In this document: positions 1-64,000 of the stretch, piece by piece | Layout of the letters: every line of letters starts with the position of its first letter | Position numbering within the stretch: the first letter of the stretch is position 1 | Program-made: the position numbers and the translations under genes | Assembly (NCBI RefSeq): GCF_017348835.2 | Contig: NZ_CP071375.1 | Source of the DNA: Escherichia coli | GTDB lineage: Bacteria; Pseudomonadota; Gammaproteobacteria; Enterobacterales; Enterobacteriaceae | Length of the DNA: 64,000 nucleotides | Reading direction: 5' to 3' (one strand) | The notes under the pieces: model-generated | What the model was told of the DNA's origin: nothing | The model's database searches: none | Seen by the model: the letters and a program-made list of their open reading frames with translations, nothing else

Positions 1-930
1 TTGAGCGTTGAACAGGCGTTTGCCGGTTAAACGACGGTCGATAATGGTCGCCAGCCCCAGACCAATCGGCGGAATAACGATTGCGATAGAACGTGCGGTG
101 ACCGGTAATACGTGGTCAGTGGTAAAGCTGAAGGCAACGAAACCTGCGGCTTTGTTGATCGGGCCACCAAGGTCGATTGCTGTCGCCGCGGCGATCCCCA
201 TCGCATACATTAGCGCGCCCTTCTCACCTGCGGCAGTCAGCACGGTACGGATACCACCGTTGATCCAGCCGCCAAAGGGGGTGATCACGTAGTACATCGC
301 CAGCATGACAAAAATGGCGGAAAGAATCGGGAGCAAAAATGTGGTTTTGAACGCTAACAGGAAATCCGGTAACTGGATTTTCTGGTTCATCCATTTCACA
401 AGGTAACCGGCAACGATAGAAATAATCAGCGCACCAATGAAGGTGGACGGCACCGGCGAAGAGGTCGCCCATTGCATAGTGCTGGGATCGAAGTTCAGCA
501 GTTGCGTCGGCTGGGTAGACATCAAGCCGCCGATAAAACCAGCCGGAAACGCCAGTTTGCCACCGATAGAGTTCGCCACAAAAGCAGCAAACATCGGAAT
601 GGCAAAACCAAACAACACGCCGCCGAAGGACTGCGACAACCAGGCAAATTTCAGTAAGGAGAGGTCGAAACCGGAGAATTTCCCGCTATTAAGAGCATCC
701 ATGATGCCGATATCAGCAGGAATTTTAAGCCAGCTATAAGCAATCAGCTGGCTGAAAGCGAGGATCACACCGCCCATAATTAAGGTCGGCACCATGCGTG
801 AAATCCCTGACATCACATGCTGCGGGAGTTCACCCCAGAAGCTGCTTTTAGAGGCCTGCGGATTCTTAACTGCCGCTGCCGCACCGGATGCGCCAGGCAC
901 AACGGTTGCACTGCGTTTTTTAATGGCCAT
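1..930 (-). CDS. fryC: PTS fructose-like EIIC component, N-terminal part (gene runs off window start)
   Basis: Reverse-strand reading from ATG (complement of 928-930) gives MAIKKRSATVVPGASGAAAAVKNPQASKSSFWGELPQHVMSGISRMVPTLIMGGVILAF..., a hydrophobic membrane protein; sits directly downstream of a PTS IIB gene; 3' end lies outside the window. Confidence 0.6.
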   Translation of the reverse strand, partial: MAIKKRSATVVPGASGAAAAVKNPQASKSSFWGELPQHVMSGISRMVPTLIMGGVILAFSQLIAYSWLKIPADIGIMDALNSGKFSGFDLSLLKFAWLSQSFGGVLFGFAIPMFAAFVANSIGGKLAFPAGFIGGLMSTQPTQLLNFDPSTMQWATSSPVPSTFIGALIISIVAGYLVKWMNQKIQLPDFLLAFKTTFLLPILSAIFVMLAMYYVITPFGGWINGGIRTVLTAAGEKGALMYAMGIAAATAIDLGGPINKAAGFVAFSFTTDHVLPVTARSIAIVIPPIGLGLATIIDRRLTGKRLFNAQ

Positions 931-951
931 AACAATTATCCCTGTCGAATA

Positions 952-1278
952 TTACTGTTGTTCAGAGGCAATCATCTCTTCGATTTCTTTGATGATGCCC
1001 GCAGCGTTTTTAATTGCGTCCTGCAAAGTGATTTCATAAACGTCGCGTGATTCGAAACGTTCGTTATCTTCCGGGGTAACTGCCACGGAGTGGATGATGA
1101 TGGTCGCTTCGGCGATATCCTGCGCCGTCAGGCGATTCTGGATACCGTCCGCGCCCTGGGTTTCAATTTTCACTTCATAACCGGCTTCTACCGCCGCTTC
1201 TTCCAGCGCCTGAGCGGCCATAAAAGTGTGAGCCAGGCCCATTGGGCAGGCACATAATGCAATCAGTTTCTTACTCAT
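952..1278 (-). CDS. fryB: PTS fructose-like EIIB component
   Basis: ORF 952..1329 trimmed to internal start MSKKLIALCACPMGLAHTFMAAQ... (conserved Cys of PTS IIB); GGAG-type RBS upstream. Confidence 0.8.
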   Translation of the reverse strand: MSKKLIALCACPMGLAHTFMAAQALEEAAVEAGYEVKIETQGADGIQNRLTAQDIAEATIIIHSVAVTPEDNERFESRDVYEITLQDAIKNAAGIIKEIEEMIASEQQ

Positions 1279-1496
1279 CGTTAATTCCTCGTTCAGTGAT
1301 AGTTGACGAGTGAAATTATGAACGTGCAAAACAAATCGCCGTTACCAGACAAATAATGCATTTACTGGAGAATTAATCCCGCTGTACGGAAGTGTGACGC
1401 AGGTCGGCCTTGTGAGGGGACACAAAGAAAAATTGAATTAACTGTATGATTTAAAAGATTATCGGGAGAGTTACCTCCCGATATAACAGGAAGGAT

Positions 1497-2462
1497 TTAC
1501 AGAATGTGACCTAAGGTCTGGCGTAAATGTGCACCGGAACCGAGAAGACCCGGATTGTCATGGACGATGAGATACACCGGAATATCATGGACATATTCTT
1601 TAAAGCGCCCTTTATCTTCAAATGCGGCACGGAAACCAGAGGCTTTGAAGAACTCAAGGAAGCGCGGCACGATACCGCCCGCAATAAACACGCCCCCAAA
1701 TGTCCCGAGATTGAGCGCCAGATTGCCGCCAAAACGGCCCATAATGACGCAAAACAGCGACAACGCACGGCGGCAATCGGTGCAGCTGTCAGCCAGCGCG
1801 CGTTCGGTAATATCTTTTGGCTTGAGATTTTCTGGCAGGCGGTTGTCAGCTTTCACAATTGCGCGATACAAATTCACCAGCCCAGGGCCAGAAAGCACGC
1901 GTTCCGCCGAAACATGGCCAATTTCCGCACGCAATATTTCGAGGATAATGGCCTCTTCTTCACTATTCGGCGCAAAATCAACGTGACCGCCTTCGCCCGG
2001 CAAGCTTACCCAACGCTTATCGACATGGACCAGATGCGCAACCCCAAGCCCCGTTCCGGCACCGTAAACCGCAATAGGTTTACCTTCTACCGGTTCTGCG
2101 CCACCAAACTGAATCAGATGCTCTTTTTTCAGCATCGGAATCGCCATCGATACAGCGGTAAAATCGTTAATAATTTCCAGATGGCTAAAACCGAGATTCT
2201 TTTTCATTTCGGCAATTGAGAACGCCCAGGTATGGTTGGTCATTGCCACCCAGTCTCCGGTAATCGGGCAAGCGATGGCAATACAGCCGTCTTTCACCTC
2301 GACCTTATGTTCTTCAAGATAAACGCGAATGACCGCTTCGAGGCTGGGGTAATCAAGCCCTGAATAGGTCTTAGCCTGAGAGATTTCACCACTGGCAATA
2401 TCACACAGAGCAAGACGTGCGTTGGTGCCGCCCACATCACCGACTAATGCATACTTTGTCAT
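1497..2462 (-). CDS. glk: glucokinase
   Basis: 321-aa [22 protein letters not shown]... ROK/glucokinase ATP-binding motif; matches Glk as I recall it. Confidence 0.95.
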
Positions 2463-2665
2463 TCTTCAACTGCTCCGCTAAAGTCAAAATAATTCTTTCT
2501 CACACTGTAAATACCTGGGGGCATAACAACAACGCCGGAAAGGCAGGCTCCCTGTAAATATCGATCTGGGTCACACAATTACTTTATCGTTTCAGCACCA
2601 ATTGCAGCGATGCCTTTTTGCAAGCTGGGCAAACTAAGTATCTGACCCCGCATAAGGAATAGAAC

Positions 2666-3922
2666 ATGCTCCATCCGCGAGCCAGAACCATGTTGTTATT
2701 ATCGCTCCCCGCCGTGGCAATTGGGATTGCGTCCAGTCTTATTCTGATTGTGGTGATGAAAATCGCCTCGGCATTACAGAATTTGCTCTGGCAACGACTG
2801 CCGGGAACTCTGGGGATAGCCCAGGATTCACCTCTCTGGATCATCGGTGTATTAACGTTAACGGGTATTGCAGTGGGGTTGGTTATCCGTTTCAGCCAGG
2901 GTCATGCCGGACCAGACCCCGCCTGTGAACCGCTGATCGGCGCACCGGTTCCGCCCTCTGCGCTACCAGGACTTATCGTAGCATTAATTCTCGGTCTTGC
3001 TGGCGGCGTCAGCCTGGGGCCGGAACATCCGATCATGACCGTCAATATCGCCCTTGCGGTTGCCATTGGCGCTCGTCTGTTACCGCGCGTCAACCGAATG
3101 GAGTGGACTATTTTAGCCTCTGCCGGAACCATCGGCGCGCTGTTTGGTACACCTGTTGCGGCGGCGTTGATATTTTCGCAAACCTTAAATGGCAGTAGTG
3201 AAGTTCCGCTATGGGATCGTCTTTTTGCGCCGTTAATGGCGGCAGCAGCTGGTGCACTTACTACCGGATTATTTTTCCATCCCCATTTTTCACTGCCCAT
3301 TGCGCATTACGGACAGATGGAAATGACCGATATTCTCAGCGGTGCAATTGTCGCGGCGATTGCCATCGCAGCAGGGATGGTCGCCGTATGGTGCTTACCA
3401 CGGTTGCACGCGATGATGCATCAAATGAAAAATCCGGTGCTCGTGCTGGGTATTGGCGGATTTATTCTCGGTATTCTGGGGGTTATTGGTGGACCAGTTT
3501 CGCTGTTTAAAGGACTGGATGAGATGCAGCAGATGGTGGCAAATCAGGCTTTCAGCACCAGCGATTACTTTTTACTGGCGGTGATTAAACTTACCGCCCT
3601 GGTCGTTGCTGCCGCCAGTGGCTTTCGCGGTGGACGAATTTTCCCGGCAGTGTTCGTCGGCGTGGCATTAGGGTTGATGCTGCATGAGCACGTCCCCGCC
3701 GTTCCAGCGGCAATAACCGTTTCCTGCGCTATTCTCGGCATCGTGCTGGTGGTAACACGCGATGGCTGGTTAAGTCTTTTTATGGCGGCAGTCGTTGTAC
3801 CCAATACCACATTGCTACCGCTGCTCTGTATCGTCATGCTTCCGGCATGGCTGTTATTAGCAGGTAAGCCGATGATGATGGTCAATCGTCCGAAGCAACA
3901 GCCACCCCACGATAACGTTTAA
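2666..3922 (+). CDS. yfeO: ClC-family putative ion-transport membrane protein
   Basis: 418-aa polytopic hydrophobic ORF; conserved position between glk and ypeC. Confidence 0.8.
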
Positions 3923-4036
3923 CAAAAAATGCTCTCCTTTATGATTTAAGAGTTATGGCGATGATACGGGGCTTTACCTCCCCGTAATATTGCGTTAACA
4001 GGCCGCTGACGGCTTCGATCGTGAAGGAGAATAACA

Positions 4037-4363
4037 ATGTTCAGGTCACTGTTTCTGGCGGCCGCCCTGATGGCATTTACCCCGCTTGCAGCAAACGCAG
4101 GTGAAATCACCCTACTGCCATCAATCAAATTACAAATTGGCGATCGCGATCATTACGGTAATTACTGGGACGGTGGTCACTGGCGAGATCGTGATTACTG
4201 GCATCGCAATTATGAGTGGCGCAAAAACCGCTGGTGGCGTCATGATAATGGCTATCATCGTGGCTGGGATAAGCGTAAAGCGTATGAGCGTGGCTATCGT
4301 GAAGGCTGGCGCGATCGTGACGATCATCGCGGAAAAGGCCGCGGACATGGGCACCGCCATTAA
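4037..4363 (+). CDS. ypeC: secreted W/R/H/D-rich small protein (DUF2502-like)
   Basis: 108-aa ORF with signal peptide [21 protein letters not shown], then repetitive RDxDYWHRN-type motifs; RBS GGAG upstream. Confidence 0.75.
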
Positions 4364-4385
4364 ACACATTTGCCAATGGAGCACA

Positions 4386-4495
<110 letters not shown>

Positions 4496-4503
4496 TCATT
4501 CAA

Positions 4504-5751
<1,248 letters not shown>

Positions 5752-5753
5752 CT

Positions 5754-5775
5754 AAAACATAGCCTTTGCTATGTT
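5754..5775 (-). promoter_or_regulatory. MntR operator (inverted repeat) in mntH promoter
   Basis: AAACATAGC-cttt-GCTATGTTT perfect 9-bp inverted repeat just upstream of the mntH start. Confidence 0.7.
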
Positions 5776-5800
5776 TCATGCTATGCCAAACGAGAATGAT

Positions 5801-5823
5801 TATCAAATTCATTTAAATGGGTT
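5801..5823 (-). promoter_or_regulatory. Fur box-like site in mntH promoter
   Basis: gagaatgattatcaaattcattt resembles the GATAATGATAATCATTATC Fur consensus; location fits the known dual Fur/MntR control of mntH. Confidence 0.55.
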
Positions 5824-6077
5824 GTGGTGATTTCTCTGATAGACCAGGATTATGACTACGAAAAGATTGATGACTTGAATGTTATGGTTATGTTTAATGT
5901 TAGCACATTTACATAACTTTCAGCTTCCATACACAACATAGCAGAAATGTATGACAGCTCACTATTTTTGAAGCTTGTCACAGGACGTCATTATAGTGTG
6001 TGTCAGATCTCGTTTTCCTTAACCATGTTACATAGAATGTGCACGGAAATTTAACCTGCCTCATATTTGGAGCAAAT

Positions 6078-7280
6078 ATGGACCGCGTCCTTCATTTTGT
6101 ACTGGCACTTGCCGTTGTTGCGATTCTCGCACTGCTGGTAAGCAGCGACCGCAAAAAAATTCGTATCCGTTATGTTATTCAACTGCTTGTTATCGAAGTG
6201 TTACTGGCGTGGTTCTTCCTGAACTCCGACGTTGGTTTAGGCTTCGTGAAAGGCTTCTCCGAAATGTTCGAAAAACTGCTCGGATTTGCCAACGAAGGGA
6301 CTAACTTCGTCTTTGGTAGCATGAATGATCAAGGCCTGGCATTCTTCTTCCTGAAAGTGCTGTGCCCAATCGTCTTTATCTCTGCACTGATCGGTATTCT
6401 CCAGCACATTCGCGTGTTGCCGGTGATTATCCGCGCAATTGGTTTCCTGCTCTCCAAAGTCAACGGCATGGGCAAACTGGAATCCTTTAACGCCGTCAGC
6501 TCTCTGATTCTGGGTCAGTCTGAAAACTTTATTGCCTATAAAGATATCCTCGGCAAAATCTCCCGCAATCGTATGTACACCATGGCAGCAACGGCGATGT
6601 CCACCGTATCTATGTCCATCGTTGGTGCATACATGACCATGCTGGAGCCGAAATATGTCGTTGCGGCGCTGGTACTGAACATGTTCAGCACCTTTATCGT
6701 GCTGTCGCTGATCAACCCTTACCGTGTTGATGCCAGTGAAGAAAACATTCAGATGTCCAACCTGCACGAAGGTCAGAGCTTCTTCGAAATGCTGGGTGAA
6801 TACATTCTGGCAGGTTTCAAAGTTGCCATTATCGTTGCCGCGATGCTGATCGGCTTTATCGCCCTGATCGCCGCGTTGAACGCACTGTTTGCCACCGTGA
6901 CTGGCTGGTTTGGCTACAGCATCTCCTTCCAGGGCATCCTGGGCTACATCTTCTATCCGATTGCATGGGTGATGGGTGTTCCGTCCAGCGAAGCACTGCA
7001 AGTGGGCAGTATCATGGCGACCAAACTGGTTTCCAACGAGTTCGTTGCGATGATGGATCTGCAGAAAATTGCTTCCACGCTCTCTCCGCGTGCTGAAGGC
7101 ATCATCTCTGTGTTCCTGGTTTCCTTCGCTAACTTCTCTTCAATCGGGATTATCGCAGGTGCAGTTAAGGGTCTGAATGAAGAGCAAGGTAACGTGGTTT
7201 CTCGCTTCGGTCTGAAACTGGTTTACGGCTCTACCCTGGTGAGTGTGCTGTCTGCGTCAATCGCAGCACTGGTGCTGTAA
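6078..7280 (+). CDS. nupC: nucleoside:H+ symporter (CNT family)
   Basis: ORF 6039..7280 trimmed to ATG at 6078 ([20 protein letters not shown]...) with GGAG RBS at 6069-6072. Confidence 0.9.
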
Positions 7281-7290
7281 GACCATACAT

Positions 7291-7322
7291 AAAAAAGCCG
7301 GGGATAATTCCCCGGTTTTTTT
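7291..7322. terminator. bidirectional rho-independent terminator (nupC / pdeA)
   Basis: aaaaaaGCCGGGGataattCCCCGGttttttt: GC stem flanked by an A-run and a T-run. Confidence 0.8.
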
Positions 7323-7329
7323 ACGCCTG

Positions 7330-9519
7330 TTAATCAGCTAATGGCTGCGGGCGACCAATCAAATACCCTTGCAGATATTGCACCCCGAGCTTATGCAATA
7401 ACGCCTGCTGCTGTTGCGTCTCGACAAACTCCGCAACCACACTCAATGACTTCGCTTTCGCCAGATCGGTAATTGATCTCACAATCATCGCATCCAGCGT
7501 ATTCGTGACGATATCTTTCACAAAGACACCATCAATTTTGATGATATCAGCCTGCAAACGCTTTAACCGTTCGTAGTTGGCATAGCCGGTGCCAAAGTCA
7601 TCAATCGCAATCCGGAAGCCAAACTTATGCAGTTGCTCGATGTTGTACATGCTGCTTTCTGCGTTAGAAAACGCCTGCTCCTCGGTGATCTCAAGAATGA
7701 CCGCCTGCGGGGAGATGTGATAACGCTTAAACAGACGAATAATCCGCCCGGCAATATTCTTTTGTAGCAGCGTGAGCGGCATTAAATTAACTGAAAAGCG
7801 CGGGCCTTTTTTGTCGCAAGGGTGTGTTGCCAGCCACTTCAACAAGGATTCCAGCACTTGCAAATCAAAACGCGCGCTAAGGTTAAACTGAGCAATAAGG
7901 GGCAGAAACTTATCCCGGGTCATAATGCCGCCGTCATACTTCAGTCGCGCGAGGATCTCATCATAACCTTCACCCTCTTTGTTGCGAATTGGCTGGGCGT
8001 AGAGCAGCAAATCACCCTGATCTAACGCCGTGCGAATGGTATTCAGCAATAGCACTTGTTTAGTGGTCTGCCCGGAAACCATCTCCTCTCTGCTATCCAG
8101 CGCCAGCACATGATGATGTGCGCAGGATTGCTCCGCCAGCCAGCTTAACTGCCCCAACAAGGGTTGCAGGGTTTCCTGATTTCCATCAAAACGCCCCCAG
8201 GCAGCACCATAGCCCATATCCAGCCCGGTATTGTTCCAGTGAATTTGCCGACTATTCAGGATGTTAACCATATGCTGGAGTCGCCCTTCCGTTTCCGGCC
8301 CGCTCAGCACTAACAGCAGTTCACTACCCGGCAATTGATACAACTTTTCGTTTTCCTGCATCAACGGCAGCAGCGTACGGTAAATTGATCGGATACAGTG
8401 AACGCGCATCATTAACCCGTAATGACGACTCATAAACTCAAGATTATCAATGCGCAGGCAGCAAAAACTCTTGCCCGCCTCTTGCTCCGGCGCTTGTTCC
8501 AACGCACGAAAATTGGGTAGGAGCGTTAACGGATCGGTCAGCGCCTGCAAATGCCAGCGTCGATTAAGCCATTCACTGCGATGATAAATGCGCACCATAT
8601 AGAGCAGGCAAACGCTAAAGGAAATCAGCACCGCAAGAATAAATGCCAGCGAATATTCGGTTTCCACCCCTTGCAAAAAGTTCTGGTTGTAATTCAGCAG
8701 GCAAAGCGTTGAAACAGCCCAGGTGAGATTTAAAAACGGATAGCGAAGCTTACCGACCCCGAGGGTAAAGATGATGAAGAAAACGGGTACCAGGTAACCG
8801 GCAATAAAGTCGTTTTCATAAGGTGTGCACAACAGAAGTAGCAGCACGCTTAACGCTGCCAGCCAGCTTAAGGTAAATGCGCGTTTCTCTTTGCCCAACG
8901 ACGGAGCGATATCCCTGCGCCACAATATCTGCGCAAAGTGGGGACTTACAATCATGCGAGTGAGATAGTAGAAAAGCATGTTGTAAATCAGCACAGCGGT
9001 GAAAAGGCTTAGTAAATCAACAACCGTGAAAATGGCATCCGCATCGCCGAAAAAGGTGGATATCTTTAGCGGGAAATCAAAGAAGCTCCCCACAAAATAC
9101 ATGCTGCATTTGATGCCGATCGGCGTCACCAAACCAAGCCAGAACAGACGTTGCCAGACATATCGGCTGGTCAATCCATAACGCCAACGCGTCCCCAGCT
9201 GCCAGCGTAATATTGCGCAGGCACACAACACGACAAACGTCTGGCTGCCGAGCATGACCGCAGTCTGTAAAAAAGAGAGATGAAAGTTCCACAGATTGGT
9301 GCAAAACATCCCGCATAAAACGGGAACGACACCGCGCCAGCCAAAGATAAACAAGATTGACAGCATTACGCACAGTGGCATCCACGCCAGAAAGATATAA
9401 CTGGAATGGATAATGGCAAGTGGCGAAATAAAACGGGATAGCTGAATAAGTACCACGGTGAGCGTAAACGCTAGTGTGAATATCTTGATATTTTTTATCA
9501 GGTTATGCTCCACAAACAT
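7330..9519 (-). CDS. pdeA: membrane-anchored GGDEF(degenerate)-EAL c-di-GMP phosphodiesterase
   Basis: ORF 7330..9579 trimmed to MFVEHNLIKNIKIF... start (ATG complement 9517-9519); N-terminal TM segments, C-terminal EAL domain (EITEEQ...IAIDDFGTGY... motifs). Also known as yfeA. Confidence 0.85.
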   Translation of the reverse strand: MFVEHNLIKNIKIFTLAFTLTVVLIQLSRFISPLAIIHSSYIFLAWMPLCVMLSILFIFGWRGVVPVLCGMFCTNLWNFHLSFLQTAVMLGSQTFVVLCACAILRWQLGTRWRYGLTSRYVWQRLFWLGLVTPIGIKCSMYFVGSFFDFPLKISTFFGDADAIFTVVDLLSLFTAVLIYNMLFYYLTRMIVSPHFAQILWRRDIAPSLGKEKRAFTLSWLAALSVLLLLLCTPYENDFIAGYLVPVFFIIFTLGVGKLRYPFLNLTWAVSTLCLLNYNQNFLQGVETEYSLAFILAVLISFSVCLLYMVRIYHRSEWLNRRWHLQALTDPLTLLPNFRALEQAPEQEAGKSFCCLRIDNLEFMSRHYGLMMRVHCIRSIYRTLLPLMQENEKLYQLPGSELLLVLSGPETEGRLQHMVNILNSRQIHWNNTGLDMGYGAAWGRFDGNQETLQPLLGQLSWLAEQSCAHHHVLALDSREEMVSGQTTKQVLLLNTIRTALDQGDLLLYAQPIRNKEGEGYDEILARLKYDGGIMTRDKFLPLIAQFNLSARFDLQVLESLLKWLATHPCDKKGPRFSVNLMPLTLLQKNIAGRIIRLFKRYHISPQAVILEITEEQAFSNAESSMYNIEQLHKFGFRIAIDDFGTGYANYERLKRLQADIIKIDGVFVKDIVTNTLDAMIVRSITDLAKAKSLSVVAEFVETQQQQALLHKLGVQYLQGYLIGRPQPLAD

Positions 9520-9726
9520 GAGTACACTACTCTCACTGATCGGGGTTTTCAGGCACACAAATAATAAGTTTATTCGCATCGCGAAGCAAACAGGGGCCAG
9601 CCTGTTGCCGATTTTTCATCCAATGATGCTTTCACCAGGCGGCACTAACCCGGACGTAGACTGTATTACAAAAGCGGCAAAAAGCAGAGACAAAAAACCC
9701 CCGCTTTGCAGCGAGGGTTGGAAATT

Positions 9727-9802
<76 letters not shown>

Positions 9803-9841
9803 ACGATGCGTTTACGTACCAAATTTGCTGGGTGCAAAATT

Positions 9842-9917
<76 letters not shown>

Positions 9918-9948
9918 GTCACGTAAAGCTTGTCGAGTTGACGGGCGG

Positions 9949-9977
9949 CATCATATGAATTCCGCCCGAATGTGTCA
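9949..9977 (-). promoter_or_regulatory. sigma70 promoter of the tRNA-Ala tandem
   Basis: On the minus strand: TTGACA (complement of 9972-9977), 17-bp spacer, TATGAT (complement of 9949-9954), ~30 nt upstream of the mature tRNA 5' end. Confidence 0.6.
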
Positions 9978-10137
9978 ACGGCAAATTGCAACGTGTAGTT
10001 TCAATCGCTGAAAAATCAGGCAAATGAACAATTTTGGAAAACCGCTCGCATTCAGTAGTTATTCATGTCACGGTTTCCTGTAAAGTGGTGCTATAAAATG
10101 AACTACTAATAGACCCACATACATTCAGGGAATTGTT

Positions 10138-10497
10138 ATGTTCAAGGAGAGGATGACACCAGATGAACTTGCCAGACTGACCGGCTATAGCCGCCAGACC
10201 ATTAATAAATGGGTACGCAAGGAAGGCTGGACGACGTCACCAAAACCAGGCGTCCAGGGTGGCAAAGCCCGACTGGTTCACGTCAATGAACAGGTTCGTG
10301 AATATATTCGTAATGCTGAACGTCCAGAAGGTCAGGGAGAAGCGCCTGCCCTTTCTGGTGATGCGCCGCTTGAAGTATTGCTGGTGACACTGGCGAAAGA
10401 GATGACGCCAGTTGAACAAAAACAGTTTACATCCTTGCTTCTGCGGGAAGGGATTATCGGATTGTTACAACGCTTAGGGATTCGCGATAGCAAATAA
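10138..10497 (+). CDS. yfeC: small putative DNA-binding protein (DUF1323 family)
   Basis: 119-aa ORF; an alternative in-frame ATG at 10153 (MTPDELARLTGYSRQTINKWVRKEGW...) may be the true start; HTH-like N-terminus. Confidence 0.75.
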   Translation: MFKERMTPDELARLTGYSRQTINKWVRKEGWTTSPKPGVQGGKARLVHVNEQVREYIRNAERPEGQGEAPALSGDAPLEVLLVTLAKEMTPVEQKQFTSLLLREGIIGLLQRLGIRDSK

Positions 10498-10498
10498 T

Positions 10499-10891
10499 AT
10501 GAAAAGATTACGCAACAAAATGACCACCGAAGAACTGGCTGAATGCCTCGGTGTGGCTAAACAAACTGTTAACCGTTGGATCAGAGAAAAAGGCTGGAAA
10601 ACGGAAAAATTTCCCGGCGTGAAAGGCGGTCGTGCCAGACTTATTCTGGTCGATACGCAAGTTTGCGAGTTTATTCAGAACACGCCAGCCTTCCATAACA
10701 CACCGATGCTTCTGGAAGCCGAAGAACCCCTTGCCGAATACGCACCGGGGATTCGCACTCCTGCTTATCGACAAATCATAAGCGCAATAGACAACATGAC
10801 TCACAGTGAGCAGGAAAAAGTTGCGCAATTTTTGTCACGCGAAGGAATTCGTAATTTCCTGGCTCGTCTCGACATAAATGAATCAGCATAA
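10499..10891 (+). CDS. yfeD: small putative DNA-binding protein, paralog of the upstream gene
   Basis: 130-aa ORF with N-terminus (TTEELAECLGVAKQTVNRWIREKGWKTEKFPGVKGGRARL) clearly paralogous to the preceding ORF. Confidence 0.8.
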   Translation: MKRLRNKMTTEELAECLGVAKQTVNRWIREKGWKTEKFPGVKGGRARLILVDTQVCEFIQNTPAFHNTPMLLEAEEPLAEYAPGIRTPAYRQIISAIDNMTHSEQEKVAQFLSREGIRNFLARLDINESA

Positions 10892-10892
10892 A

Positions 10893-10934
10893 TAAAAAAC
10901 GGCAGGGGTTTCTCTCCTGCCGTTTGTCTTTTAT
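10893..10934. terminator. bidirectional rho-independent terminator (yfeD / gltX)
   Basis: aaaaaaCGGCAGGggtttctctCCTGCCGtttgtctttt hairpin between convergent genes. Confidence 0.75.
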
Positions 10935-10941
10935 GCGCTAA

Positions 10942-12357
10942 TTACTGCTGATTTTCGCGTTCAGCAATAAAAGCCAGCGCTTTGTTGATACGCTCAATGC
11001 TACGTGTCTTACCGATCGCGTGAACGGTAACATCCAGTGCTGGAGACTGCCCCGCACCGGTTACGGCGACACGCAGCGGCATACCAACTTTACCCATACC
11101 CACTTCCAGCTCATCCGCCGTCGCCTGAATAGCGTGATGAACGTTTTCAGCGGTCCAGTCAGTAATCGCGGCCAGTTTGTCACGAACCACTTCCAGCGGC
11201 TGACGCGCTACCGGACGCAGATGTTTTTTCGCGGCGTCGGCATCGAACTCTGCAAAATCTTCGTAGAAATAACGGCAGCTCTGTGCCATCTCTTTCAGCG
11301 TCTTGCAGCGTTCGCCCAGCAGTTTCACCAGATCAGCCAGCTGCGGGCCGTTACGGGTATCGATATTTTCCTGCTCAATGTGCCACTGTAAGTGAGTAGC
11401 AACATACTCCGGCGGCAGCGCGTTAATGTAGTGATGGTTCAGCCACAGCAGCTTGTCGGTGTTGAACGCACTGGCAGATTTGCTGACGGCATTCAGGGTG
11501 AAGTATTTGATCATCTCTTCACGAGTGAAGATTTCCTGATCGCCGTGGGACCAGCCCAGACGCACCAGATAGTTCAGCAGTGCTTCTGGCAAATAACCGT
11601 CGTCACGATACTGCATTACGCTGACCGCCCCGTGACGTTTGGACAGTTTTTTACCGTCATCGCCGTTGATCATAGAAACGTGCGCGTAAACCGGCACCGG
11701 CGCTTTCAGGGCCTTAAGAATGTTGATCTGGCGTGGCGTGTTGTTGATATGGTCTTCGCCACGGATAACGTGGGTGATTTCCATATCCCAGTCATCGACA
11801 ACCACACAGAAGTTATAGGTTGGGGAACCATCGGTACGGCGGATAATAAGATCGTCCAGTTCCTGGTTGCTGAACTCGATCGGACCACGGATCTGATCGT
11901 CAAAAACAACAGAACCTTCCTGCGGGTTAGCAAAACGTACGACACACGGCTCATCATCAGCGTGATGCTCATGACTGTGGCGGCAGCGACCGTCATAACG
12001 CGGCTTCTCACCTTTCGCCATTTGCTCTTCGCGCAGCGCTTCCAGGCGCTCTTTAGAGCAATAGCATTTATAAGCTGTGCCCTCTTCCAGCATCTGATCG
12101 ATCACCGCGTTGTAGCGATCAAAACGTTTGGTCTGGAAGTACGGACCTTCATCCCACTCCAGGCTCAGCCAGTTCATGCCATCCATAATGGCTTCGATAG
12201 CTTCCGGCGTGGAACGCTCAAGATCGGTGTCTTCAATACGCAGCACGAACTCACCGCCGTGATTACGTGCAAAAAGCCAGGAGTAAAGAGCAGTACGCGC
12301 GCCGCCAACGTGCAGATAGCCTGTTGGGCTTGGCGCGAAGCGAGTTTTGATTTTCAT
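10942..12357 (-). CDS. gltX: glutamyl-tRNA synthetase
   Basis: 471-aa [30 protein letters not shown]... (HIGH-type class I motif), KLSKR motif present. Confidence 0.95.
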
Positions 12358-12570
12358 GAAATGGCCTTACGTTTAGAAAGATGCCGACAACCGGCAAATC
12401 CTGGAAAAATTGAGTGGGCGATATTCTATCACTCCCGCCTGATTCCTCAATGTAGTTCGGGTTGCAACCTTACGCATTATTGTTTTCGTTGACAAATTGC
12501 GCAACACGGTCTGTTTTGCGATCATCTTGCTTAAATTTACGACGAACGAACAATTTCTTTAGAAAATGCG

Positions 12571-12598
12571 TTGACTCATTTTGAACTCTCCCTATAAT
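12571..12598 (+). promoter_or_regulatory. sigma70 promoter of the valU-valX-valY-lysV tRNA operon
   Basis: TTGACT (12571-12576), 16-bp spacer, TATAAT (12593-12598), GC-rich discriminator, tRNA 5' end at 12616; AT-rich UP-like region upstream. Confidence 0.7.
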
Positions 12599-12615
12599 GC
12601 GACTCCACACAGCGG

Positions 12616-12691
12616 GGGTGATTAGCTCAGCTGGGAGAGCACCTCCCTTACAAGGAGGGGGTCGGCGGTTCGATCCCGTCATCACCCACCA
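12616..12691 (+). tRNA. valU: tRNA-Val (UAC)
   Basis: GGGTGATTAGCTCAGCTGGGAGAGCACCTCCCTTACAAGGAGGGGGTCGGCGGTTCGATCCCGTCATCACCCACCA. Confidence 0.95.
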
Positions 12692-12735
12692 ACTACTTTA
12701 TGTAGTCTCCGCCGTGTAGCAAGAAATTGAGAAGT

Positions 12736-12811
12736 GGGTGATTAGCTCAGCTGGGAGAGCACCTCCCTTACAAGGAGGGGGTCGGCGGTTCGATCCCGTC
12801 ATCACCCACCA
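12736..12811 (+). tRNA. valX: tRNA-Val (UAC)
   Basis: Identical 76-nt copy. Confidence 0.95.
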
Positions 12812-12857
12812 CTTTCTCACCAGCTAAATTTCTTGTAAAAATGTGAAGTACCGAAGT

Positions 12858-12933
12858 GGGTGATTAGCTCAGCTGGGAGAGCACCTCCCTTACAAGGAGG
12901 GGGTCGGCGGTTCGATCCCGTCATCACCCACCA
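12858..12933 (+). tRNA. valY: tRNA-Val (UAC)
   Basis: Identical 76-nt copy. Confidence 0.95.
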
Positions 12934-12937
12934 CTTC

Positions 12938-13013
12938 GGGTCGTTAGCTCAGTTGGTAGAGCAGTTGACTTTTAATCAATTGGTCGCAGGTTCGAATCCT
13001 GCACGACCCACCA
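12938..13013 (+). tRNA. lysV: tRNA-Lys (UUU)
   Basis: GGGTCGTTAGCTCAGTTGGTAGAGCAGTTGACTTTTAATCAATTGGTCGCAGGTTCGAATCCTGCACGACCCACCA. Confidence 0.95.
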
Positions 13014-13016
13014 ATG

Positions 13017-13045
13017 TAAAAAAGCGCCCTAAAGGCGCTTTTTTG
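13017..13045 (+). terminator. rho-independent terminator of the tRNA operon
   Basis: aaaaaaGCGCCctaaaGGCGCttttttgc. Confidence 0.8.
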
Positions 13046-13132
13046 CTATCTGCGATTTGTAAGATTGATTTTTCTTCTCAAGTTCCTTGTTCTTCTACCG
13101 ATATTACCTCGTACAGTGACGAGGACTGAACA

Positions 13133-13474
13133 ATGGCCACTATCTCTTCAACTTCAATTCCTTCCATACAAACACAGAGTAGTAACAGGGCATCACAAGG
13201 TAGCGATGTTGCTTCACAAATCGCGCGGATAAGTCAGCAAATCATCAAACTCACTCAACAAATTAAAGAGATTGTAGACACTAGCGGCAGTGCTGAAGAC
13301 AAGCAAAAACAGGCCGAATTGATTCAACAGCAAATCACCCTACTGGAAACACAACTGGCGCAGTTGCAGAGACAGCAGGCAGAAAAGGCGCAGGAGAAAG
13401 AGCAGCGTTTGTCTCTGAATGTATCCCTTCTAAATCCTGTTGAAAATACGACTCATATCGATATCTATATCTGA
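13133..13474 (+). CDS. FlxA-like Q-rich coiled-coil small protein
   Basis: 113-aa ORF with RBS GAGGA 6 nt upstream; low-complexity S/Q-rich N-terminus then heptad-like Q/L/K repeats ([10 protein letters not shown]...[22 protein letters not shown]); resembles the FlxA-like family from memory. Confidence 0.55.
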
Positions 13475-14391
13475 TACAACGGATCCCCTTCCCGCCCAGC
13501 CATTAGCGTATTGCCCTGGTCTCGTACCACGTCCCATAACGCTTCAGCGGCGGTGGAAAGTGAACGGTTTTTCCTGCGCACCAGCATCAACTGGCGTTCC
13601 ACCACCGGCGTAATGCGCTTTACCACCAGTGGGCTACCTTCAGGCAATGGTAGCGCCAGTGCGGGAAGAATACTGATGCCGATGCCTGCGGCTACCATCG
13701 GGAACAGCGTCGCCGGATGTCCAATCTCCTGCACAATATTCGCCTGAATACCATTGCGCGCCAGCGCTGCGTCAATCAGCGGTCGGCTGCCTGACGCGTA
13801 ATCCTGCAACACCAATTTCGCTCCCTGTAATGCCTGCCAGGGTACATAATCTTCCACGGCCAAAGCGCTATCGCGATGGCAAAGCAGAAAGAAAGGCTCG
13901 GAAAGAATCGCTTCACATTGCAGATCGCCCACTGGGCCTGGATCTATGACGATGCCAAAGTCGACATCTCCCTGGCGAATACTTTCAATCACCCACTGCT
14001 GCGGACGATCGTGCAGGACAAACTGAATATCTGGATAGCGGCGATGGCTTTCAGCAATGCATTGCGGAATAAGATGCGCGGAAATGGTCTGGCTGGCAGC
14101 GACCCGAACTTTTCCGCTCAGTTGTTGCCCCATACGCCCGGTATCGCGCAACGTGCTGTTAAGTTCATCCAGCAGTCGCTCAAGACGCAAAGCCAACTGC
14201 TGCCCTGCATCTGTAAGTACCACTTCACGCGTGGTTCTGTCCAGCAGGCGAACACCTGTATGATTTTCCAGCTCCTTCACACTGTGACTTACTGCCGACT
14301 GGCTCAGGCCGATACGCTCTCCTGCACGACTAAAACTTTTCTCCTGCGCTACTGTGACGAAAACCTTTAACTGTTTTAAAGAATAATTCAT
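13465..14391 (-). CDS. yfeR: LysR-family transcriptional regulator
   Basis: 308-aa [45 protein letters not shown]... (LysR HTH plus substrate-binding domain). Confidence 0.85.
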
Positions 14392-14480
14392 CTGTTTTCT
14401 TCATGAATGGATGCAATAAATCAATTTTATTTCTCAAACTGGAAGAAGCACAATAGAACCATCGATCATCTGGAGTCTTT

Positions 14481-15479
14481 ATGAAACTTTTTCGTATCCT
14501 CGATCCTTTCACCTTAACCCTGATCACGGTGGTGTTGCTGGCCTCTTTCTTTCCGGCCAGAGGCGATTTCGTCCCCTTCTTTGAAAATCTGACCACCGCA
14601 GCTATTGCCCTGCTGTTCTTTATGCACGGCGCGAAGTTGTCGCGTGAGGCGATTATTGCTGGCGGTGGTCACTGGCGACTGCATTTGTGGGTAATGTGCA
14701 GCACCTTCGTGCTGTTTCCGATTCTGGGTGTACTGTTTGCCTGGTGGAAACCGGTAAATGTCGACCCGATGCTCTACTCCGGTTTTCTCTACTTGTGCAT
14801 TCTCCCGGCTACCGTGCAGTCTGCAATCGCCTTCACGTCAATGGCGGGCGGTAACGTCGCGGCGGCGGTTTGTTCTGCGTCGGCATCCAGCCTGCTGGGG
14901 ATTTTCCTTTCACCATTGCTGGTTGGCCTGGTGATGAATGTTCACGGTGCAGGGGGCAGCCTTGAGCAGGTCGGTAAAATTATGCTGCAACTGTTGCTGC
15001 CGTTTGTGTTGGGGCATCTTTCCCGGCCGTGGATTGGTGACTGGGTGTCGCGCAATAAAAAATGGATTGCGAAAACTGACCAGACGTCCATTCTGTTGGT
15101 GGTTTATACAGCGTTCAGCGAAGCCGTCGTTAATGGTATCTGGCATAAAGTTGGCTGGGGATCATTGCTGTTTATCGTGGTGGTCAGCTGCGTTCTTCTG
15201 GCTATCGTGATTGTAGTTAACGTCTTTATGGCACGCCGACTAGGCTTCAATAAAGCAGATGAAATTACTATCGTCTTTTGTGGTTCGAAAAAGAGTCTGG
15301 CAAATGGCATCCCGATGGCAAACATTCTGTTCCCCACATCGGTGATCGGTATGATGGTGCTGCCCCTGATGATTTTCCATCAGATCCAATTGATGGTCTG
15401 TGCGGTGCTGGCGCGGCGATACAAACGCCAGACCGAACAGTTACAGGCACAGCAGGAAAGCAGCACCGATAAAGCTTAA
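14481..15479 (+). CDS. yfeH: bile acid:sodium symporter (BASS)-family membrane protein
   Basis: 332-aa polytopic ORF, divergent from yfeR. Confidence 0.8.
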   Translation: MKLFRILDPFTLTLITVVLLASFFPARGDFVPFFENLTTAAIALLFFMHGAKLSREAIIAGGGHWRLHLWVMCSTFVLFPILGVLFAWWKPVNVDPMLYSGFLYLCILPATVQSAIAFTSMAGGNVAAAVCSASASSLLGIFLSPLLVGLVMNVHGAGGSLEQVGKIMLQLLLPFVLGHLSRPWIGDWVSRNKKWIAKTDQTSILLVVYTAFSEAVVNGIWHKVGWGSLLFIVVVSCVLLAIVIVVNVFMARRLGFNKADEITIVFCGSKKSLANGIPMANILFPTSVIGMMVLPLMIFHQIQLMVCAVLARRYKRQTEQLQAQQESSTDKA

Positions 15480-15694
15480 AGCGGACGCTTCAGGGGCTGG
15501 ACCAGTTGCGTCAGCCCCTCGGTTTTAATCAGCAGCGTGATTTGCATTAGCTCACCGAGCTTCCCTGCCGGGAACTCATCTTTGCGGGCAAACCACAGCA
15601 GATACTCCTCCGGCAGGTCGATTAAGCGACGCCCTTTGTATTTGCCAAACGGCATTATCGTATTGGCTATTTCAATCAGCTGCTCTTTTTCCAT
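15476..15694 (-). CDS. ypeB: DUF3820 small protein
   Basis: ORF 15476..15787 trimmed to MEKEQLIEIANTIMPFGKYKGRRLIDLPEEYLLWFARKDEF... start (ATG complement 15692-15694), directly downstream of ligA. Confidence 0.7.
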   Translation of the reverse strand: MEKEQLIEIANTIMPFGKYKGRRLIDLPEEYLLWFARKDEFPAGKLGELMQITLLIKTEGLTQLVQPLKRPL

Positions 15695-15695
15695 C

Positions 15696-17720
<2,025 letters not shown>

Positions 17721-17781
17721 TCAATGCTAAAAACCCCCGACAAGCGGGGGTTCGAAGAGGAGTTAATTTGCCTTAAGTGTA

Positions 17782-18780
17782 TCAGGCGTTGGCGTCTTTG
17801 ACTTCGCGGATGATGTCCTGGTACTCGCGCAATTTCTGCGGAGTCATCATACGGCGCTGATCGTCAAGCACGACACCGCCCACTTCATCGGCAATATGCT
17901 GCGCAGATTGCAGCATCAGCTTGAAGTTCTGCAGCTCGTCACCGTAAGACGGTACCTGCATAAAGATAGTGACACCCGGAGTAGTGAAATCCTTCATTTC
18001 AGGATCAAAGGTTCCCGGTTTCACCATATTCGCCAGGCTGAATAACGCCGGGCCGCTGCCATCCGGGCTAAGATGACGATGGTAAATATTCATATCGCCA
18101 AAAATGAAGCCCGCTTGTTGAATGCTGTTAAGAAGCAGTTCACCGTTTAGCTCGCTACCGTGATGCGCCGCGACGTTCATGATAATCACCGCTTCTTTGC
18201 GCTTCGGTTTATCCATAACTGGAGCCGGTTCCGCTACAGGCTCAGGCTGTGGTGCCGCTACGGGTTCTGCAGGCTGGAAAGCCTGTTGTGCCGGTTGCGG
18301 TGCTGAATGCACTGGCTGCGGCGCTGGCGCGACCTGTGGCGAAACTGGCTGCTGCAACGGCTGTTCAGGCTGCGGCTGATAGGCAGGCTGCTGCACGGGT
18401 TGCTGCACCGGCTGCGCTGGACGCGGAGCATGTTGCGGCGGTACCTGCGCTTCAGGCGGCTGCTGGACCGGTTGACGCGGCTGCGCAGACGCATAAGGCG
18501 GTTGGTACTGGTGTTGCGGCGACGGACGAGCAGCCTCATGCTCCTGGGCATTAGCCGGGGCATGATTCACGCGGTGAACACGAACCTCACCAACGCCCTC
18601 ATCATCTTCGACATCCTCGTCATAAGAATCGTCGTCACGTTTTGACTTCATTCGTTTTAATGGCCGATCGCGGAACATAGAAGATCGTTCTTTACGGCTG
18701 GTCCAGAAACCATGTACCAGTAAAGCGATTATGGCGATCGCGCCAACAATGATTAATATCAGACGCAAATCCTGCATCAT
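17782..18780 (-). CDS. zipA: cell-division protein ZipA
   Basis: ORF trimmed to [26 protein letters not shown]... (N-terminal TM anchor), long P/Q-rich linker, FtsZ-binding C-terminal domain. Confidence 0.9.
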
Positions 18781-19009
18781 TATATTCTCTGTTGTTCTAA
18801 CACCTTGCCACCACGGCAAACATTTACTCACTAAGAGTATTTGCCGATTACCTCAAGTGCAAGTGCACTATTAACTTTCACAGCACAAAGATAGATGAAA
18901 TCGTGCTTTTTGCTGTTTTTTCGAACATATCCTAACTGTCCATTGCGCAATTACCCGGTAAAATACGCACAATTTTCCTGGGATTGGTCAAAAGGAGCTC
19001 ATCCTGATT

Positions 19010-19771
19010 ATGGTTTCATCATTCACATCTGCCCCACGCAGCGGTTTTTACTATTTTGCGCAAGGCTGGAAGCTCGTCTCGCAACCTGGGATTCGGCGTT
19101 TCGTTATTTTACCGCTGCTGGTCAATATTTTGTTGATGGGGGGCGCATTCTGGTGGCTCTTTACGCAACTCGATGTCTGGATCCCGACTCTCATGAGTTA
19201 TGTTCCGGACTGGTTACAATGGCTGAGCTATCTGTTGTGGCCTCTGGCTGTCATCTCTGTGCTGTTAGTGTTTGGCTATTTCTTCTCCACGATTGCTAAC
19301 TGGATTGCCGCTCCGTTTAACGGTTTATTGGCTGAACAACTGGAAGCACGATTGACTGGCGCTACACCGCCAGATACCGGGATTTTCGGTATCATGAAAG
19401 ATGTGCCGCGAATCATGAAACGCGAATGGCAAAAATTTGCCTGGTATCTGCCGCGCGCAATTGTATTACTAATTCTTTACTTCATCCCTGGTATTGGGCA
19501 AACCGTCGCGCCGGTACTGTGGTTCCTGTTTAGCGCCTGGATGTTAGCCATCCAGTATTGCGATTACCCCTTCGATAACCACAAAGTGCCGTTTAAAGAG
19601 ATGCGCACCGCCCTGCGCACACGCAAAATCACCAATATGCAGTTTGGTGCTTTAACCAGCCTGTTTACGATGATCCCGCTGCTTAATCTGTTCATCATGC
19701 CCGTTGCCGTTTGTGGCGCGACGGCGATGTGGGTCGATTGCTATCGCGATAAACACGCGATGTGGCGGTAA
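19010..19771 (+). CDS. cysZ: sulfate transporter CysZ
   Basis: 253-aa membrane ORF; conserved neighbour of cysK. Confidence 0.9.
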
Positions 19772-19955
19772 CAATCTACCGGTTATTTTGTAAACCGTTT
19801 GTGTGAAACAGGGGTGGCTTATGCCGCCCCTTATTCCATCTTGCATGTCATTATTTCCCTTCTGTATATAGATATGCTAAATCCTTACTTCCGCATATTC
19901 TCTGAGCGGGTATGCTACCTGTTGTATCCCAATTTCATACAGTTAAGGACAGGCC

Positions 19956-20927
19956 ATGAGTAAGATTTTTGAAGATAACTCGCTGACTATCGGTCACACG
20001 CCGCTGGTTCGCCTGAATCGCATCGGTAACGGACGCATTCTGGCGAAGGTGGAATCTCGTAACCCCAGCTTCAGCGTTAAGTGCCGTATCGGTGCCAACA
20101 TGATTTGGGATGCCGAAAAGCGCGGCGTGCTGAAACCAGGCGTTGAACTGGTTGAACCGACCAGCGGTAATACCGGGATTGCACTGGCCTATGTAGCTGC
20201 CGCTCGCGGTTACAAACTCACCCTGACCATGCCAGAAACCATGAGTATTGAACGCCGCAAGCTGCTGAAAGCGTTAGGTGCAAACCTGGTGCTGACCGAA
20301 GGTGCTAAAGGCATGAAAGGCGCAATCCAAAAAGCAGAAGAAATTGTCGCCAGCAATCCAGAGAAATACCTGCTGCTGCAACAATTCAGCAATCCGGCAA
20401 ACCCTGAAATTCACGAAAAAACCACCGGTCCGGAGATCTGGGAAGATACCGACGGTCAGGTTGATGTATTTATTGCTGGCGTTGGGACTGGCGGTACGCT
20501 GACCGGCGTCAGCCGCTACATTAAAGGCACCAAAGGCAAGACCGATCTTATCTCTGTCGCCGTTGAGCCAACCGATTCTCCAGTTATCGCCCAGGCGCTG
20601 GCAGGTGAAGAGATTAAACCTGGCCCGCATAAAATTCAGGGTATTGGCGCTGGTTTTATCCCGGCTAACCTCGATCTCAAGCTGATCGATAAAGTCATTG
20701 GCATTACCAATGAAGAAGCCATTTCTACCGCGCGTCGTCTGATGGAAGAAGAAGGTATTCTTGCAGGTATCTCTTCTGGAGCAGCTGTTGCTGCGGCGTT
20801 GAAACTACAAGAAGATGAAAGCTTTACCAACAAGAATATTGTGGTTATTCTACCGTCATCGGGTGAGCGTTATTTAAGCACCGCATTGTTTGCCGATCTC
20901 TTCACTGAGAAAGAACTGCAACAGTAA
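19956..20927 (+). CDS. cysK: cysteine synthase A (O-acetylserine sulfhydrylase A)
   Basis: 323-aa [27 protein letters not shown]... with PLP-lysine motif (SVKCRIG) and glycine-rich loop. Confidence 0.95.
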
Positions 20928-20947
20928 TGCCAGCTTGTTAAAAATGC

Positions 20948-20981
20948 GTAAAAAAGCACCTTTTTAGGTGCTTTTTTGTGG
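20948..20981 (+). terminator. rho-independent terminator after cysK
   Basis: aaaaaaGCACCtttttaGGTGCttttttgtgg. Confidence 0.8.
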
Positions 20982-21059
20982 CCTGCTTCAAACTTTCGCC
21001 CCTCCTGGCATTGATTCAGCCTGTCGGAACTGGTATTTAACCAGACTAATTATTTTGAT

Positions 21060-21300
21060 GCGCGAAATTAATCGTTACAGGAAAAGCCAAAGCTGAATCG
21101 ATTTTATGATTTGGTTCAATTCTTCCTTTAGCGGCATAATGTTTAATGACGTACGAAACGTCAGCGGTCAACACCCGCCAGCAATGGACTGTATTGCGCT
21201 CTTCGTGCGTCGCGTCTGTTAAAAACTGGCGCTAACAATACAGGCTAAAGTCGAACCGCCAGGCTAGACTTTAGTTCCACAACACTAAACCTATAAGTTG
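21060..21300 (+). promoter_or_regulatory. ptsH promoter region (CRP-site-like element and -10-like element)
   Basis: tatgatttggttcaa resembles a CRP half-site pair; cataat -10-like element; exact promoter assignments not resolved by eye. Confidence 0.4.
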
Positions 21301-21310
21301 GGGAAATACA

Positions 21311-21568
21311 ATGTTCCAGCAAGAAGTTACCATTACCGCTCCGAACGGTCTGCACACCCGCCCTGCTGCCCAGTTTGTAAAAGAAGCTAAGGGCTTCACT
21401 TCTGAAATTACTGTGACTTCCAACGGCAAAAGCGCCAGCGCGAAAAGCCTGTTTAAACTGCAGACTCTGGGCCTGACTCAAGGTACCGTTGTGACTATCT
21501 CCGCAGAAGGCGAAGACGAGCAGAAAGCGGTTGAACATCTGGTTAAACTGATGGCGGAACTCGAGTAA
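21311..21568 (+). CDS. ptsH: phosphocarrier protein HPr
   Basis: 85-aa [26 protein letters not shown]... (active His15 motif). Confidence 0.97.
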
Positions 21569-21612
21569 TTTCCCGGGTTCTTTTAAAAATCAGTCACAAG
21601 TAAGGTAGGGTT

Positions 21613-23340
21613 ATGATTTCAGGCATTTTAGCATCCCCGGGTATCGCTTTCGGTAAAGCTCTGCTTCTGAAAGAAGACGAAATTGTCATTGACCGGAAAA
21701 AAATTTCTGCCGACCAGGTTGATCAGGAAGTTGAACGTTTTCTGAGCGGTCGTGCCAAGGCATCAGCCCAGCTGGAAACGATCAAAACGAAAGCTGGTGA
21801 AACGTTCGGTGAAGAAAAAGAAGCCATCTTTGAAGGGCATATTATGCTGCTCGAAGATGAGGAGCTGGAGCAGGAAATCATAGCCCTGATTAAAGATAAG
21901 CACATGACAGCTGACGCAGCTGCTCATGAAGTTATCGAAGGTCAGGCTTCTGCCCTGGAAGAGCTGGATGATGAATACCTGAAAGAACGTGCGGCTGACG
22001 TACGTGATATCGGTAAGCGCCTGCTGCGCAACATCCTGGGCCTGAAGATTATCGACCTGAGCGCCATTCAGGATGAAGTCATTCTGGTTGCCGCTGACCT
22101 GACGCCGTCCGAAACCGCACAGCTGAACCTGAAGAAGGTGCTGGGTTTCATCACCGACGCGGGTGGCCGTACTTCCCACACCTCTATCATGGCGCGTTCT
22201 CTGGAACTACCTGCTATCGTGGGTACCGGTAGCGTCACCTCTCAGGTGAAAAATGACGACTATCTGATTCTGGATGCCGTAAATAATCAGGTTTACGTCA
22301 ATCCAACCAACGAAGTTATTGATAAAATGCGCGCTGTTCAGGAGCAAGTGGCTTCTGAAAAAGCAGAGCTTGCTAAACTGAAAGATCTGCCAGCTATTAC
22401 GCTGGACGGTCACCAGGTAGAAGTATGCGCTAACATTGGTACGGTTCGTGACGTTGAAGGTGCAGAGCGTAACGGCGCTGAAGGCGTTGGTCTGTATCGT
22501 ACTGAGTTCCTGTTCATGGACCGCGACGCGCTGCCCACTGAAGAAGAACAGTTTGCTGCTTACAAAGCAGTGGCTGAAGCGTGTGGCTCGCAGGCGGTTA
22601 TCGTTCGTACCATGGACATCGGCGGCGACAAAGAGCTGCCATACATGAACTTCCCGAAAGAAGAGAACCCGTTCCTCGGCTGGCGCGCTATCCGTATCGC
22701 AATGGATCGTAAAGAGATCCTGCGCGATCAGCTCCGCGCTATCCTGCGTGCCTCGGCTTTCGGTAAATTGCGCATTATGTTCCCGATGATCATCTCTGTT
22801 GAAGAAGTGCGTGCACTGCGCAAAGAGATCGAAATCTACAAACAGGAACTGCGCGACGAAGGTAAAGCGTTTGACGAGTCAATTGAAATCGGCGTAATGG
22901 TGGAAACACCGGCTGCCGCAACAATTGCACGTCATTTAGCCAAAGAAGTTGATTTCTTTAGTATCGGCACCAATGATTTAACGCAGTACACTCTGGCAGT
23001 TGACCGTGGTAATGATATGATTTCACACCTTTACCAGCCAATGTCACCGTCCGTGCTGAACTTGATCAAGCAAGTTATTGATGCTTCTCATGCTGAAGGC
23101 AAATGGACTGGCATGTGTGGTGAGCTTGCTGGCGATGAACGTGCTACACTTCTGTTGCTGGGGATGGGTCTGGACGAATTCTCTATGAGCGCCATTTCTA
23201 TCCCGCGCATTAAGAAGATTATCCGTAACACGAACTTCGAAGATGCGAAGGTGTTAGCAGAGCAGGCTCTTGCTCAACCGACAACGGACGAGTTAATGAC
23301 GCTGGTTAACAAGTTCATTGAAGAAAAAACAATCTGCTAA
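21613..23340 (+). CDS. ptsI: PTS enzyme I (PEP-protein phosphotransferase)
   Basis: 575-aa [22 protein letters not shown]... with [15 protein letters not shown] phospho-His motif. Confidence 0.97.
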
Positions 23341-23380
23341 TCCACGAGATGCGGCCCAATTTACTGCTTAGGAGAAGATC

Positions 23381-23890
23381 ATGGGTTTGTTCGATAAACT
23401 GAAATCTCTGGTTTCCGACGACAAGAAGGATACCGGAACTATTGAGATCATTGCTCCGCTCTCTGGCGAGATCGTCAATATCGAAGACGTGCCGGATGTC
23501 GTTTTTGCGGAAAAAATCGTTGGTGATGGTATTGCTATCAAACCAACGGGTAACAAAATGGTCGCGCCTGTAGACGGTACCATTGGTAAAATCTTTGAAA
23601 CCAACCACGCATTCTCTATCGAATCTGATAGCGGCGTTGAACTGTTCGTCCACTTCGGTATCGACACCGTTGAACTGAAAGGCGAAGGCTTCAAGCGTAT
23701 TGCTGAAGAAGGTCAGCGCGTGAAAGTTGGCGATACTGTCATTGAATTTGATCTGCCGCTGCTGGAAGAGAAAGCCAAGTCTACCCTGACTCCGGTTGTT
23801 ATCTCCAACATGGACGAAATCAAAGAACTGATCAAACTGTCCGGTAGCGTAACCGTGGGTGAAACCCCGGTTATCCGCATCAAGAAGTAA
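23381..23890 (+). CDS. crr: PTS glucose-specific EIIA component
   Basis: 169-aa [42 protein letters not shown]... Confidence 0.97.
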
Positions 23891-23904
23891 TTCTTGCCGC
23901 AGTG

Positions 23905-23933
23905 AAAAATGGCGCCCATCGGCGCCATTTTTT
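23905..23933. terminator. bidirectional rho-independent terminator (crr / pdxK)
   Basis: aaaaaTGGCGCCcatcGGCGCCAttttttt. Confidence 0.8.
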
Positions 23934-24784
23934 TATGCTTCCGCCAGCGGCGGCAAAATCAATTCATCGCTCTCATGCTGCTGGGTGTAGCGCATCACTT
24001 CCAGTACGCGCAACCCCGCTCGGTGCACTGCATCGGTTAACGCCTTCCCTTTCAGCAAACCACTGATAAGCTGAGCACAAAACAGGTCGCCAGTCCCTTT
24101 CAGGTCGGTTTTTACCCGTGAATGGGAAATGACATTCACGCTGTCGGCAGTGACCACCACCACCTGCATCTCCTGATTTTCTTCATTACCGGAGGCGCTG
24201 GTAATCACCACCCATTTTAATGTGTCTGAAAGCAGACTTTTTGCGGCAGCAATGGCACTGTCGAGATCGCGGCAATTTTTACCGGTCAGGATTTCCAGCT
24301 CAAAGATATTGGGGGTAATTCCCTGCGCTAGTGGCAGTAAATATTGTCGATACGCCTCGGGAAGGTCAGGTTTGACATAAATTCCGCTATCAATATCGCC
24401 AATCACCGGATCGACCATGATCAATAGGTCAGGATGGTCTTTGCGTAGCGCAGTCAGCCACTCGGCAAGGATTTTGATTTGCGATGCCGTTCCCATATAG
24501 CCCGTGGTTACAGCTCGAAGTTGGCGCAGCGCATCACGCTCCTGAAGCGCACGCAAATAGCCGCTAAACCATTCGTCCGGAATCGCACCACCGTAGAAAG
24601 TGTCATAATGCGGCGTATTGCTCAGCAATACCGTCGGCACGGCAAAGACATTCAGACCGTTCTGTTTGATAGCAGGCACCGCAATGCTGTTGCCTACGCT
24701 GCCGTACACTACCTGCGACTGCACGGCGACGATATCCGCCTGCAGTGCCCTGCTCTTATCGTTAAACAACAACAAACTACTCAT
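23933..24784 (-). CDS. pdxK: pyridoxal/pyridoxine/pyridoxamine kinase
   Basis: 283-aa ORF; PfkB-family ribokinase-like fold motifs (DPVIGD, GTGD). Confidence 0.9.
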
Positions 24785-24797
24785 TTAATTTTTTCTC

Positions 24798-24863
<66 letters not shown>

Positions 24864-24888
24864 CACAAAACAAGGATAAGGTAATTCA

Positions 24889-25257
24889 ATGAAGAAAATC
24901 ATTTGTCTGGTCATTACACTACTAATGACACTCCCCGCTTACGCGAAGTTAACTGCCCATGAAGAAGCCCGCATCAACGCCATGCTGGAGGGATTAGCAC
25001 AGAAAAAGGATTTGATATTTGTGCGCAACGGTGATGAACATACCTGCGATGAAGCGGTTTCTCATCTGCGTCTGAAGCTCGGCAATACCCGTAACCGCAT
25101 TAACACTGCCGAGCAGTTTATTGATAAGGTTGCTTCGTCATCATCGATTACCGGGAAGCCGTATATCGTGAAGATGCCCGGTAAGAGCGATGAGAATGCA
25201 CAGCCTTTTTTACATGCGTTAATTGCGCAGACGGATAAAACGGTGCCTGCGCAATAA
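24889..25257 (+). CDS. yfeK: secreted DUF5329-family small protein
   Basis: 122-aa ORF with signal peptide [19 protein letters not shown]. Confidence 0.75.
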
Positions 25258-25259
25258 TC

Positions 25260-26171
25260 TTAAATCCCCGCCCCCTGACTAAAATGCTCTTCCCCAAACA
25301 CCCCGGTGGAAAGGTAGCGATCGCCACGATCGCAGATGATCGCTACCACCACCGCACCAGGGTTAGCTTTTGCCACCCGCAGTGCTCCAGCAACCGCGCC
25401 GCCGGAGCTGACGCCACAGAATATTCCTTCCCGCACTGCCAGTTCGCGCATGGTGTTTTCCGCATCGCGCTGATGAATATCCAGCACCTCATCCATCAGC
25501 GAAGCGTTGAAAATCCCCGGCAGATATTCCGCAGGCCAGCGGCGAATGCCGGGAATGCTGCTGCCCTCTTCCGGTTGCAGGCCGACAATGGTCACCGGTT
25601 TGGATTGTTCGCGCATAAAGCGTGACACGCCGGTGATAGTGCCGGTTGTTCCCATGCTGGAGACAAAATGGGTAATGCGCCCGCCAGTTTGCTGCCAGAT
25701 TTCCGGCCCGGTAGTGGTGTAATGGGCGTAAGGGTTATCGGGATTATTGAACTGATCGAGCAGCTTTCCTTCACCACGATTCGCCATCTCCAGCGCCAGA
25801 TCGCGCGCACCTTCCATGCCCTGCTCTTTGGTGACAAGAATCAGTTCCGCACCATAAGCACGCATCGCCGCACGGCGTTCCTGGCTCATGTTGTCGGGCA
25901 TCAGCAATTTCATGCGATAGCCTTTAAGCGCGGCAATCATTGCCAGCGCAATGCCGGTGTTACCACTGGTGGCTTCGATTAACACATCACCCGGTTTAAT
26001 TTCCCCGCGCTTTTCCGCCTCGACGATCATCGAAAGCGCCGCACGATCTTTTACCGAACCTGCCGGGTTATTGCCTTCCAGTTTCAACCACACTTCACTG
26101 CCGTTATTCGGCCCCATTCGCTGCAACTTCACCAGAGGTGTATTGCCAATTGTTTGTTCTAATGTACTCAC
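25260..26171 (-). CDS. cysM: cysteine synthase B (O-acetylserine sulfhydrylase B)
   Basis: ORF 25260..26249 trimmed to GTG start giving (M)STLEQTIGNTPLVKLQRMG...; PLP-lysine motif SVKDR. Confidence 0.9.
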   Translation of the reverse strand: MSTLEQTIGNTPLVKLQRMGPNNGSEVWLKLEGNNPAGSVKDRAALSMIVEAEKRGEIKPGDVLIEATSGNTGIALAMIAALKGYRMKLLMPDNMSQERRAAMRAYGAELILVTKEQGMEGARDLALEMANRGEGKLLDQFNNPDNPYAHYTTTGPEIWQQTGGRITHFVSSMGTTGTITGVSRFMREQSKPVTIVGLQPEEGSSIPGIRRWPAEYLPGIFNASLMDEVLDIHQRDAENTMRELAVREGIFCGVSSGGAVAGALRVAKANPGAVVVAIICDRGDRYLSTGVFGEEHFSQGAGI

Positions 26172-26194
26172 GATCTCTATCCATACGTGGTGTT

Positions 26195-26245
26195 GCCTGA
26201 TGCGACGCTTGCGCGTCTTATCAGGCCTACAGGTTACAAACCTTG
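26195..26245. repeat. REP element
   Basis: gcctgatgcgacgcttgcgcgtcttatcaggcctac palindromic unit between cysM and cysA. Confidence 0.75.
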
Positions 26246-26304
26246 CCATTAAAAAGCCCGGATCGCGGGAAGCGCCTCCGGGCGTTTAACATTCACTCAA
26301 CCTA

Positions 26305-27402
26305 TCAGGCGCTTTGTGCGAGAGCAAGTTCCTCATCTCGGGTTTCGATACGCTCGTCGCCGTTATACAGCCGCGCATGTTGCAGACCAACGAATAAACG
26401 CTCGCCACGCTGCGGGGCATCGTCGCCATGCATCACGACCGTCAGCGGTTCGTTGTACCACCCCAGCGGCTGCACCACTAATTGGGTGTAGTGACCTTTC
26501 GGGCTGGCTTCCAGTACCTGTACCGGCAGCGGCGAATCGAGGCTGGTACGGCGGCTGATATCCACTTCCCAAGGGCGCAGGAAGAGATCCACCGGCCCCT
26601 GATATGCAGGTGTGTAGCCCAGCGGCCAGCGATGCGCGCCAACATGGAACTGCCCGCCGCGAATGGTTCCCTGCAGGCGGTTCACTTCGCCCATAAATTC
26701 GAGCACAAAACGGGTCGCCGGTTCGCGCCATACCTGATCCGGCGCGTCAGCCTGTTCAATATTGCCCTGGCTCATCACAACTACACGATCAGCTACTTCG
26801 GTCGCTTCTTCCTGATCGTGGGTCACAAAAACGCTGGTGAATTTTAGTTCTTCATGGAGTTGACGCAGCCAGCGACGCAGCTCTTTACGCACCTGCGCAT
26901 CCAGCGCGCCAAACGGTTCATCAAGCAGCAGAATTTGCGGTTCCACAGCCAGCGCGCGCGCCAGCGCCACGCGCTGTTTCTGGCCGCCGGAAAGCTGCGC
27001 CGGATAACGATCCGCCAGATGGGCAAGCTGGACCATTTCCAGCAATTTTGTCACTTTCGCTTTGATGGCTGCGGCATTCGGGCGCTCGCGACGCGGCAGC
27101 ACCGTCAGGCCAAAAGCGATATTGTCGAACACCGTCATATGGCGGAACAGCGCGTAATGCTGGAACACGAAACCGACTTTACGATCACGTGCGTGCAGGC
27201 GGCTCACGTCGGTGCCGTGGAAGCGAATATGCCCGCTGGTTTGATGCTCCAGCCCGGCGATAATGCGCAGCAGCGTGGTTTTCCCGGAACCGGACGGCCC
27301 CAGCAACGCGACCATCTGACCTGAAGGAATATCCAGTGAGATATCGTTCAGCACCTGGGTGCGACCAAAAGACTTCTTAATATTGGCAATCTCAATGCTC
27401 AT
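26305..27402 (-). CDS. cysA: sulfate/thiosulfate ABC transporter ATP-binding subunit
   Basis: 365-aa ORF with Walker [13 protein letters not shown] signature LSGGQKQR, Walker B LLLDEP. Confidence 0.95.
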
Positions 27403-28267
27403 GATGCTCCTCCTGCTGCGCGCGTTTTTCCTGATTCTCCAGACGCCACTGCAACATACTCTTTAAAAACAGGGTGATAATCGCCATCAGCGTCAACAGC
27501 GCGGCGGCGGTAAAGGAGCCGACGGTGTTGTAGTCCTGCTCCAGCAATTCAATCTGTAACGGCAGCGAAAGTGTTTCGCCGCGAATCGAGCCGGAAACCA
27601 CCGACACCGCGCCAAACTCGCCAATCGCGCGGGCGTTGGTCAGCACTACGCCATAAAGCAGCGCCCAGCGGATGTTCGGCAATGTGACACGGCGGAACAT
27701 CTGCCAGCCAGACGCGCCAAGCAAAATCGCCGCTTCGTCTTCCTGGCTGCCCTGGCTTAACATCACCGGCACCAGCTCGCGCACCACAAACGGACATGTC
27801 ACAAAGATGGTGACCAGCACCATTCCCGGCCAGGAGAACATAATTTGCAGATTATGTTCATCCAGCCAGCCGCCGAGCGGGCCGTTAGAGCCGTAGAACA
27901 GCAGATACACCAGACCGGCAACCACCGGCGATACGGCAAACGGAATGTCCAGTAGCGTCAGCAGTAACTGGCGTCCAGGGAAGTTAAAGCGCGTCACCAG
28001 CCAGGCCAGCAGAATGCCGAACACCAGGTTTACCGGTACGGCAATCAGCGCGATCATCACCGTCAGCCAGATGGCGTGCAGCATATCCGGATCGGCCAGA
28101 TTCTGTAAAACCGGCATCAGCCCTTTGCTGAACGCCTGTACGAAGATATAAATCATCGGCACCAGCAGGATGAACGCCGATACCAGCATCCCGATGCCAA
28201 TCAGAAACCATTTGCCCCAGTTAATCGGGCGCGCGTCATAACGCTTCAATTGGGTAACTTCCGCCAT
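27392..28267 (-). CDS. cysW: sulfate/thiosulfate ABC transporter permease
   Basis: 291-aa membrane ORF overlapping the cysA start; operon context. Confidence 0.9.
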
Positions 28268-29100
28268 TAATGACCTACCACACGCCGACCAAAGCGACTT
28301 TGCAGAGTGTTAATTGAGAACAGCAGCAGCAGAGATGCCGCGAGGATCACCGAAGCAATCGCGCTCGCTGCCGGGTAATCAAACTCCTGCAAGCGCACAA
28401 AAATCATCAGCGACGTCACTTCCGTCTTCCAGGCGATGTTCCCGGCGATAAATATCACCGCGCCAAACTCACCAAGACTACGGGTAAACGACAACGCCAC
28501 GCCCGCCACCAGCGCCGGAGAAAGTTCCGGCAGCACCACTTTGCAGAAACTCTGCCAGCGCGTTGCACCAAGCGTTTCCGCCGCTTCTTCATATTCCGGG
28601 CCTAACTCTTCCAGCACCGGCTGCACGGTACGCACCACAAACGGAATGCTGGTAAAGGCCATCGCCACCGCAATCCCAAGCCAGGTGTAGGTGACTTTGA
28701 TATCAAACTTCGCCAGCCATTCACCGTAAAAACCGTTCACGGAAAAGAGCGAGGCCAGCGTTAAACCGGCGACTGCCGTTGGCAGCGCAAAGGGTAAATC
28801 CATCAGCGCATCAAGCAGCGTGCGGCCAGGGAAGCGATAACGAGTTAAGATCCACGCCATCAGCAGGCCGAAAACGCCGTTAAAAATCGATGCCACAAAC
28901 GCCGACAGCAGCGTCACTTTGTAGGCTGCGACCACCTGCGGGTTGGTGATCACCTCCCAGTACTGCGCCCAGCTCATCTGGGCCAGCTGCATCACCAGCG
29001 CGGAGAGTGGCAGGAGCAAAATCAGGCAAACAAACAGCAGACTGGTGCCGAGGCTTAAGGTAAAGCCCGGCAGCACGCGTCTTGATGAAACTGCAAACAT
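28267..29100 (-). CDS. cysU: sulfate/thiosulfate ABC transporter permease
   Basis: 277-aa membrane ORF, start overlaps the cysP stop. Also known as cysT. Confidence 0.9.
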   Translation of the reverse strand: MFAVSSRRVLPGFTLSLGTSLLFVCLILLLPLSALVMQLAQMSWAQYWEVITNPQVVAAYKVTLLSAFVASIFNGVFGLLMAWILTRYRFPGRTLLDALMDLPFALPTAVAGLTLASLFSVNGFYGEWLAKFDIKVTYTWLGIAVAMAFTSIPFVVRTVQPVLEELGPEYEEAAETLGATRWQSFCKVVLPELSPALVAGVALSFTRSLGEFGAVIFIAGNIAWKTEVTSLMIFVRLQEFDYPAASAIASVILAASLLLLFSINTLQSRFGRRVVGH

Positions 29101-30116
29101 CAGTTACGCCCCGCCGCTAACAGCTTGTCTAACTCGCCGCCGCTGGTGAAGTGGGTTTTCATCACTTCCGGCCAGGAGCCAAATTTGTCTTCCACGCGGA
29201 ACAGTTCGGTCTGCGGGAATTTATCTTTCAGTTTGTCCATGACTTCCGGGTTATTTACGCGGTAGTAATAGTCGGTGATGATGGTCTGCGCCTGCGGGCT
29301 GTAGAGCCAGTTCAGGTAGGCTTTTGCTGCTTTTTCCGTACCGTTGGCCTGCACGTTTTTATCGACCCACGCCACCGGGAATTCCGCCAGAATGTTGGTT
29401 TTCGGAATCACCACTTCAAAGCCCTGCGCTTCATACTGTTTGCGGATGTTGTTCACTTCCGACTCGAAGCTGATCAGCACATCGCCCAGGCCGCGCTCGG
29501 CAAAAGTGGTGGTCGCGCCACGACCGCCAGTATCGAACACTTCAACGTTTTTCAGGAACTGGGTCATAAACTGTTCGGTTTTGGCTTTGTCGCCACCGTC
29601 AGCTTTATCCGCTGCGCCCCATGCCGCCAGATAGGTATAACGCGCGTTACCCGACGTTTTCGGGTTCGGGAAAATCAGCTTCACGTCGGAGCGCACCAGG
29701 TCGTTCCAGTCGTGGATATTCTTCGGGTTGCCCTTACGCACCAGGAAGCCCATGGTGGAGTAGAACGGCGAGCTATTATTCGGCAGGCGCGACTGCCAGT
29801 CCGCCGGGATAAGCTTGCCTTTATCGTGCAGAATTTGTACGTCGGTCACCTGGTTATAAGTGACAACGTCGGCTTTTAAGCCCTGCAAAATTGCCAGCGC
29901 CTGTTTTGATGACCCGGCATGAGATTGTTTTATCGTCAGTTTGTCGCCGCCGTTATCTTTGGCCCATTGTTGCTCAAACGGCGGGTTCAGGGCGGCAAAC
30001 AGCTCGCGGGAGACGTCATAAGAACTGTTCAGCAGTTCCGTTGCCTGTACATGGCCCGCCAGCAGCAGAGAAGCGACCAGCGCGAGTGAGTTCTTTTTCA
30101 GTAAGTTAACGGCCAT
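29100..30116 (-). CDS. cysP: thiosulfate/sulfate periplasmic binding protein
   Basis: 338-aa ORF with signal peptide [25 protein letters not shown]. Confidence 0.9.
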
Positions 30117-30273
30117 TGCGCACCCTTATAAATTTAATGACTTTCTAATAGCCATCATATTTATAACGGACGTGAAAGGAGTAACGGTTTTATATACCGT
30201 TTGGTGATTTGGAAGTTGAAAAGGGAATAAGACGAAATCCTCCCCACACATGCAGGGAGGAAACAGAGGTGAA

Positions 30274-31065
30274 TCAGATGCCGACGCTAACCGTCTCCGG
30301 CAGTGTGCTGCCGCCATCAATCACATTCTGTGTACCGGTTAAATAACTTGATTCATCCGATGCGAGGAAGGCTGCCAGTTCGCCGACTTCCAGCGGATCG
30401 GCGAGGCGACGCAGCGGGATTGCTTTTGCCATTTCAGTCAGCACCGATTCTGGATCTTCCGGGTTCGACTGGCGGGCAATGCTTTCCGCCATTGGCGTGC
30501 GAACGTATCCCGGGCAGATGGCGTTAACGCGAATACCAGACTGCGCGTACTCCACCGCCAGCGATTTAGTCAGGCCAACAATCGCCGCTTTCGTTAAGGC
30601 ATACGCCGTTTCACCCGGATCGGCCACCATATCGCCAGTGACTGAAGACATCATCACAATGCGACCATCTTTGCGGGCAATCATCTCCGGCAACACCGCC
30701 TTCGTGACGTTCCATACGCCTTTAATATTGATATCAATATGGAAATCGCGATCGTCATCGCTCATATCGAGGAAACTGCCCAGACGACAAACGCCTGCGT
30801 TATTCACCAGGATATCAATGCGCCCTTCTTTTTCCTTCGCGCGTTTGATAGCTGCGGCTACCGACGCCGGGTCACGCACATCGGCGACAACCGCCGTACA
30901 GCGATGACCACGACCACACAGTTCGTCCGCCAGCTTTTCGATCTCAGGGGAGATATCCAGCAAGATTAGGTTTGCGCCATGACGCGCAAAAGTTCTGGCA
31001 ATTCCTTCGCCAATTCCCTGCAATGCGCCCGTAATCAGTGCTGTCTTGCCCGTGAGTTTACCCAT
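30274..31065 (-). CDS. ucpA: short-chain dehydrogenase/reductase (SDR) oxidoreductase
   Basis: ORF trimmed to MGKLTGKTALITGALQGIGEGIA... (TGxxxGIG Rossmann motif), AAGGAGAG RBS upstream of ATG at 31063-31065. Confidence 0.85.
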   Translation of the reverse strand: MGKLTGKTALITGALQGIGEGIARTFARHGANLILLDISPEIEKLADELCGRGHRCTAVVADVRDPASVAAAIKRAKEKEGRIDILVNNAGVCRLGSFLDMSDDDRDFHIDINIKGVWNVTKAVLPEMIARKDGRIVMMSSVTGDMVADPGETAYALTKAAIVGLTKSLAVEYAQSGIRVNAICPGYVRTPMAESIARQSNPEDPESVLTEMAKAIPLRRLADPLEVGELAAFLASDESSYLTGTQNVIDGGSTLPETVSVGI

Positions 31066-31193
31066 TTTAATGCTCTCCTTGTTAATACAGAGCGTTACAC
31101 TCCATTCCCTCTGAAAATACAGGATAAACAAAATATTGCTGCGGATCAGCTCACTAATTCAGGAAAATCTCAATCCAGTCGCTGCTTTATGCA

Positions 31194-32051
31194 TCATTTC
31201 AGGCGTTGTGTTAGCTCACTGCTGCGCTGAATCATTTTCAATGACTCCACATCATTGAGTTGCACAAGACCAACAAACAGTAAATCGGTAACAGAATTTT
31301 GCGCCGTGCGGGTAGACATCGACGAGCTACGCCATTCGGTTTCACCGGAAACGGTATCGAGCGTGAAATGCGCCAGCCGCCGCAGCGGAGAGTCAGCCAG
31401 AGAAGTAATGGCAATCACCGTTGCCCCCTGCTTTCGTGCCGCTTCTGCGCACAAGACAATCTCTTTTTTACTGCCGCTGTAAGAGATAGCGATTTGTACA
31501 TCGCCTTTTTTCAACGCCTGGGAAACGGTAGCTTGTACGTGCGTGTCGGCTTCGCAGGCCACGCGATAGCCAATTTTCATCAGTTTGAACGACAGATCGC
31601 GCCCCACCAGCGCCGATCCGCCCAGGCCCGTTATCTGGATAAACGGTGCTTTACTGATGACCTCAATGATTTTTTGCATCCGCGCGTAGTCGAACAACGC
31701 ACAGGTTTGATCCAGCGCCAGCTCTTTTTCGCGATTCAATTTGCGGGCAATCACTTCCAGCGAATCATCACTGGTAATCGAACTGTGCAGGTGCAGCGCC
31801 GTGGCATTCGTTTTCTCCCGGCTGGCACTGTATTCGCCAATTAACGCCATACGCAATTCAGTAAATCCTTGCGCGCCGAGCTTCTGGGCAAATTTCACAA
31901 TACTCGACTGGCTGATGCCGAGCTGTTTCGCCATCTTGCGCGAAGAGACGGATTTCAGCTCACTCACGTTGGCCCGCAGAAAGTCAGCAATTTTTTGCTC
32001 GTTCTCGGTAAATTCACTTTCCGCATTGCGTATTTTCGTCAGGTACAACAT
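31194..32051 (-). CDS. murR: RpiR-family repressor of MurNAc catabolism
   Basis: ORF 31194..32306 trimmed to [14 protein letters not shown]... start (ATG complement 32049-32051); HTH plus SIS domain. Confidence 0.8.
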
Positions 32052-32214
32052 CTTCCACTCTCCTGGGCTGGCAGCAAAAATTCCGCTTAAGTTCTTATGA
32101 CGCTCTTCACACTCTGCGAGTGTAGACTCAATGATTCCTTTAAGTCTGTCAATTCGGGATATATGATTCCATACATCTGCAATTATTTGATCGTAAATAG
32201 TAAGGTCACCACCG
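32052..32214. promoter_or_regulatory. divergent murR / murQ-murP control region
   Basis: 163-bp intergenic between divergent regulator and catabolic operon; individual sites not resolved. Confidence 0.5.
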
Positions 32215-33111
32215 ATGCAACTTGAAAAGATGATTACCGAAGGCTCGAACGCCGCCTCGGCTGAAATTGACCGCGTATCAACGCTGGAAATGTGCCGGAT
32301 TATCAACGATGAAGATAAAACCGTACCGCTTGCCGTTGAGCGCGTACTGCCGGATATCGCCGCGGCGATCGATGTTATCCACGCCCAGGTAAGCGGCGGC
32401 GGTCGTCTGATTTATCTCGGTGCGGGAACATCCGGTCGTCTGGGGATTCTGGATGCCAGCGAATGTCCGCCCACCTACGGCGTGAAACCGGGTCTGGTAG
32501 TTGGTTTGATTGCTGGAGGCGAATATGCCATTCAGCACGCGGTGGAAGGCGCTGAAGATAGCCGGGAAGGTGGTGTTAACGATCTGAAAAATATTAATTT
32601 AACGGCACAGGATGTGGTGGTTGGTATTGCGGCCAGTGGTCGCACGCCGTATGTAATTGCCGGACTGGAATACGCACGCCAGCTCGGCTGCCGCACAGTG
32701 GGAATTTCCTGTAATCCGGGGAGCGCCGTTTCAACCACCGCAGAGTTTGCCATTACACCGATTGTAGGTGCCGAAGTGGTTACCGGTTCTTCGCGGATGA
32801 AAGCAGGTACAGCGCAGAAACTGGTGCTCAATATGCTCTCCACCGGGCTGATGATTAAATCCGGCAAAGTGTTCGGCAACCTGATGGTCGATGTGGTCGC
32901 CACCAACGAAAAACTGCATGTGCGCCAGGTCAATATCGTTAAAAACGCCACCGGATGTAATGCCGAACAAGCGGAAGCGGCGTTAATTGCCTGCGAGCGC
33001 AACTGTAAAACGGCCATTGTGATGGTGCTGAAAAATCTCGATGCCACAGAAGCTAAAAAACGCCTGGATCAACACGGCGGCTTTATTCGTCAGGTTTTAG
33101 ACAAGGAATAA
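32215..33111 (+). CDS. murQ: N-acetylmuramic acid 6-phosphate etherase
   Basis: 298-aa SIS-domain ORF. Confidence 0.9.
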
Positions 33112-33114
33112 CCC

Positions 33115-34539
<1,425 letters not shown>

Positions 34540-34543
34540 TATT

Positions 34544-35848
34544 ATGAAACGGACAATGCTCTATCTTTCTCTGCTGGCTGTCAGTTGTAGCGTCAGCGCC
34601 GCAAAATACCCTGTTCTGACAGAAAGTTCGCCAGAGAAAGCAGGGTTCAACGTCGAACGGCTTAACCAGATGGATCGCTGGATTAGCCAGCAAGTGGACG
34701 CCGGTTATCCCGGCGTAAACCTGCTGATTATAAAAGATAATCAGATTGTGTATCGCAAAGCCTGGGGAGCGGCGAAAAAGTACGATGGCAGCGTATTGAT
34801 GGAACAGCCTGTCAAAGCCACCACCGGGACGCTGTATGACCTGGCTTCCAATACCAAAATGTACGCCACTAACTTTGCTCTGCAAAAGCTAATGAGCGAA
34901 GGCAAGCTGCATCCTGACGATCGGATTGCGAAATATATTTCGGGGTTTGCCGATAGTCCAAATGACACCATCAAAGGCAAAAACACGCTGCGGATTTCTG
35001 ACCTGCTGCATCACAGCGGCGGTTTCCCGGCGGACCCACAATATCCGAATAAAGCGGTCGCGGGCGCGTTATATTCCCAGGATAAAGGCCAGACGCTGGA
35101 GATGATCAAGCGCACGCCGCTAGAGTATCAGCCCGGCAGCAAGCATATTTACAGTGATGTCGATTATATGCTGCTTGGATTTATCGTCGAGTCGGTCACC
35201 GGTCAGCCGCTTGACCGCTATGTTGAAGAGTCGATTTATCGCCCGCTCGGCCTGACACATACGGTATTTAACCCGCTGCTGAAAGGCTTTAAACCGCAAC
35301 AAATTGCCGCCACGGAATTGAACGGCAATACCCGCGATGGAGTGATCCACTTCCCGAATATCCGCACCTCCACTCTCTGGGGTCAGGTGCACGATGAAAA
35401 AGCCTTTTATTCGATGGGCGGCGTTTCCGGGCACGCAGGTTTGTTTTCCAATACCGGCGATATTGCGGTGTTAATGCAAACGATGCTGAACGGCGGGGGC
35501 TATGGCGATGTGCAGCTGTTCAGTGCGGAAACGGTGAAGATGTTCACCACCAGCTCTAAGGAAGATGCCACTTTTGGCCTCGGCTGGCGCGTGAATGGTA
35601 ATGCCACCATGACGCCGACGTTTGGCACGCTGGCAAGCCCGCAAACCTACGGTCACACTGGCTGGACCGGAACGGTGACCGTTATCGATCCGGTGAATCA
35701 TATGGCGATTGTGATGTTAAGCAACAAGCCACATTCGCCGGTTGCCGATCCGCAAAAGAATCCCAATATGTTCGAAAGCGGTCAGCTGCCGATTGCAACG
35801 TATGGTTGGGTAGTTGATCAGGTGTATGCGGCGTTAAAGCAAAAGTAA
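34544..35848 (+). CDS. yfeW: class C beta-lactamase-fold penicillin-binding protein (PBP4B-like)
   Basis: ORF trimmed to MKRTMLYLSLLAVSCSVSA... signal peptide start; SxxK active-site motif (ASNTK). Confidence 0.85.
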   Translation: MKRTMLYLSLLAVSCSVSAAKYPVLTESSPEKAGFNVERLNQMDRWISQQVDAGYPGVNLLIIKDNQIVYRKAWGAAKKYDGSVLMEQPVKATTGTLYDLASNTKMYATNFALQKLMSEGKLHPDDRIAKYISGFADSPNDTIKGKNTLRISDLLHHSGGFPADPQYPNKAVAGALYSQDKGQTLEMIKRTPLEYQPGSKHIYSDVDYMLLGFIVESVTGQPLDRYVEESIYRPLGLTHTVFNPLLKGFKPQQIAATELNGNTRDGVIHFPNIRTSTLWGQVHDEKAFYSMGGVSGHAGLFSNTGDIAVLMQTMLNGGGYGDVQLFSAETVKMFTTSSKEDATFGLGWRVNGNATMTPTFGTLASPQTYGHTGWTGTVTVIDPVNHMAIVMLSNKPHSPVADPQKNPNMFESGQLPIATYGWVVDQVYAALKQK

Positions 35849-35851
35849 TAA

Positions 35852-35887
35852 AAAGGCCAGTCAGTAATGTTACTGCCTGGCCTTTAA
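35852..35887. terminator. bidirectional terminator hairpin (yfeW / yfeX)
   Basis: aaaaaGGCCAGTCAGTAAtgTTACTGCCTGGCCtttaat. Confidence 0.7.
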
Positions 35888-35905
35888 TCAATGAATCAGA
35901 AACGC

Positions 35906-36889
<984 letters not shown>

Positions 36890-36900
36890 TCAGACGCAAA

Positions 36901-37476
36901 TTAACGCCGCCAGATAATTTTACTGACTTTCCAGTTTTTCAGGGTATCGTCCGAAGGCATTAACCCTTCAGGACCACTCCATTCCCCGCTGAACTGGTAG
37001 CTAATATGTTGACTGCCTTCGGCTTTACATTCGACGGCACGATTATCATCACCATCAGCTTTTTGGCAATTGCCAAATGCTTTGCTGTAAAGGTCGCTAA
37101 ACGGTGTACCGATTTTAACACCGGTGTCAGCAGGAATATCGCTATCCAGCACGTCAATGCGACTGATCGTGCCTTGATCGCCGTTAATCACCATCGCCAC
37201 GTTGTCGCCCTTCATCACTTCAAAAAAGCGCACCACGTTGCCGTTCGCGGTTTTCATTCCGCTGCGCAGGCGATAATCGCCATCAAGCGCATCGGCAATG
37301 GCTTGTTCTTGCAGTGGTGTGGACGCCGTTAATTCACCAACGCCCTGCTCGCTCACTTTGGTGGACGACCCAAACCAGTTCCACGGGTTAGCGGCAGACC
37401 AGTTAACTGACGACATCGTGGAACAGCCGGTCAGCATCAATGGCATAGCGCATAACATTAAACGCAGCGATTTCAT
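36901..37476 (-). CDS. yfeY: lipoprotein (DUF1131)
   Basis: 191-aa ORF with lipobox MLCAMPLMLTGCS. Confidence 0.8.
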   Translation of the reverse strand: MKSLRLMLCAMPLMLTGCSTMSSVNWSAANPWNWFGSSTKVSEQGVGELTASTPLQEQAIADALDGDYRLRSGMKTANGNVVRFFEVMKGDNVAMVINGDQGTISRIDVLDSDIPADTGVKIGTPFSDLYSKAFGNCQKADGDDNRAVECKAEGSQHISYQFSGEWSGPEGLMPSDDTLKNWKVSKIIWRR

Positions 37477-37536
37477 GTCACTTCCTTTGGTTATTCAATA
37501 ACGTTGCTTGGAGTGCAAATTCACCAAAAAGTGCCG

Positions 37537-37986
37537 TTATTCTTTTACTTCATTAAAACAAGCGCGTAAACGTCGATTGGTCAGCAGCCAGATTAATGCC
37601 ACAATATCCGCCACTACCAGCGCCAGACCGAAACCGCTAACGGATTCACCGTTCAGCCACAGCCACGGTTGCCAGCAAAGTAAAACCACTTGCGCCAACA
37701 GCAACAGAAAATAGAGCACATGCCAGATACGGGGAAACGAAGCCCGCCGACCACTCAGCAAAAACGCCAGCACCGCCGGAATGCCAGGAATCAGCCCCAG
37801 CCAGAAATTATCGTGATCGGGATAAAACAGATTTAGCAGCGCAGTACCCTGCTCGCGCGACGCACCGGCAATAACAAACAGCACCCAGGTTCGCGCCTGA
37901 AGCAATAGCACAAGCCAGAAGAGCAAGGGTAAACGCAGGCGACCGTGCGCATCATAATGGACAGGATGAAACTCAGTACTCTTCAT
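37537..37986 (-). CDS. yfeZ: inner-membrane protein
   Basis: 149-aa hydrophobic ORF (4 predicted TM helices). Confidence 0.7.
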
Positions 37987-38398
37987 CTTCAATCAAACGC
38001 TTACCCAGACTCAGCACGTCGGCGTGTTCATATCCCAGGCGTTCATACATTCCGAGCACCATGTCGTTATCTTCCGGCACGTTGATCTGAATTTTCGGGC
38101 AGCCGCGAGCAATCAGCTTTTTCTCCAGCCGGTTAAGCAACGCATTGGCAATTCCACGCCCACGAAACTCTGGATGCACGCCAAGATAATAAGCAGACCC
38201 GCGATGCCCGTCATAACCGCCCATCACCGTTCCGACCACTTCACCGTTCACCTCAGCGACCAGAAACAAACTGACGTCATGGTTCATCTTACGCTCGATG
38301 TCCATTTCCGGATCGTTCCACGGACGCAGCAAGTCGCAACGCTCCCAAAGGGTGATGACCTCTTCGAAATCTTCCTGGCGAAATACGCGTATCTCCAT
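37973..38398 (-). CDS. ypeA: GNAT-family N-acetyltransferase
   Basis: ORF trimmed to [21 protein letters not shown]...; acetyl-CoA motif [10 protein letters not shown]. Confidence 0.85.
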
Positions 38399-38611
38399 GG
38401 TATTCGTTACCTTTTTGCGGGTTAAAAGGCTGATTATGGCGTGAACGGTCGAATTAGCCAATATCTGACGAAAATCGGTTGAAAAAGTGGCATAATGGGG
38501 AGTTGTCAACTATTGAAATGAAAAGTAAAACAATTCTCAACAGCAAACGGTCGTAACGGATTACGCGATACGATATAACATCTGGAACTTTATTATTACA
38601 ACTCAGGCCGT

Positions 38612-39481
38612 ATGAGCACTTTTAAACCACTAAAAACACTCACTTCGCGCCGCCAGGTGCTGAAAGCCGGTTTGGCTGCCCTGACGTTGTCAGGAATGTC
38701 GCAAGCCATCGCCAAAGACGAACCTTTAAAAACCAGCAACGGACACAGCAAGCCGAAAGCCAAAAAATCTGGCGGCAAACGTGTCGTTGTTCTCGATCCA
38801 GGCCACGGCGGAATTGATACCGGAGCGATCGGGCGCAACGGTTCGAAAGAAAAACATGTGGTGCTGGCGATTGCTAAAAACGTCCGTTCCATTTTGCGTA
38901 ATCATGGGATTGATGCGCGTTTAACGCGTTCTGGCGATACGTTTATCCCACTTTACGATCGCGTTGAAATCGCCCATAAACATGGCGCAGATCTGTTTAT
39001 GTCAATTCATGCCGATGGCTTTACCAACCCGAAAGCTGCCGGTGCTTCGGTATTTGCCCTCTCTAACCGTGGGGCAAGTAGCGCAATGGCGAAATACCTG
39101 TCTGAACGCGAAAACCGCGCCGATGAAGTTGCCGGTAAAAAGGCGACTGACAAGGATCACCTATTGCAGCAAGTGCTGTTTGATCTGGTGCAAACCGATA
39201 CTATTAAAAACAGCCTGACGCTCGGCTCGCATATTCTGAAAAAGATTAAGCCGGTGCATAAACTGCACAGCCGCAACACCGAACAAGCCGCGTTTGTGGT
39301 GTTGAAATCGCCGTCGGTTCCTTCGGTGCTGGTGGAAACCTCGTTTATCACCAACCCAGAAGAAGAGCGACTGTTAGGCACGGCGGCGTTTCGTCAGAAA
39401 ATCGCCACAGCGATTGCTGAAGGCGTGATCAGTTATTTCCACTGGTTCGACAACCAGAAAGCACATTCGAAAAAGCGATAA
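38612..39481 (+). CDS. amiA: N-acetylmuramoyl-L-alanine amidase
   Basis: 289-aa ORF with Tat-type signal (SRRQVLKAGLAALTL) and Amidase_3 domain. Confidence 0.9.
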   Translation: MSTFKPLKTLTSRRQVLKAGLAALTLSGMSQAIAKDEPLKTSNGHSKPKAKKSGGKRVVVLDPGHGGIDTGAIGRNGSKEKHVVLAIAKNVRSILRNHGIDARLTRSGDTFIPLYDRVEIAHKHGADLFMSIHADGFTNPKAAGASVFALSNRGASSAMAKYLSERENRADEVAGKKATDKDHLLQQVLFDLVQTDTIKNSLTLGSHILKKIKPVHKLHSRNTEQAAFVVLKSPSVPSVLVETSFITNPEEERLLGTAAFRQKIATAIAEGVISYFHWFDNQKAHSKKR

Positions 39482-40384
<903 letters not shown>

Positions 40385-40389
40385 CTCCC

Positions 40390-41442
40390 TCACCCCCATT
40401 CCCGCATCCGCTGATGCAACGTCAACGACGGCTTCTCGGCAAACAGCTGCTGGTAATCCGTGGCAAATTGCCCCAGATGCCAGAATCCCCACTGCATGGC
40501 GGCGTCTTTTACCGTTGTGCTTTGCGACCACGGGCTTATCAGTTCGCGGCGTACGGCGTTCAGGCGAATGCGTTTCAGCCACGCGTTTGGGCCAATGCCT
40601 AAAATAGCGTGAAACGCGTTTTGTAGCGTGCGGCGGCTGACATGCAGTTGATTACACAAATCCAGCACCGTCACCGGTTCGGACATGTTTTCCAGCACAT
40701 ATTCACGGGCGCGGGAAAGTAATCTACGGTAACTCTGATGACTGATGCTTTCCGCCGTCACCATTGGTTGCGCTTCTTCCAGCATCGCCCCCATCGCCAT
40801 TAGCAAATTATCCCCCAGCACTTTTCGCACTGCAGGCTGATGAAGATTTTCCGGGTTCTCGCAAAACGTCGCCAGCGCCTGTTGGACAAAGCCCCACAGC
40901 GCGGCTTTATGCTGCTCTTTCACTTCCAGCGCCGACTGGCTACGCAACATATGTAATACCCGATCCGGATTATGCAAAAAGTTAGCCTGACGGGTGATGA
41001 CATCTTCAGAAAGCACTACGCCCAGGATCGTGTAATCGTCCGGCGTACTTAATTCAAACTCGGTTCCACCAGGGCGCGTCGCTATTTCTGCGCTTCCCAG
41101 ACATTGCGAACCGATAAATCCCTGCTCACCGCGCGTCGCCGGAATGCCAAACCAGAACGAGTTCGGCCAGACCAGACACGACTGACGCAGCGCCAGACCG
41201 GTGTATTCACGAAAAACCTGAATATCATCGAGTAGAATTTCCGTAAATTCACCATGAAACTTGCCCGGATGCAGCTGATCGTAAATCTGCTGCCAGGCGG
41301 TAATCGTTAAAGCATGTTCATAGACATCCGTTGTCTGTCGTTGATGAACATTATCCACTTCGACCTTCGGCGTGAGCTTCAGGTTTTCGGGTAAGGGCTC
41401 ATGATAAAGATGGTGCAAATTGGCTGTACGGGTCTTTTTCAT
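40390..41442 (-). CDS. eutR: AraC-family activator of the eut operon
   Basis: 350-aa ORF with C-terminal AraC HTH. Confidence 0.9.
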
Positions 41443-41487
41443 GATGTTAATGCCGGGTGTTGTAGGACACCCGGCACCTCCGACAGG

Positions 41488-41988
41488 TTAATGGGGCTTG
41501 AGACGATAACGACTACTGCGTTTACGTAACGTCCCGGCAGAAAAGAGCTGTTCGAGCGCATTTCTGGCTTTTTCCAGCGGCCAGCCAAAGTGGGCAGCCA
41601 CTTCTCCTGCCGTCATTCCCTGACGTACTGATGTTAACAGCGCCAACAACTCGTCAGCAGATTCCGCGACGATAACTGGCGCGTCGGGTTCCTGTACGGG
41701 TTGCTTCGGCTGGCGGTTAAAGCCAGTAACCAGCCACTGGGTGTCATCGTCTGGCCGACCGATCTCCTTACGGCTGATGACACGCCCGGTACGCATCGCG
41801 GCAGCACAACCTGCGTCCAGCGCAGCACGACACGCCGCCAGATCGCCTTCCACCACCAGCGTTAAGCGACCAGGGTCAAGCACTTCGTGACTGAGCAGAC
41901 GAACGTTAGCTGCTTTGAGCATGGCATCCGCTGCATCTATCGCAGCGACCATGCCGTCCACTTCCAGCAATCCCAGTGCATTGATCAT
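41488..41988 (-). CDS. eutK: BMC shell protein with C-terminal nucleic-acid-binding-like domain
   Basis: N-terminal BMC domain (MINALGLLEVDGMVAAIDAADAMLKAANV). Confidence 0.85.
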   Translation of the reverse strand: MINALGLLEVDGMVAAIDAADAMLKAANVRLLSHEVLDPGRLTLVVEGDLAACRAALDAGCAAAMRTGRVISRKEIGRPDDDTQWLVTGFNRQPKQPVQEPDAPVIVAESADELLALLTSVRQGMTAGEVAAHFGWPLEKARNALEQLFSAGTLRKRSSRYRLKPH

Positions 41989-42000
41989 CGGCAACCTCCA

Positions 42001-42660
42001 TTACGCACGCTGGATTGGATTACGCGCGATTTCCAGCACTGCATCGGTAAAGGCGTTACAGGCCGCTTTACACGCTGCCTGGCTACCGGTTAAAAATGCT
42101 GCCGAGTAGTTAGTTTCAGACGGTGGCGGGACATAGGTCACCAGCTGTACGTCGGCAGATTTCAACGCTGCATCAATGCCGTAGGTCGCTTCCAGCGGCG
42201 GTGCCACCAGATACGCCATCGGATCGCCAAGCGTGATCCCGGCGGTTGATGAGAGATAAGAACCGGTACGCGAAACTACATGTGCCAGGAATGCCGTATC
42301 TTGCGCATCATTAGCCCACTGGAAAGCAGCGCCATTTTCAATATGCGCAACCATCGCATCCAGACCTGCACGCACTTCCGCCGGGTTTGGCCCACCAAGC
42401 ATAATCAGCACTTCACCGGCAGTCGGTGACGGGCCGTGTGCAGCGCCCGCATACAGCGAGCGGCCATACACCACTTCGACCATCGCCTGTTTGGTTGCTT
42501 CATCAGCGGCAATGTAGGTGACGTCATCGGAATCAGCAGAAATCAGCCCGAGGCTACGAATATGCGGCGGCAATTTCAGTTCACGCGCAAATTCGGCGTT
42601 AACGGAGGCAATCACCCGCATGGCGGTTACCGACGGTCGAATCAAATCTAAAGCTGGCAT
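42001..42660 (-). CDS. eutL: BMC shell protein (tandem BMC domains)
   Basis: 219-aa ORF; operon context. Confidence 0.9.
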
Positions 42661-42669
42661 GATGCCTCC

Positions 42670-43557
42670 TTATCGGGTCATGTTGATGCCGGATGCTTTC
42701 TGCTCCAGCATACGTTTCGCCAAATCCACAATGACGGCTGCGGCTTCAACCGGCGGCGTGCCGCCCTGGTGAATGTTAGAGATACAGGTGCGATCGGCCT
42801 CAACGGTGGTCGCCATACGCGGCGAGTAAACGGCGTAGCAGGAGAGGCTTTCTGACTGACCCAACCCCGGACGTTCGCCCACCAGCAGGATCACTACTTT
42901 CGCGCCGAGGATCTCACCGATCTGATCTTCAATCTTCACGCGACCATAACGAACAAAGAATGGTGTACCGACTTTCAGCCCGGCCTGTTTCAGGCCCGCC
43001 ATCAGCGGTGGCAGGATCTCTTCGTAGTTCACGGTGATCGCATCAGTTGACAGGCCATCAGAAATAACGACCTGTACGTCCGGATTAGCAACACACTGTG
43101 CTTTCAGCGCTTCAACAGCTTCTGCACACAGGCGGCGGCCCATATCCGGGCGAGTCAGGTAGAGATTTTTGTCGCTAATTTCGGAGCGTACTTCCAGCAA
43201 GCCCTGCGCTTTCACCCACTCTTCCGGCACTTCTTTCAGTACGGTATCTTTCGAACGAGAGTGATCGGCCAGGAAACGCAGCAGCGCCTGGGTACGCGGA
43301 CGCGGACCGGCACGACCGGTACAAACGCGGGCCACGGTGCTGCGGCGCAGTTCTGTTAATACGTCTGCGCGATGCGGGTTTTCAACACCAATCCACGCTT
43401 TTGCTTCAGCGGAACCTAAATCCAGCGCACAGCTTTCCGAGGTCACCGGTGCCGCACAGGTGGTAGTGGCGCACTTTGCTTCTGACGGCGCGGGGGCCGT
43501 TTGTCCCATTGACGCCATCACGCTGCGTACAATTTCTTCAATCTGTTTTTGATCCAT
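42670..43557 (-). CDS. eutC: ethanolamine ammonia-lyase small subunit
   Basis: 295-aa ORF; directly downstream of eutB. Confidence 0.9.
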
Positions 43558-43577
43558 GATGTGTTATCTCCGCGTCA

Positions 43578-44939
43578 TCAGAAGAACAGTGACGGATCGC
43601 CCGCCCGTTTGGTCAGGCGACCGTTTGCCATAATGCCCATGCTTTCCAGCCAGCGTTCAAACTCCGGTGACGGGCGCAGGTTGAGTAACTGACGCACAGT
43701 GGCGGTATCGTGGAATGCGGTGGTCTGGTAATTGAGCATGATGTCATCACCCAGCGGCATCCCCATGATGTAGTTGCAGCCTGCGGTGGCGAGCAGGATC
43801 ATCAGGTTTTCGTTGAGGTTCTGGTCAGCGTCAGCGTGGTTGGTGTAACAGCAGTCACAGCCCATAGAGATGCCGCTCAGCTTGCCCATAAAGTGATCTT
43901 CTAAGCCCGCACGAATAATCTGGCGGTCATTGTAGAGATACTCCGGCCCAATAAAGCCGACCACGGTGTTGACGATAAACGGATCGTAATGACGCGCCAG
44001 CCCGTAGTTACGCGCTTCCATGGTCACCTGGTCTGCGCCGTAGTTGGCACCCGCCGACAGCGCCGAACCTTGCCCGGTTTCGAAGTAGAGGCAGTTTTCC
44101 CCGGCGATACGGTTGAACTCTGCACCCACTGCGCGCGCTTCGTCGAGCATCGCCAGTTCCACGCCAAACTCTTTCAGCCCTTTTTCACTGCCACAGATAC
44201 TCTGGAAAATCAGCCCGCCTGGTGCGCCACGACGAATCGCTTCGATCTGGGTGGTGACGTGCGCCAGTACGCAGCCCTGAGTTGGGATGTTGAATTTGTC
44301 GATCACGCCATAGATGGTGTCCAGCACGCGGCTTAAGTTTTCCACGTCGTCAGTTACCGGGTTGACGCCGATCACCGCATCGCCCACCCCGAAGGAAAGC
44401 CCTTCGTAGATTTGCGCGGCGATACTTTGCACGTCGTCACGGGTGTCATTTGGCTGCAAACGGGCGCTAAAGGTGCCCGGAATACCGATGGTGGTATTGG
44501 CCTTTTTGATTACCGGCATTTTCTTCGCGCCGTAGATCAGGTCCGCGTTGGAGCAAATCTTCGCTACCGCCGCGACCACTTCCGAGGTCAGCCCTTTGCG
44601 GGTAAAGGCAATGTCGTCCACGCTGGTTTCATCGCTCAGCACATACTCACGCAGTTCGCTGATGCTCCAGTTTTTAATCTGGTTGTAGGCCGTTTCGTTA
44701 ACATCGTCCTGAATCAGCCGCGTCACGCAGTCATCTTCATAGGCAATCACCGGATTATTGCGGATGTCCGCTACGGTCATTTCCGACAACACCTGCTTTG
44801 CTGCCACGCGCTCCTGTGAGCTTGCCGCTGCAACGCCCGCCAGCACATCCCCCGAACGCAGTTCGTTGGCTTTAGCCAGCACCTCTTTTACATCCTTAAA
44901 CTGATATACATTGCCGAACAATGTGGTCTTTAGTTTCAT
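43578..44939 (-). CDS. eutB: ethanolamine ammonia-lyase large subunit
   Basis: ORF trimmed to MKLKTTLFGNVYQFKDVKEV... start (ATG complement 44937-44939), 453 aa. Confidence 0.93.
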   Translation of the reverse strand: MKLKTTLFGNVYQFKDVKEVLAKANELRSGDVLAGVAAASSQERVAAKQVLSEMTVADIRNNPVIAYEDDCVTRLIQDDVNETAYNQIKNWSISELREYVLSDETSVDDIAFTRKGLTSEVVAAVAKICSNADLIYGAKKMPVIKKANTTIGIPGTFSARLQPNDTRDDVQSIAAQIYEGLSFGVGDAVIGVNPVTDDVENLSRVLDTIYGVIDKFNIPTQGCVLAHVTTQIEAIRRGAPGGLIFQSICGSEKGLKEFGVELAMLDEARAVGAEFNRIAGENCLYFETGQGSALSAGANYGADQVTMEARNYGLARHYDPFIVNTVVGFIGPEYLYNDRQIIRAGLEDHFMGKLSGISMGCDCCYTNHADADQNLNENLMILLATAGCNYIMGMPLGDDIMLNYQTTAFHDTATVRQLLNLRPSPEFERWLESMGIMANGRLTKRAGDPSLFF

Positions 44940-45127
44940 AAGTCGTTCCCTCAGGAAGAAGTGATGAGTGACATTTTTCACAGCCTTCAAACAATTCTAT
45001 TTCATCGTTAACCCTTGTCCTGTAAGGTAATTACCTTAGTACGCCCGCTATTCATCCTGCCGAACGCAACCGAACGCGCCGGATACATGAGCGGGGTTAT
45101 CGAGTCGTTAGATCGAGGTATCCGGTT

Positions 45128-46333
45128 TTGAGCAAGACACCACTGACAGCAAAGGCCATAGAGGCCGCACAACCGCAGGACAAGCCCTATAAACTCACCG
45201 ATTCACAGACACCTGGCCTGTTTTTGCTGGTCCATCCCAACGGCAGCAAATACTGGCGATTCCGGTATTGGATAGACAAGAAGGAGCGGTTACAGGCTAT
45301 TGGGGTGTATCCGCTGATTAGCCTCAAGGAAGCCCGCAAACGCGCCACAGAGAGCCGTTTACTGATAGCCCAGGGAATTGACCCAATGGATTTGGCACGC
45401 AAGGAGAAAGCCATTGATGCTCTTAATGCTATCGCCAGTTTTAAAGCTGTAGCAGAAGACTGGATGGCTACCAAGGTGAGCGGATGGAGTGAGAGCTATA
45501 CAAAGCAGGTCAGATCGGCACTAGAGAAAGATGTTTACCCCGTGCTAGGTAAGCGGTCGATAGTGGATATAACGGCCCGTGACGTGCTGGCGTTACTACA
45601 GAAAAAGGAGCGCACCGCACCGGAACAAGCCAGGAAATTACGCCAGCGTATCGGGGAGATCTTCAAATTTGCCGTTATCACTGAACTGGTTAACCGGAAT
45701 CCGGTTGCAGATCTGGATACGGCACTGAAAGCCAGACGCCCAGGCCATAACGCGTGGATACCGATTAATGAAATTCCGGCCTTCTACAAAGCCCTTGAGA
45801 GAGCTGGGAGCGTTCAGATTCAGACGGCAATACTTTTGCTCATCCTCACAGCTTTGAGGACGGCAGAATTGCGCCTGATGCGCTGGGAATGGGTAGATCT
45901 GCAATCGGCAACAATCACATTGCCCGCTGAAGTCATGAAGGCCCGCCGACCGCATGTTGTCCCGCTATCCCGGCAGGCGGTCGAGCTATTACAGGACCAG
46001 TTTACCCGCAGCGGATACAGTGCTTTCGTCTTTCCTGGCCGATTCATGGACAAGCCACTTTCAGCCAGTGCCATCCTTAAAGCCCTGGAGCGTATCGGAT
46101 ACAAGTCGATAGCCACAGGCCACGGCTGGCGGACCACCTTTTCAACGGCGCTTAATGAGTCCGGCAGGTACTCACCAGACTGGATCGAAATCCAACTGGC
46201 CCACGTTCCGAAAGGCGTGCGCGGTGTTTATAACCAGGCGGCCTACCTGAAGCAACGACGGGCCATGATGCAGGATTATAGCGACTGTATTGATTCAATA
46301 CTGGCTGGTGACGGTAATCCACTTGAACCGTGA
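45128..46333 (+). CDS. intZ: P4-type tyrosine integrase
   Basis: 401-aa ORF (TTG start in the ORF track); N-terminal arm-binding-type domain (DKPYKLTDSQTPGLFLLVHPNGSKYWRFRYW), catalytic region with HGWR and terminal ...GVYNQAAYLKQRRAMMQ tyrosine motif. The symbol is assigned by position only. Confidence 0.85.
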   Translation: MSKTPLTAKAIEAAQPQDKPYKLTDSQTPGLFLLVHPNGSKYWRFRYWIDKKERLQAIGVYPLISLKEARKRATESRLLIAQGIDPMDLARKEKAIDALNAIASFKAVAEDWMATKVSGWSESYTKQVRSALEKDVYPVLGKRSIVDITARDVLALLQKKERTAPEQARKLRQRIGEIFKFAVITELVNRNPVADLDTALKARRPGHNAWIPINEIPAFYKALERAGSVQIQTAILLLILTALRTAELRLMRWEWVDLQSATITLPAEVMKARRPHVVPLSRQAVELLQDQFTRSGYSAFVFPGRFMDKPLSASAILKALERIGYKSIATGHGWRTTFSTALNESGRYSPDWIEIQLAHVPKGVRGVYNQAAYLKQRRAMMQDYSDCIDSILAGDGNPLEP

Positions 46334-46884
46334 ACTATAAGGCCGGGTTTATACTCAATATCGACGGTTGAAGCGCTCAAAAAACAACCGTGACAACCGT
46401 CACAAATATGCAATGTCAATGATCTGAATCAATAAATTGCCAATTCTTCGTTTCCACTTTCGAATGAAAGCAAGATGCAGAAAAATAAATCACCATGAAA
46501 TCATGTACTTATTAATTTTGACCAAATGGTCCAAAATATCCTCGGTGAATCCATGCTTGCCACAGCCAGATGATTAATATTTAACCCATGACTTTCGAAT
46601 GAAAGTAAATTGATAAAAAAGTCAGTGTACACTAACTAAATCGAATATTTTTTGCGCTATGTTTGAATGATAATTGAGCAAAACTTTCGCAAGGTGTGAC
46701 GATGTGAGTAATTAATTTTAACTCTACAATAAACCCATCCCGACAGGGATGGTACCTGGAGCGGAGCGAGAGGGACCATCCCCCTGTTTTTAGTCTTTTG
46801 AAGTTAGTTTTTTAAGGGATTAAATAATTTTGCCTCAAATGAGACCACACCATACAAGGCCAAAAACAATCAGTATTGCGTGGA

Positions 46885-47400
46885 TCAGGCTGGTTTTTTA
46901 ACTATATACCCCGTATGCCAAGGATTCTGATCGCGCGGCATCGGGTCCGCCTTGATAGACTCATAAAACTTATCAGCCATCTCAGCCACAAACTGTACAG
47001 AGGATTCGAACTCAGCGTTTTTGTGTGCGGGAGGAAACCAGAAGTCTAACACGCCAGCATTTCTATTTTTACATACAGCGTATATAAGATAAGCATCAGA
47101 TGTAGGGGTAACTTTTTCGAAACCACCGGGACCATAACGACCAGTAGACCAGTCATCCCAGCATTGTTCTGTCCCGCTATAGCCGTACTGATTGGTATAA
47201 AGACCAATATTTACATGGACTTTACGTAAGTGGATAGGATATACACACGGGGGTTTATGGAAAAGAGTATCCTTTCCAAAATCAGGATGATGTCCATATC
47301 TCCAATGATAAATAAACGAATCCTTAAAGCTCTTTAATTCATCGTTTGTTTTAAACTTATTATCACTGTAGACCTTACCAATAAATTCATTCTGGACCAT
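46885..47400 (-). CDS. YafO-like toxin-family protein (putative toxin of a two-gene module)
   Basis: 171-aa ORF from ATG (complement 47398-47400); motifs DFGKDTLF, PIHLRKVHVNIG, SDAYLIYAVCK, FWFPPAHKNAE and VAEMADKF line up with YafO motifs as I recall them (FGRDALY, HIHL, EAHLVYCQG, KPEPHKLA, MAEAF). Confidence 0.5.
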   Translation of the reverse strand: MVQNEFIGKVYSDNKFKTNDELKSFKDSFIYHWRYGHHPDFGKDTLFHKPPCVYPIHLRKVHVNIGLYTNQYGYSGTEQCWDDWSTGRYGPGGFEKVTPTSDAYLIYAVCKNRNAGVLDFWFPPAHKNAEFESSVQFVAEMADKFYESIKADPMPRDQNPWHTGYIVKKPA

Positions 47401-47734
47401 CAAAGCTTACACTCTTTAAGCGTTCTTCTCGTGAATCGAATAAATCTTTTGATAAATCACACGCTTGTGTGAACGTCATTTTTTTTACTCGTGGTACAGC
47501 CATAGGCGAGGCCGCATTCATCACTTTGTTTTCTTCGTGATCGAGAGTAGCAGTGTAGCGAAACATGACACTTTTACCGCGCACCAACTGGTATCCTAGT
47601 CGATACGCTAACGCGTCAAGATGCGTCAGACGATTTGTTTTACGCAAGCCAGTCATAGCTTTTGGCTTACGAGTGCGCACAGAAAGGGATTTCCCTTCTC
47701 GCTTAGTCGCAAACAAAGTAACTATTTTTGACAT
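47387..47734 (-). CDS. small basic protein, putative partner/antitoxin of the downstream toxin-like gene
   Basis: 115-aa ORF from ATG (complement 47732-47734) with GGAGAT RBS; stop lies 10 bp before the downstream gene start; Lys/Arg-rich N-terminus. Confidence 0.45.
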   Translation of the reverse strand: MSKIVTLFATKREGKSLSVRTRKPKAMTGLRKTNRLTHLDALAYRLGYQLVRGKSVMFRYTATLDHEENKVMNAASPMAVPRVKKMTFTQACDLSKDLFDSREERLKSVSFDGPE

Positions 47735-48706
47735 GGTATCTCCTGACATCAATCTGCTAAGGCCATTGTGCCTTGTTTGAATAGTAAACTATTCGCCCAA
47801 TCTACACCAGTGATTTTCTTGACGCCAATAGTAAAGGCAGCATTGCCCACCACAGGCAGACAATGAGACTTCAGATAGCGCACCTTCTATCGCGCACGCG
47901 CTCAATAAAACCAACGACACCGCCATCCTGCCTGACCGATGTTTTTAACCAGCGTATACAGAGAAACAGACAACAGCATGAAATCAGCGTATATCCAGGT
48001 GCAGACGGCACTATCACACAACGCACAGCAGGCTGAGGTGAACACTCAAGCAACTTTATCCCCGCCACCGACCACCGCAAACTATCATGACCGTGCCAAA
48101 TTCAAAAGGAATGGCCCATATAACGCGATGAACACACATAAGCGCTACACTTGCTTACCTGAAAACTTCACAGCGTCACAGCGCGTTTTAGACACGTTAA
48201 AATTAATGAGATTTCATTAAATTTTCACCAGACACCGGAACAAGCCTATAAATCAAAAATGAATTACCGACATGCGCCGCTGGCGTTCACAGGAAGAATC
48301 AATAACTTAGGCCAATGGCGAAAGTTAAACAAAATCAAGAACTTGCAGAAATGCAGGATGAAGCAGCCGATGTGCCCCGTTGGATTTTACCAGAAGAATC
48401 AACAAGTTAGACTCGGTGATTTCACCGACTCCTGCCGGACTACTGACCAGATCGAACCATTCCCCAAATTTGGGGAGAGCAAACCACACGCAGATCCTGC
48501 CAGGCTATTTCATCCCACCGCATCACGTATTTGCACACTTCCCCGCTGACGTGCTCATTTTGATAACGAGTTACCCGCTAGCCCTTGCCACATCACCATT
48601 TGTCGCGCTTTGACTAAATTAGCGACGTGCCTGTTATAGCGATACGCTAGTTATGCAGAAAGCGCGACATATCCAGCAACCATGCACCCTACAGAGGAAT
48701 TGAATC

Positions 48707-49159
48707 ATGCGAGACATAGACTGGTCAGCTATCCCTTTCGATGATTTACCGCCCTGGCATCTGGACTGGGACGTAGACCAACGCGAAAACGCGACATATC
48801 CAGCAACCACCAGCATTACAGCGATGCGCCCCGTAAAGCCTAAGAAATACCAGGCAACCGACCTGATAGCTCACCTCAAAGCTATTGGCGGCGTATTTAC
48901 CGGAAGCAAAGACACGCTTGCACATGAAGTATGGCCCCGGAAGACGCCAGCGGGTCGAACCGTTTTACGCTTACTGACCGAACTGTCAGACAACGGCGAC
49001 GCTGTAGTGATTAACCGTGGTCGTTGTGGCGTGGAAGTTATTCTGACGCCGAAGAACAGGGCACAGACGCCTGAATTAAGCGCACCCAAGCAAATGCATA
49101 GCCAAAAATTAAGTCCAGCAGAACGCGTTATATCGCTTTTAAATGGCATCGGATTTTAA
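48707..49159 (+). CDS. hypothetical island protein
   Basis: 150-aa ORF with GAGGA RBS 8 nt upstream of ATG; no recognisable family. Confidence 0.5.
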   Translation: MRDIDWSAIPFDDLPPWHLDWDVDQRENATYPATTSITAMRPVKPKKYQATDLIAHLKAIGGVFTGSKDTLAHEVWPRKTPAGRTVLRLLTELSDNGDAVVINRGRCGVEVILTPKNRAQTPELSAPKQMHSQKLSPAERVISLLNGIGF

Positions 49160-49185
49160 TTAATTTTGATGTGGTAATTGCAGGC

Positions 49186-49212
49186 AAAAAAATCCCGCCG
49201 GAGAAAGCGGGG
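49186..49212 (-). terminator. rho-independent terminator oriented for minus-strand transcripts
   Basis: Minus strand reads CCCCGCtttctccgGCGGGattttttt (on plus strand the A-run precedes the hairpin). Confidence 0.55.
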
Positions 49213-49446
49213 AAGTGAAATCAATCGTTGTAGTTATAGATCACATTTTGGAGTTGAGGATGGCTAATCCTCGCTAATATTATCGCGCCGTTATGTGATG
49301 GGCGCAATTATTTCTTACTAATTAAAAGTTTTGTAAATATTACAGAATATCCCTTTTCACTATATGGTAAAAGATGTGAAACAGGGACATGAGGAATATA
49401 ATATTAAGTATCAACAGTAATGTTGGTCTTTAATTTCATTCAGGGC

Positions 49447-49489
49447 GCGGTGAGGGTTTTCTCCATATTTTTCCTCACCGCTACTTTTT
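49447..49489 (+). promoter_or_regulatory. terminator/attenuator-like hairpin in the alpA leader
   Basis: GCGGTGAGG-17 nt loop-CCTCACCGC followed by tacttttt, immediately upstream of the alpA RBS. Confidence 0.45.
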
Positions 49490-49501
49490 CGAGGTGAGAA
49501 C

Positions 49502-49693
49502 ATGAATGATAGCGAATTAATGACGGTGAACGAGGTAGCCGCTTTATTCGGCGTTACCCGTCGGACAATATTCCGGTGGATGAACAAGATTAAAGGCTGG
49601 CCCGTCCCGGTCAGTCCGATTGGCTCAAGAATTAAGTTTATCCGATCTGAGATTTTGGAATTCTATAAAAACAAAGGCGCTCGCCACCAATGA
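49502..49693 (+). CDS. alpA: AlpA-family phage/island transcriptional regulator (excision control)
   Basis: 63-aa ORF MTVNEVAALFGVTRRTIFRWMNKIKGWPVPVSPIGSRIKFIRSEILEF: typical AlpA HTH signature; RBS GAGGTGAG. Confidence 0.8.
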   Translation: MNDSELMTVNEVAALFGVTRRTIFRWMNKIKGWPVPVSPIGSRIKFIRSEILEFYKNKGARHQ

Positions 49694-49832
49694 AAACAGC
49701 TACTGAGATTATCAAATAACCTATTGATTTAAAAAGCTAGCTACCGCAATTTCTGAAGGAATAGGCAGCATGAAAATCAAAGCAAACACAATTAAAGAAA
49801 TAACATCAATCAAAGTAAAAGGAGCAGATGCC

Positions 49833-50096
49833 ATGCATTCATTAGATAGTTATTTTCAGCGCACGACAGCCCCTAAATCAGCCGCCCAGGAACGCCGTGA
49901 GGAATTCCAGGAAAAAGTGATGCGTTCTGCTGATTATATTGCGGACAAGTTCGCGGAAACGGTTCGGCCACTTGTTGATGAAGTAGCTGATAAACTTCAG
50001 TCTGAAATGCCGGAAGACATGGAAGGCACTGCAAAGGCGCGACTCCTTTTTGAATTAAGTCGTCGTTTCGGCGTGTCAATAAGCACTTTTAAATAA
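49833..50096 (+). CDS. hypothetical small acidic protein
   Basis: 87-aa ORF from ATG 49833 with AAAGGAG RBS 8 nt upstream. Confidence 0.5.
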   Translation: MHSLDSYFQRTTAPKSAAQERREEFQEKVMRSADYIADKFAETVRPLVDEVADKLQSEMPEDMEGTAKARLLFELSRRFGVSISTFK

Positions 50097-50113
50097 TCGG
50101 AGGAGGAAAGACA

Positions 50114-50656
50114 ATGGACGCATTTGATGTACTGACAAACAAAGGCGATGAACTGGTAGCACAGCGTGATAAAACCGCCAACGAAGGGGAACGCGCACTG
50201 TTAAATAAGCAGATTAAAGCGATCCGTATGGCCCAGTTTAAATTAATCAGCAATGAAGTTATCGAAAAAATTAAACCGCAGATCCCACAAATCGTTGCTG
50301 ACGCTATTAAAGCCGCCGGACTGGAGAAACGCATTGCCGGGCTGAAAACGAACGCAGAGAAAATGGAGATGCACAAACAGAGCGGTGCTCCGACTCCGGA
50401 TGAGTACTTCTCACCGGATGCTGAGTTTATGGCGCAGGTTGAGGAACGTCTGGGTAGCTGTCTCACCGAGGAACAGTGTCGCTATTTTGATGGAGTGGAT
50501 AGTTCGGCAGGTATTGACCTGAACTCGTATTTCGGTCGTGAAATTGAGCATTTTGATGCCGCCCCGTCTATGCCGGAGCCAGAACCAGAAATGGCCGCCG
50601 ATCCTGAAGCTGAGCAACGGAAACGCGTATTCAATGCGATAGGGATTCGGTACTGA
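50114..50656 (+). CDS. hypothetical protein (phage-associated)
   Basis: 180-aa ORF with strong GGAGGAGG RBS; acidic C-terminus. Confidence 0.55.
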   Translation: MDAFDVLTNKGDELVAQRDKTANEGERALLNKQIKAIRMAQFKLISNEVIEKIKPQIPQIVADAIKAAGLEKRIAGLKTNAEKMEMHKQSGAPTPDEYFSPDAEFMAQVEERLGSCLTEEQCRYFDGVDSSAGIDLNSYFGREIEHFDAAPSMPEPEPEMAADPEAEQRKRVFNAIGIRY

Positions 50657-50664
50657 TCGGATAA

Positions 50665-50688
50665 AAGAAAGCCGGGAATTACCCCGGC
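50665..50688 (-). terminator. hairpin terminator, T-tract on the minus strand
   Basis: GCCGGGaattacCCCGGC preceded on plus strand by ataaaagaaa (minus strand: hairpin then tttcttttat). Confidence 0.45.
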
Positions 50689-50707
50689 TGACTTAACAAT
50701 GTGACCA

Positions 50708-51082
50708 ATGAACAAATCGGACAAGACAAACAGGATAAGCAGTCTCGAAACAATGTTCGGGAACTATATTAGCACAAGTCCGGAGAAAATCATCATGTTG
50801 GCACTACGCATCATGCAGGGCATCGCTAAGACCCTCGCAGAACATGTCTTAGACCTGAAACATTCGCCACTGAGCAAACAGGCCATGAAGCGCCAAACGC
50901 TTCGTCTGTGGGCTGAATATTCGCTTGGAACTATCAATAAAATCATCGACATGAAATCGGGGCCGAGCAACCAGAGCGCGGAGGAAATGGAGTTCATCAG
51001 GCGTTTAATTCTCATTCGCAGAGACATTCATAGCCAGTTACACAGCGTGGGAATCGATATTAATGATGGGACGGGCGATTAA
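50708..51082 (+). CDS. hypothetical protein
   Basis: 124-aa ORF; weak RBS. Confidence 0.45.
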   Translation: MNKSDKTNRISSLETMFGNYISTSPEKIIMLALRIMQGIAKTLAEHVLDLKHSPLSKQAMKRQTLRLWAEYSLGTINKIIDMKSGPSNQSAEEMEFIRRLILIRRDIHSQLHSVGIDINDGTGD

Positions 51083-51120
51083 TTTTCGGACAAGTACTAT
51101 GCGCGCGCGAGGAGCTGAAC

Positions 51121-51351
51121 ATGAAGCAAGATATTGCAGACAGGCTGGAGATACTCGAAGGCCAGCGGGCAGAAGCGAAACAACTACGTAAGCAGGCCAG
51201 AAGAGCGCACAGGAACTACGAAGCAGAATCACTGACCGCTTTCATCAACTTCACAAACCGTTGCATCCTGGAGTGTTACAGGGAGGATGCAGAAAACTGG
51301 CTGGATTCATTGCCAGAACAGACTCTGCATGAACTGAACGGCGACCAGTAA
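51121..51351 (+). CDS. hypothetical small protein
   Basis: 76-aa ORF with GAGGAG RBS 6 nt upstream. Confidence 0.5.
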   Translation: MKQDIADRLEILEGQRAEAKQLRKQARRAHRNYEAESLTAFINFTNRCILECYREDAENWLDSLPEQTLHELNGDQ

Positions 51352-51638
51352 ATAAATCCAGTACGTTTCCCGCAGTGCGCATAACGTACATTATGTGAAA
51401 AACGATATGGATATATATCAGTCTGACTTCAATGAAGAAAACGGACTTCCAGCATCAACCACAAAGAAGTATGGCTAATGCAGCTTTATAAGCCATTGAT
51501 TCTATTAAACGATATTTTTTGTGATTGGTTGAAGCAAACCAAAACACGATGCCACTGAAGCGTTAATAAACTGTTTCAATGTGAAATTATCAGAGTAAAG
51601 AACAATTTGGAGGGTCCGCAAACGCGGATAACAATATC

Positions 51639-53819
51639 ATGAGTGGAAATCTCGGGACCATATACTACGAGGTCGATGCCCGCACTGGGAAACTTCTTAT
51701 CGCGCAACAGCAGGCGGAAGAGGCGTTCGATCGCATTGAACGAGGAGCGCGGAAGGCTGATAGCGGCGTCAAAAAGTTAAATACGCAGATGACTAAAACA
51801 TCAGCCGCAGTCAAAACCAACCTTTCCCCGGCAATCCGTAACGCATCATACCAGATCGCAGACCTTGCCACTCAATTGCAGATGGGCGGTAATGCGCTTC
51901 AGGCGTTCGCTGTGCAGGGTGCGCAGTTATTAGCTGGCTTTGGCACGATGGGCGCGGTAGCTGGCGCGGTGCTGGCTATCGCTGGCGCTATGGGTGGAAG
52001 CCTGGCACAAGGCGCTGATAGTGCAGCCGGATCGGTTGAGTATCTGGACAAGGCGATCACCAAACTGAACGAGGTCATAGCTGTAAATGAACAGGGCGTG
52101 ACGGTGATGAGTGATAGTTACGCCAGACTTTCTAAGGTTAACGCTGAAGTAGCGAAACAGATGCGGAACATGGCTGAAATTCAGGCAATTGCAGCACTGC
52201 GTGACCTGAAAGAACAGGCAAGCCAGGCACAGGGGGAAATGTCGTCATTCTGGCGCAGCTTGCAGGGTGGTAAAGCTGACGCAGCAGCAGCAGCACAGGC
52301 ACTTGATGATCTTGGAATCACAACCAACGACTACAAAGAGGCGATAGCCATACTGAACGCCAATCAGCCGGATACACAGGCGCAAATGGCAACGCTAGCT
52401 AAGTCCGTGATGTACATAGGCGAGGAATACAACCTGACAAACCAGCAAGCCTACGAGTTCATCCGAGCACTAAATAGGGCCGCGACAACGAGAACGCCGG
52501 AAGCCATGCAGGAACTATCGGGCTTCATGCAGGTATTGCTACAGGACACCGAAAACGGTAACGAGGCATTCCGTGAACTGGCTATCAAATTCGTTGATGC
52601 ACAAACCAAAGGCGCAATGCTGGAAGACCAACTAAACCGACTGAAAGGCGCTATCAGTGACGCAGCCACAGAAGCCAGAAACGCCAATTTTACCACTATG
52701 CTCAACACCGTCGCCGCACGCCTGGCAGCCATTGAGCAAGGTTGGGAGGCAGGCGTTAGGATGCAGATGAAAGCCCAGGGCTACACTGAAGAGCAGATCG
52801 ATGAATATGTGAACATGGAAACGGCGTACCGTGATGCAAAAGCCGCTTTGGACGAGAAGAATAAGGCCGACCGTGAAGCTATTGCGCTATCCAAACGCCA
52901 GGCCGCAGAAGCAGCCCGCAAGGCAAAACAGGAAGAAGCTGAAGCACAACGCAAGGCCAAACAGTTAGCCGCGCAGAAGGAGCAGGCAGGACGCTTTACG
53001 CAGCAAGTAATGACGGAATACCTGACGACCGTAGATCCGGCAACAGGCAAGGCGTTTAACCCTGCCGCACAAGTAGAAATGCAGGAGCAGCAGAAGAAAG
53101 CGGCGCTGGATAAATACAGACAGTTGGGCGTCCTGGATGAACAGCAGTACCAGAACACGCTAACCGCCATCCAGAAAACCGCGTCAATGCGCCGCCAGCA
53201 AATCATCAAAGACGAGGCCGACACGTTATTCAACAATCAGCAACAGTTGATCGGCACATTTGGCGATTTCTTCGGTGAACTGTCTGGAGTCATAGCAGAC
53301 GGTGCAGGTGAGCAAAACGCGGCATATCAAGCGCTATTTGCTGTGCAGAAGGGTTTTGTATTGGCATCAGCAGCTTTAAGCCTTCAGAAAGCGCTTGCTG
53401 AGGCAAACGCCTTGCCTTTCCCGGCTAATCTTCCGGCCTATGCGCAAGCTATGTCAGCAGGCACGCAGATCATTTCAGCTATTCGTGGAATAGCTTTCGG
53501 TGGCGGACGCTACAACGGCGGCGCGGTTGGTGCTGGCAACCTGTACCGCGTGGGTGAACACGGTAAGCCTGAGATATTCAAGGCGAACAATGGCAGCCAG
53601 TACATGATCCCAGGTGATAACGGTCGCGTGATAAGTAATCGTGACATTGGCGGCGGTGGCGGCGTAACAATCAACAGCCCGATCACCATTAACACTACGA
53701 ATGGCTTCAGTGATGAAGACTCAAGGCGTCTTGAGGAAGCGATGAAGCGCGTAGCTATGGGCGTTTGCAGGCAGGAGTCAACCAGACCGGGAGGAATGTT
53801 AGCCCCGCGCCGTCGTTAA
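51639..53819 (+). CDS. phage tail tape-measure-like protein
   Basis: 726-aa ORF: glycine/alanine-rich hydrophobic segment (LLAGFGTMGAVAGAVLAIAGAMGGSLAQGADSAAG), long A/Q/E/K-rich coiled-coil middle, C-terminal G-rich region with YRVGEHGKPE motif. Confidence 0.7.
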   Translation: MSGNLGTIYYEVDARTGKLLIAQQQAEEAFDRIERGARKADSGVKKLNTQMTKTSAAVKTNLSPAIRNASYQIADLATQLQMGGNALQAFAVQGAQLLAGFGTMGAVAGAVLAIAGAMGGSLAQGADSAAGSVEYLDKAITKLNEVIAVNEQGVTVMSDSYARLSKVNAEVAKQMRNMAEIQAIAALRDLKEQASQAQGEMSSFWRSLQGGKADAAAAAQALDDLGITTNDYKEAIAILNANQPDTQAQMATLAKSVMYIGEEYNLTNQQAYEFIRALNRAATTRTPEAMQELSGFMQVLLQDTENGNEAFRELAIKFVDAQTKGAMLEDQLNRLKGAISDAATEARNANFTTMLNTVAARLAAIEQGWEAGVRMQMKAQGYTEEQIDEYVNMETAYRDAKAALDEKNKADREAIALSKRQAAEAARKAKQEEAEAQRKAKQLAAQKEQAGRFTQQVMTEYLTTVDPATGKAFNPAAQVEMQEQQKKAALDKYRQLGVLDEQQYQNTLTAIQKTASMRRQQIIKDEADTLFNNQQQLIGTFGDFFGELSGVIADGAGEQNAAYQALFAVQKGFVLASAALSLQKALAEANALPFPANLPAYAQAMSAGTQIISAIRGIAFGGGRYNGGAVGAGNLYRVGEHGKPEIFKANNGSQYMIPGDNGRVISNRDIGGGGGVTINSPITINTTNGFSDEDSRRLEEAMKRVAMGVCRQESTRPGGMLAPRRR

Positions 53820-54317
53820 CCAAATCCCACGCCAGGGGGATAGACTGGCGGCCTTTCAATTCCGTTGAAACGACGGAATCAAACACCCCGATTCAGGGTA
53901 TTTAAACGTCGCGTTTCACGACATTTATCTAAGTCATTGATTTATATTGTAACTCATAATTGAGTTGCGCCGACCATCCCGCCACAAACGCTCCTACGCA
54001 AAAATTCCCTCACAATTACCCTGCCAATTTTCCAGATTTCACGTATACGCGCCTATATCCCCGCCACCGGATACACGCCCGCTTATACCGGATACTTTTA
54101 TGCCATCATTATTAAATCCATTAATAATCATCAAACCATAATTAGCACAACTTATAATCGAACAAAAAACACACAACATTGATAATGATTTTTTCTGGTT
54201 ATACTTATCTAAAAAAGTGGTATGGGAAGTAACTTATTGTTTTGTAATTACAAATTTATTGCGTGGTCAGATGAACAGACTTGCGCACCTCCCGAAAAAC
54301 ACGCGAAAATCGAAGTG

Positions 54318-54427
54318 TTCTTTCTTTTTTTGTTTTTTATTTTTTTATTTTCTCTTTTTCTTCTCTTTCCGGTTCTCTTCTTTTTCTGGTTTTGGTTTTT
54401 TCCTTTTTTATTTTTATTCTTTCTTCA
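54318..54427. repeat. polypyrimidine (T/C) low-complexity tract
   Basis: ~110 bp almost exclusively T and C on the plus strand (tctttctttttttgttttttatttttttattttctc...). Confidence 0.9.
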
Positions 54428-54572
54428 GGGTTGTGATCAAACACACCAAAACATTTTCGCCACAAAAGCGTTAATTTCATCCTGCCAGACCATTCACTTT
54501 CACCGGATACACAGCCGGATATAATCCCGCTAACACCCAGCCACCCAGCATCACGCCTGATAACTACCGTAT

Positions 54573-55976
54573 TCAGGAAGGAAATGCGAGTGATTTCACC
54601 GTCACCGGCACAACCGATCCGCCAAAAAGAGGCGTACCAATGTCGATATAGTCCCCCGCGCGGACAATCACTTCGTCAATGACTGCCAACGGGAGTTGTT
54701 GTAGCTGTGGGCGCAACAACATGCCCAGAGCTTTACCAAAGTCCTGCCCGGCCACCACCAGCAGGGGATGCGGATTCGGAAAACGCGCGACGAAATCGAC
54801 CAACGCGTTGATGACCGTCAGTACCGCGGCGTAACGCACAGGCAGCGAGGCGGGAAGCGCCAGCACGTACGCGTCAGTTTTGGGATCAAGATCCAGCTGA
54901 ATCAGCGCCTGTTGCCAGGCACTCACCAGATCCGTTTCATCAATCGGGATCGCCACCGGCAAATTGCGCAGCGGCAGTTGTACGCCCTCCAGCCAGATTG
55001 TGCTGCCAGAGAGCGAAAGGGTATGTGCACCCGCGCCAATCACCGTGGCGCGTACGGTTTGCGCCGGAAACTGCACGTTCATCTCACGCAGGCGCGGATG
55101 GTCATGCAGCGCCGTTGCCAGAAGCGGGCCAATATCGGCAAAACAGAACGGGTCGGCGGGCTGGTGGCGATAACATTCGCCCACGCCGCCAGAAAGCGTA
55201 ATGATTTCGGGCGTAACACCTGCGGGCAGCAAACCGGTTTGCATTAATGCCTGCGCGAGCGGCGAAAGCGTTCCGTCAATCACTTCGACAATCAGCTCTG
55301 CCATCCGCCAGGTAACCTGCACCAGCTGCGCGCCGGTCAGCGAACGGGCGTCGGTGCCTGCGCCGAAGCACTCATCCACAATCATCTGCCCCGGTTTATG
55401 AGCGTAAACCACGCGCCCCTGGCTGTCGGTTTCCAGCAGGCGACCACCGACGTTGAGGCAGGCAGTGCCGCTGATTTTTCCGGCATCGAACAGGGCGTAG
55501 TTCGCGGTGCCACCGCCGATGTCGATATTCAGTACCCGACACAGCCGTTGTTCAGAAAGGGTTTGCGCCCCGGCACCGTGACCGGCGATCACGGATTCGA
55601 GGTGCGGCCCGGCGCTGGCGACGACAAAATCGCCCAGCGACTGAGAGAGCGCCATCACCGCCGGGCGAGCATTGCGGGTTTTCGCGCTTTCACCGGTGAT
55701 GATGATGGCACCAGAATCAACGCTTTCCGGCGCAATGCCCGCAGCCTGATATTGCTCTAAAATCAGCGATTTCAGTTCCGCTTCTTTTAAACCACCCTGT
55801 TTATCGACAGGGGTAAAGAACACCGGGCTTTGCCAGCTAATTTCGCGTTTGATGAATTCGTAGCGCGGCACCTGCGACACCGCCGCACGGTTAACCAGTT
55901 CCAGGTGGGAGAAAATCACCTGGGTGGTGGTGGTGCCGATATCGATACCGACGCTCAGTAGCTGGCGAGTGTTCAC
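54573..55976 (-). CDS. eutA: ethanolamine ammonia-lyase reactivating factor
   Basis: 467-aa ORF ending ...VTVKSLAFPS; operon context. Confidence 0.9.
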   Translation of the reverse strand: MNTRQLLSVGIDIGTTTTQVIFSHLELVNRAAVSQVPRYEFIKREISWQSPVFFTPVDKQGGLKEAELKSLILEQYQAAGIAPESVDSGAIIITGESAKTRNARPAVMALSQSLGDFVVASAGPHLESVIAGHGAGAQTLSEQRLCRVLNIDIGGGTANYALFDAGKISGTACLNVGGRLLETDSQGRVVYAHKPGQMIVDECFGAGTDARSLTGAQLVQVTWRMAELIVEVIDGTLSPLAQALMQTGLLPAGVTPEIITLSGGVGECYRHQPADPFCFADIGPLLATALHDHPRLREMNVQFPAQTVRATVIGAGAHTLSLSGSTIWLEGVQLPLRNLPVAIPIDETDLVSAWQQALIQLDLDPKTDAYVLALPASLPVRYAAVLTVINALVDFVARFPNPHPLLVVAGQDFGKALGMLLRPQLQQLPLAVIDEVIVRAGDYIDIGTPLFGGSVVPVTVKSLAFPS

Positions 55977-57199
55977 GATTGTGCCTCCGCTTCGGTTTTA
56001 GCCGCGGTCGCGTCGTCTTTTGGCACCAGCATCATCGCCACGCCAATCGCCGTTACGCCGCCGATCAACTTGCCGACAATCATCGGGAAGATCATGGCAT
56101 TCATGTTGGCAGCGGCGAAGCCTAAGTGGTCGCCCAGGGCGAAAGCAGCGGAAACGGCGAAGGCGCAGTTGATGACTTTGCCGCGGGTATCCATCTGCTT
56201 CATCATGCCGAACATCGGGATGTTGTTGGCAAGCGTTGCCACCATGCCGGCTGCCGCGATGTTGTTCATATTCAGCACTTTACCGACGCTCATCAGCGGT
56301 TTTTCAAACCAGCGGGTCAGCAGCAGCACCATTGGATACGCCCCTAACAGAACGCAGGAGATAGAACCGATAACTTCAATGGCGCGCATCACCTCACCGG
56401 GTTTATCGCCAGGGGCCATAAAGATAGGATCCAGACCGGGGATCAGTTCCCAGCCAAGCAGGAATTTCACTACCGCAGCGGCAAGACCGAGGGTGATCAA
56501 TGCAACGAGGAATTTGGCGAAGATCTGGAAGCCGTTGATCATTTTTTCCGGGATGAATTTCAGCCCCAGCGCCACCAGAATCGCAACAATGATCACCGGG
56601 ATCATGTTCATCAGGATCAGGGCGAAAGTGAATTCCACCGGCTGGCCGTTGATCTGAACACCGGAGTACATAGCTACCAGACCACCAGCGATACAACCAA
56701 TCGGAATGGTCACAATGCCCGCCAGCACGCCGAGCGCCAGATAACGACGGTCAGAAGGTTCGATAATGCCGAGCGCCACCGGAATGGAAAACACAATCGT
56801 TGGCCCCATCATCGACCCGAGAATTAACCCAGAGTATAGCCACGCTGCTACGTCGCCGCCCGCCAGCTCTTTGGCGAGGAAGAAGCCGCCCATATCGCAC
56901 GCCAGCAGCGTTCCGGCGAACATTGACGGGTTTGCGCCGAGCATTTCGTAAACCGGGATAATTACCGGCCCGAGTACGTGAGCCAGTACCGGTGCCAGCG
57001 CGGTCATACCGACCATCGCCAGACCCAGAGCGCCCATTGCCATAAAGCCTTCTTCGAACTGACCGCCTGATCCTTCGATACTTTTACCGAACTTACCGAG
57101 GAAACGAGCAGAACCGCCGAACTGTGACAGGATCCTGTCTACGGCAGCTATCAGCATAAAGAACATCATGATGTACATGATGATTTCGTTAATTCCCAT
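55973..57199 (-). CDS. eutH: ethanolamine permease / facilitator
   Basis: 408-aa polytopic membrane ORF. Confidence 0.9.
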   Translation of the reverse strand: MGINEIIMYIMMFFMLIAAVDRILSQFGGSARFLGKFGKSIEGSGGQFEEGFMAMGALGLAMVGMTALAPVLAHVLGPVIIPVYEMLGANPSMFAGTLLACDMGGFFLAKELAGGDVAAWLYSGLILGSMMGPTIVFSIPVALGIIEPSDRRYLALGVLAGIVTIPIGCIAGGLVAMYSGVQINGQPVEFTFALILMNMIPVIIVAILVALGLKFIPEKMINGFQIFAKFLVALITLGLAAAVVKFLLGWELIPGLDPIFMAPGDKPGEVMRAIEVIGSISCVLLGAYPMVLLLTRWFEKPLMSVGKVLNMNNIAAAGMVATLANNIPMFGMMKQMDTRGKVINCAFAVSAAFALGDHLGFAAANMNAMIFPMIVGKLIGGVTAIGVAMMLVPKDDATAAKTEAEAQS

Positions 57200-57298
57200 C
57201 GCCTTTACTCCCTGTTAGTTGTTATTTATTAGCGGATGCTGCGTGAAGCCTTATCCGCACTACATGTGCAATCCCACAGACCGGATAAGACGCGGCAT

Positions 57299-58486
57299 TT
57301 ATTGCGCCGCCGCGTACAGGCCGACAATCTGTTCCAGGCTGGCGGTACGCGGGTTGCTGCGCAGACAAATATCTTCCTGCGCGGCCTGCGCCCATGCACC
57401 GTAATGCGCAGATGTCGCGCCAACATCGCCCAGTCGTTTACCAATCCCAACTTCCGCAATCAGCTCACTTACCGCGTTAATAGCGTCACGATCGTCGGAT
57501 TTTTTAGTTCGCAGTGCCCGACCAATCTGACTAAAGCGTTCGCGACATACCATCCGGTTAAACTCCATCACCGTTGGCAGCAACATAGCGTTCGCCAGAC
57601 CGTGCGGAATATGCAGCGCCGCGCCCGGCTGATGCGCCATCGCGTGGCACAACCCAAGACCCGCACTGGAAAACGCCATTCCCGCCATACATGAAGCCAG
57701 CAACATGCTCTCGCGCGCGGCAAGGTCGTGACCGTAGCCCACCGCTTTCGGCAGCGATTTGCCAATCATCGCAATGGCACCAATCGCCAGACTGTCGGTA
57801 AACGGTGTAGCGTTCAGGGCGCTGTATGCTTCAATGGCATGGGTTAACGCATCAATGCCGGTCATCGCCGTGACATGCGACGGCACACCTTCGGTCAATG
57901 CGGCGTCGAGGATCGCCACATCCGGCATCAGCGAGGCATGGGCTAACACCTGCTTGCGCCCGCTCACCGCGTCGATAATCACCGTTACATTGGTGGTTTC
58001 AGAGCCGGTTCCGGCGGTAGTTGGAATGGCAATCAGCGGCAAGCGCGGTTGCAGAACGCTGGTTTCTGACATCTCTGCCAGCGTGCTATCCGGGTTCGTC
58101 ACCAGCAACGCCACGGCTTTCGCCGCATCCAGCACCGAGCCGCCGCCAAATGCGATCACCCCGTCACAACCTGACTCACGCAACTGCGCCACGGCTGCAC
58201 ACACGTCGGTAATGCACGGTTCGCCCACCGGACATGGCCAGAGCGTCATGGCGATACCTTTAACGGCCAGGCTACGCGTCAGCCCGGCGGTCATCCCTGC
58301 CTGATGCAAAAAGCTGTCTGCCATCACGAACAGATGTTTCAGCCCACGCGTTTGCGCTTGCTGTCCGCAACTGCTCACCGAGCCCGGACCGCAAAGCGTC
58401 ACCGGTGGAACGCTAAATGTTTTTACCCGTTGCAGATTCAGGGTATCGAACGCCTGAAAGAGCGCGGTCTGCAATTCATTTTGCAT
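57299..58486 (-). CDS. eutG: iron-containing alcohol dehydrogenase
   Basis: ORF trimmed to MQNELQTALFQAFDTLNL... (ATG complement 58484-58486). Confidence 0.88.
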   Translation of the reverse strand: MQNELQTALFQAFDTLNLQRVKTFSVPPVTLCGPGSVSSCGQQAQTRGLKHLFVMADSFLHQAGMTAGLTRSLAVKGIAMTLWPCPVGEPCITDVCAAVAQLRESGCDGVIAFGGGSVLDAAKAVALLVTNPDSTLAEMSETSVLQPRLPLIAIPTTAGTGSETTNVTVIIDAVSGRKQVLAHASLMPDVAILDAALTEGVPSHVTAMTGIDALTHAIEAYSALNATPFTDSLAIGAIAMIGKSLPKAVGYGHDLAARESMLLASCMAGMAFSSAGLGLCHAMAHQPGAALHIPHGLANAMLLPTVMEFNRMVCRERFSQIGRALRTKKSDDRDAINAVSELIAEVGIGKRLGDVGATSAHYGAWAQAAQEDICLRSNPRTASLEQIVGLYAAAQ

Positions 58487-59312
58487 ATAGCCCCTCCGCT
58501 TTCTCTCGCCCACTACTGGCGATTGCCAGCGGGGTCATAAACAAACTGTGCTGCGGTAAATGCACCTGTAACGCCGGGAATTGTTTGCGAAACAGTTCCG
58601 CCACGCCCGGTTGCATACAAGAGCCGCCCGCCAGCCATAAATCAGTAATGCCCTGCCCTTCAATATGCCGGGCGACAATGTCCGCCATTTTTTCGTACAC
58701 CGGTTTCACCGCAGGCCAAATCTCTTCACCGTGACCGCGCTTGTACTGCTCCGCCTCTTCCAGCGAAATACGGCGATTTCCGGCGAGAGTCAGAGAGATG
58801 TGATGTCCGCCGGTGGCTTCATCCGCCGAGTACGTCACTTTGCCCTTTTTCACGATGGCAATGCCGGTAGTGCCACCGCCGATATCCACTACGCCTGCGT
58901 TATCCAGTTGCAGTAGATCCGCGACTGCGGTTGGCTCATCCAGCACATGGCTCACTTCCAGCCCGGCAGACTCCAGCACGTTGATGGAAATACGCGGGTC
59001 CGTACCTGGAGGAAATGAAGTCGCCGCATGGCTAAAACGACGACCGAATTGCTGCTCGAGCGTGTCGAGATGGCGACGAACAATGGTGACCGCGCCGAAG
59101 AAATCCCAGACGATGCCGTCGCGGACCACATCGGCCCAGTCGAGGCATACCGCCACCGGCTGACCGTCGCGGTCGACAACCATCGACACCACATCGCAGG
59201 TGCCCAGATCCACCCCCAGCCACAGCGGAGATTCCGTCGCGGCGGGCGTCTGGTTACACAGCGTTGCCGCCGTTTGCAGACGTGGGGTGAGCCATTGTTC
59301 GTCGTGCGCCAT
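58476..59312 (-). CDS. eutJ: DnaK/actin-fold chaperone-like protein
   Basis: 278-aa ORF with DLGTCD / DIGGGTTG ATPase motifs. Confidence 0.9.
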   Translation of the reverse strand: MAHDEQWLTPRLQTAATLCNQTPAATESPLWLGVDLGTCDVVSMVVDRDGQPVAVCLDWADVVRDGIVWDFFGAVTIVRRHLDTLEQQFGRRFSHAATSFPPGTDPRISINVLESAGLEVSHVLDEPTAVADLLQLDNAGVVDIGGGTTGIAIVKKGKVTYSADEATGGHHISLTLAGNRRISLEEAEQYKRGHGEEIWPAVKPVYEKMADIVARHIEGQGITDLWLAGGSCMQPGVAELFRKQFPALQVHLPQHSLFMTPLAIASSGREKAEGLYAK

Positions 59313-59322
59313 CTGTTACTCC

Positions 59323-60726
59323 TTAAACAATGCGAAACGCATCGACTAATACACAGCGACGCAGACGGACAAACGTACGCGCGCTGGTTACCCCTTCACC
59401 GGTTGGCGTGGTGATGGTCATGGTGGTCCAGCCTTCCCCGCCCAGCCCCAGCCCGGCAATGCACGGTCCGTTCTTAACGAAAATGCTGGTATCAATGGCA
59501 TTCGCCATCTGGTTCATGTTCTCGATATTGCGCGAGTGCATTGCCGCCGTGTGGTGGCAACCGCCTTCCAGTTTCACCGCCAGCGCAATGGCATCCGCCA
59601 CGTTGGCGACGCGCACGACGGGCAACACCGGCATCATCAGTTCAGTCACGGCAAACGGATGTTCTGCGGTGGTTTCTACAAACAGCAATCGCGTTTGTTC
59701 CGGAACTTTAAGGCCGATTGCCGCCGCGATTTTGCCTGCATCGCGACCTACCCAGTCACGGCTGACGGTACCTTTTCCGCGCTCGTCGATATTTTTCAGC
59801 AACACCGGTTGCAATTGCTGCGCCTGCTCTGCGGTCAGTTTCACCGCGTGCTGGCCTTCCATCAGACGCATCAGTTCATCGGCTACGCTATCAACAACAA
59901 TCAGTACCTTTTCGTCGGCACAAATGATGTTGTTATCGAAAGACGCGCCTTTAACGATGGACTGAGCAGCACGGGCGAGGTCAGCGGTTTCATCCACCAC
60001 TACCGGCGGGTTGCCAGCGCCTGCGGCAATCAGACGTTTATTGGTGTGTTTACGCGCCGCTTCTACTACCGCTTCGCCGCCGGTCACCACCAGCAGGCCG
60101 ATGCCCGGAAACTTGAACAAGCGTTGCGCGGTTTCGATATCCGGATTTGCCACAGTAACCAGTAAGTTTTCCGGCCCACCTGCGGCAACAATCGCCTGGT
60201 TGAGCAGCGTAATCGCCCGCTGGGAGACTTTTTTCGCCGCCGGATGCGGGGCAAAAATGACGCTGTTGCCCGCGGCAATCAGGCTGATGGCGTTGTTAAT
60301 TACGGTTGCCGCCGGGTTAGTGGACGGCGTCACCGAAGCCACCACGCCCCAGGGTGCGTTTTCAATTAGGGTCAGGCCGTTGTCGCCAGTCAGCACTTGC
60401 GGAGAGAGGTACTCAACGCCTGGTGTGCCGCGCGCCTGAGCGACGTTTTTTGCAAATTTATCTTCAACGCGCCCCATGCCGGTTTCACTGACGGCAAGTT
60501 CCGCTAAATCTCTGGCGTGTTTTTCGCCTGCTTCACGAATGGCAGCAATGGCTAACTGGCGCATTGCCACGCTCTTTAACCCTTGCTGGGCGACTTTGGC
60601 TGCCGCAACGGCGTCATCCAGGGACGCGAAAACGCCCATCTCATGAACGGCGGCGGGCGGCGTGTCACTGCTTTGCATTTTCAGCAGTACCGCTTTCACC
60701 ACCTGTTCAATATCCTGTTGATTCAT
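59323..60726 (-). CDS. eutE: acetaldehyde dehydrogenase (CoA-acylating)
   Basis: 467-aa aldehyde dehydrogenase-fold ORF. Confidence 0.9.
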   Translation of the reverse strand: MNQQDIEQVVKAVLLKMQSSDTPPAAVHEMGVFASLDDAVAAAKVAQQGLKSVAMRQLAIAAIREAGEKHARDLAELAVSETGMGRVEDKFAKNVAQARGTPGVEYLSPQVLTGDNGLTLIENAPWGVVASVTPSTNPAATVINNAISLIAAGNSVIFAPHPAAKKVSQRAITLLNQAIVAAGGPENLLVTVANPDIETAQRLFKFPGIGLLVVTGGEAVVEAARKHTNKRLIAAGAGNPPVVVDETADLARAAQSIVKGASFDNNIICADEKVLIVVDSVADELMRLMEGQHAVKLTAEQAQQLQPVLLKNIDERGKGTVSRDWVGRDAGKIAAAIGLKVPEQTRLLFVETTAEHPFAVTELMMPVLPVVRVANVADAIALAVKLEGGCHHTAAMHSRNIENMNQMANAIDTSIFVKNGPCIAGLGLGGEGWTTMTITTPTGEGVTSARTFVRLRRCVLVDAFRIV

Positions 60727-60737
60727 GATGTTCTGCC

Positions 60738-61025
60738 TTATTTGTGGAAAATTACCTGACCGCCAGACACCACCTCATCGACAATGCCAATCACGCACAG
60801 ATCGACCGGTGACGTTTCGCTTTTATGCGCCTGGCGGGCGGAACTGCCACTCACCAGTAACACCCACTCCCCGGTTCCCGCGCCAATATTGTCGATGGCG
60901 ACGGCGCATTGCCCGTCAGGATTACCTTGTGGATCAATCATTTCCACCATCAGCAATTTGTCATGCGCCAGTCCGTGATGGCGTACGGTACAAACAATTT
61001 GTCCAGTGACGACTGCCAGTTTCAT
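60738..61025 (-). CDS. eutN: BMC vertex (pentamer) protein
   Basis: 95-aa ORF MKLAVVTGQIVCTVRHHGLAHDKLLMVEMIDPQG... Confidence 0.9.
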   Translation of the reverse strand: MKLAVVTGQIVCTVRHHGLAHDKLLMVEMIDPQGNPDGQCAVAIDNIGAGTGEWVLLVSGSSARQAHKSETSPVDLCVIGIVDEVVSGGQVIFHK

Positions 61026-61131
61026 ACCCGCCTCCGTGGCGTATTTCAGGTAAAAGCTCCCCCTACCCTCCGCGGAAGGTAAAATGAAAAATGAGAGAGC
61101 GTGACGCCCGAATCGACGTCACACAGGGTGA

Positions 61132-61425
61132 TTACAGGTTGCTGCTATCGCCTTTCAGGCCGATCGGGAACACTTCTTCCAGGTCGCCGTGCGGACGCGG
61201 GATAACGTGTACAGATACCAGCTCGCCGATACGCTGTGCCGCTGCGGCACCGGCATCGGTCGCCGCTTTACAGGCTGCAACATCACCACGAACCATGGCA
61301 GTACACAGGCCGCCGCCAATCTGCTTAACACCAACCAGCTTGACGCGCGCCGCTTTCACCATCGCGTCAGAAGCCTCAATCAGTGCAACCAGGCCCCGGG
61401 TTTCGATCATTCCTAATGCTTCCAT
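61132..61425 (-). CDS. eutM: BMC shell protein
   Basis: ORF trimmed to [28 protein letters not shown]... (ATG complement 61423-61425). Confidence 0.9.
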
Positions 61426-61463
61426 TGTGCTTTCCTCTTTATCAGGGTCCAGAACGGGACCGT

Positions 61464-62480
61464 TCATTCAACCAGTGTTTGTAAACTGCTTTCGCGGTTC
61501 ATTTCTGTCTGACGCGGCACAGCTGCCACCAGCGCCAGCTCGATAATTTCCTGCACGCTACAACCACGAGAGAGATCGTGCATCGGCGCGGCAAGTCCTT
61601 GTATCAATGGCCCGACGGCACGATATCCGCCGAGTCGTTGTGCGATTTTGTAGCCAATATTTCCGGCTTCCAGCGACGGAAAAACCATCACATTGGCCTT
61701 GCCCTGTAGCGGGCTGGCAGGCGCTTTTTGCGCCGCCACTTCCGGCACGAAGGCGGCGTCAAACTGCAACTCGCCATCGACTACCAGCTTTGGTGCGCGC
61801 TCACGGACGATTTCTGTCGCCTGCTGGACATTGGCAACGCAGGGGTGACGGGCGCTACCGTTACTGGAAAACGACAGCATCGCCACGCGCGGCTCTTCTC
61901 CGGTGATGGCGCGCCAGGTTTCGGCGCTGGCAAGCGCGATATCCGCCAGCTGCGCCGCCGTCGGCTGTGGTACCACGCTGCAATCGGCAAAGCCCAACGC
62001 CGGACCGCTGTACTGTGGCAGCATCAGGAAAATGGATGAGAGCGTTTTACAGCCTGGCTGCAAGCCGATAATGCGTAATCCGGCACGCAGCACATTCGCC
62101 GTGGAAGAGAGGTTGCCCGCGATACAGACATCCGCTTTACCGGCGCTGACCATTGCGGCGGCGAACATCAGCGGATCGGTAAGTTTTTCCAGCGCATCCG
62201 GCGGCGTTTTTTCGCCCGCGCGGGCCAGCCAGCGATGAGCAAATTCTTCCCGCATTGCGAGGTTGCCATGCGGATCAATAACCTGTAGCCCGTCCATCGC
62301 TACGCCATGACTGAGCGCAAACTGACGAAGTTCAAACGGATTGGCGACCAGAATGGGCGTTGCCAGACCTTGTTGATGTAAATATTGCGCAGCTTTCAGC
62401 ACACGTTGATCTAACGCATCCGGAAAAACCACTCTGGCGGGCGCTCGCAACGCCAGTTCACGACAACGTTCAATAATCAT
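61464..62480 (-). CDS. eutD: phosphotransacetylase
   Basis: 338-aa ORF; Pta family. Confidence 0.9.
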
Positions 62481-63280
62481 TGCGTTTCCCCCAGTCGTTG
62501 TTGGATCTGCTTCACCGTTAGCGGCTGCTTCGTTACGCTCAGGATCATCATCACGTAGACCGTGCTCGAAAGGCGGTTCAGCGCCTGCAAGATGTCCGGG
62601 CGTAATACTTCAAAGCTGCGGGTGATAAACACCTGCGCCGCTACGGTTTCGGTTTCCCGCACTTTGGTGCGTAGCAGATTGAGCAACGCAGCATCGCGCC
62701 CGTGGCTGGCTTCCGGCACCAGATGATCGTGGTCGAGATAGCGCAGCGGCTGATGAGAAAGCCGATGCAGATCTTCGTCAGAAAGCCCGACAATCGCTTG
62801 ATCGCCCAGCGGTTCCCCCAGCGCATCGGCACGCATAATGTTGCCAAGACGCGAACGGATATCCGCCAGCCACGGCTGCCACGGTTCCGCCAGTTCAATT
62901 TGCAGCCACACTGCCAGCGCAATGGTGCTGTCGAGAACCGCGCGAAAACCCAGACGCGGATCGCTTTTGGCGACCATTTTTTCCGCCGACAGGTGAGTCA
63001 GCGTATCCGGCTTTTTTGCCACCGGCTGGCGGCACAGTTCGCAGCACGCCTGCGGATGTTCATCGCTGCTGGTCAGCCCATGAACGGGCTGCGGCTGCTG
63101 CTGTTCATCGTCAACAAACAGGCGGCCCTGCTCGTCAATAAACTTGATGCGCAGATGGCGGCTTTCCAGTAACTCCCGGGCAGAGGGCGTCAGGCGACTG
63201 TCCGCAGGGAGATGGATCTCTGCGCCTTCGCTGAGCGTATGGTTCGCTCTTAGCCATGCTTCGGTGATGAAATCTTTCAT
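62477..63280 (-). CDS. eutT: ethanolamine-utilisation corrinoid adenosyltransferase
   Basis: 267-aa ORF overlapping neighbours by 4 bp. Confidence 0.88.
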
Positions 63281-63978
63281 AGGGATTGCCAGTTAGCCGG
63301 CCAGGCGACATACAGGAATTTCACGCTGGATGTCGTACCAAATTCGATGCTGGAGCCTTTCGGGATAAACATCACGTCACCCGCTTTGGCGATCATGGTT
63401 TCGCCTTCGTGGCGAACATGCAGCTCCCCTTCCAGCACCATGTCGATTTCGTCGTAGTTCAGGGTCCACGGGAAGAATGCGTTCTCCCACTGCATAAAAC
63501 CGGCGGCCATGCTGCTGCCGTCGTCTCCGGTCACAAGATCAGTCAAGCCCACGCAATGCGGTTGTGCGCCATCAAAACGACCAAACTTGACGCTGCTGCC
63601 ATCAATCACTTTGATGCCGCCTTTGCCGGTCACCGATTTGAAGCTCGGCAGCATTGCGCCCTGCTCCAGCGACTGTTTTTCCTTCATCACTTTTTCCATC
63701 AGCTGCGCGACCAGGCTTTCGGTAAACTGGCCTTCCGGCAGCTGGGCAATGATGGTTTCGCGGATGCGCTGGCTTTCGGTTTTATCGGCTGGCACGCTGG
63801 CGGGAACAGACGCCGTTACCGGGATCGATTCATCACATTCGGTGATGGTAAAACCCAGTAGATCCGCCACTTCACGGGCTTCCGGGGTAATAATGCTGGC
63901 GCGCAGAACCACGGACATTGCCTGTTCGCCGCGCGCGTGTGCTTCACGAATATCATTCGCTGTGATGAGTTTTTTCAC
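63277..63978 (-). CDS. eutQ: cupin-fold ethanolamine-utilisation protein
   Basis: 233-aa ORF (GTG start in the ORF track); AGGAGG RBS upstream. Confidence 0.85.
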   Translation of the reverse strand: MKKLITANDIREAHARGEQAMSVVLRASIITPEAREVADLLGFTITECDESIPVTASVPASVPADKTESQRIRETIIAQLPEGQFTESLVAQLMEKVMKEKQSLEQGAMLPSFKSVTGKGGIKVIDGSSVKFGRFDGAQPHCVGLTDLVTGDDGSSMAAGFMQWENAFFPWTLNYDEIDMVLEGELHVRHEGETMIAKAGDVMFIPKGSSIEFGTTSSVKFLYVAWPANWQSL

Positions 63979-64000
63979 CTGCTTCCTCCTGTTTGGTGAG
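63976..64000 (-). CDS. eutP: 3' end of the upstream eut gene (partial, runs off window end)
   Basis: Open frame entering the window from the right and ending in TGA overlapping the eutQ start (CAGGTGA); only ~8 codons visible; identity inferred from operon order. Confidence 0.35.

Follow-up and report, generated by a model that had tools for sequence, protein, structure and literature searches.

The nupC-pdeA junction of a pig-associated Escherichia coli lineage as a probable un-inserted allele of an IS186 target site

The junction analysed in this study lies between two genes of the window, that is, the whole 64-kb stretch of E. coli DNA under analysis. The upstream ORF was identified as nupC by a profile match to NCBIfam TIGR00804 of 486.7 bits, above the cut-off of 442. 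The opposing gene, whose product gave GGDEF/EAL-family profile matches, encodes a membrane sensor with GGDEF-EAL c-di-GMP phosphodiesterase domains; its name, pdeA, is that of the RefSeq annotation in the genomes matching the window, including PE164. The coordinates of both genes are those of the RefSeq CDSs carried over from PE164, whose genome is 100% identical here. The features of the locus are as follows.

4504-5742: mntH, upstream of nupC, placed as in K-12.
6078-7280, plus strand: nupC, encoding a nucleoside:H+ symporter; 400 codons and the stop codon TAA at 7278-7280.
7281-7329: nupC-pdeA spacer, 49 bp between the converging stop codons, as given by the sequence and the ORF ends.
7291-7322, both strands: terminator-like element consisting of A6 (7291-7296), G, the hairpin CCGGGG-ATAATT-CCCCGG (7298-7315), and T7 (7316-7322).
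7300-7313: IS186 target motif, GGGGATAATTCCCC, found by motif search as an exact match to GGGG(N6/N7)CCCC in its N6 form.
7301-7312: IS186 duplication, GGGATAATTCCC, 12 bases present at either side of the IS in K-12 and in other carriers.
7330-9519, minus strand: pdeA (yfeA), 729 codons with the stop codon at 7330-7332, from the ORF list and the RefSeq CDS of PE164.

The first-pass annotation had described nupC and pdeA as convergent genes 49 bp apart, and the sequence and the ORF list gave exactly this distance. Upstream of mntH, in the region of 5723-5779, the RefSeq annotation of K-12-type genomes has a 90-nt small ORF, ypeD, overlapping the mntH start; at this position, PE164 and several other isolates have only a 57-nt 'hypothetical protein' in RefSeq. 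In the extracted loci, the 57-nt form spans 1943-1999 and the 90-nt form 1943-2032, a difference of either annotation or sequence.

The spacer reads GACCATACAT-AAAAAA-G-CCGGGG-ATAATT-CCCCGG-TTTTTTT-ACGCCTG and contains a single strong hairpin, CCGGGGATAATTCCCCGG, placed between an A-run and a T-run. A consensus scan detected a terminator-like site on each strand. The stem is GC-rich and 7 bp long, CCGGGG(A)/(U)CCCCGG, with a loop of 4 nt, and it starts 17 nt past the nupC stop and 14 nt past the pdeA stop. A U-run directly follows the stem on both strands, U7 on the plus strand and CUUUUUU on the minus strand, where the run is shorter (6 U after a C, against 7 U). When the 49-nt RNA was folded, the plus strand gave -22.6 kcal/mol (z -6.0) and the minus strand -24.1 kcal/mol (z -5.6), and in neither case did any of 200 dinucleotide shuffles fold as well; the fold of the spacer is well beyond chance.

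Bidirectional Rho-independent terminators common to convergent genes are an established general class. The nupC-pdeA hairpin resembles this class in its GC-rich stem, its A-run and T-run, and its scoring on both strands, whereas its function is predicted here from sequence. These canonical features suggest that the hairpin is a Rho-independent terminator shared by the two genes. On the plus strand, the RNA hairpin followed by U7 would end the nupC transcripts; on the minus strand, the same hairpin followed by U6, derived from the A-run, would end the pdeA transcripts. The earlier proposal of one bidirectional terminator common to nupC and pdeA is accordingly in keeping with what the scan and the folds predicted for both strands.

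In one or both directions, the hairpin might instead serve as a 3' stem-loop that stabilises the RNA, or be a neutral palindrome, and the genes would then be terminated elsewhere or by Rho. An intact hairpin is not essential, since IS186 splits it in K-12 and in hundreds of natural isolates, and the U-run of the minus strand is interrupted. However, the canonical set is complete, comprising stem, loop, U7/U6 directly 3', and the short distances past both stop codons; the hairpin also folds far above the shuffles and is kept in ~4,460 genomes. We therefore regard this alternative as unlikely, and a shared terminator as the better description of the spacer.

In an Rfam scan of 5700-10500 at a permissive E-value, only two tRNA-Ala genes passed, and no match in the spacer was above threshold. 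A Leu_leader match at 7218-7322 on the plus strand reached 28.1 bits, below the gathering score of 50, and most likely reflects a chance resemblance of hairpin and U-run. Likewise, a promoter-like match in the spacer (minus strand, 7333-7304, 9/12) was attributed to chance, the scan giving 3 sites against 1.2 +/- 1.3 expected.

Subsequently, the junction was compared with that of K-12. In MG1655 (NC_000913.3), 'insertion sequence:IS186C' at 2514273-2515617 is annotated together with insL3 between nupC and pdeA, as the first-pass annotation had stated for K-12. The locus of strain g83, identical to K-12, was used as the K-12-type comparator, and the K-12 flanks were also read directly. By BLAST, the left alignment of the window with this locus ended at 7312 and the right one began at 7301. 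The element between the K-12 duplications was 1,337 bp long with ATAAGCGCTAACTTAAGGGTTG inverted repeats at its ends. When this element and one 12-bp copy of GGGATAATTCCC were removed from the K-12-type locus, the window sequence 7253-7330 was rebuilt base for base, which bears out the earlier suggestion of an un-inserted state. Lee et al. (PMC5009759) counted CCC/GGG as IS ends and the 6-bp core as the duplication; read in this way, the duplication at the present site is ATAATT at 7304-7309, and both readings lead to the same empty site.

The alignment with K-12 and other E. coli genomes, which had been proposed as a check, thus placed the IS in K-12 and the compact junction here. The IS186C locus and the window share the same flank layout, and K-12 alone has the IS. 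No IS186 end was found in the 64-kb window with up to 3 mismatches allowed, which distinguishes it from the K-12-type allele and, together with the 49-bp gap, agrees with the reported lack of an insertion sequence at the junction. A compact junction in K-12 itself would have spoken against this comparison; MG1655, C600, J53, DH5alpha, DH1, NCM3722, and the other sampled derivatives all had the IS. In the K-12 half-sites, the hairpin and U-run are lost, and the two halves fold at -10.4 and -8.9 kcal/mol with z about 0. This suggests that K-12 may lack the native terminator of nupC and pdeA. Because K-12 carries the IS, published K-12 datasets would not contain the intact nupC-pdeA site.

The IS186 target motif, 5'-GGGG(N6/N7)CCCC-3', was reportedly described by SaiSree et al. 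in 2001. In the spacer, the G4 and C4 runs of the stem and the 6-nt loop region together make up GGGG-N6-CCCC, the target of the IS4-family element IS186. In K-12 and other carriers, IS186 has entered the middle of the hairpin, in one orientation or the other, with duplication of GGGATAATTCCC, which would leave two non-functional terminator halves. The GGGG-N6-CCCC sequence of the spacer was the sole match in the window, where chance would give about 1.1. The motif is known to be highly specific (PMC5009759, PMC6925257), and the K-12 genome has 19 N6 copies and 54 copies in total (Lee et al. 2016, PMC5009759). As the motif is palindromic, IS186 inserts in either orientation at one site (PMC5009759); at the lon-promoter hot spot, both orientations were obtained at one position in the laboratory (PMC3045373). 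Published hot spots of IS186 are the lon promoter, menC, and fimA. Like the published motif sites, the nupC-pdeA site is an N6 instance with IS186 in both orientations in natural genomes; unlike the published hot spots, its motif is empty in the window. Our literature search found no paper linking IS186 with nupC, yfeA, or hokC/hokE.

The other two IS186 copies of MG1655 are located directly 3' of hokC and hokE, each about 20 bp or less from the end of the gene.

1388-2732 of one extracted MG1655 locus: IS186A.
2008-3352 of a second extracted MG1655 locus: IS186B.

The rebuilt empty sites of hokC and hokE were GGCGGGG-ATCACT-CCCCGCC and GCGGGG-AGTAAT-CCCCGC, respectively, with 12-bp GGG-N6-CCC duplications, and they folded at -23.9 kcal/mol (z -3.9) and -26.0 kcal/mol (z -5.4). 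Both resemble the nupC-pdeA site in having a strong GGGG-N6-CCCC hairpin just past a stop codon. In contrast to that site, they are 3' hairpins of single toxin mRNAs without clear U-runs, and not shared terminators. All three K-12 copies of IS186 hence lie in GC-rich 3' hairpins past stop codons, because the motif itself is a short stem-loop.

The states of the junction were then counted in 5,426 complete E. coli genomes. The junction was uninterrupted in ~4,460 of them (about 82%; 4,462 with a K-12-derived probe), and carried IS186 in the K-12 orientation in 472; in another 465, the element lay at the same position the other way round. The last number was obtained with a synthetic junction probe matched at 100% identity, and the opposite orientation was confirmed in annotated loci, where the transposase gene lay between nupC and pdeA on the other strand. 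IS186 thus occupies the nupC-pdeA junction in 937 genomes, about 17% of complete E. coli. The element was present anywhere in 2,214 of the 5,426 genomes and absent from 59%, and the nupC-pdeA site was filled in about 42% of the carriers. When both junctions were aligned in three forward and eight reverse genomes, the insertion point and the GGGATAATTCCC duplication were the same in 11 of 11; within this set, strain H8 showed single-base homopolymer differences and strain 720632 one substitution.

These genome counts are not counts of events, as the forward class consists mainly of resequenced K-12 derivatives: about 55 of the best 60 listed of the 472 forward carriers were laboratory K-12 derivatives. 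Natural forward carriers among the matches listed were 510016, 14EC001, MDR_56, and PCN061. The insertion of IS186 at this junction is not specific to K-12, given the 465 reverse genomes and the few natural forward isolates.

The remaining genomes, roughly 27, included a duplicated hairpin (13 genomes), a nupC deletion (ST2747), and a nested IS2 (Stbl4), among others. In the 13 genomes of the first type, two copies of the terminator hairpin (AAAAGCCGGGGATAATTCCC...) surrounded a REP-like palindrome, GCCTGATAAGCGTAGCGCATCAGGC; an example is E. coli 2020CK-00188, with a spacer of 142 bp (801-942 of the extracted locus). In ST2747 (NZ_CP007394.1, region of 3296497-3296696), a deletion has removed nupC together with the terminator and the final ~70 nt of pdeA; the gene directly after mntH is a pdeA of 2,214 nt in the annotation, whose 3' end differs. 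The IS2 of Stbl4 lies inside the junction copy of IS186. In the reverse carrier 720632, ISKpn26 truncates pdeA (3977-5220 of the extracted locus), and the right copy of the duplication has a C-to-T change (GGGATAATTCTC).

A search of species-representative genomes with the exact 21-mer AGCCGGGGATAATTCCCCGGT gave a contaminant contig as its sole match and was uninformative on conservation outside E. coli. This 289-bp contig, NZ_VLXZ01000152.1 in the assembly of Alkalicoccobacillus porphyridii P16, has 1.4x coverage and an empty nupC-pdeA junction, and is identical to the window at 285 of 289 positions; it is almost certainly E. coli contamination.

Against the K-12-type locus, the left flank had 54 mismatches in 3,532 bp (98.5% identity) and the right flank 21 in 1,663 bp (98.7% identity), the overall difference between the window flanks and K-12 being about 1.3-1.7%. 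The 21 differences between nupC and its MG1655 counterpart are all synonymous, since PE164 and the K-12-type strain g83 share the same NupC protein accession. Over positions 1-25000, the window had 100% identity with two isolates from pigs, PE164 (China, diarrhoea/blood) and F2_81, whereas the next complete genomes reached 99.1%; the full identity probably extends over the whole window. An ORF at 45128-46333 on the plus strand (401 aa) coincides with the position of intZ in PE164, indicating collinearity at least that far. With ~1.5% divergence from K-12 and the 100% match to PE164 and F2_81, the earlier statement that the DNA is not from a standard K-12 laboratory strain is correct. The empty site excludes K-12 and says little else about the strain, because it is the majority state (~82% of complete genomes). 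A 1,049-bp junction probe matched only two genomes at 99% identity or more; the PE164/F2_81 lineage is therefore sparsely sampled.

The ORF at 45128-46333, which coincides with the tyrosine integrase gene intZ beside eutB in PE164, is followed by a gene for a YafO-family toxin and hypothetical genes up to ~50500, forming an integrated element at the eut locus. Its position is presumably that of CPZ-55 in K-12.

The empty site was present in at least 40 genomes whose flanks match those of K-12 at 100% over 1,600 bp, among them NCTC86, H1, H5, H6, and H7; the sibling strain H8 carries the IS in reverse. The K-12 pdeA protein allele was found with both orientations of IS186. The presence of empty, forward, and reverse states on one haplotype argues for recent and repeated gain of IS186 at a natural hot spot. 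We infer that the two orientations represent independent insertion events, most likely at least two in number, and that the empty state is ancestral. Accordingly, 7281-7329 is very probably an intact un-inserted allele, a predicted bidirectional terminator whose IS186 target has not been hit in the pig-associated lineage of PE164 and F2_81.

In-place inversion and precise excision are weaker alternatives to repeated gain. In the former, one insertion would have been flipped by recombination between its 22-bp terminal inverted repeats (~26 bp with the near-palindromic duplication). In 720632, the reverse copy has the same position and the same duplication as the K-12 copy and matches its reverse complement exactly, with 0 mismatches over 1,337 bp, and both orientations share one pdeA protein allele, as expected from such a flip; however, position and duplication would also be identical if a palindromic target received a symmetric staggered cut. 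Furthermore, homologous recombination is usually efficient only above a minimum repeat length, which inverted repeats of 22-26 bp barely reach or fall short of; this counts against inversion. As IS186 is also known to insert either way at one site of its palindromic motif (PMC5009759) and has done so at the same position of the lon promoter in the laboratory (PMC3045373), an inversion in place appears improbable.

Another possibility is that the occupied state is not neutral and has been repeatedly selected in some lineages through altered 3'-end formation of nupC and pdeA or read-through. This idea arises because the insertion of IS186 strips the shared terminator from the genes of a nucleoside transporter and a c-di-GMP phosphodiesterase. 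Its context is that the genome has very few GGGG-N6-CCCC sites, and that the present one is kept in ~82% of genomes and filled in ~42% of the IS186 carriers. If true, it would require a change of expression on loss of the terminator, and we give it only slight credence.

That the compact junction is secondary, an ancestral IS186 having been lost by precise excision with restoration of the hairpin, is very improbable: losses as well as gains could give the coexistence of empty and occupied sites on identical flanks, and the 12-bp direct repeats around the IS could support a repeat-mediated precise deletion, but the empty state is found in about 82% of genomes, including all more divergent haplotypes, IS186 is missing altogether from 59% of genomes and shows no end in the window, the site has no scar or sequence change and, as an exact reconstruction, has the look of a site never hit, and a mutation-accumulation study recorded 758 IS insertions against one excision (PMC5009759).

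Taken together, repeated gain of IS186 at an ancestrally empty site is the reading that we prefer. The finding is an ordinary one: IS186C in K-12 is already documented, as are the target motif and its orientation-independence; current understanding is unchanged, and the practical value is small. What is added here is the exact map of the empty site and the population frequencies of its states. As a simple presence/absence marker, the junction sets K-12 derivatives and some natural lineages apart from most E. coli. Transcript maps based on K-12 would miss the native terminator of nupC and pdeA, which is split by the IS in the reference strain. Finally, with ~17% of genomes occupied and three states on one haplotype, the site illustrates in natural isolates the motif specificity and the orientation-independence of IS186.

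Follow-up and report, generated by a model that had tools for sequence, protein, structure and literature searches.

Introduction

In Escherichia coli K-12 MG1655 the genes that follow the valU-valX-valY-lysV tRNA operon stand in the order lysV, xapR, xapB, xapA, yfeN, yfeR, yfeH, ypeB, and ligA. In the E. coli DNA analysed here (a stretch of 64,000 nucleotides of contig NZ_CP071375.1, called the window below), the ORF list holds only one gene between lysV and yfeR, a small one that encodes an FlxA-like protein. The question raised by this locus is whether the small ORF is a remnant, a piece of cargo inserted at the flank of a tRNA gene, or a gene with a history of its own. A preliminary description, made from the letters of the window, had offered the first two possibilities. 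The analysis reported here turns the proposed order around: the FlxA-like gene would be the older resident of the slot and xap-yfeN the insert.

Organization of the lysV-yfeR Interval

The features of the interval are collected in Table 1. Three tRNA-Val genes (12616-12933) precede lysV, a tRNA-Lys(UUU) at 12938-13013 (ARAGORN). From the end of lysV to the ATG of the FlxA-like ORF there are 119 bp, and the ORF overlaps the convergent yfeR by 10 bp at its stop codon (ORF list), in agreement with the preliminary description. The 113-residue product contains 18% glutamine and has two long predicted helices. The terminator of the tRNA operon is identical in K-12. After this identity over lysV and the terminator, the homology to K-12 stops near 13056-13067 on the left side (alignment, blastn), and it is back from 13464, one base ahead of the yfeR stop codon (13465-13467). 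The allele-specific DNA between these points amounts to about 396 bp in the window versus about 4.4 kb (xapR-xapB-xapA-yfeN) in K-12. The K-12 layout given in the preliminary description is correct, as judged from MG1655, and the small ORF does not lie between lysV and yfeR in that strain.

Table 1: Features of the tRNA-yfeR region (positions are those of the window).
Feature	Position	Strand	Evidence and remarks
valU-valX-valY-lysV tRNA operon (three tRNA-Val UAC, then tRNA-Lys UUU)	12616-13013	+	ARAGORN, Rfam tRNA; conserved left flank
Intrinsic terminator of the tRNA operon	13018-13046	+	11-nt perfect inverted repeat AAAAAAGCGCC/GGCGCTTTTTT, then a T-run
Allele-specific segment, 396 bp, 43% GC	13068-13463		Pairwise alignments, blastn, GC content
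Predicted sigma-28 (FliA) promoter, class-3 type	13078-13105	+	PWM, cross-genus conservation
6-bp inverted repeat CCTCGT/ACGAGG	13107-13124	+	Folding; 3' arm contains the Shine-Dalgarno GAGGA (13121-13125)
FlxA-like family protein CDS, 113 aa, ATG start	13133-13474	+	Pfam, RefSeq, AlphaFold2, orthologue alignment, dN/dS
yfeR, LysR-family regulator, 308 aa	13465-14391	-	ORF list, tblastn synteny; conserved right flank

In K-12 MG1655 the lysV 3' end and terminator occur again as a 61-nt repeat, 156 nt downstream of the first copy (2521311-2521527; locus L002, 3312-3528). An Rfam RtT element (RF00391, 47.3 bits) spans this duplicated end and is absent from the window after 13056. The element is present in some genomes that carry the FlxA-like allele, such as strain D8, and it therefore varies independently of the exchange between xap and FlxA-like genes. 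Identity to K-12 amounts to 97.7% in the left flank (alaXW-yfeCD-gltX-tRNAs, 9686-13056) and to 99.1% in the right one (yfeR-ligA, 13464-17534); the YfeD protein is only 93% identical to its K-12 counterpart. The two flanks may have had different recombination histories.

The FlxA-Like Protein

The preliminary description had named the FlxA-like family and proposed an HMM search. The ORF scores 52.2 bits with the Pfam profile PF14282 (FlxA), whose gathering cut-off lies at 26.3 (E=7e-14); the match covers positions 4-82 of the 101 in the profile. It is named 'FlxA-like family protein' in RefSeq; NCBIfam holds no specific model for it. The protein is 43% identical to K-12 FlxA over the coiled-coil core. 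The C-terminal motif IDIY[IV] is common to K-12 FlxA and all orthologues, the tail of the window protein being HIDIYI, and in the alignment of 16 orthologues with K-12 FlxA residue D110 is invariant and I109 and Y112 are nearly so. K-12 FlxA, which matches PHROG 11044 at E=1.8e-71, defines this phage family of unknown function, and the window protein matches it weakly (4.6e-8).

An AlphaFold2 model built on a 17-sequence alignment has a mean pLDDT of 67. The helices predicted at residues 24-49 and 54-99 (pLDDT 82-89) form a hairpin, and residues 1-22 and 96-113 fall below 50. The first 22 residues are rich in Ser, Thr, and Gln and are predicted to be disordered, which is compatible with an export signal and not specific for one. 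The product is predicted to be a helical-hairpin coiled coil of about 110 residues, disordered at the N-terminus and ending in a hydrophobic tail that is conserved. A sequence profile search of the PDB returned only designed coiled coils and no homologue with a solved structure; these matches reflect composition, not homology, and were rejected.

The family is small: an exhaustive HMM search of 1.8 billion cluster representatives retrieved 278 at E<=1e-3. A word-indexed protein search with the FlxA-like protein gave only 8 matches, which made it necessary to scan genomes and to run the exhaustive HMM search, and exact-sequence cluster look-ups of the E. coli protein found no entry in the collection queried.

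Conserved Synteny and the Older Allele

One genome per species was scanned with two peptide patterns, a scan of limited sensitivity that returned 22 loci encoding FlxA-like relatives in Pseudocitrobacter, Kluyvera, Citrobacter, Pluralibacter, Enterobacter, Cedecea, and unclassified Enterobacteriaceae. Wherever the contig reaches, tblastn gave the gene order gltX, tRNA cluster, FlxA-like gene, yfeR, yfeH, ypeB, and ligA; in Cedecea the FlxA-like gene is present and yfeR and yfeH are missing. In the relatives the FlxA-like gene and the convergent yfeR overlap, abut, or lie at most 18 nt apart. The ORF is intact, with 111-117 codons for amino acids, in the 21 loci that have the whole gene on the contig, and the contig of the remaining one (L015) ends at residue 89. 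In all comparisons with unsaturated dS the dN/dS ratio was 0.05-0.17, except for the near-identical pair of the window and a Pseudocitrobacter locus (0.56 at a dS of 0.10). These ratios indicate that the orthologues are under purifying selection and, as judged from its sequence, the ORF is a genuine gene, not an open frame that arose by chance.

One of the loci, filed as 'Chryseobacterium sp. 18061' (L012, CACSKA010000009.1), has the enterobacterial arrangement gltX-tRNA-FlxA-like-yfeR-ligA and is near-identical to that of Citrobacter sp. 18056 (L011); the assembly is probably contaminated or mislabelled.

Two Citrobacter loci, one from C. amalonaticus (L024, 2639-6336) and one from a Citrobacter sp. 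(L025, 822-4528), carry tRNAs, xapR, xapB, xapA, the FlxA-like gene, and yfeR, and are without yfeN. Their xapR-xapB-xapA products are 82-89% identical to those of K-12 at the amino acid level. Since both modules are found side by side in these loci, the insertion of xapRBA can be separated from the event that removed the FlxA-like gene. In E. coli of the xap type, yfeN occupies the exact position that the FlxA-like gene has elsewhere. The slot shared with other genera, the Citrobacter layouts, and the position of yfeN together point to the FlxA-like gene as the older resident at the level of the family and to xap, with or without yfeN, as the insert; on these layouts K-12 is the derived state at lysV-yfeR. 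We hold with good confidence that the ORF is an intact chromosomal member of PF14282, the older syntenic occupant of the tRNA-yfeR slot in Enterobacteriaceae, with a sigma-28 promoter of its own (described below) and most likely class 3 expression.

Distribution in E. coli

A genome was counted as a carrier when it had at least 80% of the FlxA-like or of the xap-yfeN segment. The FlxA-like segment was found in 1,307 of 5,426 complete E. coli genomes (24%), in every case chromosomal and with few exceptions single-copy, and the xap-yfeN segment in 4,066, about three quarters; K-12 is of the latter type. The locus is variable, as the preliminary description had proposed, and because the two counts total 5,373 it is essentially biallelic. 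The layout of O157:H7 EDL933 is exactly that of the window, and other carriers of the FlxA-like segment include O55:H7, O121, O145, O111:H21, and derivatives of E. coli B. The allele is diverse inside the species, with 226 genomes at 95-99% identity.

Several differences were observed around these alleles. In EDL933 the FlxA-like protein (L001, 4403-4744) has Q43H and, within the conserved C-terminal motif, D110G; yfeR (L001, 4735-5661) is annotated as a pseudogene with an internal stop; and an IS200/IS605 TnpB/TnpA unit lies between yfeD and gltX (L001, 453-2094), where the window has none. Strain HH97 (NZ_CP116409.1; L003, 3300-4520) has a rare third allele, about 1.2 kb of decayed and partly duplicated FlxA-like copies. 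They are about 86% identical and frameshifted, contain long poly-T runs, and have lost the -10 element of the promoter, and RtT-like repeats of tRNA ends lie between them; HH97 has just two tRNA-Val genes. The xap-yfeN block (L002, 3480-7925) falls into two identity classes, one of at least 99% in 3,395 records and one of about 93% in many B2-type strains (APEC O18, UPEC), and the latter diverges more than the typical core genome.

The same polymorphism has been described from its other side. The xapABR region, specific to K-12 versus O157:H7, is listed for xapA/xapB as K-island 103 / K-loop 178 in a catalogue that covers the presence or absence of the xap genes by comparative hybridisation (PMC2749873), and xapBR are reported as accessory genes with a prevalence of about 45-50% in phylogroups A and B1 (PMC9602453). 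With the xap block catalogued as a K-island and xapBR reported as accessory, the polymorphism was already known. In the papers searched, no discussion was found of the FlxA-like gene as the reciprocal allele, of the promoter ahead of it, or of its synteny across genera. The FlxA-like gene is already annotated, in more than 1,300 complete genomes, and is an ordinary known difference between strains; together with the K-island catalogue this leaves little discovery value in the locus as such.

Possible Lateral Exchange and the tRNA Flank

The preliminary description had also suggested alternative cargo at the flank of the tRNA gene, and some traits of the ORF invite such a reading. It has 43.3% GC versus 52% for the window, and its distribution is patchy (24%); these are traits of genomic islands, but they are weak and non-specific. 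Neither an integrase nor a recombinase was found beside the tRNA in the slot of the window, the K-12 block consists only of xapR, xapB, xapA, and yfeN, and no direct repeats of the attL/attR type were found flanking either allele. The 61-nt duplicate of the lysV 3' end in K-12 sits to the left of the xap block, as lysV itself does, within the RtT element, and is not a repeat at the far boundary. A phage search gave no match to the FlxA-like protein subfamily. A plasmid search (PLSDB) gave only two matches, NZ_OL790696.1 and NZ_CP141089.1, and no true plasmid copy; these two records are chromosomes of 4.8-4.9 Mb with the FlxA-like locus, filed as plasmids. As the gene stands in the same slot in at least six other genera, the cargo proposal was not borne out, and the FlxA-like ORF is probably not cargo.

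An alternative to an old resident is that E. coli acquired the FlxA-like gene horizontally, by homologous recombination from a Pseudocitrobacter-like donor, and that it replaced an older xap-yfeN at a tRNA-linked hotspot. Besides the low GC content and the patchy distribution across E. coli lineages, this alternative draws on the comparison with an uncultured Pseudocitrobacter MAG (L005), to which the window is anomalously similar over the FlxA-like gene, with a dS of just 0.10. Over 12938-14437 and beyond, the DNA identity to this MAG descends in steps, from 91-97% in the FlxA-like gene to 85-91% in yfeR and 73-85% in yfeH-ligA, and YfeR is 95% identical in Pseudocitrobacter versus about 80% in other genera. 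The step suggests that the Escherichia and Pseudocitrobacter lineages have exchanged the flxA-like/yfeR segment laterally, in either direction, and with such an unusual similarity a lateral re-acquisition of the gene by E. coli is possible. No representative of another Escherichia or a Salmonella species was recovered in the genome scan, which is weak evidence since the scan relied on two peptide patterns. The FlxA family also has a prophage-borne branch, with K-12 FlxA in the Qin prophage and PHROG 11044. Nevertheless, at least six genera share the slot, the orientation, and the promoter, the locus is without integrase and flanking repeats, and neither phage nor plasmid carriers were found. 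The internal diversity of the allele in E. coli and the decayed, duplicated version of HH97 disfavour a recent import. We regard acquisition from such a donor as possible, though rather unlikely, and return to the FlxA-like gene as the older resident.

A Predicted FliA Promoter

The tRNA operon ends in a terminator with a perfect stem of 11 bp (13018-13044), and the FlxA-like ORF therefore needs a promoter of its own; judging by this stem, the terminator isolates the ORF from tRNA read-through. A sigma-28 PWM was built from 17 K-12 FliA promoters verified by ChIP-seq (PMC4183435, Table 2), with flxA held out. The site ahead of the FlxA-like gene scored 18.7 bits and ranked first among 127,946 positions when both strands of the 64-kb window were counted, versus 14.0 for the runner-up; the held-out K-12 flxA promoter scored 20.5. 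The predicted site consists of a -35 element TCAAGTTC (13078-13085), a spacer of 11 nt, and a -10 element ACCGATAT (13097-13104), 27 nt upstream of the ATG. K-12 flxA has the consensus-type elements TAAAGATT-N11-GCCGATAG at the same spacing. TCAAG(T/C) and GCCGATA stand at a fixed 8+11 spacing ahead of every orthologue, 26-35 nt before the ATG, in DNA that is otherwise unalignable between genera, and the site ranks first within its own locus in 22 of the 23 related loci (the 22 orthologous loci and E. coli EDL933). No sigma-70-like site was found in the gap 13046-13132, and the xapA-yfeN spacer of K-12 holds no remnant sigma-28 site upstream of yfeN (best 4.6 bits).

The second-tier matches of the PWM in the window, at 43865-43892 (+, 14.0 bits) and 43952-43979 (+, 12.2 bits), stand close together, within about 100 bp.

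The first base of the -10 element, at 13097, is polymorphic (G/A), with ACCGATAT in the window and GCCGATAT in EDL933 and all other genera. An exact 45-mer with A at this base is found in about 602 of about 1,307 carriers of the allele, including this genome. The ycgR and fliD promoters of K-12 use the same ACCGATA variant (PMC4183435), and for this reason the A form is probably functional.

FliA binds at K-12 flxA, whose expression of 280 units is reduced to 2 when fliA is deleted (PMC4183435, Table 2). By strong inference from the site and its conservation, the window gene would also depend on FliA. With the terminator upstream and its own sigma-28 promoter, it would most likely be expressed as a late (class 3) gene of the flagellar regulon, like K-12 flxA. 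Because the two genes converge and no terminator-like site was found between the FlxA-like gene and yfeR, transcription of the former may run antisense into the 3' end of yfeR.

The sigma-28 motif could instead be fortuitous or non-functional, with transcription by sigma-70 or by read-through, or the main product could be an antisense RNA that modulates yfeR, the protein being secondary. The conserved overlap or abutment with the convergent yfeR and the missing terminator between the two genes are in line with the antisense version, many FliA sites of K-12 are non-productive (PMC4183435), and about 602 genomes, this one among them, depart from G at the first base of the -10 element. A fortuitous motif would hardly keep an invariant 11-nt spacer and hold its distance to the ATG constant in genera between which the DNA around it cannot be aligned. 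The gap offers no sigma-70-like site and lies behind a strong terminator, the coding sequence is under strong purifying selection, and ACCGATA elements work at ycgR and fliD. We consider such a non-flagellar or antisense origin improbable and keep to the FlxA-like gene as a protein-coding gene with its own sigma-28 promoter.

The preliminary description had suggested that the ORF may be a remnant. A decaying gene or pseudogene that outlasted the loss of its neighbours is effectively refuted by the conservation data and has next to no probability. In favour of such a reading, the ORF is small, it abuts and overlaps yfeR, the conserved C-terminal motif has D replaced by G in EDL933, and HH97 shows that the locus is able to decay. 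Against it, the ORF has its full length and termini that are both conserved in the family, shares IDIY[IV] with K-12 FlxA and the orthologues, has a dN/dS of 0.05-0.17, keeps its own promoter and Shine-Dalgarno sequence, and has an intact frame in more than 1,300 genomes with CDS annotation.

A Possible 5' Leader Hairpin

Between the promoter and the start codon a 6-bp stem (13107-13112 with 13119-13124) would pair an anti-Shine-Dalgarno tract to the Shine-Dalgarno sequence in E. coli, with a minimum free energy of -8.6 kcal/mol. As the 3' arm contains GAGGA, the repeat could sequester the ribosome-binding site of the FlxA-like gene. The Shine-Dalgarno sequence of the window is paired more than in 98% of shuffles, and p was about 0.01-0.03 for five of the 18 sequences compared in this way, those of E. 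coli, Pseudocitrobacter L005, Kluyvera L009, L013, and L021; the signal was absent in Citrobacter, Enterobacter, and Cedecea. RNAalifold gave no consensus structure for the 5'-UTR across the orthologues. Comparable anti-Shine-Dalgarno tracts are present in Kluyvera and Pluralibacter.

Possible Role and Comparison with Known Systems

What is established for the FlxA family is the FliA dependence of the K-12 gene and its absent motility phenotype. K-12 FlxA was dispensable for motility according to Ide and Kutsukake (1997), as cited in PMC4183435, and the family may on that account have no flagellar role at all. In a proteome of E. coli co-culture supernatants, 'Protein FlxA' (K-12-type) appears together with FlgK, FlgL, FliD, the flagellin FliC, and FlgM (PMC6391000). 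The list has every canonical late flagellar export substrate, plus cytoplasmic proteins such as CheY (PMC6391000), and given the latter, lysis could be the source of the supernatant FlxA.

The presence of FlxA in the supernatant, the class-3-type expression, the disordered N-terminus, and the conserved C-terminal tail together suggest a lead on export. The FlxA-like product could be an accessory late-flagellar protein, dispensable for motility as such and possibly exported via the flagellar type III apparatus; we offer this as a speculation with a small chance of being right. Equally tentative is its extension to the whole family, in which FlxA proteins would be unrecognised small proteins exported late via the flagellar type III apparatus, or regulators that dock by IDIY[IV], with E. 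coli dimorphic for one of them at lysV-yfeR. If true, E. coli would be split between keeping a flagellar-regulon gene and carrying a xanthosine-scavenging module (xapRBA and the Tsx-like channel YfeN).

Whatever the role, E. coli other than K-12 and many enteric genera have a chromosomal FlxA orthologue with a deeply conserved predicted FliA promoter, and because of this orthologue the flagellar regulon as defined in K-12 misses a conserved member. The FlxA-like gene is a clean, testable candidate for the role of FlxA proteins.

Three known systems can be compared with this gene. The first is that of the FliJ/YscO/CdsO stalk proteins of type III secretion. A Foldseek search of the model against the PDB gave nothing at E<=0.001, and its top match, at E=0.25 among generic hairpins, was a helical hairpin of about the same length, the protein CdsO of the CdsV-CdsO complex (6wa9). 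CdsO is without sequence similarity to the FlxA-like protein, the E value is not significant, and the LSD1 tower domain and designed hairpins match equally well; a kinship with CdsO and other FliJ-like proteins was rejected as a generic fold match.

The second comprises the late flagellar type III substrates and regulators FlgM, FlgK/L, FliD, and FliC. The likeness lies in a probable class-3 expression, small size, a disordered N-terminus, and a conserved C-terminal segment. These proteins differ in having no sequence homology to the FlxA-like protein, whose export is hypothetical and which has no known chaperone. The likeness concerns a possible mode of action, not membership in a family.

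The third system is K-12 FlxA itself (b1566), the founding member of PF14282. It belongs to the same family, is of similar size (110 versus 113 residues), and has the same IDIY[IV] tail, and the architecture of its promoter is that of the window gene, with sigma-28 -35 and -10 elements, a spacer of 11 nt, and about 25-30 nt to the ATG. FliA dependence has been measured for K-12 flxA only, and that of the window gene is predicted from sequence. The two differ in their location: K-12 FlxA is borne by the cryptic prophage Qin, whereas the window gene belongs to a chromosomal group of syntenic orthologues beside yfeR that is without a phage match.

Follow-up and report, generated by a model that had tools for sequence, protein, structure and literature searches.

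The yfeK-cysM junction of a non-K-12 Escherichia coli carries the yfeS-free allele of an accessory-gene polymorphism, with yfeS likely to be a horizontal acquisition

The closest described relative of the locus reported here is that of E. coli K-12, in which MG1655 (NC_000913.3) carries the genes pdxK-yfeK-yfeS-cysM (b2418-b2421), with yfeS (b2420, annotated as ‘PF05406 family protein YfeS’) lying between yfeK (b2419) and cysM (b2421) as the initial annotation had it; the layout in J53, a derivative of K-12, is identical. yfeK/yfeKS has been described as an operon of the sigma-E regulon (PMC2685091, PMC11502571, PMC3326320), and boric acid sensitivity has been reported for the Keio yfeS deletion mutant (PMC11502571). 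The K-12 yfeS gene is 735 nt long and its predicted 244 amino acid product contains a WGR domain (Pfam, E = 6e-18). The window studied here (the whole 64-kb stretch of E. coli DNA that was analysed) has ptsI, crr, pdxK, yfeK, cysM and cysA in the same order and orientation as MG1655, the neighbourhood reading ptsI-crr-pdxK(-)-yfeK(+)-cysM(-)-cysA-cysW-cysU, but it does not have the K-12-type yfeKS operon with yfeS between yfeK and cysM, and tblastn found no YfeS-like coding sequence anywhere in the 64 kb.

In the window yfeK and cysM are convergent and their stop codons, at 25255-25257 on the plus strand and 25260-25262 on the minus strand, are only 2 bp apart, as had been noted initially and as is borne out by the sequence, the list of open reading frames and the RefSeq/PGAP annotation of strain PE164 (yfeK 3090-3458 and cysM 3461-4372 in L002, with the identical 2-bp gap). 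The junction reads ...GTGCCTGCGCAA TAA tc TTA AATCCCC..., where TTA is the cysM stop (TAA on the reverse strand). As the gene arrangement is fixed, chance is not at issue for the 2-bp abutment. The features around the junction are as follows.

24828..24855, plus strand: putative sigma-E-type promoter-like sequence (GAAACTT, 16-nt spacer, TCAAA), read from the sequence
24889..25257, plus strand: yfeK, 122 amino acids, signal-peptide-like N-terminus, DUF5329 (open reading frame; Pfam PF17263; PGAP annotation of PE164)
25222..25255, no strand assigned: inverted repeat ATTGCGCAG(AC)...(GC)CTGCGCAAT in the last yfeK codons (predicted folds of both strands)
25258..25259, no strand assigned: 2-bp spacer ‘tc’ between the stop codons, the point at which K-12 has its block of yfeS and REP pair
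25260..26171, minus strand: cysM, cysteine synthase B, 303 amino acids, last gene of the cysPUWAM operon (open reading frame; PGAP annotation of PE164; tblastn)

YfeK scored 109.4 bits against PF17263 (DUF5329; cutoff 27, E = 1.1e-31, residues 24-115) and is thus a member of that family. The mechanically called cysM reading frame (25260-26249, 329 amino acids) runs 26 codons beyond the annotated start at 26171, with which RefSeq agrees, and a paralogue 41% identical to CysM, presumably CysK, is encoded at 19986-20897, its position upstream of ptsHI-crr being that expected in E. coli.

Alignment with K-12 across pdxK-yfeK-cysM placed the yfeS block at exactly the junction seen in the window. 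DNA identity to MG1655 is ~99% to the left of the junction (31 mismatches in 3,455 bp) and ~98.4% to the right of it (32 in 2,039 bp), and between these K-12 carries a 967-bp segment (L001:3453-4419, the ~960-bp block) that the window is without, the two stops being 955 bp apart in K-12 compared to 2 bp in the window. This segment takes the place of positions 25250-25257/59 of the window (‘CAATAATC’), and the breakpoints, marked here by slashes, are ...GTGCCTGCG/CAATAATC/TTAAAT... in the window and ...GTGCCTGCG/GAAGGAAATTAATCC...yfeS...REP pair...GCTATTAATCC/TTAAAT... in K-12. The two alleles thereby encode differing YfeK tails, TDKTVPAQ-stop in the window and TDKTVPAEGN-stop in K-12, where GAAGGAAATTAATCC replaces the end of ...PAQ-stop by the three-codon alternative ...PAEGN-stop. 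The 188-bp spacer within the K-12 block holds a REP pair/BIME with a strong predicted fold (z = -5.0), and it matches 11-56 places in every genome.

We refer to the arrangement in the window, in which ...GTGCCTGCGCAATAAtcTTAAATCCCC... is contiguous and a 122 amino acid YfeK ends in PAQ, as the empty allele. Among 5,426 complete E. coli genomes, the 901-bp yfeK-cysM stretch was contiguous in 4,039 and the 84-nt junction in 4,035 (in 30 records listed at even steps of the ranking, full-length matches spanned 84 nt in all but one, which spanned 85 nt), and 1,381 carried 80% or more of the yfeS block. The empty and yfeS classes together number 5,420 genomes, a total compatible with mutual exclusion of the two. 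The yfeS-free state is thus that of the majority (~74% of complete E. coli genomes) and K-12 belongs to a minority type (~25%), making the laboratory reference the atypical strain at yfeK/cysM. The locus is an ordinary presence/absence polymorphism of an accessory gene and, given that only about this quarter of complete genomes carry yfeS, its being ‘missing’ should not be taken as a deletion or an error of assembly. The empty junction was identical in all of the E. coli haplotypes sampled (L002, L019, L020 and L021). In one of these, the O157 strain 180-PT54, yfeK (L020:190-557) is annotated as a frameshifted pseudogene, the frameshift being due to the loss of 1 nt compared to the window. Among genomes of the K-12 type, E. 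coli LR-03 (H31; NZ_AP027474.1, 1336375-1338117) has yfeS interrupted by an insertion of IS1A; inactivation of yfeS is evidently tolerated there, apparently with no obvious consequence.

The composition of yfeS is foreign to its surroundings, with a GC content of 35-42% compared to 52-60% in the flanks. Its product has homologues of at least 89% identity at the same site in enterobacteria (L005 and L026), and beyond the enterobacteria identity is at most 58% (Paenibacillus, Dysgonomonas, Lysinibacillus and Clostridium, of the Firmicutes and Bacteroidota); the gene context of the one such homologue inspected for it (P0009) is unrelated. A metagenome-assembled genome (MAG) of Pseudocitrobacter (L005) has the yfeS block delimited as in K-12. 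Its yfeS DNA is 93-100% identical to that of K-12 in 60-nt intervals lying wholly inside the gene (85% in the last one), compared to 58-92% in most 60-nt intervals of yfeK and cysM (97% in two intervals of cysM), and this far greater likeness of yfeS than of its flanks indicates lateral exchange. Within E. coli the yfeS blocks differ from one another by 3-5% (L001, L022 and L023). A 1,132-bp metagenomic enterobacterial contig (L030, Logan SRR33112897) encodes a YfeS of 65% identity to the K-12 protein, flanked by yfeK and cysM; the insert has boundaries unlike those of K-12 and is without the REP pair. Occupancy of this site by yfeS is therefore old.

Other genes are found at the same point in other species. 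E. albertii NBRC 107761 (L009:4331-6149) has a different AT-rich insert of 1.8 kb with two minus-strand reading frames (280 and 175 amino acids), behind a YfeK ending in ...TVELKNK-stop; the only Pfam match to these frames was a sub-threshold one to DKNYY, in the smaller. Klebsiella spallanzanii (L007:4398-4805) and Superficieibacter electus (L012:4473-4895) have a gene for a SnoaL-like/DUF4440 protein of 135-140 amino acids between yfeK and cysM, with a stop codon that overlaps the cysM stop, giving another tight convergent junction. PADLOC models gave no match for YfeS, for the two E. albertii reading frames or for YfeK, and the idea that yfeS or the alternative cargo so searched is a known anti-phage defence gene was rejected on this ground.

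One might see in the yfeS block a small non-autonomous mobile element, or a cassette integrating site-specifically at the yfeK/cysM junction, with the window as an unoccupied target. The insert boundaries shared by E. coli and the Pseudocitrobacter MAG would fit this, as would the different cargo at the same point in E. albertii, K. spallanzanii and S. electus, and the 8-bp direct repeat ATTAATCC which bounds the K-12 block (L001 3460-3467 and 4412-4419) looks like a target-site duplication. Collapsing these repeats predicts a pre-insertion junction ...GCGGAAGGAAATTAATCCTTAAAT..., but this was found in none of the 5,426 E. coli genomes, where the best full-length match was 91.7% identical with a gap of 6-7 nt, and the empty site that is found is unlike it. 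Moreover, the block holds only yfeS and the REP pair, with no transposase, integrase or terminal inverted repeats found; the L030 homologue has other boundaries and does not have the REP pair; and YfeS is without a PADLOC match. A search of plasmids gave no exact copy of yfeS, only one 70%-identical relative, distant homologues (~40% or less) and WGR-only matches, and a search of phages gave no exact copies, with distant matches in Listeria phage records only. We thus regard a mobile element as very improbable. The 70%-identical relative (L024:3501-4202) is on the 50-kb non-mobilizable E. coli plasmid pZ0117EC0005-3 (NZ_CP098226.1) and is unannotated in the PLSDB gene table.

The absence of the predicted collapsed junction means that the present empty and occupied alleles are not related by one clean insertion or excision, and the proposal that the empty allele is the precise excision product of the K-12 block was rejected for this reason. 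A broader form of loss has yfeK-yfeS-cysM as the ancestral order, with yfeS deleted in the lineage of the window or in the ancestor of the yfeS-free E. coli and the 2-bp junction left as a scar. The ATTAATCC repeats at the ends of the block could mediate such a loss, and yfeS is old at the site, as seen from the 65%-identical copy in L030 and the copy with identical boundaries in the Pseudocitrobacter MAG. However, loss mediated by the repeats predicts the very junction that no E. coli genome carries, and that kilobase contains eight 8-nt repeats, among them ATTAATCC, which may be there by chance. The foreign base composition of yfeS and the distance of its closest non-enterobacterial relatives also speak against its being ancestral at the site.

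Further evidence on the direction of change came from outgroups, which were collected by a YfeK scan of one genome per GTDB species (this gave 16 loci, Salmonella and E. fergusonii not being recovered) and typed by tblastn and reading of the junctions. A divergent Escherichia lineage (L004) has the empty junction with the same sequence as the window. Pseudocitrobacter faecalis DSM 27453 (L006) has yfeK and cysM abutting tail to tail across 2 bp as in the window, its junction GTGCCTGCGCAATAAacTTAAATCC being one base off that of the window, even though its flanking genes share only ~82-88% DNA identity with the window and its flanks are 12-20% diverged (pdxK is farther, at 66% amino acid identity). 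Both alleles are thus found in more than one genus. In six further enterobacterial loci (L003, L008, L011, L013, L014 and L015) yfeK and cysM overlap by 12 nt or are 1-99 bp apart: the overlap is that of Escherichia sp. E1V33, the gap is 1 bp in UBA5654, and gaps of 31-99 bp are seen in Citrobacter amalonaticus, a Superficieibacter sp., Intestinirhabdus and Entomohabitans. One junction is therefore common to all of the ~4,035 empty E. coli genomes and recurs with a single base changed in P. faecalis, and as the flanks there are so diverged, a deletion would need to predate the split of the genera; we consider it unlikely that yfeS was lost in this way.

Taken together, the empty junctions of L004 and P. 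faecalis, the tight gaps in the outgroups, the foreign GC content of yfeS and the distance of its homologues favour the empty allele as the ancestral one for Escherichia, and it is likely that yfeS is horizontally acquired cargo that was later exchanged between strains and genera by recombination. The event was most likely an insertion and not a deletion, and recombination is probably the route by which it spread. As L030 shows the occupied state to be old too, the distribution may alternatively reflect an ancestral polymorphism or repeated losses of yfeS. On the reading of an ancestral empty allele, the window carries the ‘empty’ allele of an old polymorphism, with yfeK a single-gene unit behind a candidate sigma-E-type promoter, and in K-12, as in some 25% of E. 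coli, the ~960-bp AT-rich block at the junction makes yfeK part of the yfeKS operon. yfeS would first have entered the site in some enterobacterial lineage, probably another one with a differing yfeK tail, as horizontal cargo, and would later have been passed among strains and genera by homologous recombination, acting either via the conserved flanks or inside the cassette.

Local patterns of divergence bear on this route. Mismatches between the window and K-12 peak at 7-11 per 200 bp over 25000-25800 (3.5-5.5%), compared to 0-2 per 200 bp (0-1%) in ptsI, crr and cysA, and against L023 they reach 16 per 200 bp (8%) around the 3’ end of yfeK and the 3’ half of cysM, with 0-4% in ptsI, crr and cysA against both L022 and L023. 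Over 24800-25700, identity to the window reaches 99% or more in only 6 of the 5,426 genomes. The yfeS-positive strain EC-1639 and the yfeS-negative strain ECOCN22 have flanks that are 97.8% and 99.8% identical, placing both alleles on the same flank haplotype, and at the 3’ end of cysM the window is 99.2% identical to the yfeS-positive strain EC0026B. The peak of mismatches at the junction fits swapping of alleles by homologous recombination at a locus of locally high diversity.

The empty allele may also affect transcription at the junction. yfeK is monocistronic in this allele, and GAAACTT-N16-TCAAA at 24828-24855 is its putative sigma-E promoter, as judged from the motif itself; a sigma-70 scan found nothing in the region upstream of yfeK. 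The inverted repeat at 25222-25255 could form a hairpin in either transcript and is not followed by a U-tract; the stability of its fold was not significant against shuffled sequence (z = -1.65 and -1.04 for the two strands), and only the empty allele has its 3’ arm, K-12 reading CTGCGGAAGG there. A terminator scan found none at the junction, its sole terminator-like site (25105-25117) being at a frequency expected by chance, and an intrinsic terminator between yfeK and cysM was rejected as no GC-rich hairpin with a U-tract is present at the junction. Rfam searches in E-value mode over 23800-26400 likewise found no RNA family at the junction, giving only one partial REP/naRNA4 match (26194-26226) and one chance match to mir-23. 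Given that there is no intergenic terminator, transcription of yfeK and of cysM probably continues into the 3’ end of the other gene, and the layout makes such convergent read-through plausible.

A more far-reaching proposal is that single-gene cargo has landed repeatedly at the junction across the Enterobacteriaceae, with both alleles long-lived cross-genus polymorphisms and with sigma-E-driven yfeK transcription running antisense into cysM. The cargo would then comprise yfeS in E. coli and Pseudocitrobacter, the SnoaL-like gene in K. spallanzanii and S. electus, and the two-frame block in E. albertii, and the three- to five-fold rise of nucleotide diversity around the junction agrees with it. 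If true, antisense reading into cysM in strains with the empty allele could tie envelope stress to cysteine synthesis. We think it quite unlikely that this proposal holds, and take from the locus a more modest wider point, that where convergent genes end between conserved flanks, differing small cargo genes can be accommodated and exchanged by recombination among related genera.

Comparison with known elements and strains further places the window. The REP/BIME elements of E. coli are represented in K-12 by the REP pair that ends the yfeS block, whereas the yfeK/cysM junction of the window is without any REP element; a REP-like element is instead found in its cysA-cysM spacer at 26192-26227, where Rfam gave a partial naRNA4 match (26194-26226, 37.9 bits) below the gathering score. 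The initial annotation had taken the absence of yfeS to suggest a non-K-12 background, and this is supported by the mismatches against K-12 and by identity to two other strains: the pig isolates PE164 (NZ_CP114128.1) and F2_81 (NZ_CP043542.1) are 100% identical to the window over 13000-37999, with no difference detected, while all remaining genomes are at most 99.0% identical over these 25 kb. The absence of yfeS by itself excludes K-12-like strains and otherwise tells little of the background; it is on the wider sequence match that the window is a non-K-12 E. coli, agreeing with the pig isolates PE164 and F2_81.

Follow-up and report, generated by a model that had tools for sequence, protein, structure and literature searches.

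A solo tape measure gene in an integrative island between eutB and eutA of Escherichia coli: a putative minimalist phage satellite

The 64,000-nucleotide stretch of E. coli DNA analyzed here (the window; contig NZ_CP071375.1 of assembly GCF_017348835.2) carries an integrative island between eutB and eutA, whose sole virion-type gene (51639..53819, + strand) encodes a tail length tape measure protein (TMP) of 726 aa. Its two ends are similar to TMP ends in one group of E. coli phages, and this points to a phage-parasitizing satellite and not a dead prophage. Judging from sequence, we think it slightly better than an even bet (a probability of roughly 0.55) that the island is a minimalist phage satellite building chimeric tails on mEp021-like helpers. 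The TMP itself forms the core, conserved and under selection, of a wider family of elements and is not incidental cargo.

The insertion site and its K-12 counterpart

We placed the boundaries of the island by aligning the window junctions, the two K-12 junctions and the unoccupied site of strain F2_81. They are marked by an 8-bp direct duplication, TCAGGAAG, with the attL core at 44951..44958 and the attR core at 54573..54580, the latter overlapping the eutA stop codon. Between the two cores the insert measures 9,622 bp, matching the approximately 9.6 kb given by an earlier, sequence-only reading of the window. Both flanking genes lie on the minus strand (eutB, 43578-44939; eutA, 54573-55976), and the eutB start and eutA stop fall where that reading had put them, as the RefSeq annotation of the PE164 locus, 100% identical to the window, confirms. 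The two genes had also been taken for neighbors in uninterrupted loci. Of 5,423 complete E. coli genomes searched with a chimeric eutB-5'/eutA-3' query, 4,965 (approximately 92%) have the two side by side; we therefore estimate that some 8% of genomes are occupied, which agrees with the 8% occupancy reported for the CPZ-55 site with the same 8-bp duplication (PMC6379469). The AT-rich non-coding stretches noted earlier are present, and the island is lower in GC than the eut flanks (47.1% vs 56.5%). By analogy with K-12, in which CPZ-55 exerts a polar effect on eut and gives a eut-negative phenotype (PMC11334477), the oppositely oriented insert should cut eutBCLK off from the eut promoter, with the loss of ethanolamine use.

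The site was correctly recognized in the sequence-only reading as that of the cryptic prophage CPZ-55. The junctions are identical to those in K-12, the insertion point right after the eutA stop is the same, with TCAGGAAG duplicated in both, and the integrases are orthologous (91% aa identity to b2442). The contents differ: CPZ-55 (intZ, yffL-yffS) is 6.8 kb long (6,790 bp) as against 9,622 bp and has neither a TMP gene nor an HTH_17 gene, in line with the size and the lack of an annotated tape measure gene that the sequence-only reading had given for it. Matches to K-12 CPZ-55 by blastn were limited to 44700-46330 (the end of eutB and int, 85% nucleotide identity), 53989-54053 and 54502 onwards, so that the last ~70 bp of the island are common to both elements. 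The second of these, a 65-bp stretch (53989..54053, + strand, 92% by blastn) located between yffP and yffQ in K-12, marks where a TMP gene would sit there. No homologue of YffL, YffO, YffP, YffQ, YffR or YffS was found in the window island by tblastn, and the integrase is the only protein shared by direct search. An end-to-end alignment with CPZ-55, which the sequence-only reading would have taken as the sign of a known prophage, was not obtained, and its suggestion of a different cargo variant proved correct. We also considered whether the island is K-12 CPZ-55 with extra cargo, and rejected this because only IntZ, the 65-bp stretch and the last ~70 bp are common.

Further likeness to CPZ-55 emerges through intermediates. 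YffM falls within the family of a small island protein, p95 (the F1 family), and the alignment shows common motifs; among the sister islands, the TerS-like genes group with YffO, the ORF preceding the TMP gene with YffP, and the gene at the right end with YffS. These connections suggest that the window island and CPZ-55 belong to one element family, in which CPZ-55 looks like a TMP-less relative and not the prototype. The island is a different gene set from that of K-12 and not previously unseen sequence: it is already present, at an identity of at least 99%, in seven complete genomes, where its ORFs are annotated almost entirely as hypothetical proteins. Nothing in the literature covered by our search connects satellites with CPZ-55 or with the eut locus.

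The tape measure gene and its leader

The gene first described as tape-measure-like encodes a real TMP homologue. It matches the profiles phrog_1538 (3e-103, aa 1-455) and phrog_1107 (7e-58, aa 412-725), as well as PDB entry 9occ_M, 'tail tape measure protein gp18' (E 5e-11 over aa 29-686); the match to Pfam TMP_2 is weak (8e-4), and PF10145 is found in some homologues. What sets the island TMP apart is its solo position. The gene lies outside any tail cluster, with tube, chaperone and tip genes absent and no other tail gene in the island, and neither a tail assembly chaperone nor a baseplate hub was matched by sequence in PHROGs, Pfam, PDB or phage genomes. The protein is well maintained: its relatives at 89-98% identity form more than 250 protein clusters in E. 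coli, with a length of 718-729 aa in all save one 689-aa entry. Over aa 1-620 its dN/dS is approximately 0.05 (dS up to 0.48), while the C-terminal ~105 aa are hypervariable. Values of 0.05-0.10 for the integrase, against sister islands, and of 0.07-0.13 for the HTH_17 regulator complete the picture: all three genes are under purifying selection.

Compared with the TMP of phage mEp021, aa 1-83 are 51% identical and aa 620-726 are 65% identical, whereas the middle is unrelated. The window TMP and two other island TMP alleles all find their best matches among 50,697 phages in the mEp021 group. A similarity of 51-65% at the termini is a family-level resemblance, not proof of physical compatibility. 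In mEp021, the lambda-type tail-tip genes M, L, K and I lie downstream of the TMP gene.

The TMP gene is preceded by a near-invariant leader of ~100 nt (51540..51638, + strand) that consists of GGAGG, a hairpin (TCCGC-AAAC-GCGGA), 11 nt and the ATG; the hairpin is present in the MFE fold. The leader is invariant across nine elements that differ in their upstream genes, TMP alleles and platforms, and is not common to phage mEp021. A scan for its exact pattern picked out 21 metagenome contigs, and in every one a TMP gene follows immediately, with a product 42-100% identical to the window TMP. Neither a close TMP relative nor a copy of the leader was found among IMG/VR viral contigs, and none of 5,426 complete genomes has the TMP on a plasmid, so that free or packaged forms are either uncommon or undersampled.

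Based on these features, the proposed satellite would work as follows. Infection by, or induction of, an mEp021-like helper would lead the HTH protein to turn on the rightward operon and to help IntZ excise the island. Translation of the island TMP would be driven by the conserved SD-hairpin leader; the C-terminus of the protein would dock on the lambda-type tail-tip complex of the helper, and the N-terminus would meet the helper's tail-completion end. Helper tails would then be built around the island ruler (726 vs 781 aa), and would be ~9 nm shorter at the 1.6 Å per residue given in PMC11838301. Such chimeric tails might serve the transfer of the element itself, interference with the helper, or both, as in Vibrio PLEs. 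Because the window variant contains no terminase-like gene and no recognizable replication gene (PHROGs, NCBIfam, Pfam), packaging would rely on helper functions.

Much of this evidence could also be read as defense by tail poisoning, in which the element, or its TMP module alone, would shield the host population. The TMP ends would engage the tail-tip and completion proteins of an invading mEp021-like phage and divert or spoil assembly of its tails; the island would go unpackaged and be spread by other means or inherited only vertically. The TMP termini match phage TMPs and the middle does not, the hypervariable C-terminus and the swapping of alleles look like an arms race, defense-type cargo (AIPR, HNH) occupies sister-island slots, and the window variant is without a packaging gene. 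Interference with tail assembly is, moreover, an established defense (Tab, PMC10884400; Tai, PMC11364771; Rta of PLE11). On the other side, PADLOC models match no island protein except for the generic HTH, and the constant length of 718-729 aa with a dN/dS of ~0.05 along the ruler fits a working ruler better, as a decoy needs its ends only; the TerS-like genes beside the TMP gene and the circular forms described below point to packaging and transfer. We therefore give tail poisoning a minor, though not negligible, share of the probability. It and the satellite reading are not mutually exclusive, and PLEs do both.

Integrase, regulator, cargo and the wider element family

The left end of the island encodes an IntZ-type tyrosine integrase of 401 aa with a TTG start (45128..46333, + strand; phrog_1, 8e-69). 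Its domain architecture, Arm-DNA-bind_3 (1e-23), Phage_int_M (2e-29) and Phage_integrase (6e-22), is that of the DUF4102-type/P4 family, as the sequence-only reading had proposed. The regulator described there as AlpA-like is an HTH protein of 63 aa (49502..49693, + strand), so the gene call holds, but it matches HTH_17/excisionase-type models and not Pfam Phage_AlpA. Its matches are to Pfam HTH_17 (1.8e-6) and to phrog_66 (1.7e-9), labeled 'excisionase and transcriptional regulator', with TIGR01764 'excise' (5e-5) below cutoff. Homologues of this regulator occur in every family member, circular contigs and small plasmids included.

The toxin-like two-gene cassette seen earlier is present on the minus strand, although its toxin is only a distant relative of YafO. 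This candidate of 171 aa (46885..47400, - strand) occupies variable slot 1, and RefSeq names the product 'type II toxin-antitoxin system YafO family toxin'. The Pfam YafO_toxin match is weak (i-E 0.0094, model positions 13-100 of 101); among ten family members of the protein six score 0.1 or lower and the best reaches 2e-4. It matches phrog_1651, of unknown function (9e-43), and nothing in NCBIfam or PADLOC. The upstream partner ORF (115 aa; 47387..47734, - strand) overlaps the toxin gene by 14 nt, has AGGAG 5 nt before its ATG and is presumed, from its position, to be the antitoxin; it has no family match in PHROGs, NCBIfam, PADLOC or Pfam and no homology to antitoxins of the YafN/DinJ type. 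We regard the YafO-like pair as accessory cargo in a variable slot.

The remaining small ORFs mostly have a Shine-Dalgarno-like motif upstream, bearing out the ribosome-binding sites noted from the sequence. Upstream of the regulator lies the orphan p150 (48707..49159, + strand), which is 100% identical in Ceylon31 and in a circular resolvase contig (L089), 69% identical in KSC9, and without a family match. It is possibly a winged-helix DNA binder, going by its H-H-H-beta-beta pattern only, since the AlphaFold model (pLDDT 40) is unusable. The backbone protein p108 (49770..50096, + strand) has homologues of 46-49% identity in circular contigs and matches nothing in PHROGs, NCBIfam, PADLOC, Pfam, PDB or any phage genome. 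It is followed by p180 (50114..50656, + strand), an orphan backbone protein with a helical N-terminus and a C-terminus that is acidic and then basic; its homologues are confined to Escherichia/Shigella, save one partial Salmonella-labeled fragment. The protein is 51% identical to a 155-aa protein at the same position of type-B islands, and its N-terminal 78 aa are conserved in circular contigs and plasmids. The small protein p95 (50795..51082, + strand) links all family members, K-12 YffM among them, and has just 14 representatives among 1.84 billion proteins. Its start is preceded by GGAG 9 nt before the ATG, while a longer 124-aa start lacks an SD; the AlphaFold model (pLDDT 91) is a three-helix bundle with generic fold matches only. 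The orphan p76 (51121..51351, + strand) is 97-99% identical among type-A islands and has no family match, and sister islands have a TerS-like gene and another ORF in its place. The block from p108 to p76 is near-identical between islands, so that selection is not measurable there.

Two further segments lie 3' of the TMP gene. A 97-bp segment just beyond its stop (53831..53927, + strand) has 90.7% matches in many genomes and no Rfam match; in strain 873.10 it belongs to a related island at ychJ/purU with IS elements in the TMP position. Near the right end, a T/C-rich, G-poor polypyrimidine tract (54320..54430, + strand; repeat family D1) has a GC content of 34% and a GC skew of -0.30, and the 47-aa minus-strand ORF that RefSeq places over it probably results from the purine run and is no real gene.

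The family backbone consists of the HTH_17 regulator, four small orphan genes, the ~100-nt leader and a full-length TMP, with cargo held in variable slots. Behind the leader, TMP alleles of 726, 729, 732 and 790 aa occupy the same slot in sister elements, in some of which the gene immediately before the TMP gene is small-terminase-like (Pfam Sf6_terminase), and defense-type cargo such as AIPR and HNH fills the variable slots of sister islands. The backbone is shared by integrase-less circular contigs of 10-11 kb, in which IntZ is replaced by a resolvase, HTH_36 or a DUF5906 replication protein, the DUF5906 gene being found only in these circular relatives and not in the window island. These are five contigs with assembler-type terminal overlaps of 30, 77 or 127 nt, two of which are circular permutations of each other, 99.97% identical, from independent runs. 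Backbone genes also occur on two finished small E. coli plasmids, pRHB34-C15_2 and pRHB04-C06_4.

These plasmids, with the integrase-less circular contigs bearing DUF5906, HTH_36 or a resolvase, raise the possibility of an integrated small plasmid-like or mobilizable element that does not parasitize phages and has co-opted its TMP-like protein, for example at the envelope. Both plasmids are typed as non-mobilizable, the plasmids and circular contigs encode packaging functions of the HNH or terminase-small-like kind, and the TMP termini still match one phage group with no match suggesting another role. This explanation accordingly seems to us highly improbable.

A decaying cryptic prophage, in which a full siphophage at eut has been reduced to an integrase, a few early genes and a functionless leftover TMP, would suit the site of the classical cryptic prophage CPZ-55 and the lack of any remaining head, tail-tube or lysis genes. 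Many backbone islands are damaged by IS1, IS256 or ISNCY, a large subgroup being truncated by an IS1-linked deletion, and decay does occur in this island family. In contrast, the TMP ORF is intact and, at dS up to 0.48, bears the mark of strong purifying selection, with a near-constant length in more than 250 clusters. Elements of ~10 kb with this layout are met again with other integrases, in circular contigs, with swapped TMP alleles and with an invariant leader, and the same minimal gene set would not be expected repeatedly from independent decay. The backbone proteins have no tblastn match in any of 50,697 phage genomes, where the closest integrase is only 43% identical; the island does not, on this evidence, appear to be a deletion derivative of a known phage. 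We thus consider decay quite unlikely as an account of the island.

Extending the satellite reading to the whole family, we tentatively suggest, with rather less than even confidence, that E. coli has a widespread and undescribed family of minimalist satellites. These would reside in the chromosome at eutA/eutB via IntZ and next to ychJ via a different integrase, and would also exist as circular episomes of 10-11 kb. Their payload would be an exchangeable TMP with an invariant SD-hairpin leader and with ends matched to mEp021-like helpers, giving chimeric tails, and CPZ-55 would be a TMP-less member.

Comparison with known satellites and with the presumed helper

The island falls into the size class of Gram-negative PICIs and PICMIs (~6-15 kb) and has, like them, a site-specific tyrosine integrase at one end, an AlpA/excisionase-type HTH gene opening a co-oriented operon, variable slots and, in the sister elements, small-terminase-type genes. 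We know of no described PICI or PICMI with a TMP as its conserved payload. It differs from Gram-negative PICIs in that the window variant has no primase/replicase (pri-rep), Rpp or TerS, and its HTH protein is of the HTH_17 type and not Pfam Phage_AlpA. No repressor was identified among the island ORFs. In its reduced gene content and its lack of capsid-remodeling genes, the window variant resembles the PICMIs of Vibrionaceae (PMC10803314). None of the P4-like satellite genes psu, delta, sid, epsilon and alpha primase was found in PHROG and Pfam searches of the island.

The closest functional parallel to the proposed mechanism is the Vibrio cholerae PLE, a satellite of phage ICP1 whose own TMP is selectively built into chimeric, shorter tails (PMC11838301); this is the only satellite TMP shown experimentally in chimeric tails. 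Both are small integrative elements whose TMP is only distantly related to that of the presumed helper and does not reach its length, with 726 vs 781 aa for the island and 582 vs 677 aa for the PLE. They share no sequence relationship. The PLE helper is a lytic myophage, whereas the helper presumed here is a temperate siphophage. PLEs also encode a tail assembly chaperone next to the TMP and a baseplate hub, for neither of which a homologue was found in the island by sequence, and have replication and capsid-remodeling genes, of which the window island has none.

Mycobacterial EPIP satellites of ~11 kb combine TerS, HTH and TMP genes, and their authors state that TMPs are otherwise unreported in satellites (bioRxiv 10.64898/2025.12.02.691453). 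EPIPs differ from the island in having a serine integrase and genes for capsid, scaffold and adaptor, and they come from an unrelated host phylum and show no sequence similarity to it.

Finally, the mEp021 group (mEp010, mEp013, mEp021, mEp044, mEp515, mEp554 and MagusPhagus) comprises temperate E. coli siphophages with full genomes of 53-55 kb. Apart from the TMP ends, everything compared with the island (the TMP middle, the TMP leader, the integrase and all other genes) is unrelated, and we propose that these phages are the helpers of the island and not its relatives.

Insertion between eutB and eutA and its K-12 counterpart

The minus strand carries both eutB (43578-44939) and eutA (54573-55976), and the main ORFs of the DNA between them run in the opposite direction. 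Alignment of the window junctions with the uninterrupted locus of F2_81 and with both K-12 junctions showed that the 8-bp sequence TCAGGAAG, single in the empty site, flanks a 9,622-bp insert on either side (left copy, 44951-44958; right copy, 54573-54580, which includes the eutA stop codon). Occupancy was scored in 5,423 complete E. coli genomes using a 1-kb chimera that joins the 5′ end of eutB to the 3′ end of eutA. The chimeric query was unbroken in 4,965 of them, so the eutB/eutA spacing is normally 11 bp and approximately 8% of genomes carry something there. For CPZ-55, a published survey gives this duplication too, again with 8% occupancy (PMC6379469). The sequence-only reading, which had described an island at 44940-54572, was therefore correct in both coordinates and description. 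The GC comparison it proposed gave 47.1% for the island against 56.5% for the eut flanks. Its view that this is the only clear accessory region is consistent with the composition of the window, in which no further deviant block was seen at 2-kb resolution. Rfam searches at E ≤ 1 returned nothing in the island and ordinary tRNAs only elsewhere in the window, namely two tRNA-Ala GGC (9727-9917) and three tRNA-Val UAC plus tRNA-Lys UUU (12616-13013), both ordinary clusters. The island sequence itself is not new, as it is present in seven complete genomes at 99% or above (100% in PE164), where its annotation is almost wholly hypothetical proteins.

CPZ-55, which occupies this site in K-12, is one of nine 'cryptic prophages' of that strain and is annotated as 6,790 bp, with intZ followed by yffL-yffS. 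The island is not an end-to-end copy of CPZ-55, an outcome that the sequence-only reading had allowed for, because blastn aligns three pieces only and the integrase is the sole match at the protein level (91%). These pieces comprise the eutB end with the integrase gene (85% nucleotide identity), 65 bp just after the tape measure protein (TMP) gene (53989-54053, lying between yffP and yffQ in K-12), and the last ~70 bp before eutA. Family clustering ties four further proteins of the K-12 locus, MG1655 2557000-2567200, to the island backbone: YffM groups with the 95-residue protein p95, YffO with a small-terminase-like (TerS-like) protein of sister elements, YffP with the product of the ORF upstream of the TMP, and YffS with that of the right-end gene. 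Based on this, CPZ-55 looks like a TMP-less relative of the TMP islands. We found no paper in which CPZ-55 or the eut site is tied to a satellite or to a TMP.

Growth of K-12 BW25113 on ethanolamine as a nitrogen source is abolished by the insertion at the eut site and restored by its scarless removal (PMC11334477). Since the window island matches the K-12 insertion in position and orientation, it would be expected to exert the same polar effect on eutBCLK, leaving its carriers unable to use ethanolamine. Loss of this gut-relevant nutrient is expected whether or not the satellite interpretation discussed below holds.

The tape measure gene, its leader and its phage relatives

The gene noted earlier as tape-measure-like proved to encode a TMP homologue of 726 residues, matching phrog_1538 (3e-103, residues 1-455), phrog_1107 (7e-58, residues 412-725) and the solved siphophage TMP 9occ_M (5e-11). 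It is carried by 104 complete genomes, and more than 250 protein clusters, all from Escherichia, match it at 89-98% identity. Lengths among the matches listed are 718-729 residues, save for one 689-residue entry. Across residues 1-620 of six alleles, dN/dS was 0.03-0.08 at dS 0.06-0.48 except in the closest pair, which gave 0.17 at dS 0.017. Purifying selection also acts on the integrase and HTH regulator genes (dN/dS 0.05-0.13); near-identity of the p108-p76 block between islands makes it uninformative on selection. The last ~105 TMP residues (codons ~621-726, 53499-53816) are hypervariable, at 55-84% identity, with at least three C-terminal types among TMPs otherwise 96-99% identical. These types, together with mosaic breakpoints within the gene, indicate that the tip-proximal domain is exchanged by recombination.

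Regardless of island, circular contig or TMP allele, the ~100 nt leading up to the TMP start codon (51540-51638) hardly vary. An exact-pattern scan of metagenome contigs found this leader in 21 contigs, with a TMP gene (42-100% identical) directly after it in all 21; the pattern had no match in IMG/VR. GGAGG is the only good Shine-Dalgarno sequence and lies 27 nt from the AUG, with a conserved hairpin (TCCGC-AAAC-GCGGA) between them, and folding of this hairpin may be needed to bring the Shine-Dalgarno sequence into range. The stem never varies, and so offers no covariation.

No phage TMP resembles the island protein over its whole length, the best reaching 36%. Its ends resemble those of mEp021, an E. 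coli siphophage whose 781-residue TMP is followed by the lambda-type tip genes M, L, K and I. Identity to that TMP is 51% over residues 1-83 and 65% (similarity 85%) over residues 620-726, with an unrelated middle of ~540 residues. The C-terminus reaches up to 72% identity with mEp013, and the TMP alleles of islands MB19 and FDAARGOS_1249 likewise find their best matches among all phages in the mEp021 group. We considered whether deletion from an mEp021-like phage, or another known one, could have produced the island and rejected this, as no phage among the 50,697 genomes searched has a similar integrase or backbone gene; nor is the TMP leader shared with mEp021. The closest phage integrase, at 43% identity, comes from outside the mEp021 group. 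In species-representative genomes of other genera we found only TMPs 27-61% identical (best segment), without backbone genes nearby, and in IMG/VR only TMPs 27-68% identical (best segment), mostly on 20-55-kb contigs.

Backbone genes, sister islands and circular contigs

The integrase is of the P4 type, as first proposed, with Arm-DNA-bind_3, Phage_int_M and Phage_integrase domains. Of the regulator called AlpA-like, the HTH gene stands, and the families it matches are HTH_17 and excisionase-type. The toxin-like two-gene cassette is present as a minus-strand pair, a 171-residue protein that RefSeq names a YafO-family toxin and an overlapping upstream 115-residue ORF. The YafO_toxin profile match is weak but consistent (i-E 0.0094; 6 of 10 homologues at ≤ 0.1, best 2e-4), making the protein a distant YafO-like candidate; its antitoxin-like partner had no match in Pfam, PHROGs, NCBIfam or PDB. 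The small proteins p150, p108, p180, p95 and p76, named by length, had none in PHROGs, NCBIfam, PADLOC, Pfam or PDB. As the Pfam and PDB searches used island proteins concatenated through GS linkers, the Serglycin matches they returned were discarded as a product of those linkers. Six plus-strand backbone ORFs (p150, HTH, p108, p180, p76 and p124, which is p95 from a longer start) found no tblastn match in 50,697 phage genomes. GGAG precedes the RefSeq start of p95 and is absent before the 124-residue start. The p95 model is confident (pLDDT 91), a three-helix bundle matching thousands of unrelated bundles; this fold is uninformative and lends no support to p95 as a chaperone. The p150 model (pLDDT 40) was set aside.

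Apart from the TMP the island holds no virion gene, and it has no lysis, terminase or replication gene. PADLOC defence models recovered a generic HTH as their sole match. A tail-poisoning defence island, in which TMP ends resembling those of phages would also make sense, is compatible with the satellite reading and seems to us rather unlikely. A simple promoter/terminator scan yielded nothing clear-cut, and promoter-like sites were fewer than in shuffled sequence. The p150 start codon lies between the two copies (48658-48682 and 48785-48809, 96% identical) of a 25-nt direct repeat, GAAAGCGCGACATATCCAGCAACCA; an inverted partner is found at 48598-48611, and another repeat pair, of 44 nt, at 48267-48410. 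These repeats may be operator or iteron-like sites. Near the right end lies a 110-nt G-poor polypyrimidine tract (54320-54430, GC 34%), parts of which recur in the KSC9 and MB19 islands. The 47-residue lysine/glutamate-rich RefSeq ORF on its complement is probably spurious, and one might speculate that the tract is a Rho-loading site or an integrase/IHF arm region.

Sister islands at the eut site, one of them in the standard strain ATCC 8739, share one architecture: integrase, variable slot, p150 (in some), HTH, small ORFs, then either p76 or an optional TerS-like gene with one ORF, followed by leader, TMP, variable slot and attR. Slot contents include AIPR, HNH, YffL-like and YffS-like genes. 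TMP alleles measure 726 residues in the window island, 790 in MB19, 729 in CEA106S (preceded by an HK97-gp10-family gene) and 732 in FDAARGOS_1249. In strain 2018-18.25PC, an AIPR-family (abortive-infection type) gene and one ORF sit exactly between p76 and the conserved leader (8555-11062 of comparison locus L008), a junction apparently used as a slot for cargo or defence genes. A related island in strain 873.10 occupies a second chromosomal site, next to ychJ/purU/tyrT, with a different tyrosine integrase; it carries HTH, HNH and p108-, p180- and p76-like genes, has IS256 and ISNCY copies at the TMP position, and keeps the 97-bp stretch (53831-53927) found in the window just downstream of the TMP stop codon.

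Decay of islands with this backbone also occurs. The backbone is present in 234 genomes, and in a large subgroup of them an IS1-linked deletion has truncated the island behind p76 and removed eutA through eutS as well. In NT1N31 (NZ_CP075480.1) and many other genomes, islands end just after p76, joined to maeB, with a gad-like pseudogene, gadC, murI and IS1 replacing the TMP, the island right end and the entire upstream half of the eut operon, eutA to eutS. For the window island itself a decayed prophage is a quite unlikely account; its TMP is the selected core of an element family and not a relic.

The backbone is also found on circular contigs that lack the integrase, often beside a small-terminase-like gene. 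Two independent Logan runs (ERR13033388 and SRR15373010) each gave a 10,321-bp contig with 30-nt terminal overlaps. These are circular permutations of one another (99.97%) and encode HTH_17, small ORFs, an Sf6_terminase-type TerS, the TMP and a DUF5906 replication protein, with the integrase absent. A 10,293-bp ENA metagenome scaffold (ERZ28565313) spans this circle with the same genes. Contigs in three NCBI E. coli drafts carry the same module: GCA_958412445.1 (127-nt overlap) adds a resolvase and HTH_36, and its p150 is 100% identical to that of the window; in GCA_907172595.1 (127-nt overlap), integrase, resolvase and HTH_36 were not called; GCA_002485715.1 (77-nt overlap) adds a resolvase. 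The integrase-less element-sized contigs measure 10.1-11.1 kb, and their overlaps of 30, 77 or 127 nt are of assembler type, which indicates circular molecules. Among finished plasmids our search found two TMP-less relatives only, the small plasmids pRHB34-C15_2 and pRHB04-C06_4, which have backbone genes in common with the island. A plasmid-derived element with a co-opted TMP would fit these shared genes; we judge this origin very improbable.

A possible satellite of mEp021-like phages

The island is a discrete, site-specific integrative element with a single virion-type gene. That gene, for the TMP, is under selection, conserved in length and subject to allele swapping, and the termini of its product are helper-like. 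The sequence-only reading was supported in its overall interpretation. What it noted as a tape-measure-like gene serves as the hallmark of a satellite-like family, undescribed so far and related to CPZ-55. We put the chance that the island is a minimalist satellite of mEp021-like phages, supplying its own ruler, at slightly better than even (about 55%). Under such a scheme the HTH protein would drive activation and excision, helper functions would package the island, and the TMP C-terminus would dock on the helper tip complex. The weak points of the satellite reading are that this variant has no terminase, replication or chaperone genes and that IMG/VR gave no close relative of the TMP and no copy of the leader.

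If the satellite reading is true, CPZ-55 would be reclassified as a relative of a satellite family. E. coli would then be a tractable system for asking why satellites carry TMPs, given the sister island in ATCC 8739 and the mEp phages, candidate helpers that grow on K-12. Naturally occurring TMP alleles share conserved ends and differ by swaps in the middle or at the C-terminus, a series ready-made for testing the determinants of TMP-tail compatibility. The first demonstration of satellite-encoded TMPs came in 2025 from Vibrio PLEs (PMC11838301); that paper and a later EPIP preprint (bioRxiv 10.64898/2025.12.02.691453) both describe TMPs as otherwise unreported in satellites. The E. coli island finds its nearest demonstrated mechanism in these Vibrio cholerae satellites, in which the satellite TMP is selectively built into chimeric, shorter tails (PMC11838301).

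Follow-up and report, generated by a model that had tools for sequence, protein, structure and literature searches.

In the window, that is, the whole stretch of 64,000 nucleotides of Escherichia coli DNA analyzed here, the genes eutA and eutB are both intact but lie 9.6 kb apart, and the genes placed between them are mostly encoded on the opposite strand. This arrangement raises the question of how the intervening DNA entered the locus, which of the repeated sequences near its two ends contains the crossover, and whether the 3′ end of eutA belongs to the host or was brought in by the element. Our analysis indicates that the DNA in between is very probably an integrative island of the CPZ-55 family, 9622 bp long, with attL and attR as its two junctions, integrated by the tyrosine recombinase IntZ at the 8-bp sequence TCAGGAAG. 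Below, we lay out the evidence from empty sites, from related islands and from the integrase, along with the alternatives that bear on each.

Boundaries of the Island and the Empty Site

When a 12001-bp query was compared with island-free E. coli, it spanned 2379 bp in each such genome listed, a difference of exactly 9622 bp, and most complete E. coli genomes matched only the flanks of this 12-kb query. The exact 8-mer TCAGGAAG forms a direct repeat at 44951-44958 and 54573-54580 of the 64-kb window, and an island-free locus (L002) holds a single copy of it, flanked by the same bacterial sequences that are found at 44950 and 54581. The empty junction of L002 reads ...TTTCATAAGTCGTTCCC-TCAGGAAG-GAAATGCGAGTGATTTCACC..., the left junction of the window reads ...GTTCCC-TCAGGAAG-AAGTGATGAGTGAC... 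and the right junction reads ...CTACCGTAT-TCAGGAAG-GAAATGCGAG...; one copy in the empty site, one copy at each junction and precise boundaries are the pattern of a site-specific element. The empty-site comparison, which the first-pass annotation of this DNA had suggested, therefore delimits the island to 44951-54572 and identifies the core as the eutA stop codon plus the last five coding nucleotides. It also supports the proposals of that annotation that an element integrated at the 3′ end of eutA, since the empty site puts the insertion exactly at TCAGGAAG, and that the first repeat pair contains the crossover and sets the boundaries. The two eutA-end strings that had been listed for the junctions both exist, but their common part begins at 44951 rather than at 44949, 2 nt away. 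These exact boundaries matter little beyond correct annotation. The features of the junctions and of the recombination genes are as follows.

44951..54572, whole integrated island, 9622 bp with one core copy; a cargo variant of the CPZ-55 family
44951..44958, attL core TCAGGAAG, on the minus strand CTTCCTGA; the start of the eutB Shine-Dalgarno region comes from it
54573..54580, attR core TCAGGAAG; equals the eutA stop (TGA, minus strand) plus the last 5 coding nt
44937..44950, minus strand, eutB start (ATG 44939-44937) and 11-nt spacer with the RBS; unchanged bacterial DNA
54581..54610, minus strand, native eutA 3′ coding end (...VTVKSLAFPS-stop); bacterial DNA, not supplied by the element
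54573-55976, minus strand, eutA ORF at the right junction
44959..45127, left (P′) arm, from the core to the intZ start; element DNA, with related arms in other E. coli
44959..44985, element-borne eutA-like stretch AAGTGATGAGTGACATTTTTCACAGCC, on the P′ side and adjoining the core
54431..54572, right (P) arm, the element side of the right junction
45128..46333, plus strand, intZ, P4-type tyrosine integrase (Pfam Arm-DNA-bind_3, Phage_int_M and Phage_integrase; PHROG 1)
49502..49693, plus strand, 63-aa helix-turn-helix protein (phrog_66 "excisionase and transcriptional regulator", E=1.7e-9)

From the same comparison it follows that the end of eutA is native, that the RBS and start of eutB are untouched and that the copy at the left junction is element DNA. 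The segment 44937-44950 is identical in the L002 empty site and in Klebsiella, so that the RBS and start of eutB were rightly described as intact after the left repeat, and the eutA 3′ end is the same in empty E. coli, in occupied E. coli and in Klebsiella. The eutA 3′ end and the eutA-eutB junction of Klebsiella pneumoniae agree with those of E. coli at every base of the last 60 nt, so that the conservation of attB extends across genera. The base composition changes along with the junctions, the eut genes having 55-59% GC and the island 39-52%, and the stretch that holds the island is 100% identical to E. coli strain PE164.

A related left arm was found in 410 of 5426 complete E. coli genomes, at one place in each and always on the chromosome; many of these 410 are K-12 derivatives, and the cargo of the window's island occurs in only 8 of the 5426. 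Eight members were examined, namely K-12 (L003), ECONIH5 (L004), EFF60 (L005), B-3008 (L006), 1094 (L007), LC-1302-2020 (L015) and the loci L013 and L014. All eight lie between eutB and eutA with intZ adjoining eutB, and their cargo differs widely. Six variants with different cargo have the core, both arms and the eutA/eutB site in common, and the attL ends of L013 and L014 share the core and the site with an Int that is only 68-69% identical.

The Integrase and the Cargo

IntZ of the window is 91% identical to K-12 IntZ over 401 aa, and intZ is also the name given by PGAP in the identical strain PE164. Its catalytic domain is complete, with a PF00589 match over positions 3-169 of 172, and the R / H-x-x-R / H / Y motifs are present in the translation (LRTAE, HGWRTT, LAH...Y). 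Outside the IntZ clade, the best-matching integrases were only 41-46% identical, and a search of contigs representing one genome per species returned a sole relative with 41% identity. The 63-aa helix-turn-helix protein scored 23.6 bits against TIGR01764 "excise", below the 28.8-bit cutoff; with such weak excisionase-family matches, it is a candidate recombination directionality factor or regulator.

In the cargo, a 726-aa ORF at 51639-53819 bears a strong resemblance to tape-measure PHROGs of phages (phrog_1538, E=2.8e-103). Most non-K-12 variants keep this ORF along with the helix-turn-helix gene and four small ORFs upstream; no other tail or head genes accompany it in the island, and the element may be either a prophage remnant or satellite-like. 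On the minus strand at 46885-47752, a YafO-family toxin gene overlaps an upstream 115-aa ORF, a putative antitoxin with no family match, and this module, which is specific to the cargo variant of the window, lies where the GC content of the island is lowest (39%). Between genes, direct repeats were observed at 48267-48410 (44 nt at 75% identity, 100-bp spacing) and at 48658-48809 (25 nt at 96% identity, 127-bp spacing), the first set including IHF-consensus matches at 48297, 48333 and 48397; the repeat stretch 48267-48809 may represent a regulatory or iteron-like region. Immediately inward of the right arm, at 54300-54430, about 130 bp are almost pure pyrimidine (T-rich) on the plus strand. 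This tract is kept in ECONIH5, EFF60, 1094 and the plasmid pMAR2 and absent from K-12, B-3008 and LC-1302-2020, which have a terminator-like hairpin (CCCGGCCCCGC...GCCGGGTTTTT) in its place, and the 47-aa ORF that PGAP annotates opposite the tract is probably spurious.

Repeated Motifs in the Two Arms

A second repeat pair, TTCATCCTGCC...CCGGATACA, had been noted near both ends of the insert and is indeed present there, within a few nucleotides of where it had been placed. It had also been taken for candidate att cores that define the element boundaries, a reading that does not hold: the repeats are internal to the island, their motifs sitting 100-130 bp inside its left end and 50-97 bp inside its right end, and they therefore do not represent the crossover. 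They are better read as arm-type sites, and the individual copies are as follows.

45051..45061, plus strand, left copy of TTCATCCTGCC, exact; not conserved in K-12 or B-3008
54476..54486, plus strand, right copy of TTCATCCTGCC, exact; only in the type of right arm seen in the window, ECONIH5 and EFF60
45079..45087, plus strand, CCGGATACA, candidate arm-type IntZ site, direct; conserved throughout the variants, even where Int is only 68-69% identical
45118..45126, minus strand, CCGGATACC, candidate arm-type site, inverted; directly before the intZ start
54503..54523, plus strand, CCGGATACAcagCCGGATATA, two candidate arm-type sites in tandem, at a distance of 58-70 bp from the core

At the position of TTCATCCTGCC, the left arm of B-3008 has ATATCCGGTAT, an inverted CCGGATA, and the 11-mer itself may be a degenerate inverted arm site or a chance match. 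CCGGATACA has its right copy at 54503-54511, within the tandem pair CCGGATACAcagCCGGATATA, which hardly varies in the pMAR2 fragment or among six variants whose reconstructed attP sequences were aligned. In these six variants, the direct and inverted copies of the P′ arm are also nearly invariant, the inverted site CCGGATACC showing an invariant GGTATCCGG/GATATCCGG in all variants, and in the divergent left arms of L013 and L014 the CCGGATAYA motifs are the main blocks that survive. Throughout the 64 kb, CCGGATAYA occurs in five copies against 0.55 expected (about 9-fold), all of them in the island and on the plus strand. Short repeated motifs in both arms, serving as arm-type Int sites, characterize the attP organization of lambda and P4. 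Given the arm-binding domain of IntZ, the most likely reading of the CCGGATAYA repeats is as candidate arm-type sites for this N-terminal domain, and this set of candidate IntZ sites is a modest addition to the published description of CPZ-55.

A further pair of CCGGATAC motifs was observed at 54065-54096, about 500 bp inside the right end, where the two copies lie 21 bp apart (CACCGGATACACGCCCGCTTATACCGGATAC). This pair exhibits 83% identity over 23 nt with the arm-site pair at 54501-54523 and could consist of extra arm sites or be the relic of an earlier element's arm.

Origin of the Junction Repeats

The first-pass annotation had read the eutA-like stretch beside eutB as a diverged eutA 3′ end, in line with a model of the e14/icd or tRNA style in which the element brings a replacement eutA end and the original is left to degenerate on the far side. 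What speaks for this model is the 8-bp identity itself, extended marginally and on the eutA side only: the hexamer GAGTGA is shared in register by the left-junction stretch and attB at +8..+13 (P=0.0035), and a core-anchored gapped alignment of the eutA-side flank gave P=0.006-0.014 (about 0.01). On the other flank, the gapped attP/attB comparison detected no similarity (P=0.76), and only T.ATAA.T is shared in register, at -15..-8. Translation in the eutA frame can likewise be set out as a pseudo-end, stop-KMSLITSS-stop, beside the native KSLAFPS-stop. The end attached to eutA is, however, the same as the empty-site allele and the same in Klebsiella, and thus the gene-proximal end is not derived from the element. 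The diverged copy cannot be displaced host DNA because empty sites lack it and every variant of the element carries it, and the eutA end of Klebsiella, being the same as that of E. coli over the last 60 nt, offers no better match to it. The exact identity between attP and attB amounts to 8 bp and not to tens of bp, and since only these 8 identical bp are exchanged, no codon is replaced. Among members of the family that use the same attB, the resemblance weakens and is lost in the most divergent: the stretch AAGTGATGAGTGACATTTTTCACAGCC is not conserved in L013 and L014, and the right-flank match falls from 8 of 20 positions in the window to 6 of 20 in K-12 and 4-5 of 20 in L013 and L014. The alignment of the two junction regions that had been proposed as a check hence yields the exact 8-mer, whereas the similarity beyond it is marginal and is lost in the divergent members at the same site. 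We regard the replacement of the eutA end as very improbable. The opposite position, that beyond the 8-bp core all of the noted similarity, in the eutA-like stretch as well as in TTCATCCTGCC...CCGGATACA, is functionless chance, draws on the in-register match count of the eutA-side flanks of attP and attB (8 of 20 positions, P=0.10), on the lack of conservation of TTCATCCTGCC in the right arms of K-12, B-3008 and LC-1302-2020, and on the 45-nt composite alignment of the second repeats, whose score of 15 (shuffles, 10.4 ± 1.6) some shuffles surpassed, the highest reaching 17. Chance fails for CCGGATAYA, which is enriched about 9-fold, confined to the island and invariant amid diverged surroundings, and as an account of all of the similarity it appears quite unlikely. 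For the eutA-side flank, the extension beyond 8 bp would be at best a marginal relic or recognition element that the family does not require, and the GAGTGA resemblance of the attP flank to attB may be either chance or a relic or core-type recognition element.

The nature of the 8-mer itself has to be weighed as well, given that an 8-bp duplication of TCAGGAAG at the eutA stop has been reported for K-12 CPZ-55 and termed transposon-like (PMC6379469). An 8-bp direct repeat around an insert does look like a target-site duplication made by a transposase rather than an att core borne by the element. Against this, no transposase was found among the island's 10 ORFs, and the island ends, which agree at 10 of 40 positions, carry no terminal inverted repeats, while a tyrosine integrase with an arm-binding domain lies at the end of the island. 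The related left arms sit at one chromosomal place per genome, and the variants examined are inserted at the same nucleotide. A further argument comes from EPEC EAF plasmids such as pMAR2, which harbor a fragment of a related island with a gadC-like antiporter, murI (glutamate racemase), IS1, the T-rich tract and the right arm (L008 5880-6300, NC_011603.1 about 86960-87380; similar in H106 and H108-H110). This fragment ends in ...CCGTAT-TCAGGAAG, and exactly after the 8-mer it joins the interior of a Y-family polymerase gene; intact, that gene reads ...TCTCCCGCAG/TTGAGCCC (...CCCGCAG/TTGAGCCC) without TCAGGAAG. Because this target natively lacks the 8-mer that the element end still bears, TCAGGAAG travels with the element. 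The junction has the appearance of an IntZ event at a secondary site after which the left half was lost, the other half of the insertion (left arm, intZ and the 5′ part of the polymerase gene) being absent from the plasmid; it could in principle also be an illegitimate end-join that fell by chance at the core edge. Taken together, these observations favor TCAGGAAG as an element-borne att core, which is a modest addition to the published description of CPZ-55, and make a transposase-made target-site duplication extremely improbable.

Proposed Integration and Excision

For integration by IntZ at TCAGGAAG, the attP of the circular form is expected to comprise a P arm with two direct CCGGATAYA copies, the core TCAGGAAG, and a P′ arm with one direct and one inverted copy, followed by intZ. 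The predicted attP would read ...CTACCGTAT-TCAGGAAG-AAGTGATGAG..., and excision would restore an attB of ...GTTCCC-TCAGGAAG-GAAATGCG.... IntZ, presumably bound to the arm sites, would catalyze recombination of this attP with the chromosomal attB ...GTTCCC-TCAGGAAG-GAAATG..., the exchange taking place inside the 8-bp identity that overlaps the eutA stop codon. Because such an exchange would be conservative and confined to 8 identical bp, the end and stop of eutA and the RBS and start of eutB would be kept, with one core at each junction, and the eutA-like stretch beside eutB would correspond to the attP flank on the P′ side. A role for the helix-turn-helix protein in this process is conceivable. 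The arm-site and core-site assignments are predictions made from conservation and enrichment.

Searches for the circular form returned no occurrence of the attP junction CCGYAYTCAGGAAGAANNGATGA in viral contigs, and its 8 matches in metagenomes, none accompanied by other similarity to the island, are chance matches; the reconstructed 319-bp attP likewise had no match among phage records. No convincing dyad symmetry was detected around the core, nor any IHF consensus within about 200 bp of it, and the searched literature contained no biochemical data on IntZ sites. Excision of CPZ-55 has been quantified by qPCR at <1e-5 per cell (Wang et al., PMC3105296), a value compatible with functional attL and attR.

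Consequences for the eut Operon

Insertion at the eutA/eutB site in K-12 has been reported to keep the eut operon from being expressed in functional form (PMC7617246), and a different prophage has been described at the same site in a UPEC isolate (PMC6652756). In the window, a sigma-70-like match (AGGACA-16-TAGAAT) was observed on the minus strand at 45021->44994, pointing from the island toward eutB; it is a consensus match only, kept in five variants and weaker in K-12. The clean insertion, the complete integrase, the excisionase-like gene and this outward putative promoter have led us to consider whether the island might serve ethanolamine utilization as a reversible switch or as a module that re-wires it, with the T.ATAA.T and GAGTGA blocks as core-type sites of IntZ. 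Were this true, the operon would be re-formed upon excision, or eutBCLK-R would become independent of the main eut promoter through the outward one. We consider this reading unlikely, and retain integration of a CPZ-55-family island by IntZ as the account of the locus.

The CPZ-55 Family and Other Known Systems

As a cargo variant of CPZ-55, the cryptic prophage of K-12, the island belongs to a known kind of feature rather than a new one. The window and K-12 CPZ-55 (intZ, yffL-yffS) share their insertion point and the 8-bp core TCAGGAAG; the left arms are 80.6% identical over 165 nt and the right arms 80.3% over the last 71 nt, and the CCGGATAYA motifs occupy the same positions. Insertion at the eutA stop with TCAGGAAG, an IntZ orthologue at attL and homologous arms thus place the island in this family. 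In size and cargo the two diverge: the K-12 island measures 6790 bp compared with 9622 bp in the window, K-12 aligns with no more than 32% of the 12-kb query, and in the place of yffL-yffS, which are missing, the window carries the YafO-like toxin module, the excisionase-like helix-turn-helix gene and the 726-aa tape-measure-like gene. Because the K-12 cargo is missing, the island is a family member by its integration module and not the same prophage.

Rearrangements were observed in two of the variants. The integrase of LC-1302-2020 (L015 20050-21255), 74% identical overall, appears mosaic by eye in the alignment: its first ~80 residues, the arm-binding domain, are almost the same as in window IntZ and the remainder is far more diverged, which suggests recombination within int and fits the window-like left arm of this variant. 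In 1094 (L007 ~13019, NZ_LT883142.1), a deletion of ~207 bp between two CCGAACGCA repeats, corresponding to about 44852-45058 of the window, has taken away the 5′ end of eutB together with the attL core and 100 bp of the left arm from its start; this locks the island in, and the annotated eutB is 21 codons shorter.

Among other integrative islands, P4, CP4-57 and CPS-53 have Arm-DNA-bind_3/DUF4102 integrases of the same architecture as that of the window, and in P4-family islands the integrase gene adjoins one att site, as it does here. P4-family islands typically target the 3′ ends of tRNA or tmRNA genes, where identity blocks of at least 17 bp rebuild the gene end. The island of the window differs in that its target is the stop codon of a protein gene inside an operon and the identity extends over only 8 bp. 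It resembles e14, which is integrated at the 3′ end of the protein gene icd and leaves a gene-end-like sequence at its far junction (PMC6379469), a target and a far junction of the kind found here. The likeness has its limits, since the duplication made by e14 is a pseudo-icd of 163 bp and the functional gene end comes from the element, whereas in the window the duplication is 8 bp and the host end is kept, and the far-side "copy", unlike that of e14, is marginally similar DNA of the element itself.

Follow-up and report, generated by a model that had tools for sequence, protein, structure and literature searches.

The question raised by positions 46334-46884 of the window—the whole stretch of 64,000 nucleotides of Escherichia coli DNA that was analysed—is what a segment without a recognisable gene, lying between an integrase gene and a toxin cassette, contributes to the island that carries it. 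The island measures ~9.6 kb and is inserted between eutB and eutA, the site occupied in K-12 by the cryptic prophage CPZ-55. The segment is framed by the following genes:

45128-46333, plus strand, intZ, directly upstream of the non-coding region
46885-47403, minus strand, YafO-family toxin, downstream of the non-coding region
47387-47752, minus strand, partner of the YafO-family toxin
49502-49693, plus strand, AlpA/excisionase-type HTH gene

A 150-aa ORF is placed between the toxin-antitoxin pair and the AlpA/excisionase-type gene, and several small ORFs separate the latter from a 726-aa tape-measure-like gene. This largest gene of the island (51639-53819) matches phage tail tape-measure families (PHROG 1538, E 3e-103; PHROG 1107, 7e-58; weakly, Pfam TMP_2); apart from it, no gene for tail, capsid, or replication can be recognised in the 9.6-kb island. 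In sister islands, a TerS-like protein, an HNH endonuclease, or an HK97 gp10-family protein is encoded in addition, and the element may be a satellite or a remnant. The island ends are marked by an imperfect direct repeat (TCAGGAAG..GAGTGA) near ~44951 and ~54556. CCGGATA repeats at 45079, 45119, 54067, 54088, 54503, and 54515 are clustered near both ends, recur in ATCC 8739, in the divergent attL arm of its island, and are probably the arm-type sites of IntZ; the segment itself contains no site fitting that role. An internal att-like core (CATCCTGC) was discarded because it is not conserved in sister islands, and no tRNA or tmRNA attachment remnant was detected near the region. Just inside the right island end, upstream of the CCGGATA repeats, the plus strand carries an almost pure pyrimidine (T/C) tract of ~110-130 nt (54316-54450), in which Tandem Repeats Finder reports several overlapping T-rich periods.

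The functional unit within this segment is a conserved non-coding cassette of ~470 bp:

46351-46818, no strand, conserved non-coding cassette, homology shared in 52 E. coli records

Homology begins at 46351 whatever follows the int stop codon and ends at query position 449-485, either just past a GC-rich hairpin or ~25 bp beyond, where the cargo differs. The sequence-only reading had spread the features discussed below over the whole of 46334-46884; they do lie there, but the last ~65 bp (46819-46884) belong to the YafO-type toxin-antitoxin cassette. Relative to cargo-less sister islands the latter (46820-47920, 1.1 kb) is an insertion, located exactly at the right border of the conserved cassette, a position at which different small ORFs are found in other islands; this border is a cargo hot spot. 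The conserved cassette forms a mosaic unit of its own, which does not depend on the int 3′ end or on the cargo. Its distribution is narrow: the 52 records stem from 51 of 5426 complete E. coli genomes (~1%), always from IntZ islands at the eut site save for one IncFIB plasmid copy, and it was found in E. coli only. A metagenome scan returned exclusively E. coli-like copies of ≥83% identity. The cassette is absent from K-12 CPZ-55 and from IntZ relatives (68-69% protein identity) at the same eut site, and a search of 50,697 phage records gave no similarity to it even with the cutoff relaxed to E≤10, nor did IMG/VR. The plasmid copy (pIncFIB of strain PapRG-04-4, 6001-6432) resides on a conjugative plasmid without integrase, lacks the hairpin unit, and is surrounded by IS fragments. 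Here the cassette is inverted relative to an AlpA-type operon, whose start lies ~165 bp from the left end of the cassette; this arrangement is compatible with a promoter or operator role, though no proof of one.

That the segment encodes no protein is clear from several observations. The longest ORF in 46334-46884 spans at most 47 aa, in agreement with the sequence-only reading, and PGAP annotates nothing there, either in the identical genome or in 49 of the 52 records. Substitutions among 13 cassette variants show no 3-base periodicity, and tblastx against K-12 CPZ-55 yields no match for the region. A coding or decayed coding sequence, which the same reading had named as the outcome that would overturn it, is ruled out on these grounds. 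Its description of the region as AT-rich is also borne out (GC 33-40% versus 50-56% in int). Indels across the 13 variants are confined to single bases, unlike in the neighbouring pseudo-ORF at 47939-48220: this 93-aa ORF-like segment is intact in the window, frameshifted in ATCC 8739, and interrupted by a premature stop in strains 1504D004 and ES5, and is probably a decaying gene or non-coding. Among the 13 variants, 36% of the alignment columns of the cassette are variable. Its divergence amounts to 11-14% versus 20-30% at four-fold sites of int, a comparison blurred by mosaic recombination.

Conserved elements stand out against this background. Two exact copies of ACTTTCGAATGAAAG occur at 46456-46470 and 46591-46605, as the sequence-only reading had reported, and the pattern CTTTC-N4-GAAAG is found at these 2 places only in the 64-kb window, against 0.06 expected. 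Each copy forms part of a 16-bp palindrome, ACTTTC-GAAT-GAAAGT, and the centre-to-centre distance is 135 bp, the spacing noted before, which is close to 13 helical turns.

46456-46471, no strand, box 1, candidate YciT-type operator ACTTTCGAATGAAAGc; motif also at ybiYp and under YciT ChIP-exo peaks
46591-46606, no strand, box 2, perfect 16-bp palindrome ACTTTCGAATGAAAGT, candidate YciT-type operator by identity with the ybiY promoter
46677-46690, no strand, invariant block AGCAAAACTTTCGC, containing a third half-box ACTTTCG at 46683

The core of box 1 (CTTTCGAATGAAAG) is invariant, and that of box 2 is likewise unchanged in all 13 aligned variants. Most variants continue directly after each box with TAAAAT or TAAATT, as at ybiY, and the hexamer behind box 2 reads TAAATC in the ATCC 8739 type; the A-rich flank may be part of the YciT motif.

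The identity of these boxes emerged from a literature match of a 12-mer to the Salmonella pflE promoter, orthologous to the E. coli fsaA-ybiY region, which led to the operator of ybiY. Oligonucleotides derived from the pflE promoter carry the 12-mer, and the palindrome is conserved there (PMC3326293). In the ybiY promoter, K-12 863545-863560 agrees with box 2 at 16 of 16 positions, and a single flanking base sets box 1 apart; the K-12 16-mer sits in the fsaA-ybiY intergenic region, 34-49 bp upstream of the ybiY start. The ybiYW genes are anaerobically active and repressed by YciT, and DNA chromatography coupled to mass spectrometry found this DeoR-family protein enriched at the ybiYW promoter (bioRxiv 10.1101/2025.05.13.653802). 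Since an earlier ChIP-exo peak lies ~100 bases farther from ybiY than this enrichment (bioRxiv 10.1101/2025.05.13.653802), YciT is placed on the palindrome. Deletion of yciT raises ybiY by log2 7.7 and ybiU by log2 7.0 (PMC8464067 supplement). Further copies of the motif lie just upstream of ybiU and ybiV, and the presence of the palindrome upstream of all three genes fits their joint derepression in the yciT mutant; the K-12 positions of TTTCGAATGAAA upstream of ybiU, ybiV, and ybiY are 859077, 860097, and 863545, and the published ChIP-exo coordinates for this locus are 100-150 bp off the motifs. The motif was compared with the sequences under the peaks, after conversion of the published ChIP-exo coordinates to the current K-12 record. 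In the peaks at yfcV (the strongest), sixA, and rdcA, the motif is located mid-peak.

Both boxes conform to the palindrome (A)CTTTC-N4-GAAAG(T). Because box 2 is identical to the ybiY palindrome and the motif recurs under YciT peaks, the boxes are, by sequence, YciT-type operators, to which YciT presumably binds. The repeats, which had been described as small hairpins, are therefore better seen as 16-bp palindromic operators matching the ybiY site. Among the three roles suggested for the region—a small RNA, an integrase-proximal regulatory RNA, and protein-binding iterons—protein binding comes closest, but the term iteron does not apply to only two full palindromic copies. A general affinity of YciT for prophages was considered and rejected, since the peaks in CPZ-55, DLP12, CPS-53, and CP4-6 are of low signal and lack the palindrome; in K-12 CPZ-55, two published YciT peaks (near yffQ and in yffS; 8379-8424 and 9907-9952 of the extracted locus) share AGATGGGAGGTGAA without the YciT palindrome. 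In the published ChIP-exo set, YciT has many bound sites without known effect.

Between the two palindromes lies a further motif that had been missed before, a RutR box at a distance of 62 bp from box 1 and 73 bp from box 2. An IHF consensus is located to its left.

46518-46533, no strand, putative RutR box TTGACCAAATGGTCCA, one mismatch to TTGACCAnnTGGTCAA
46427-46439, plus strand, IHF consensus AATCAATAAATTG, exact match to WATCAANNNNTTR

The RutR box matches 13 of 14 consensus positions, the sole such match in the window (0.01 expected), and lies within 46513-46545, among the most conserved blocks of the cassette. Its half-sites equal those of the carA site TTGACCATTTGGTCCA. The carAB site is the strongest RutR site of the chromosome. 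Positions 4 and 13 of the RutR box are reported to be its key determinants (PMC2475637); in the cassette, none of the aligned variants departs from A4 or T13. When 100,044 reference genomes were scanned for the exact pattern of a 22-mer around the box, no cassette homologues were retrieved; the matches were the carAB RutR operators of Pantoea, Erwinia, and Mixta, which precede carA by ~280 bp, and it is through these matches that the box was identified. Motif identity predicts that RutR binds here. Since RutR occupies many K-12 sites, most of them without measurable transcriptional effect (PMC2475637), occupancy alone would be no proof of regulation. The IHF consensus site is invariant in all variants. 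Of 8 exact matches in the window, where 2.2 are expected, 7 fall in the island (46427, 48297, 48333, 48397, 49717, 51489, and 53930), three of them within 112 bp (48297-48409); all seven begin with AATCAA and could represent IHF sites or else an island protein's motif. Look-alikes of PurR, ArgR, Xer/cer, FNR, CRP, and NsrR sites seen by eye were discarded as too weak or not significant; GTGA-N6-TCAC has 3 matches against 0.8 expected.

The arrangement of these motifs resembles known control regions without copying any of them. Like the ybiYW (pflE/pflF-like) promoter, the cassette carries ACTTTCGAATGAAAGT with an A/T-rich hexamer directly after it. However, ybiY possesses a single operator between an FNR-like site and the -10 element of a known, anaerobically active promoter, whereas the cassette has a pair of predicted operators spaced by 135 bp and lacks both a convincing promoter and a downstream gene. 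With the carAB P1 control region it shares the RutR half-sites TTGACCA..TGGTCCA, the flanks AATTTTGACCA, and an IHF consensus with the identical 12-mer AATCAATAAATT, which occurs in reverse complement in the K-12 dapB-carA intergenic region. In contrast to carAB, the IHF site is inverted and the spacing differs (91 versus ~122 bp), PurR and PepA elements as well as a carP1-like promoter are missing, and no extended homology between the cassette and the carAB region was found. In geometry it can be compared with the looping pairs deo O1/O2/OE (DeoR) and gal OE/OI (GalR, HU), with which the cassette has in common two identical predicted operators of DeoR-family type separated by integral helical turns, and another predicted protein site near the midpoint. 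Other DeoR-family proteins, such as DeoR itself and GlpR, are oligomers that bridge operators, which makes DNA looping between the two boxes plausible by analogy.

The right end of the cassette is formed by the GC-rich stem structure, and a second, smaller structure is found at the left end:

46746-46791, plus strand, main hairpin (arms B and C), GGGATGGTACCT, 13-nt loop GGAGCGGAGCGAG, AGGGACCATCCC, then CCTG and TTTTT; one 41-nt repeat unit
46735-46752, minus strand, short hairpin (arms A and B), CCATCCC-GACA-GGGATGG, then GTTTATTGT on the minus strand; terminator-like in the scan
46363-46401, plus strand, left-end hairpin GACGGTTG...CAACCGTC, -15 kcal/mol, z -3.6

The nested pairing described in the sequence-only reading is real: CCATCCC (46735-41) can pair with GGGATGG (46746-52), or the arm at 46746-57 with that at 46771-82, and the T run follows at 46787-91. 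RNA folding, one of the checks that reading had proposed, gives the B:C hairpin -21.1 kcal/mol and z = -3.0, with 0 of 200 shuffles as stable. Conservation of the stem pairs among homologous islands, whose failure would have spoken against a structure, is found as well, with compensatory changes. Two hairpin alleles exist that differ by 37.6% over 100 bp around the hairpin; ATCC 8739 has the second of them. In the second allele, all 11 of 11 pairs of the main stem are kept, including 3 double changes and 1 G-U pair; in slid controls, by contrast, pairing drops to 43-66% and double changes are absent. The short A:B stem contributes one compensatory pair, and arms A, B, and C are all altered together. 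The 13-nt loop GGAGCG-N-AGCGAG is nearly invariant except for its central base (1 of 13 positions changed versus 38% in the flanks). The 4-nt loop occurs in both orientations among the variants (GACA/TGTC and GTCA/TGAC); loop inversion of this kind is typical of template switching in palindromes.

The hairpin is part of a 41-nt tandem unit present in 0, 1, 2.9, or 3.9 copies. Most islands carry one unit plus an extra arm, the plasmid copy none, and one metagenome cassette three; strains 1504D004 and ES5, whose IntZ proteins are identical, have 2.9 and 3.9 perfect copies. The unit is confined to the cassette (1-4 places in each of 34 E. coli genomes) and was not found elsewhere in E. coli genomes, in phages, or in IMG/VR. 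Arm A is what remains of a preceding copy, so that tandem repetition explains both the alternative pairings and the three-arm layout. A copy number of 0-4 and absence from the plasmid suggest loose constraint. The unit shares inverted repeats, alternating short and long linkers, a variable unit number, and a location at gene 3′ ends with REP/BIME elements, but it is not similar to the REP consensus, and this assignment was rejected because the unit is not dispersed and stays confined to the cassette. ToxI-like arrays of type III toxin-antitoxin systems consist of tandem ~36-45-nt repeats followed by a terminator and a same-strand toxin ORF; here the unit is usually single and the next plus-strand ORF is decayed, so this candidate was also dropped.

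In its context, the hairpin is most likely an intrinsic terminator acting in both directions. On one side it is faced by the 3′ end of int, whose own terminator is gone from this island type, and on the other by that of the convergent toxin-antitoxin operon. A classic int terminator (GCCGGATTCGTCCGGCTTTTCTTTT) is present in K-12 and in three sister islands (in one of them at 5944-6000 of the extracted locus). In the window type it has been lost at 46334-46350 through a ~40-bp deletion with CCGG/CCG microhomology, which leaves the main hairpin as the first terminator-like structure downstream of int. On the other side, only one weak site intervenes between the YafO stop codon and the hairpin. 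T-rich runs flank the hairpin on both strands in both alleles: TTTTT behind the extended stem on the plus strand and the GTTTATTGT tail on the minus strand. Of these two sites, a simple scan recovers just the one on the minus strand, since the plus-strand loop exceeds 8 nt, and a d'Aubenton-Carafa-type score calculated by hand is borderline on both strands. Like bidirectional intrinsic (Rho-independent) terminators, the structure combines a GC-rich stem with T-rich runs on both strands between convergent 3′ ends, and its pairing is maintained by compensatory change. It differs from them, and is atypical as a terminator, in its three arms, its conserved 13-nt loop, a plus-strand run of only 4-5 T, and up to 4 tandem copies. 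The conservation of the loop goes beyond what a simple terminator would require, which counts against this reading. The lambda sib/tI retroregulator likewise places a structured element on the int strand downstream of int, with alternative structures that depend on the arriving transcript; however, the cassette stem of 12-14 bp is short for RNase III, the element is not parted from int by an attachment site, and the int genes of sister islands are followed by a terminator of their own, ahead of the cassette.

Taken together, the cassette can be explained as a spacer or insulator controlled by host regulators and closed by a two-way terminator, a reading to which we give about even chances and which builds on predicted binding and predicted termination. 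Its AT-rich body would serve as a docking platform for host DNA-binding proteins, offering two in-phase YciT-type operators, an operator for the uracil-sensing TetR-family protein RutR midway between them, and an IHF site. Oligomeric YciT might bridge the operators 135 bp apart and repress a weak promoter inside the cassette. The hairpin would stop int or cassette transcripts on the plus strand before they reach the variable cargo, and on the minus strand it would stop those of the convergent YafO-type toxin-antitoxin operon.

A consensus promoter scan of the region yields no promoter, and two weak candidates are conserved:

46702-46730, plus strand, weak candidate promoter ATGTGA-17-TACAAT, start near 46737; low score
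46405-46432, minus strand, weak candidate promoter TTGATT-16-CATATT, start near 46398, towards int

The first is the best plus-strand promoter-like site conserved in all variants, its TA.A.T hexamer being kept (TACAAT, TAAACT, TAAAAT) in an otherwise ~40-50% divergent stretch. The second scores at least 7.1 and on average 8.1 bits across the variants and is directly followed by a small terminator-like stem; on the minus strand of the left end, a short stem (46405-46388) with a T run is terminator-like, and a 9-nt tandem (ACAACCGTC x2.4) is present at this end. That the consensus scan yields none and that the conserved candidates are weak speaks against the proposed regulatory role.

A rival reading is a small trans-acting RNA. 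The hairpin would then be the body of an RNA of ~55 nt per unit, extending from about 46737 to the T run, whose purine-rich loop GGAGCG-N-AGCGAG recognises a target, or of a longer non-coding RNA of ~170-310 nt starting just after one of the boxes. Compensatory stem changes combined with a conserved 13-nt loop point in this direction, as do the AU-rich sequence before the hairpin, the U tail after it, the TA.A.T hexamer with its 17-bp spacer retained upstream in three divergent alleles, and the TAAAAT or TAAATT that follows both boxes in most variants as in the ybiY promoter. However, this A-rich flank may simply be YciT motif, and it reads TAAATC at box 2 of the ATCC 8739 type; the -35 element is poor and overall promoter scores are low; the loop has no complementary target in the window; and 0-4 copies would be odd for a specific small RNA. 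A scan of 44000-49000 on both strands with the Rfam 15 covariance models gave no match at E≤1; the curated families covered include C4/P4-CI-type antisense RNAs and riboswitch or leader families. A small RNA or an integrase-regulating RNA, as proposed in the sequence-only reading, thus finds no direct support, and we regard it as unlikely. Two related candidates were discarded: a CsrA sponge (ACAGGGAUG, GGA-rich loop), since the motif is lost in the second allele, and pairing of the ACUUUCG boxes with the loop sequence GCGAGAG suggested by RNAalifold, which comprises only 7 bp and is weakened in the second allele.

The alternative pairings could also constitute a cis-acting switch, in which the A:B stem (46735-52) is an antiterminator competing with the B:C terminator. 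Transcription coming from int would continue past the structure and that initiated at ~46737 would terminate, or else an antiterminator of a helper phage would open the valve downstream. The two stems are mutually exclusive and nearly isoenergetic, the minimum-energy fold shifts with the length of the flanks, the centroid of the 63-nt fold is unstructured, and all three arms changed jointly in the second allele. Yet the alternative pairings, which the sequence-only reading had likened to a terminator/antiterminator, have the simpler origin given above: with arm A a remnant of the 0-4-copy tandem unit, repeat homogenisation gives the triple change without selection for a switch. In addition, any plus-strand gene downstream of the hairpin in the window lies beyond an oppositely oriented 1.1-kb cassette, and in cargo-less islands the first downstream ORF is decayed. 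A switch is accordingly improbable.

Slightly less credit still is due to the view that the cassette is a mostly functionless spacer, with transcription factor motifs that arose incidentally or were captured as passengers and a hairpin that is no more than an unstable palindromic repeat devoid of a role. It would accommodate the narrow distribution, the mosaic history, the variable copy number with loss of the unit from the plasmid, and the many effectless sites of RutR and YciT. It does not sit well with boxes and a RutR core that are invariant while 36% of the columns vary, with a cassette nearly free of indels unlike its neighbour, or with three compensatory stem pairs that are hard to obtain without selection for pairing; we consider it quite improbable. 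Least credible of all, and very improbable, is a DNA-level mobility site, that is, a cos/pac packaging site, a replication origin, or a transfer origin with the hairpin recognised as DNA and the repeats as protein-binding iterons: AT-richness, the IHF consensus, repeated boxes, a dyad-symmetric GC-rich element, and the TerS-like or HNH genes of some sister islands might suggest it, but a helper-phage cos/pac mimic is opposed by the lack of phage similarity (E≤10; nothing in IMG/VR) and of lambda cosN in the island, and an iteron origin by two palindromic copies where at least three direct repeats, an initiator gene, and an AT-rich unwinding element belong, with no replicase or relaxase gene identified. 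A hairpin present in 0-4 copies fits poorly with a cleavage site, and the boxes match a chromosomal operator instead.

The reading as a host-regulated spacer or insulator with a two-way terminator can be extended to an activation sensor, although this step appears doubtful. YciT and RutR together would gate a transcript of the cassette, be it a non-coding RNA or one that extends into the cargo and the AlpA-type operon, so that activation of the island would respond to the metabolic state of the host. Repression by YciT would be relieved under anaerobic growth, as at ybiYW, and RutR would be released by uracil, and the hairpin with its variable copy number might be a quickly evolvable valve for transcriptional leakage. 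If this were true, the cassette would represent a sensor for the activation of a mobile element built entirely from host regulators.

For annotation, the consequence is that these ‘empty’ 470 bp ought to be labelled regulatory DNA with a terminator rather than searched for a gene. The natural alleles with 0, 1, 3, and 4 copies provide material for measuring how repeat number affects termination. If binding is real, a mobile island recruits the poorly understood YciT and the pyrimidine-sensing RutR right next to its integrase. Perfect, paired operators would then be added to the very small set of strong YciT sites, and with them a testable handle on the signal that YciT reads.

Follow-up and report, generated by a model that had tools for sequence, protein, structure and literature searches.

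The gene pair described here lies on contig NZ_CP071375.1 of Escherichia coli (assembly GCF_017348835.2), in a 64-kb stretch of DNA that was analysed as a whole and is called the window; all positions are counted within it. Both genes are on the minus strand (Table 1). The first, ORF A, encodes a candidate antitoxin, and the second, ORF B, a protein that RefSeq already names "type II toxin-antitoxin system YafO family toxin". A preliminary description of this DNA had reported a minus-strand gene pair, and this is confirmed: both ORFs are real and have homologues in other genera. The ORF B protein is 44–80% identical to its homologues there (42–80% if two YDDAE loci, L056 and L057, are included). 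Close homologues of the partner are few, being found in Klebsiella and Citrobacter at 52–59% identity. Since the same gene order and overlap recur in homologues across genera, the observation exceeds chance.

Two details of the preliminary description have to be corrected. The genes were said to be 10 bp apart, but they overlap by 14 nt. They were also said to lie directly beside the integrase, but 551 bp of DNA (37% GC) separate the toxin stop from the stop of intZ, and the two transcription units converge. This spacer (46334–46884) is without any ORF of more than 60 aa, has a strong hairpin at 46746–46782, and up to position 46816 consists of backbone DNA that is also present in strains with other cassettes. 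The portrayal of ORF A as a 115-aa basic protein with a GGAG ribosome-binding site, on the other hand, holds good, its pI being 10.2 with 23 lysine and arginine residues. The longer form GGAGAT is kept upstream of the partner genes in 13 aligned loci, one of which has the variant GGGGGT.

Table 1. Coordinates of the gene pair and associated features in the window
Feature	Position	Strand	Details
Candidate antitoxin gene (ORF A)	47387..47734	-	ATG at 47734, TGA at 47387-47389; 115 aa; RefSeq WP_000036755.1, "hypothetical protein"
Candidate toxin gene (ORF B), YafO family, predicted RelE fold	46885..47400	-	ATG at 47400, TGA at 46885-46887; 171 aa; RefSeq WP_000250467.1
Overlap of antitoxin stop and toxin start (14 nt), ATGGTCCAGAATGA	47387..47400	-	Putative translational-coupling junction, read from the sequence
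GGAG ribosome-binding site of ORF A	47740..47743	-	5-nt spacer to the antitoxin ATG
intZ tyrosine integrase gene (context)	45128..46333	+	Belongs to the island between eutB and eutA
Exchangeable cargo cassette	46817..47770		954 bp, 41.8% GC; 3' UTR, toxin, antitoxin and 36-nt leader; blastn breakpoints
Putative promoter and palindrome	47779..47828	-	-35 TTGGCG at 47823-47828, 18-nt spacer, -10 TAGATT at 47799-47804; inferred, weak
GC-rich hairpin(s), likely operon terminator	46735..46782	-	100-150 nt beyond the toxin stop; island backbone

Family and predicted fold of the toxin

What kind of protein does ORF B encode? As a single sequence it matches the Pfam model YafO_toxin (PF13957) at a borderline level (E = 0.0093, 16.5 bits, model positions 13–100 of 101), and among 13 close homologues the same model is matched by 2 at E ≤ 1e-3 and by 8 at E ≤ 0.1. 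NCBIfam and PADLOC gave no match for ORF B, a PDB sequence search returned nothing relevant, and a match to phrog_1651 (E = 1e-42) leads to a family of no known function. Profile comparisons are more sensitive. With hhalign, a profile of the 13 homologues aligns with the single K-12 YafO sequence at E = 1.7e-5. Against an alignment of K-12 YafO and eight other YafO proteins, every member of which matches PF13957 significantly, the probability rises to 99.4% (E = 1.4e-21, 145 columns). In a Foldseek search of AFDB50, about 40 of the best 50 matches are named YafO, the others being unnamed except for one named RelE. The weak Pfam result, which by itself would count against the assignment, is therefore overturned by the profile and structure comparisons. 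The YafO-like toxin of the preliminary description is supported by them, although its single-sequence Pfam check turned out weak. The motif pairs on which that idea had been based are reproduced when the profile is aligned with K-12 YafO: FGKD/FGRD, VHV/IHL, SDAYLIY/DEAHLVY, PPAHK/PEPHK and MADKF/MAEAF.

The toxin family is small, with 73 proteins at E < 1e-3 in a profile search of 1.84 billion representatives, and it runs continuously from forms of 160–200 aa to the canonical YafO of 133–150 aa. An alignment of 62 sequences, K-12 YafO among them, shows no variation at F29, G42, H62 and H126 and conservation of 90% or more at D44, S101 and Y107. H62 and H126, with D44 and R59 close by, are likely candidates for the catalytic residues.

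The AlphaFold2 model of ORF B (pLDDT 96.7, pTM 0.91) has the fold of the RelE/HigB toxins. At 171 aa the protein is 39 aa longer than K-12 YafO (132 aa), in agreement with the earlier estimate of about 40 aa and an inserted segment rich in Gly, Tyr and Trp. The additional length is made up of an internal insertion (approximately residues 65–97) and a C-terminal tail (approximately residues 150–171). The insertion is ordered and contains the conserved residues C80, W81 and W84; the hhalign alignment to K-12 YafO places a 17-aa insertion in ORF B. The predicted pI is neutral, at 7.1. A solved structure for any member of the YafO family was not found by sequence profile search. The RelE/ParE (BECR-fold) proteins used for comparison, namely HigB2 of Vibrio cholerae (PDB 5mje), HigB1 of M. 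tuberculosis (7nbu), YafQ (4q2u), RelE and YoeB, are only 5–16% identical to ORF B. Their active-site residues are not transferable to it by sequence, and about 70 ORF B residues are without a counterpart in these structures. Judged by its sequence relationships and its predicted structure, ORF B belongs to the YafO family as a divergent and enlarged form with a RelE fold.

The partner protein and conservation of the pair

The pair was compared in 57 Enterobacterales loci (36 distinct pairs), located on IMG/VR prophage contigs and on chromosomal contigs of Klebsiella, Serratia, Yersinia and E. coli. In every one of them the toxin homologue is preceded by an ORF of 108–175 aa, its end overlapping the start of the toxin gene by 11 or 14 nt, and the antitoxin-then-toxin order that had made the locus look like a toxin-antitoxin module is thus conserved throughout. 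A search with the 13-sequence alignment found the pair on 44 IMG/VR prophage contigs; the pair or its relatives are also present in the phages EC.W1-9 and TL-2011b and in AlpA/integrase islands. In prophages the pair occupies what is typically accessory DNA: an Ant/Bro-N anti-repressor gene immediately precedes it, and virion, tailspike or lysis genes adjoin it.

The proteins encoded upstream of the toxin have only their last 35 or so residues in common. Their N-termini are variable and have been swapped, with at least four unrelated types. ORF A itself consists of a basic N-terminal region modelled with low confidence (residues 1–77), followed by the conserved C-terminal two-helix motif (approximately residues 80–115, PRVKKMTFTQACDLSKDLFDSREERLKSVSFDGPE). 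The consensus of the shared motif is P-x-V-K-K-M-S-x-x-E-A-x-x-L-S-R-x-(L/M)-x-x-S-x-E-E-R-...-F-D-x-x-E, and it is kept in the 36 distinct gene pairs as well as in phage TL-2011b, where the partner, at 59 aa, is hardly more than the motif and the YafO-type toxin is 32% identical to ORF B. Down to a toxin identity of 32%, then, neither the gene order nor the overlap is lost, and the partner motif continues to follow the toxin; strict conservation of this kind is characteristic of proteins that interact physically. When ORF A and the toxin were modelled with AlphaFold as a linker fusion with a paired alignment, the partner was predicted confidently only at residues 80–112 or so, as two helices with a pLDDT of about 90, and its N-terminus fell below 50. 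Judged by pLDDT alone, the C-terminal segment may dock on the toxin. Such an architecture, in which a conserved and presumably toxin-binding segment is linked to an exchangeable part that is basic or disordered and may bind DNA, is typical of type II antitoxins.

What, then, is the partner related to? No match to ORF A was found in Pfam, PHROGs, NCBIfam, PADLOC or the PDB. A relationship to YafN was considered since the two proteins have an acidic, F-x-D-x-x-E-like tail in common, but it was dropped: BLASTP yields no alignment between ORF A and YafN, and an hhalign comparison of the partner C-terminal profile with YafN gives a probability of 0.2%. The preliminary description was right, then, that the partner does not resemble antitoxins of the YafN/Phd type, no similarity being detected by BLASTP, hhalign or Pfam. 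An Rfam search of positions 46200–49000 matched no RNA family, which makes a known RNA antitoxin less likely. The partner most likely represents a new, modular antitoxin family that lacks database annotation and includes PHROGs 9503 and 5933, both of function not known.

The closest characterised relative for comparison is the YafN-YafO pair of E. coli K-12. The toxins are homologous and share the motifs FG[KR]D, HxH, (T)SD..(L/I)(I/V)Y and AHK and a C-terminal helix; they have the same predicted fold class, and in both systems the antitoxin gene precedes the toxin gene. (Most HigBA systems differ in gene order from the antitoxin-then-toxin arrangement seen here.) The present toxin differs in its 39 additional residues, placed in the internal insertion and the C-terminal tail, and in falling below Pfam significance on its own. 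The antitoxins are unrelated, YafN being of the Phd/YefM type. The genomic settings differ as well, since the K-12 pair belongs to the SOS-regulated dinB-yafN-yafO-yafP operon, whereas the present pair, with its 14-nt overlap, is carried by prophages and islands.

Some loci have additional genes nearby. Directly after the toxin gene, chromosomal islands of Klebsiella oxytoca (L004, 6869–7369) and Serratia (L013, 5552–6049) have a homologous third gene. Its product (165–166 aa, phrog_36918, of function not known) is hydrophobic at the N-terminus, where it probably spans the membrane, and the copies in the two islands share 32% identity. This may mark a three-gene variant of the module. The third gene was rejected as a part of the core module, for a tblastn search of the window and of the viral loci detected no trace of it. 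In the Serratia fonticola island (L013), about 2 kb separate the YafO-like pair from an upstream gene with a SocA_Panacea domain (2772–3227), which has AlpA-like genes next to it. SocA_Panacea is a promiscuous antitoxin domain, and the island appears to gather cargo of the toxin-antitoxin type.

The cassette and its island

The breakpoints of the cassette were defined by blastn against two strains: Ceylon31, where another YafO-type pair takes its place, and ATCC 8739, in which the slot is empty. The GC content of the cassette is 42%, compared to 53–59% in the flanking genes. Between the same breakpoints, Ceylon31 (L002, 6340–6950) has a 159-aa gene annotated as YafO family and 18% identical to ORF B, preceded with a 16-nt overlap by an unannotated, very basic ORF of 48 aa; annotation has probably overlooked an antitoxin gene here. 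ATCC 8739 has an empty slot, as do at least 20 among 60 listed genomes, out of approximately 200 with a related intergenic region. That the pair occupies a cargo slot, as had been suggested, is thus borne out by other E. coli strains, in which the slot is empty or otherwise filled. Of 5,426 complete E. coli genomes, 35 match a 1.2-kb stretch with the pair and 17 of these contain the pair in full; identical, intact ORF A and ORF B proteins are found on different island backbones, including that of O157:H7.

The host island, of about 9.5 kb (approximately 45000–54550), interrupts the eut operon between eutB and eutA; in E. coli K-12 this site is occupied by the CPZ-55 element. Besides intZ, the island encodes a 63-aa AlpA/excisionase-like HTH protein (49502–49693) and several orphan ORFs, and it looks like a small satellite-like element. 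A 726-aa island protein (51639–53819, plus strand), hypothetical in RefSeq, matches PHROG families of tail length tape measure proteins (phrog_1538, E = 3e-103; phrog_1107, E = 7e-58). Such a match is odd for a small integrase/AlpA island, and this one has no other recognised tail or capsid genes. A literature search on the WP accessions and on CPZ-55/intZ turned up nothing specific.

Upstream of ORF A, the putative promoter scores 8 out of 12, which is under the threshold of the promoter scan. At the expected transcription start there is a perfect palindrome, GAATAGT-TT-ACTATTC (47779–47794), which was considered as a cassette-specific operator. This idea was withdrawn: promoter and palindrome are part of the island backbone, with 92% identity to Ceylon31 (L002), which carries a different cassette, so that the palindrome is no evidence for autoregulation by ORF A. 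Other inverted repeats occur in homologous loci: TTACC-N5-GGTAA and TCAAC-N5-GTTGA are located at -35 to -57 nt from the partner ATG in L004, L016–L021, L026, L027 and L040. In these Klebsiella and phage loci the arms are conserved and the spacers variable, and the repeats lie between a TAAGAT or TAATAT -10-like element and the GGAGAT motif. Their placement makes them candidate operators of the operon.

Proposed function and its alternatives

How might the pair work? In our judgement it is probably a type II toxin-antitoxin operon, in which an antitoxin with a C-terminal clamp holds a YafO-like RNase in check and which is carried as a mobile cargo cassette. ORF A would be translated first, and translation of ORF B would be coupled to it through the 14-nt overlap. 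The C-terminal two-helix segment of ORF A (approximately residues 80–115) would be laid on the toxin and neutralise it, and the basic, probably disordered N-terminus could provide lability, DNA binding or both. Once free, ORF B, as a YafO-like endoribonuclease of the RelE fold, would cleave mRNA and thereby stop translation. The model here is YafO itself, an mRNA endonuclease (as summarised in PMC11980606), the ribosome dependence of which has been questioned and which is atypical among RelE-like toxins (bioRxiv 10.1101/2021.07.08.451724). The pair would move as self-contained cargo, in this case in the variable slot of the integrase/AlpA island in the eut operon. What the analysis shows is the homology, the predicted fold, the gene layout, the modular make-up of the partner and the polymorphism of the cassette; that ORF B is toxic and cuts RNA, that ORF A neutralises it, what triggers its release and what the pair does for its carrier are inferences. 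Carriers might benefit if cells in which an incoming phage has shut down gene expression were arrested or killed, or the element might be stabilised.

The first of these benefits leads to the possibility, which we hold only tentatively, that the pair is a dedicated anti-phage system for abortive infection or superinfection exclusion, with the partner N-terminus as sensor or labile element and the RNase as effector. This reading refines the toxin-antitoxin explanation and does not exclude it. It would fit the almost exclusive occurrence of the pair on mobile elements (the 44 IMG/VR contigs, EC.W1-9, TL-2011b and the AlpA/integrase islands), its position in accessory regions beside anti-repressor genes, and the polymorphic slot with its alternative YafO-type modules. 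It would also fit the exchange of partner N-termini while the toxin-linked motif is retained, but such exchange is equally expected of the DNA-binding or regulatory domains of ordinary antitoxins, and the integrase neighbourhood suits element stabilisation just as well. PADLOC-DB v2 gave no match for the toxin, the partner, the island neighbours or the alternative cassettes. There are no other recognisable defence genes in the island, and a literature search found no link between YafO-type toxins and defence, satellites or PICIs.

The second benefit corresponds to an addiction or stabilisation module without any role in phage defence, in which the labile antitoxin would decay after loss of the element and the cell would die. 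We regard this as doubtful. The integrase-proximal place in an excisable island with an AlpA/excisionase-like gene, the classic type II layout and the intact, identical proteins in different strains are all in its favour. However, many closely related islands persist with the slot empty, as in ATCC 8739 and the other genomes mentioned above, and the module is therefore not required for maintenance of the island.

A more far-reaching proposal, and an unlikely one in our estimate, is that the pair and its prophage relatives make up an undescribed abortive-infection system of phages and satellites, in which a YafO-type RNase would be restrained by the short C-terminal clamp of the partner and interchangeable partner N-termini would act as sensors or decoys and so set which phage frees the toxin. 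Very unlikely is the notion that this is no toxin-antitoxin pair at all, ORF B being a non-toxic or domesticated protein of the RelE fold that binds RNA or acts in regulation, or a phage RNase for host takeover, and ORF A an independent nucleic-acid-binding regulator: the neutral pI and the structural elements missing from YafO, the absence of a recognisable antitoxin domain in the partner and the atypical standing of YafO among RelE-like toxins (bioRxiv 10.1101/2021.07.08.451724) might be quoted for it, but the family-wide invariant histidines are kept, and gene order, overlap and partner motif are strictly co-conserved down to 32% toxin identity.

Taken as a toxin-antitoxin operon, the pair is not a new kind of system, since the toxin family is known and already so named in RefSeq. 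New, most likely, are the modular antitoxin family, the enlarged architecture of the toxin and the carriage of the pair as an exchangeable cassette in prophages and in the island at the eut site. Work published in 2022 by Rousset et al. and by Fillol-Salom et al. reportedly describes defence and toxin-antitoxin cargo in hotspots of phage satellites and prophages. The cassette resembles the cargo of P4/P2 hotspots and PICIs in its small size, its low GC content and its exchangeability within a fixed slot of an integrase/AlpA island, a slot that other strains fill with alternative modules. It differs in being missing from PADLOC and having no known defence phenotype, and its island is at most a candidate satellite.

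YafO is among the least understood toxins of the RelE superfamily, and its ribosome dependence is disputed (PMC11980606; bioRxiv 10.1101/2021.07.08.451724). The locus described here defines an enlarged YafO subfamily of mobile elements, with a very confident structural model and two candidate catalytic histidines. If the pair is merely another toxin-antitoxin module, the gain will be better annotation only. If, on the other hand, it is a working toxin-antitoxin or defence module, orphan families of phages would gain an annotation, the small integrase/AlpA islands would gain one more entry in their list of cargo, and the N-terminally swapped antitoxins would provide a natural set in which to study how toxins are released.
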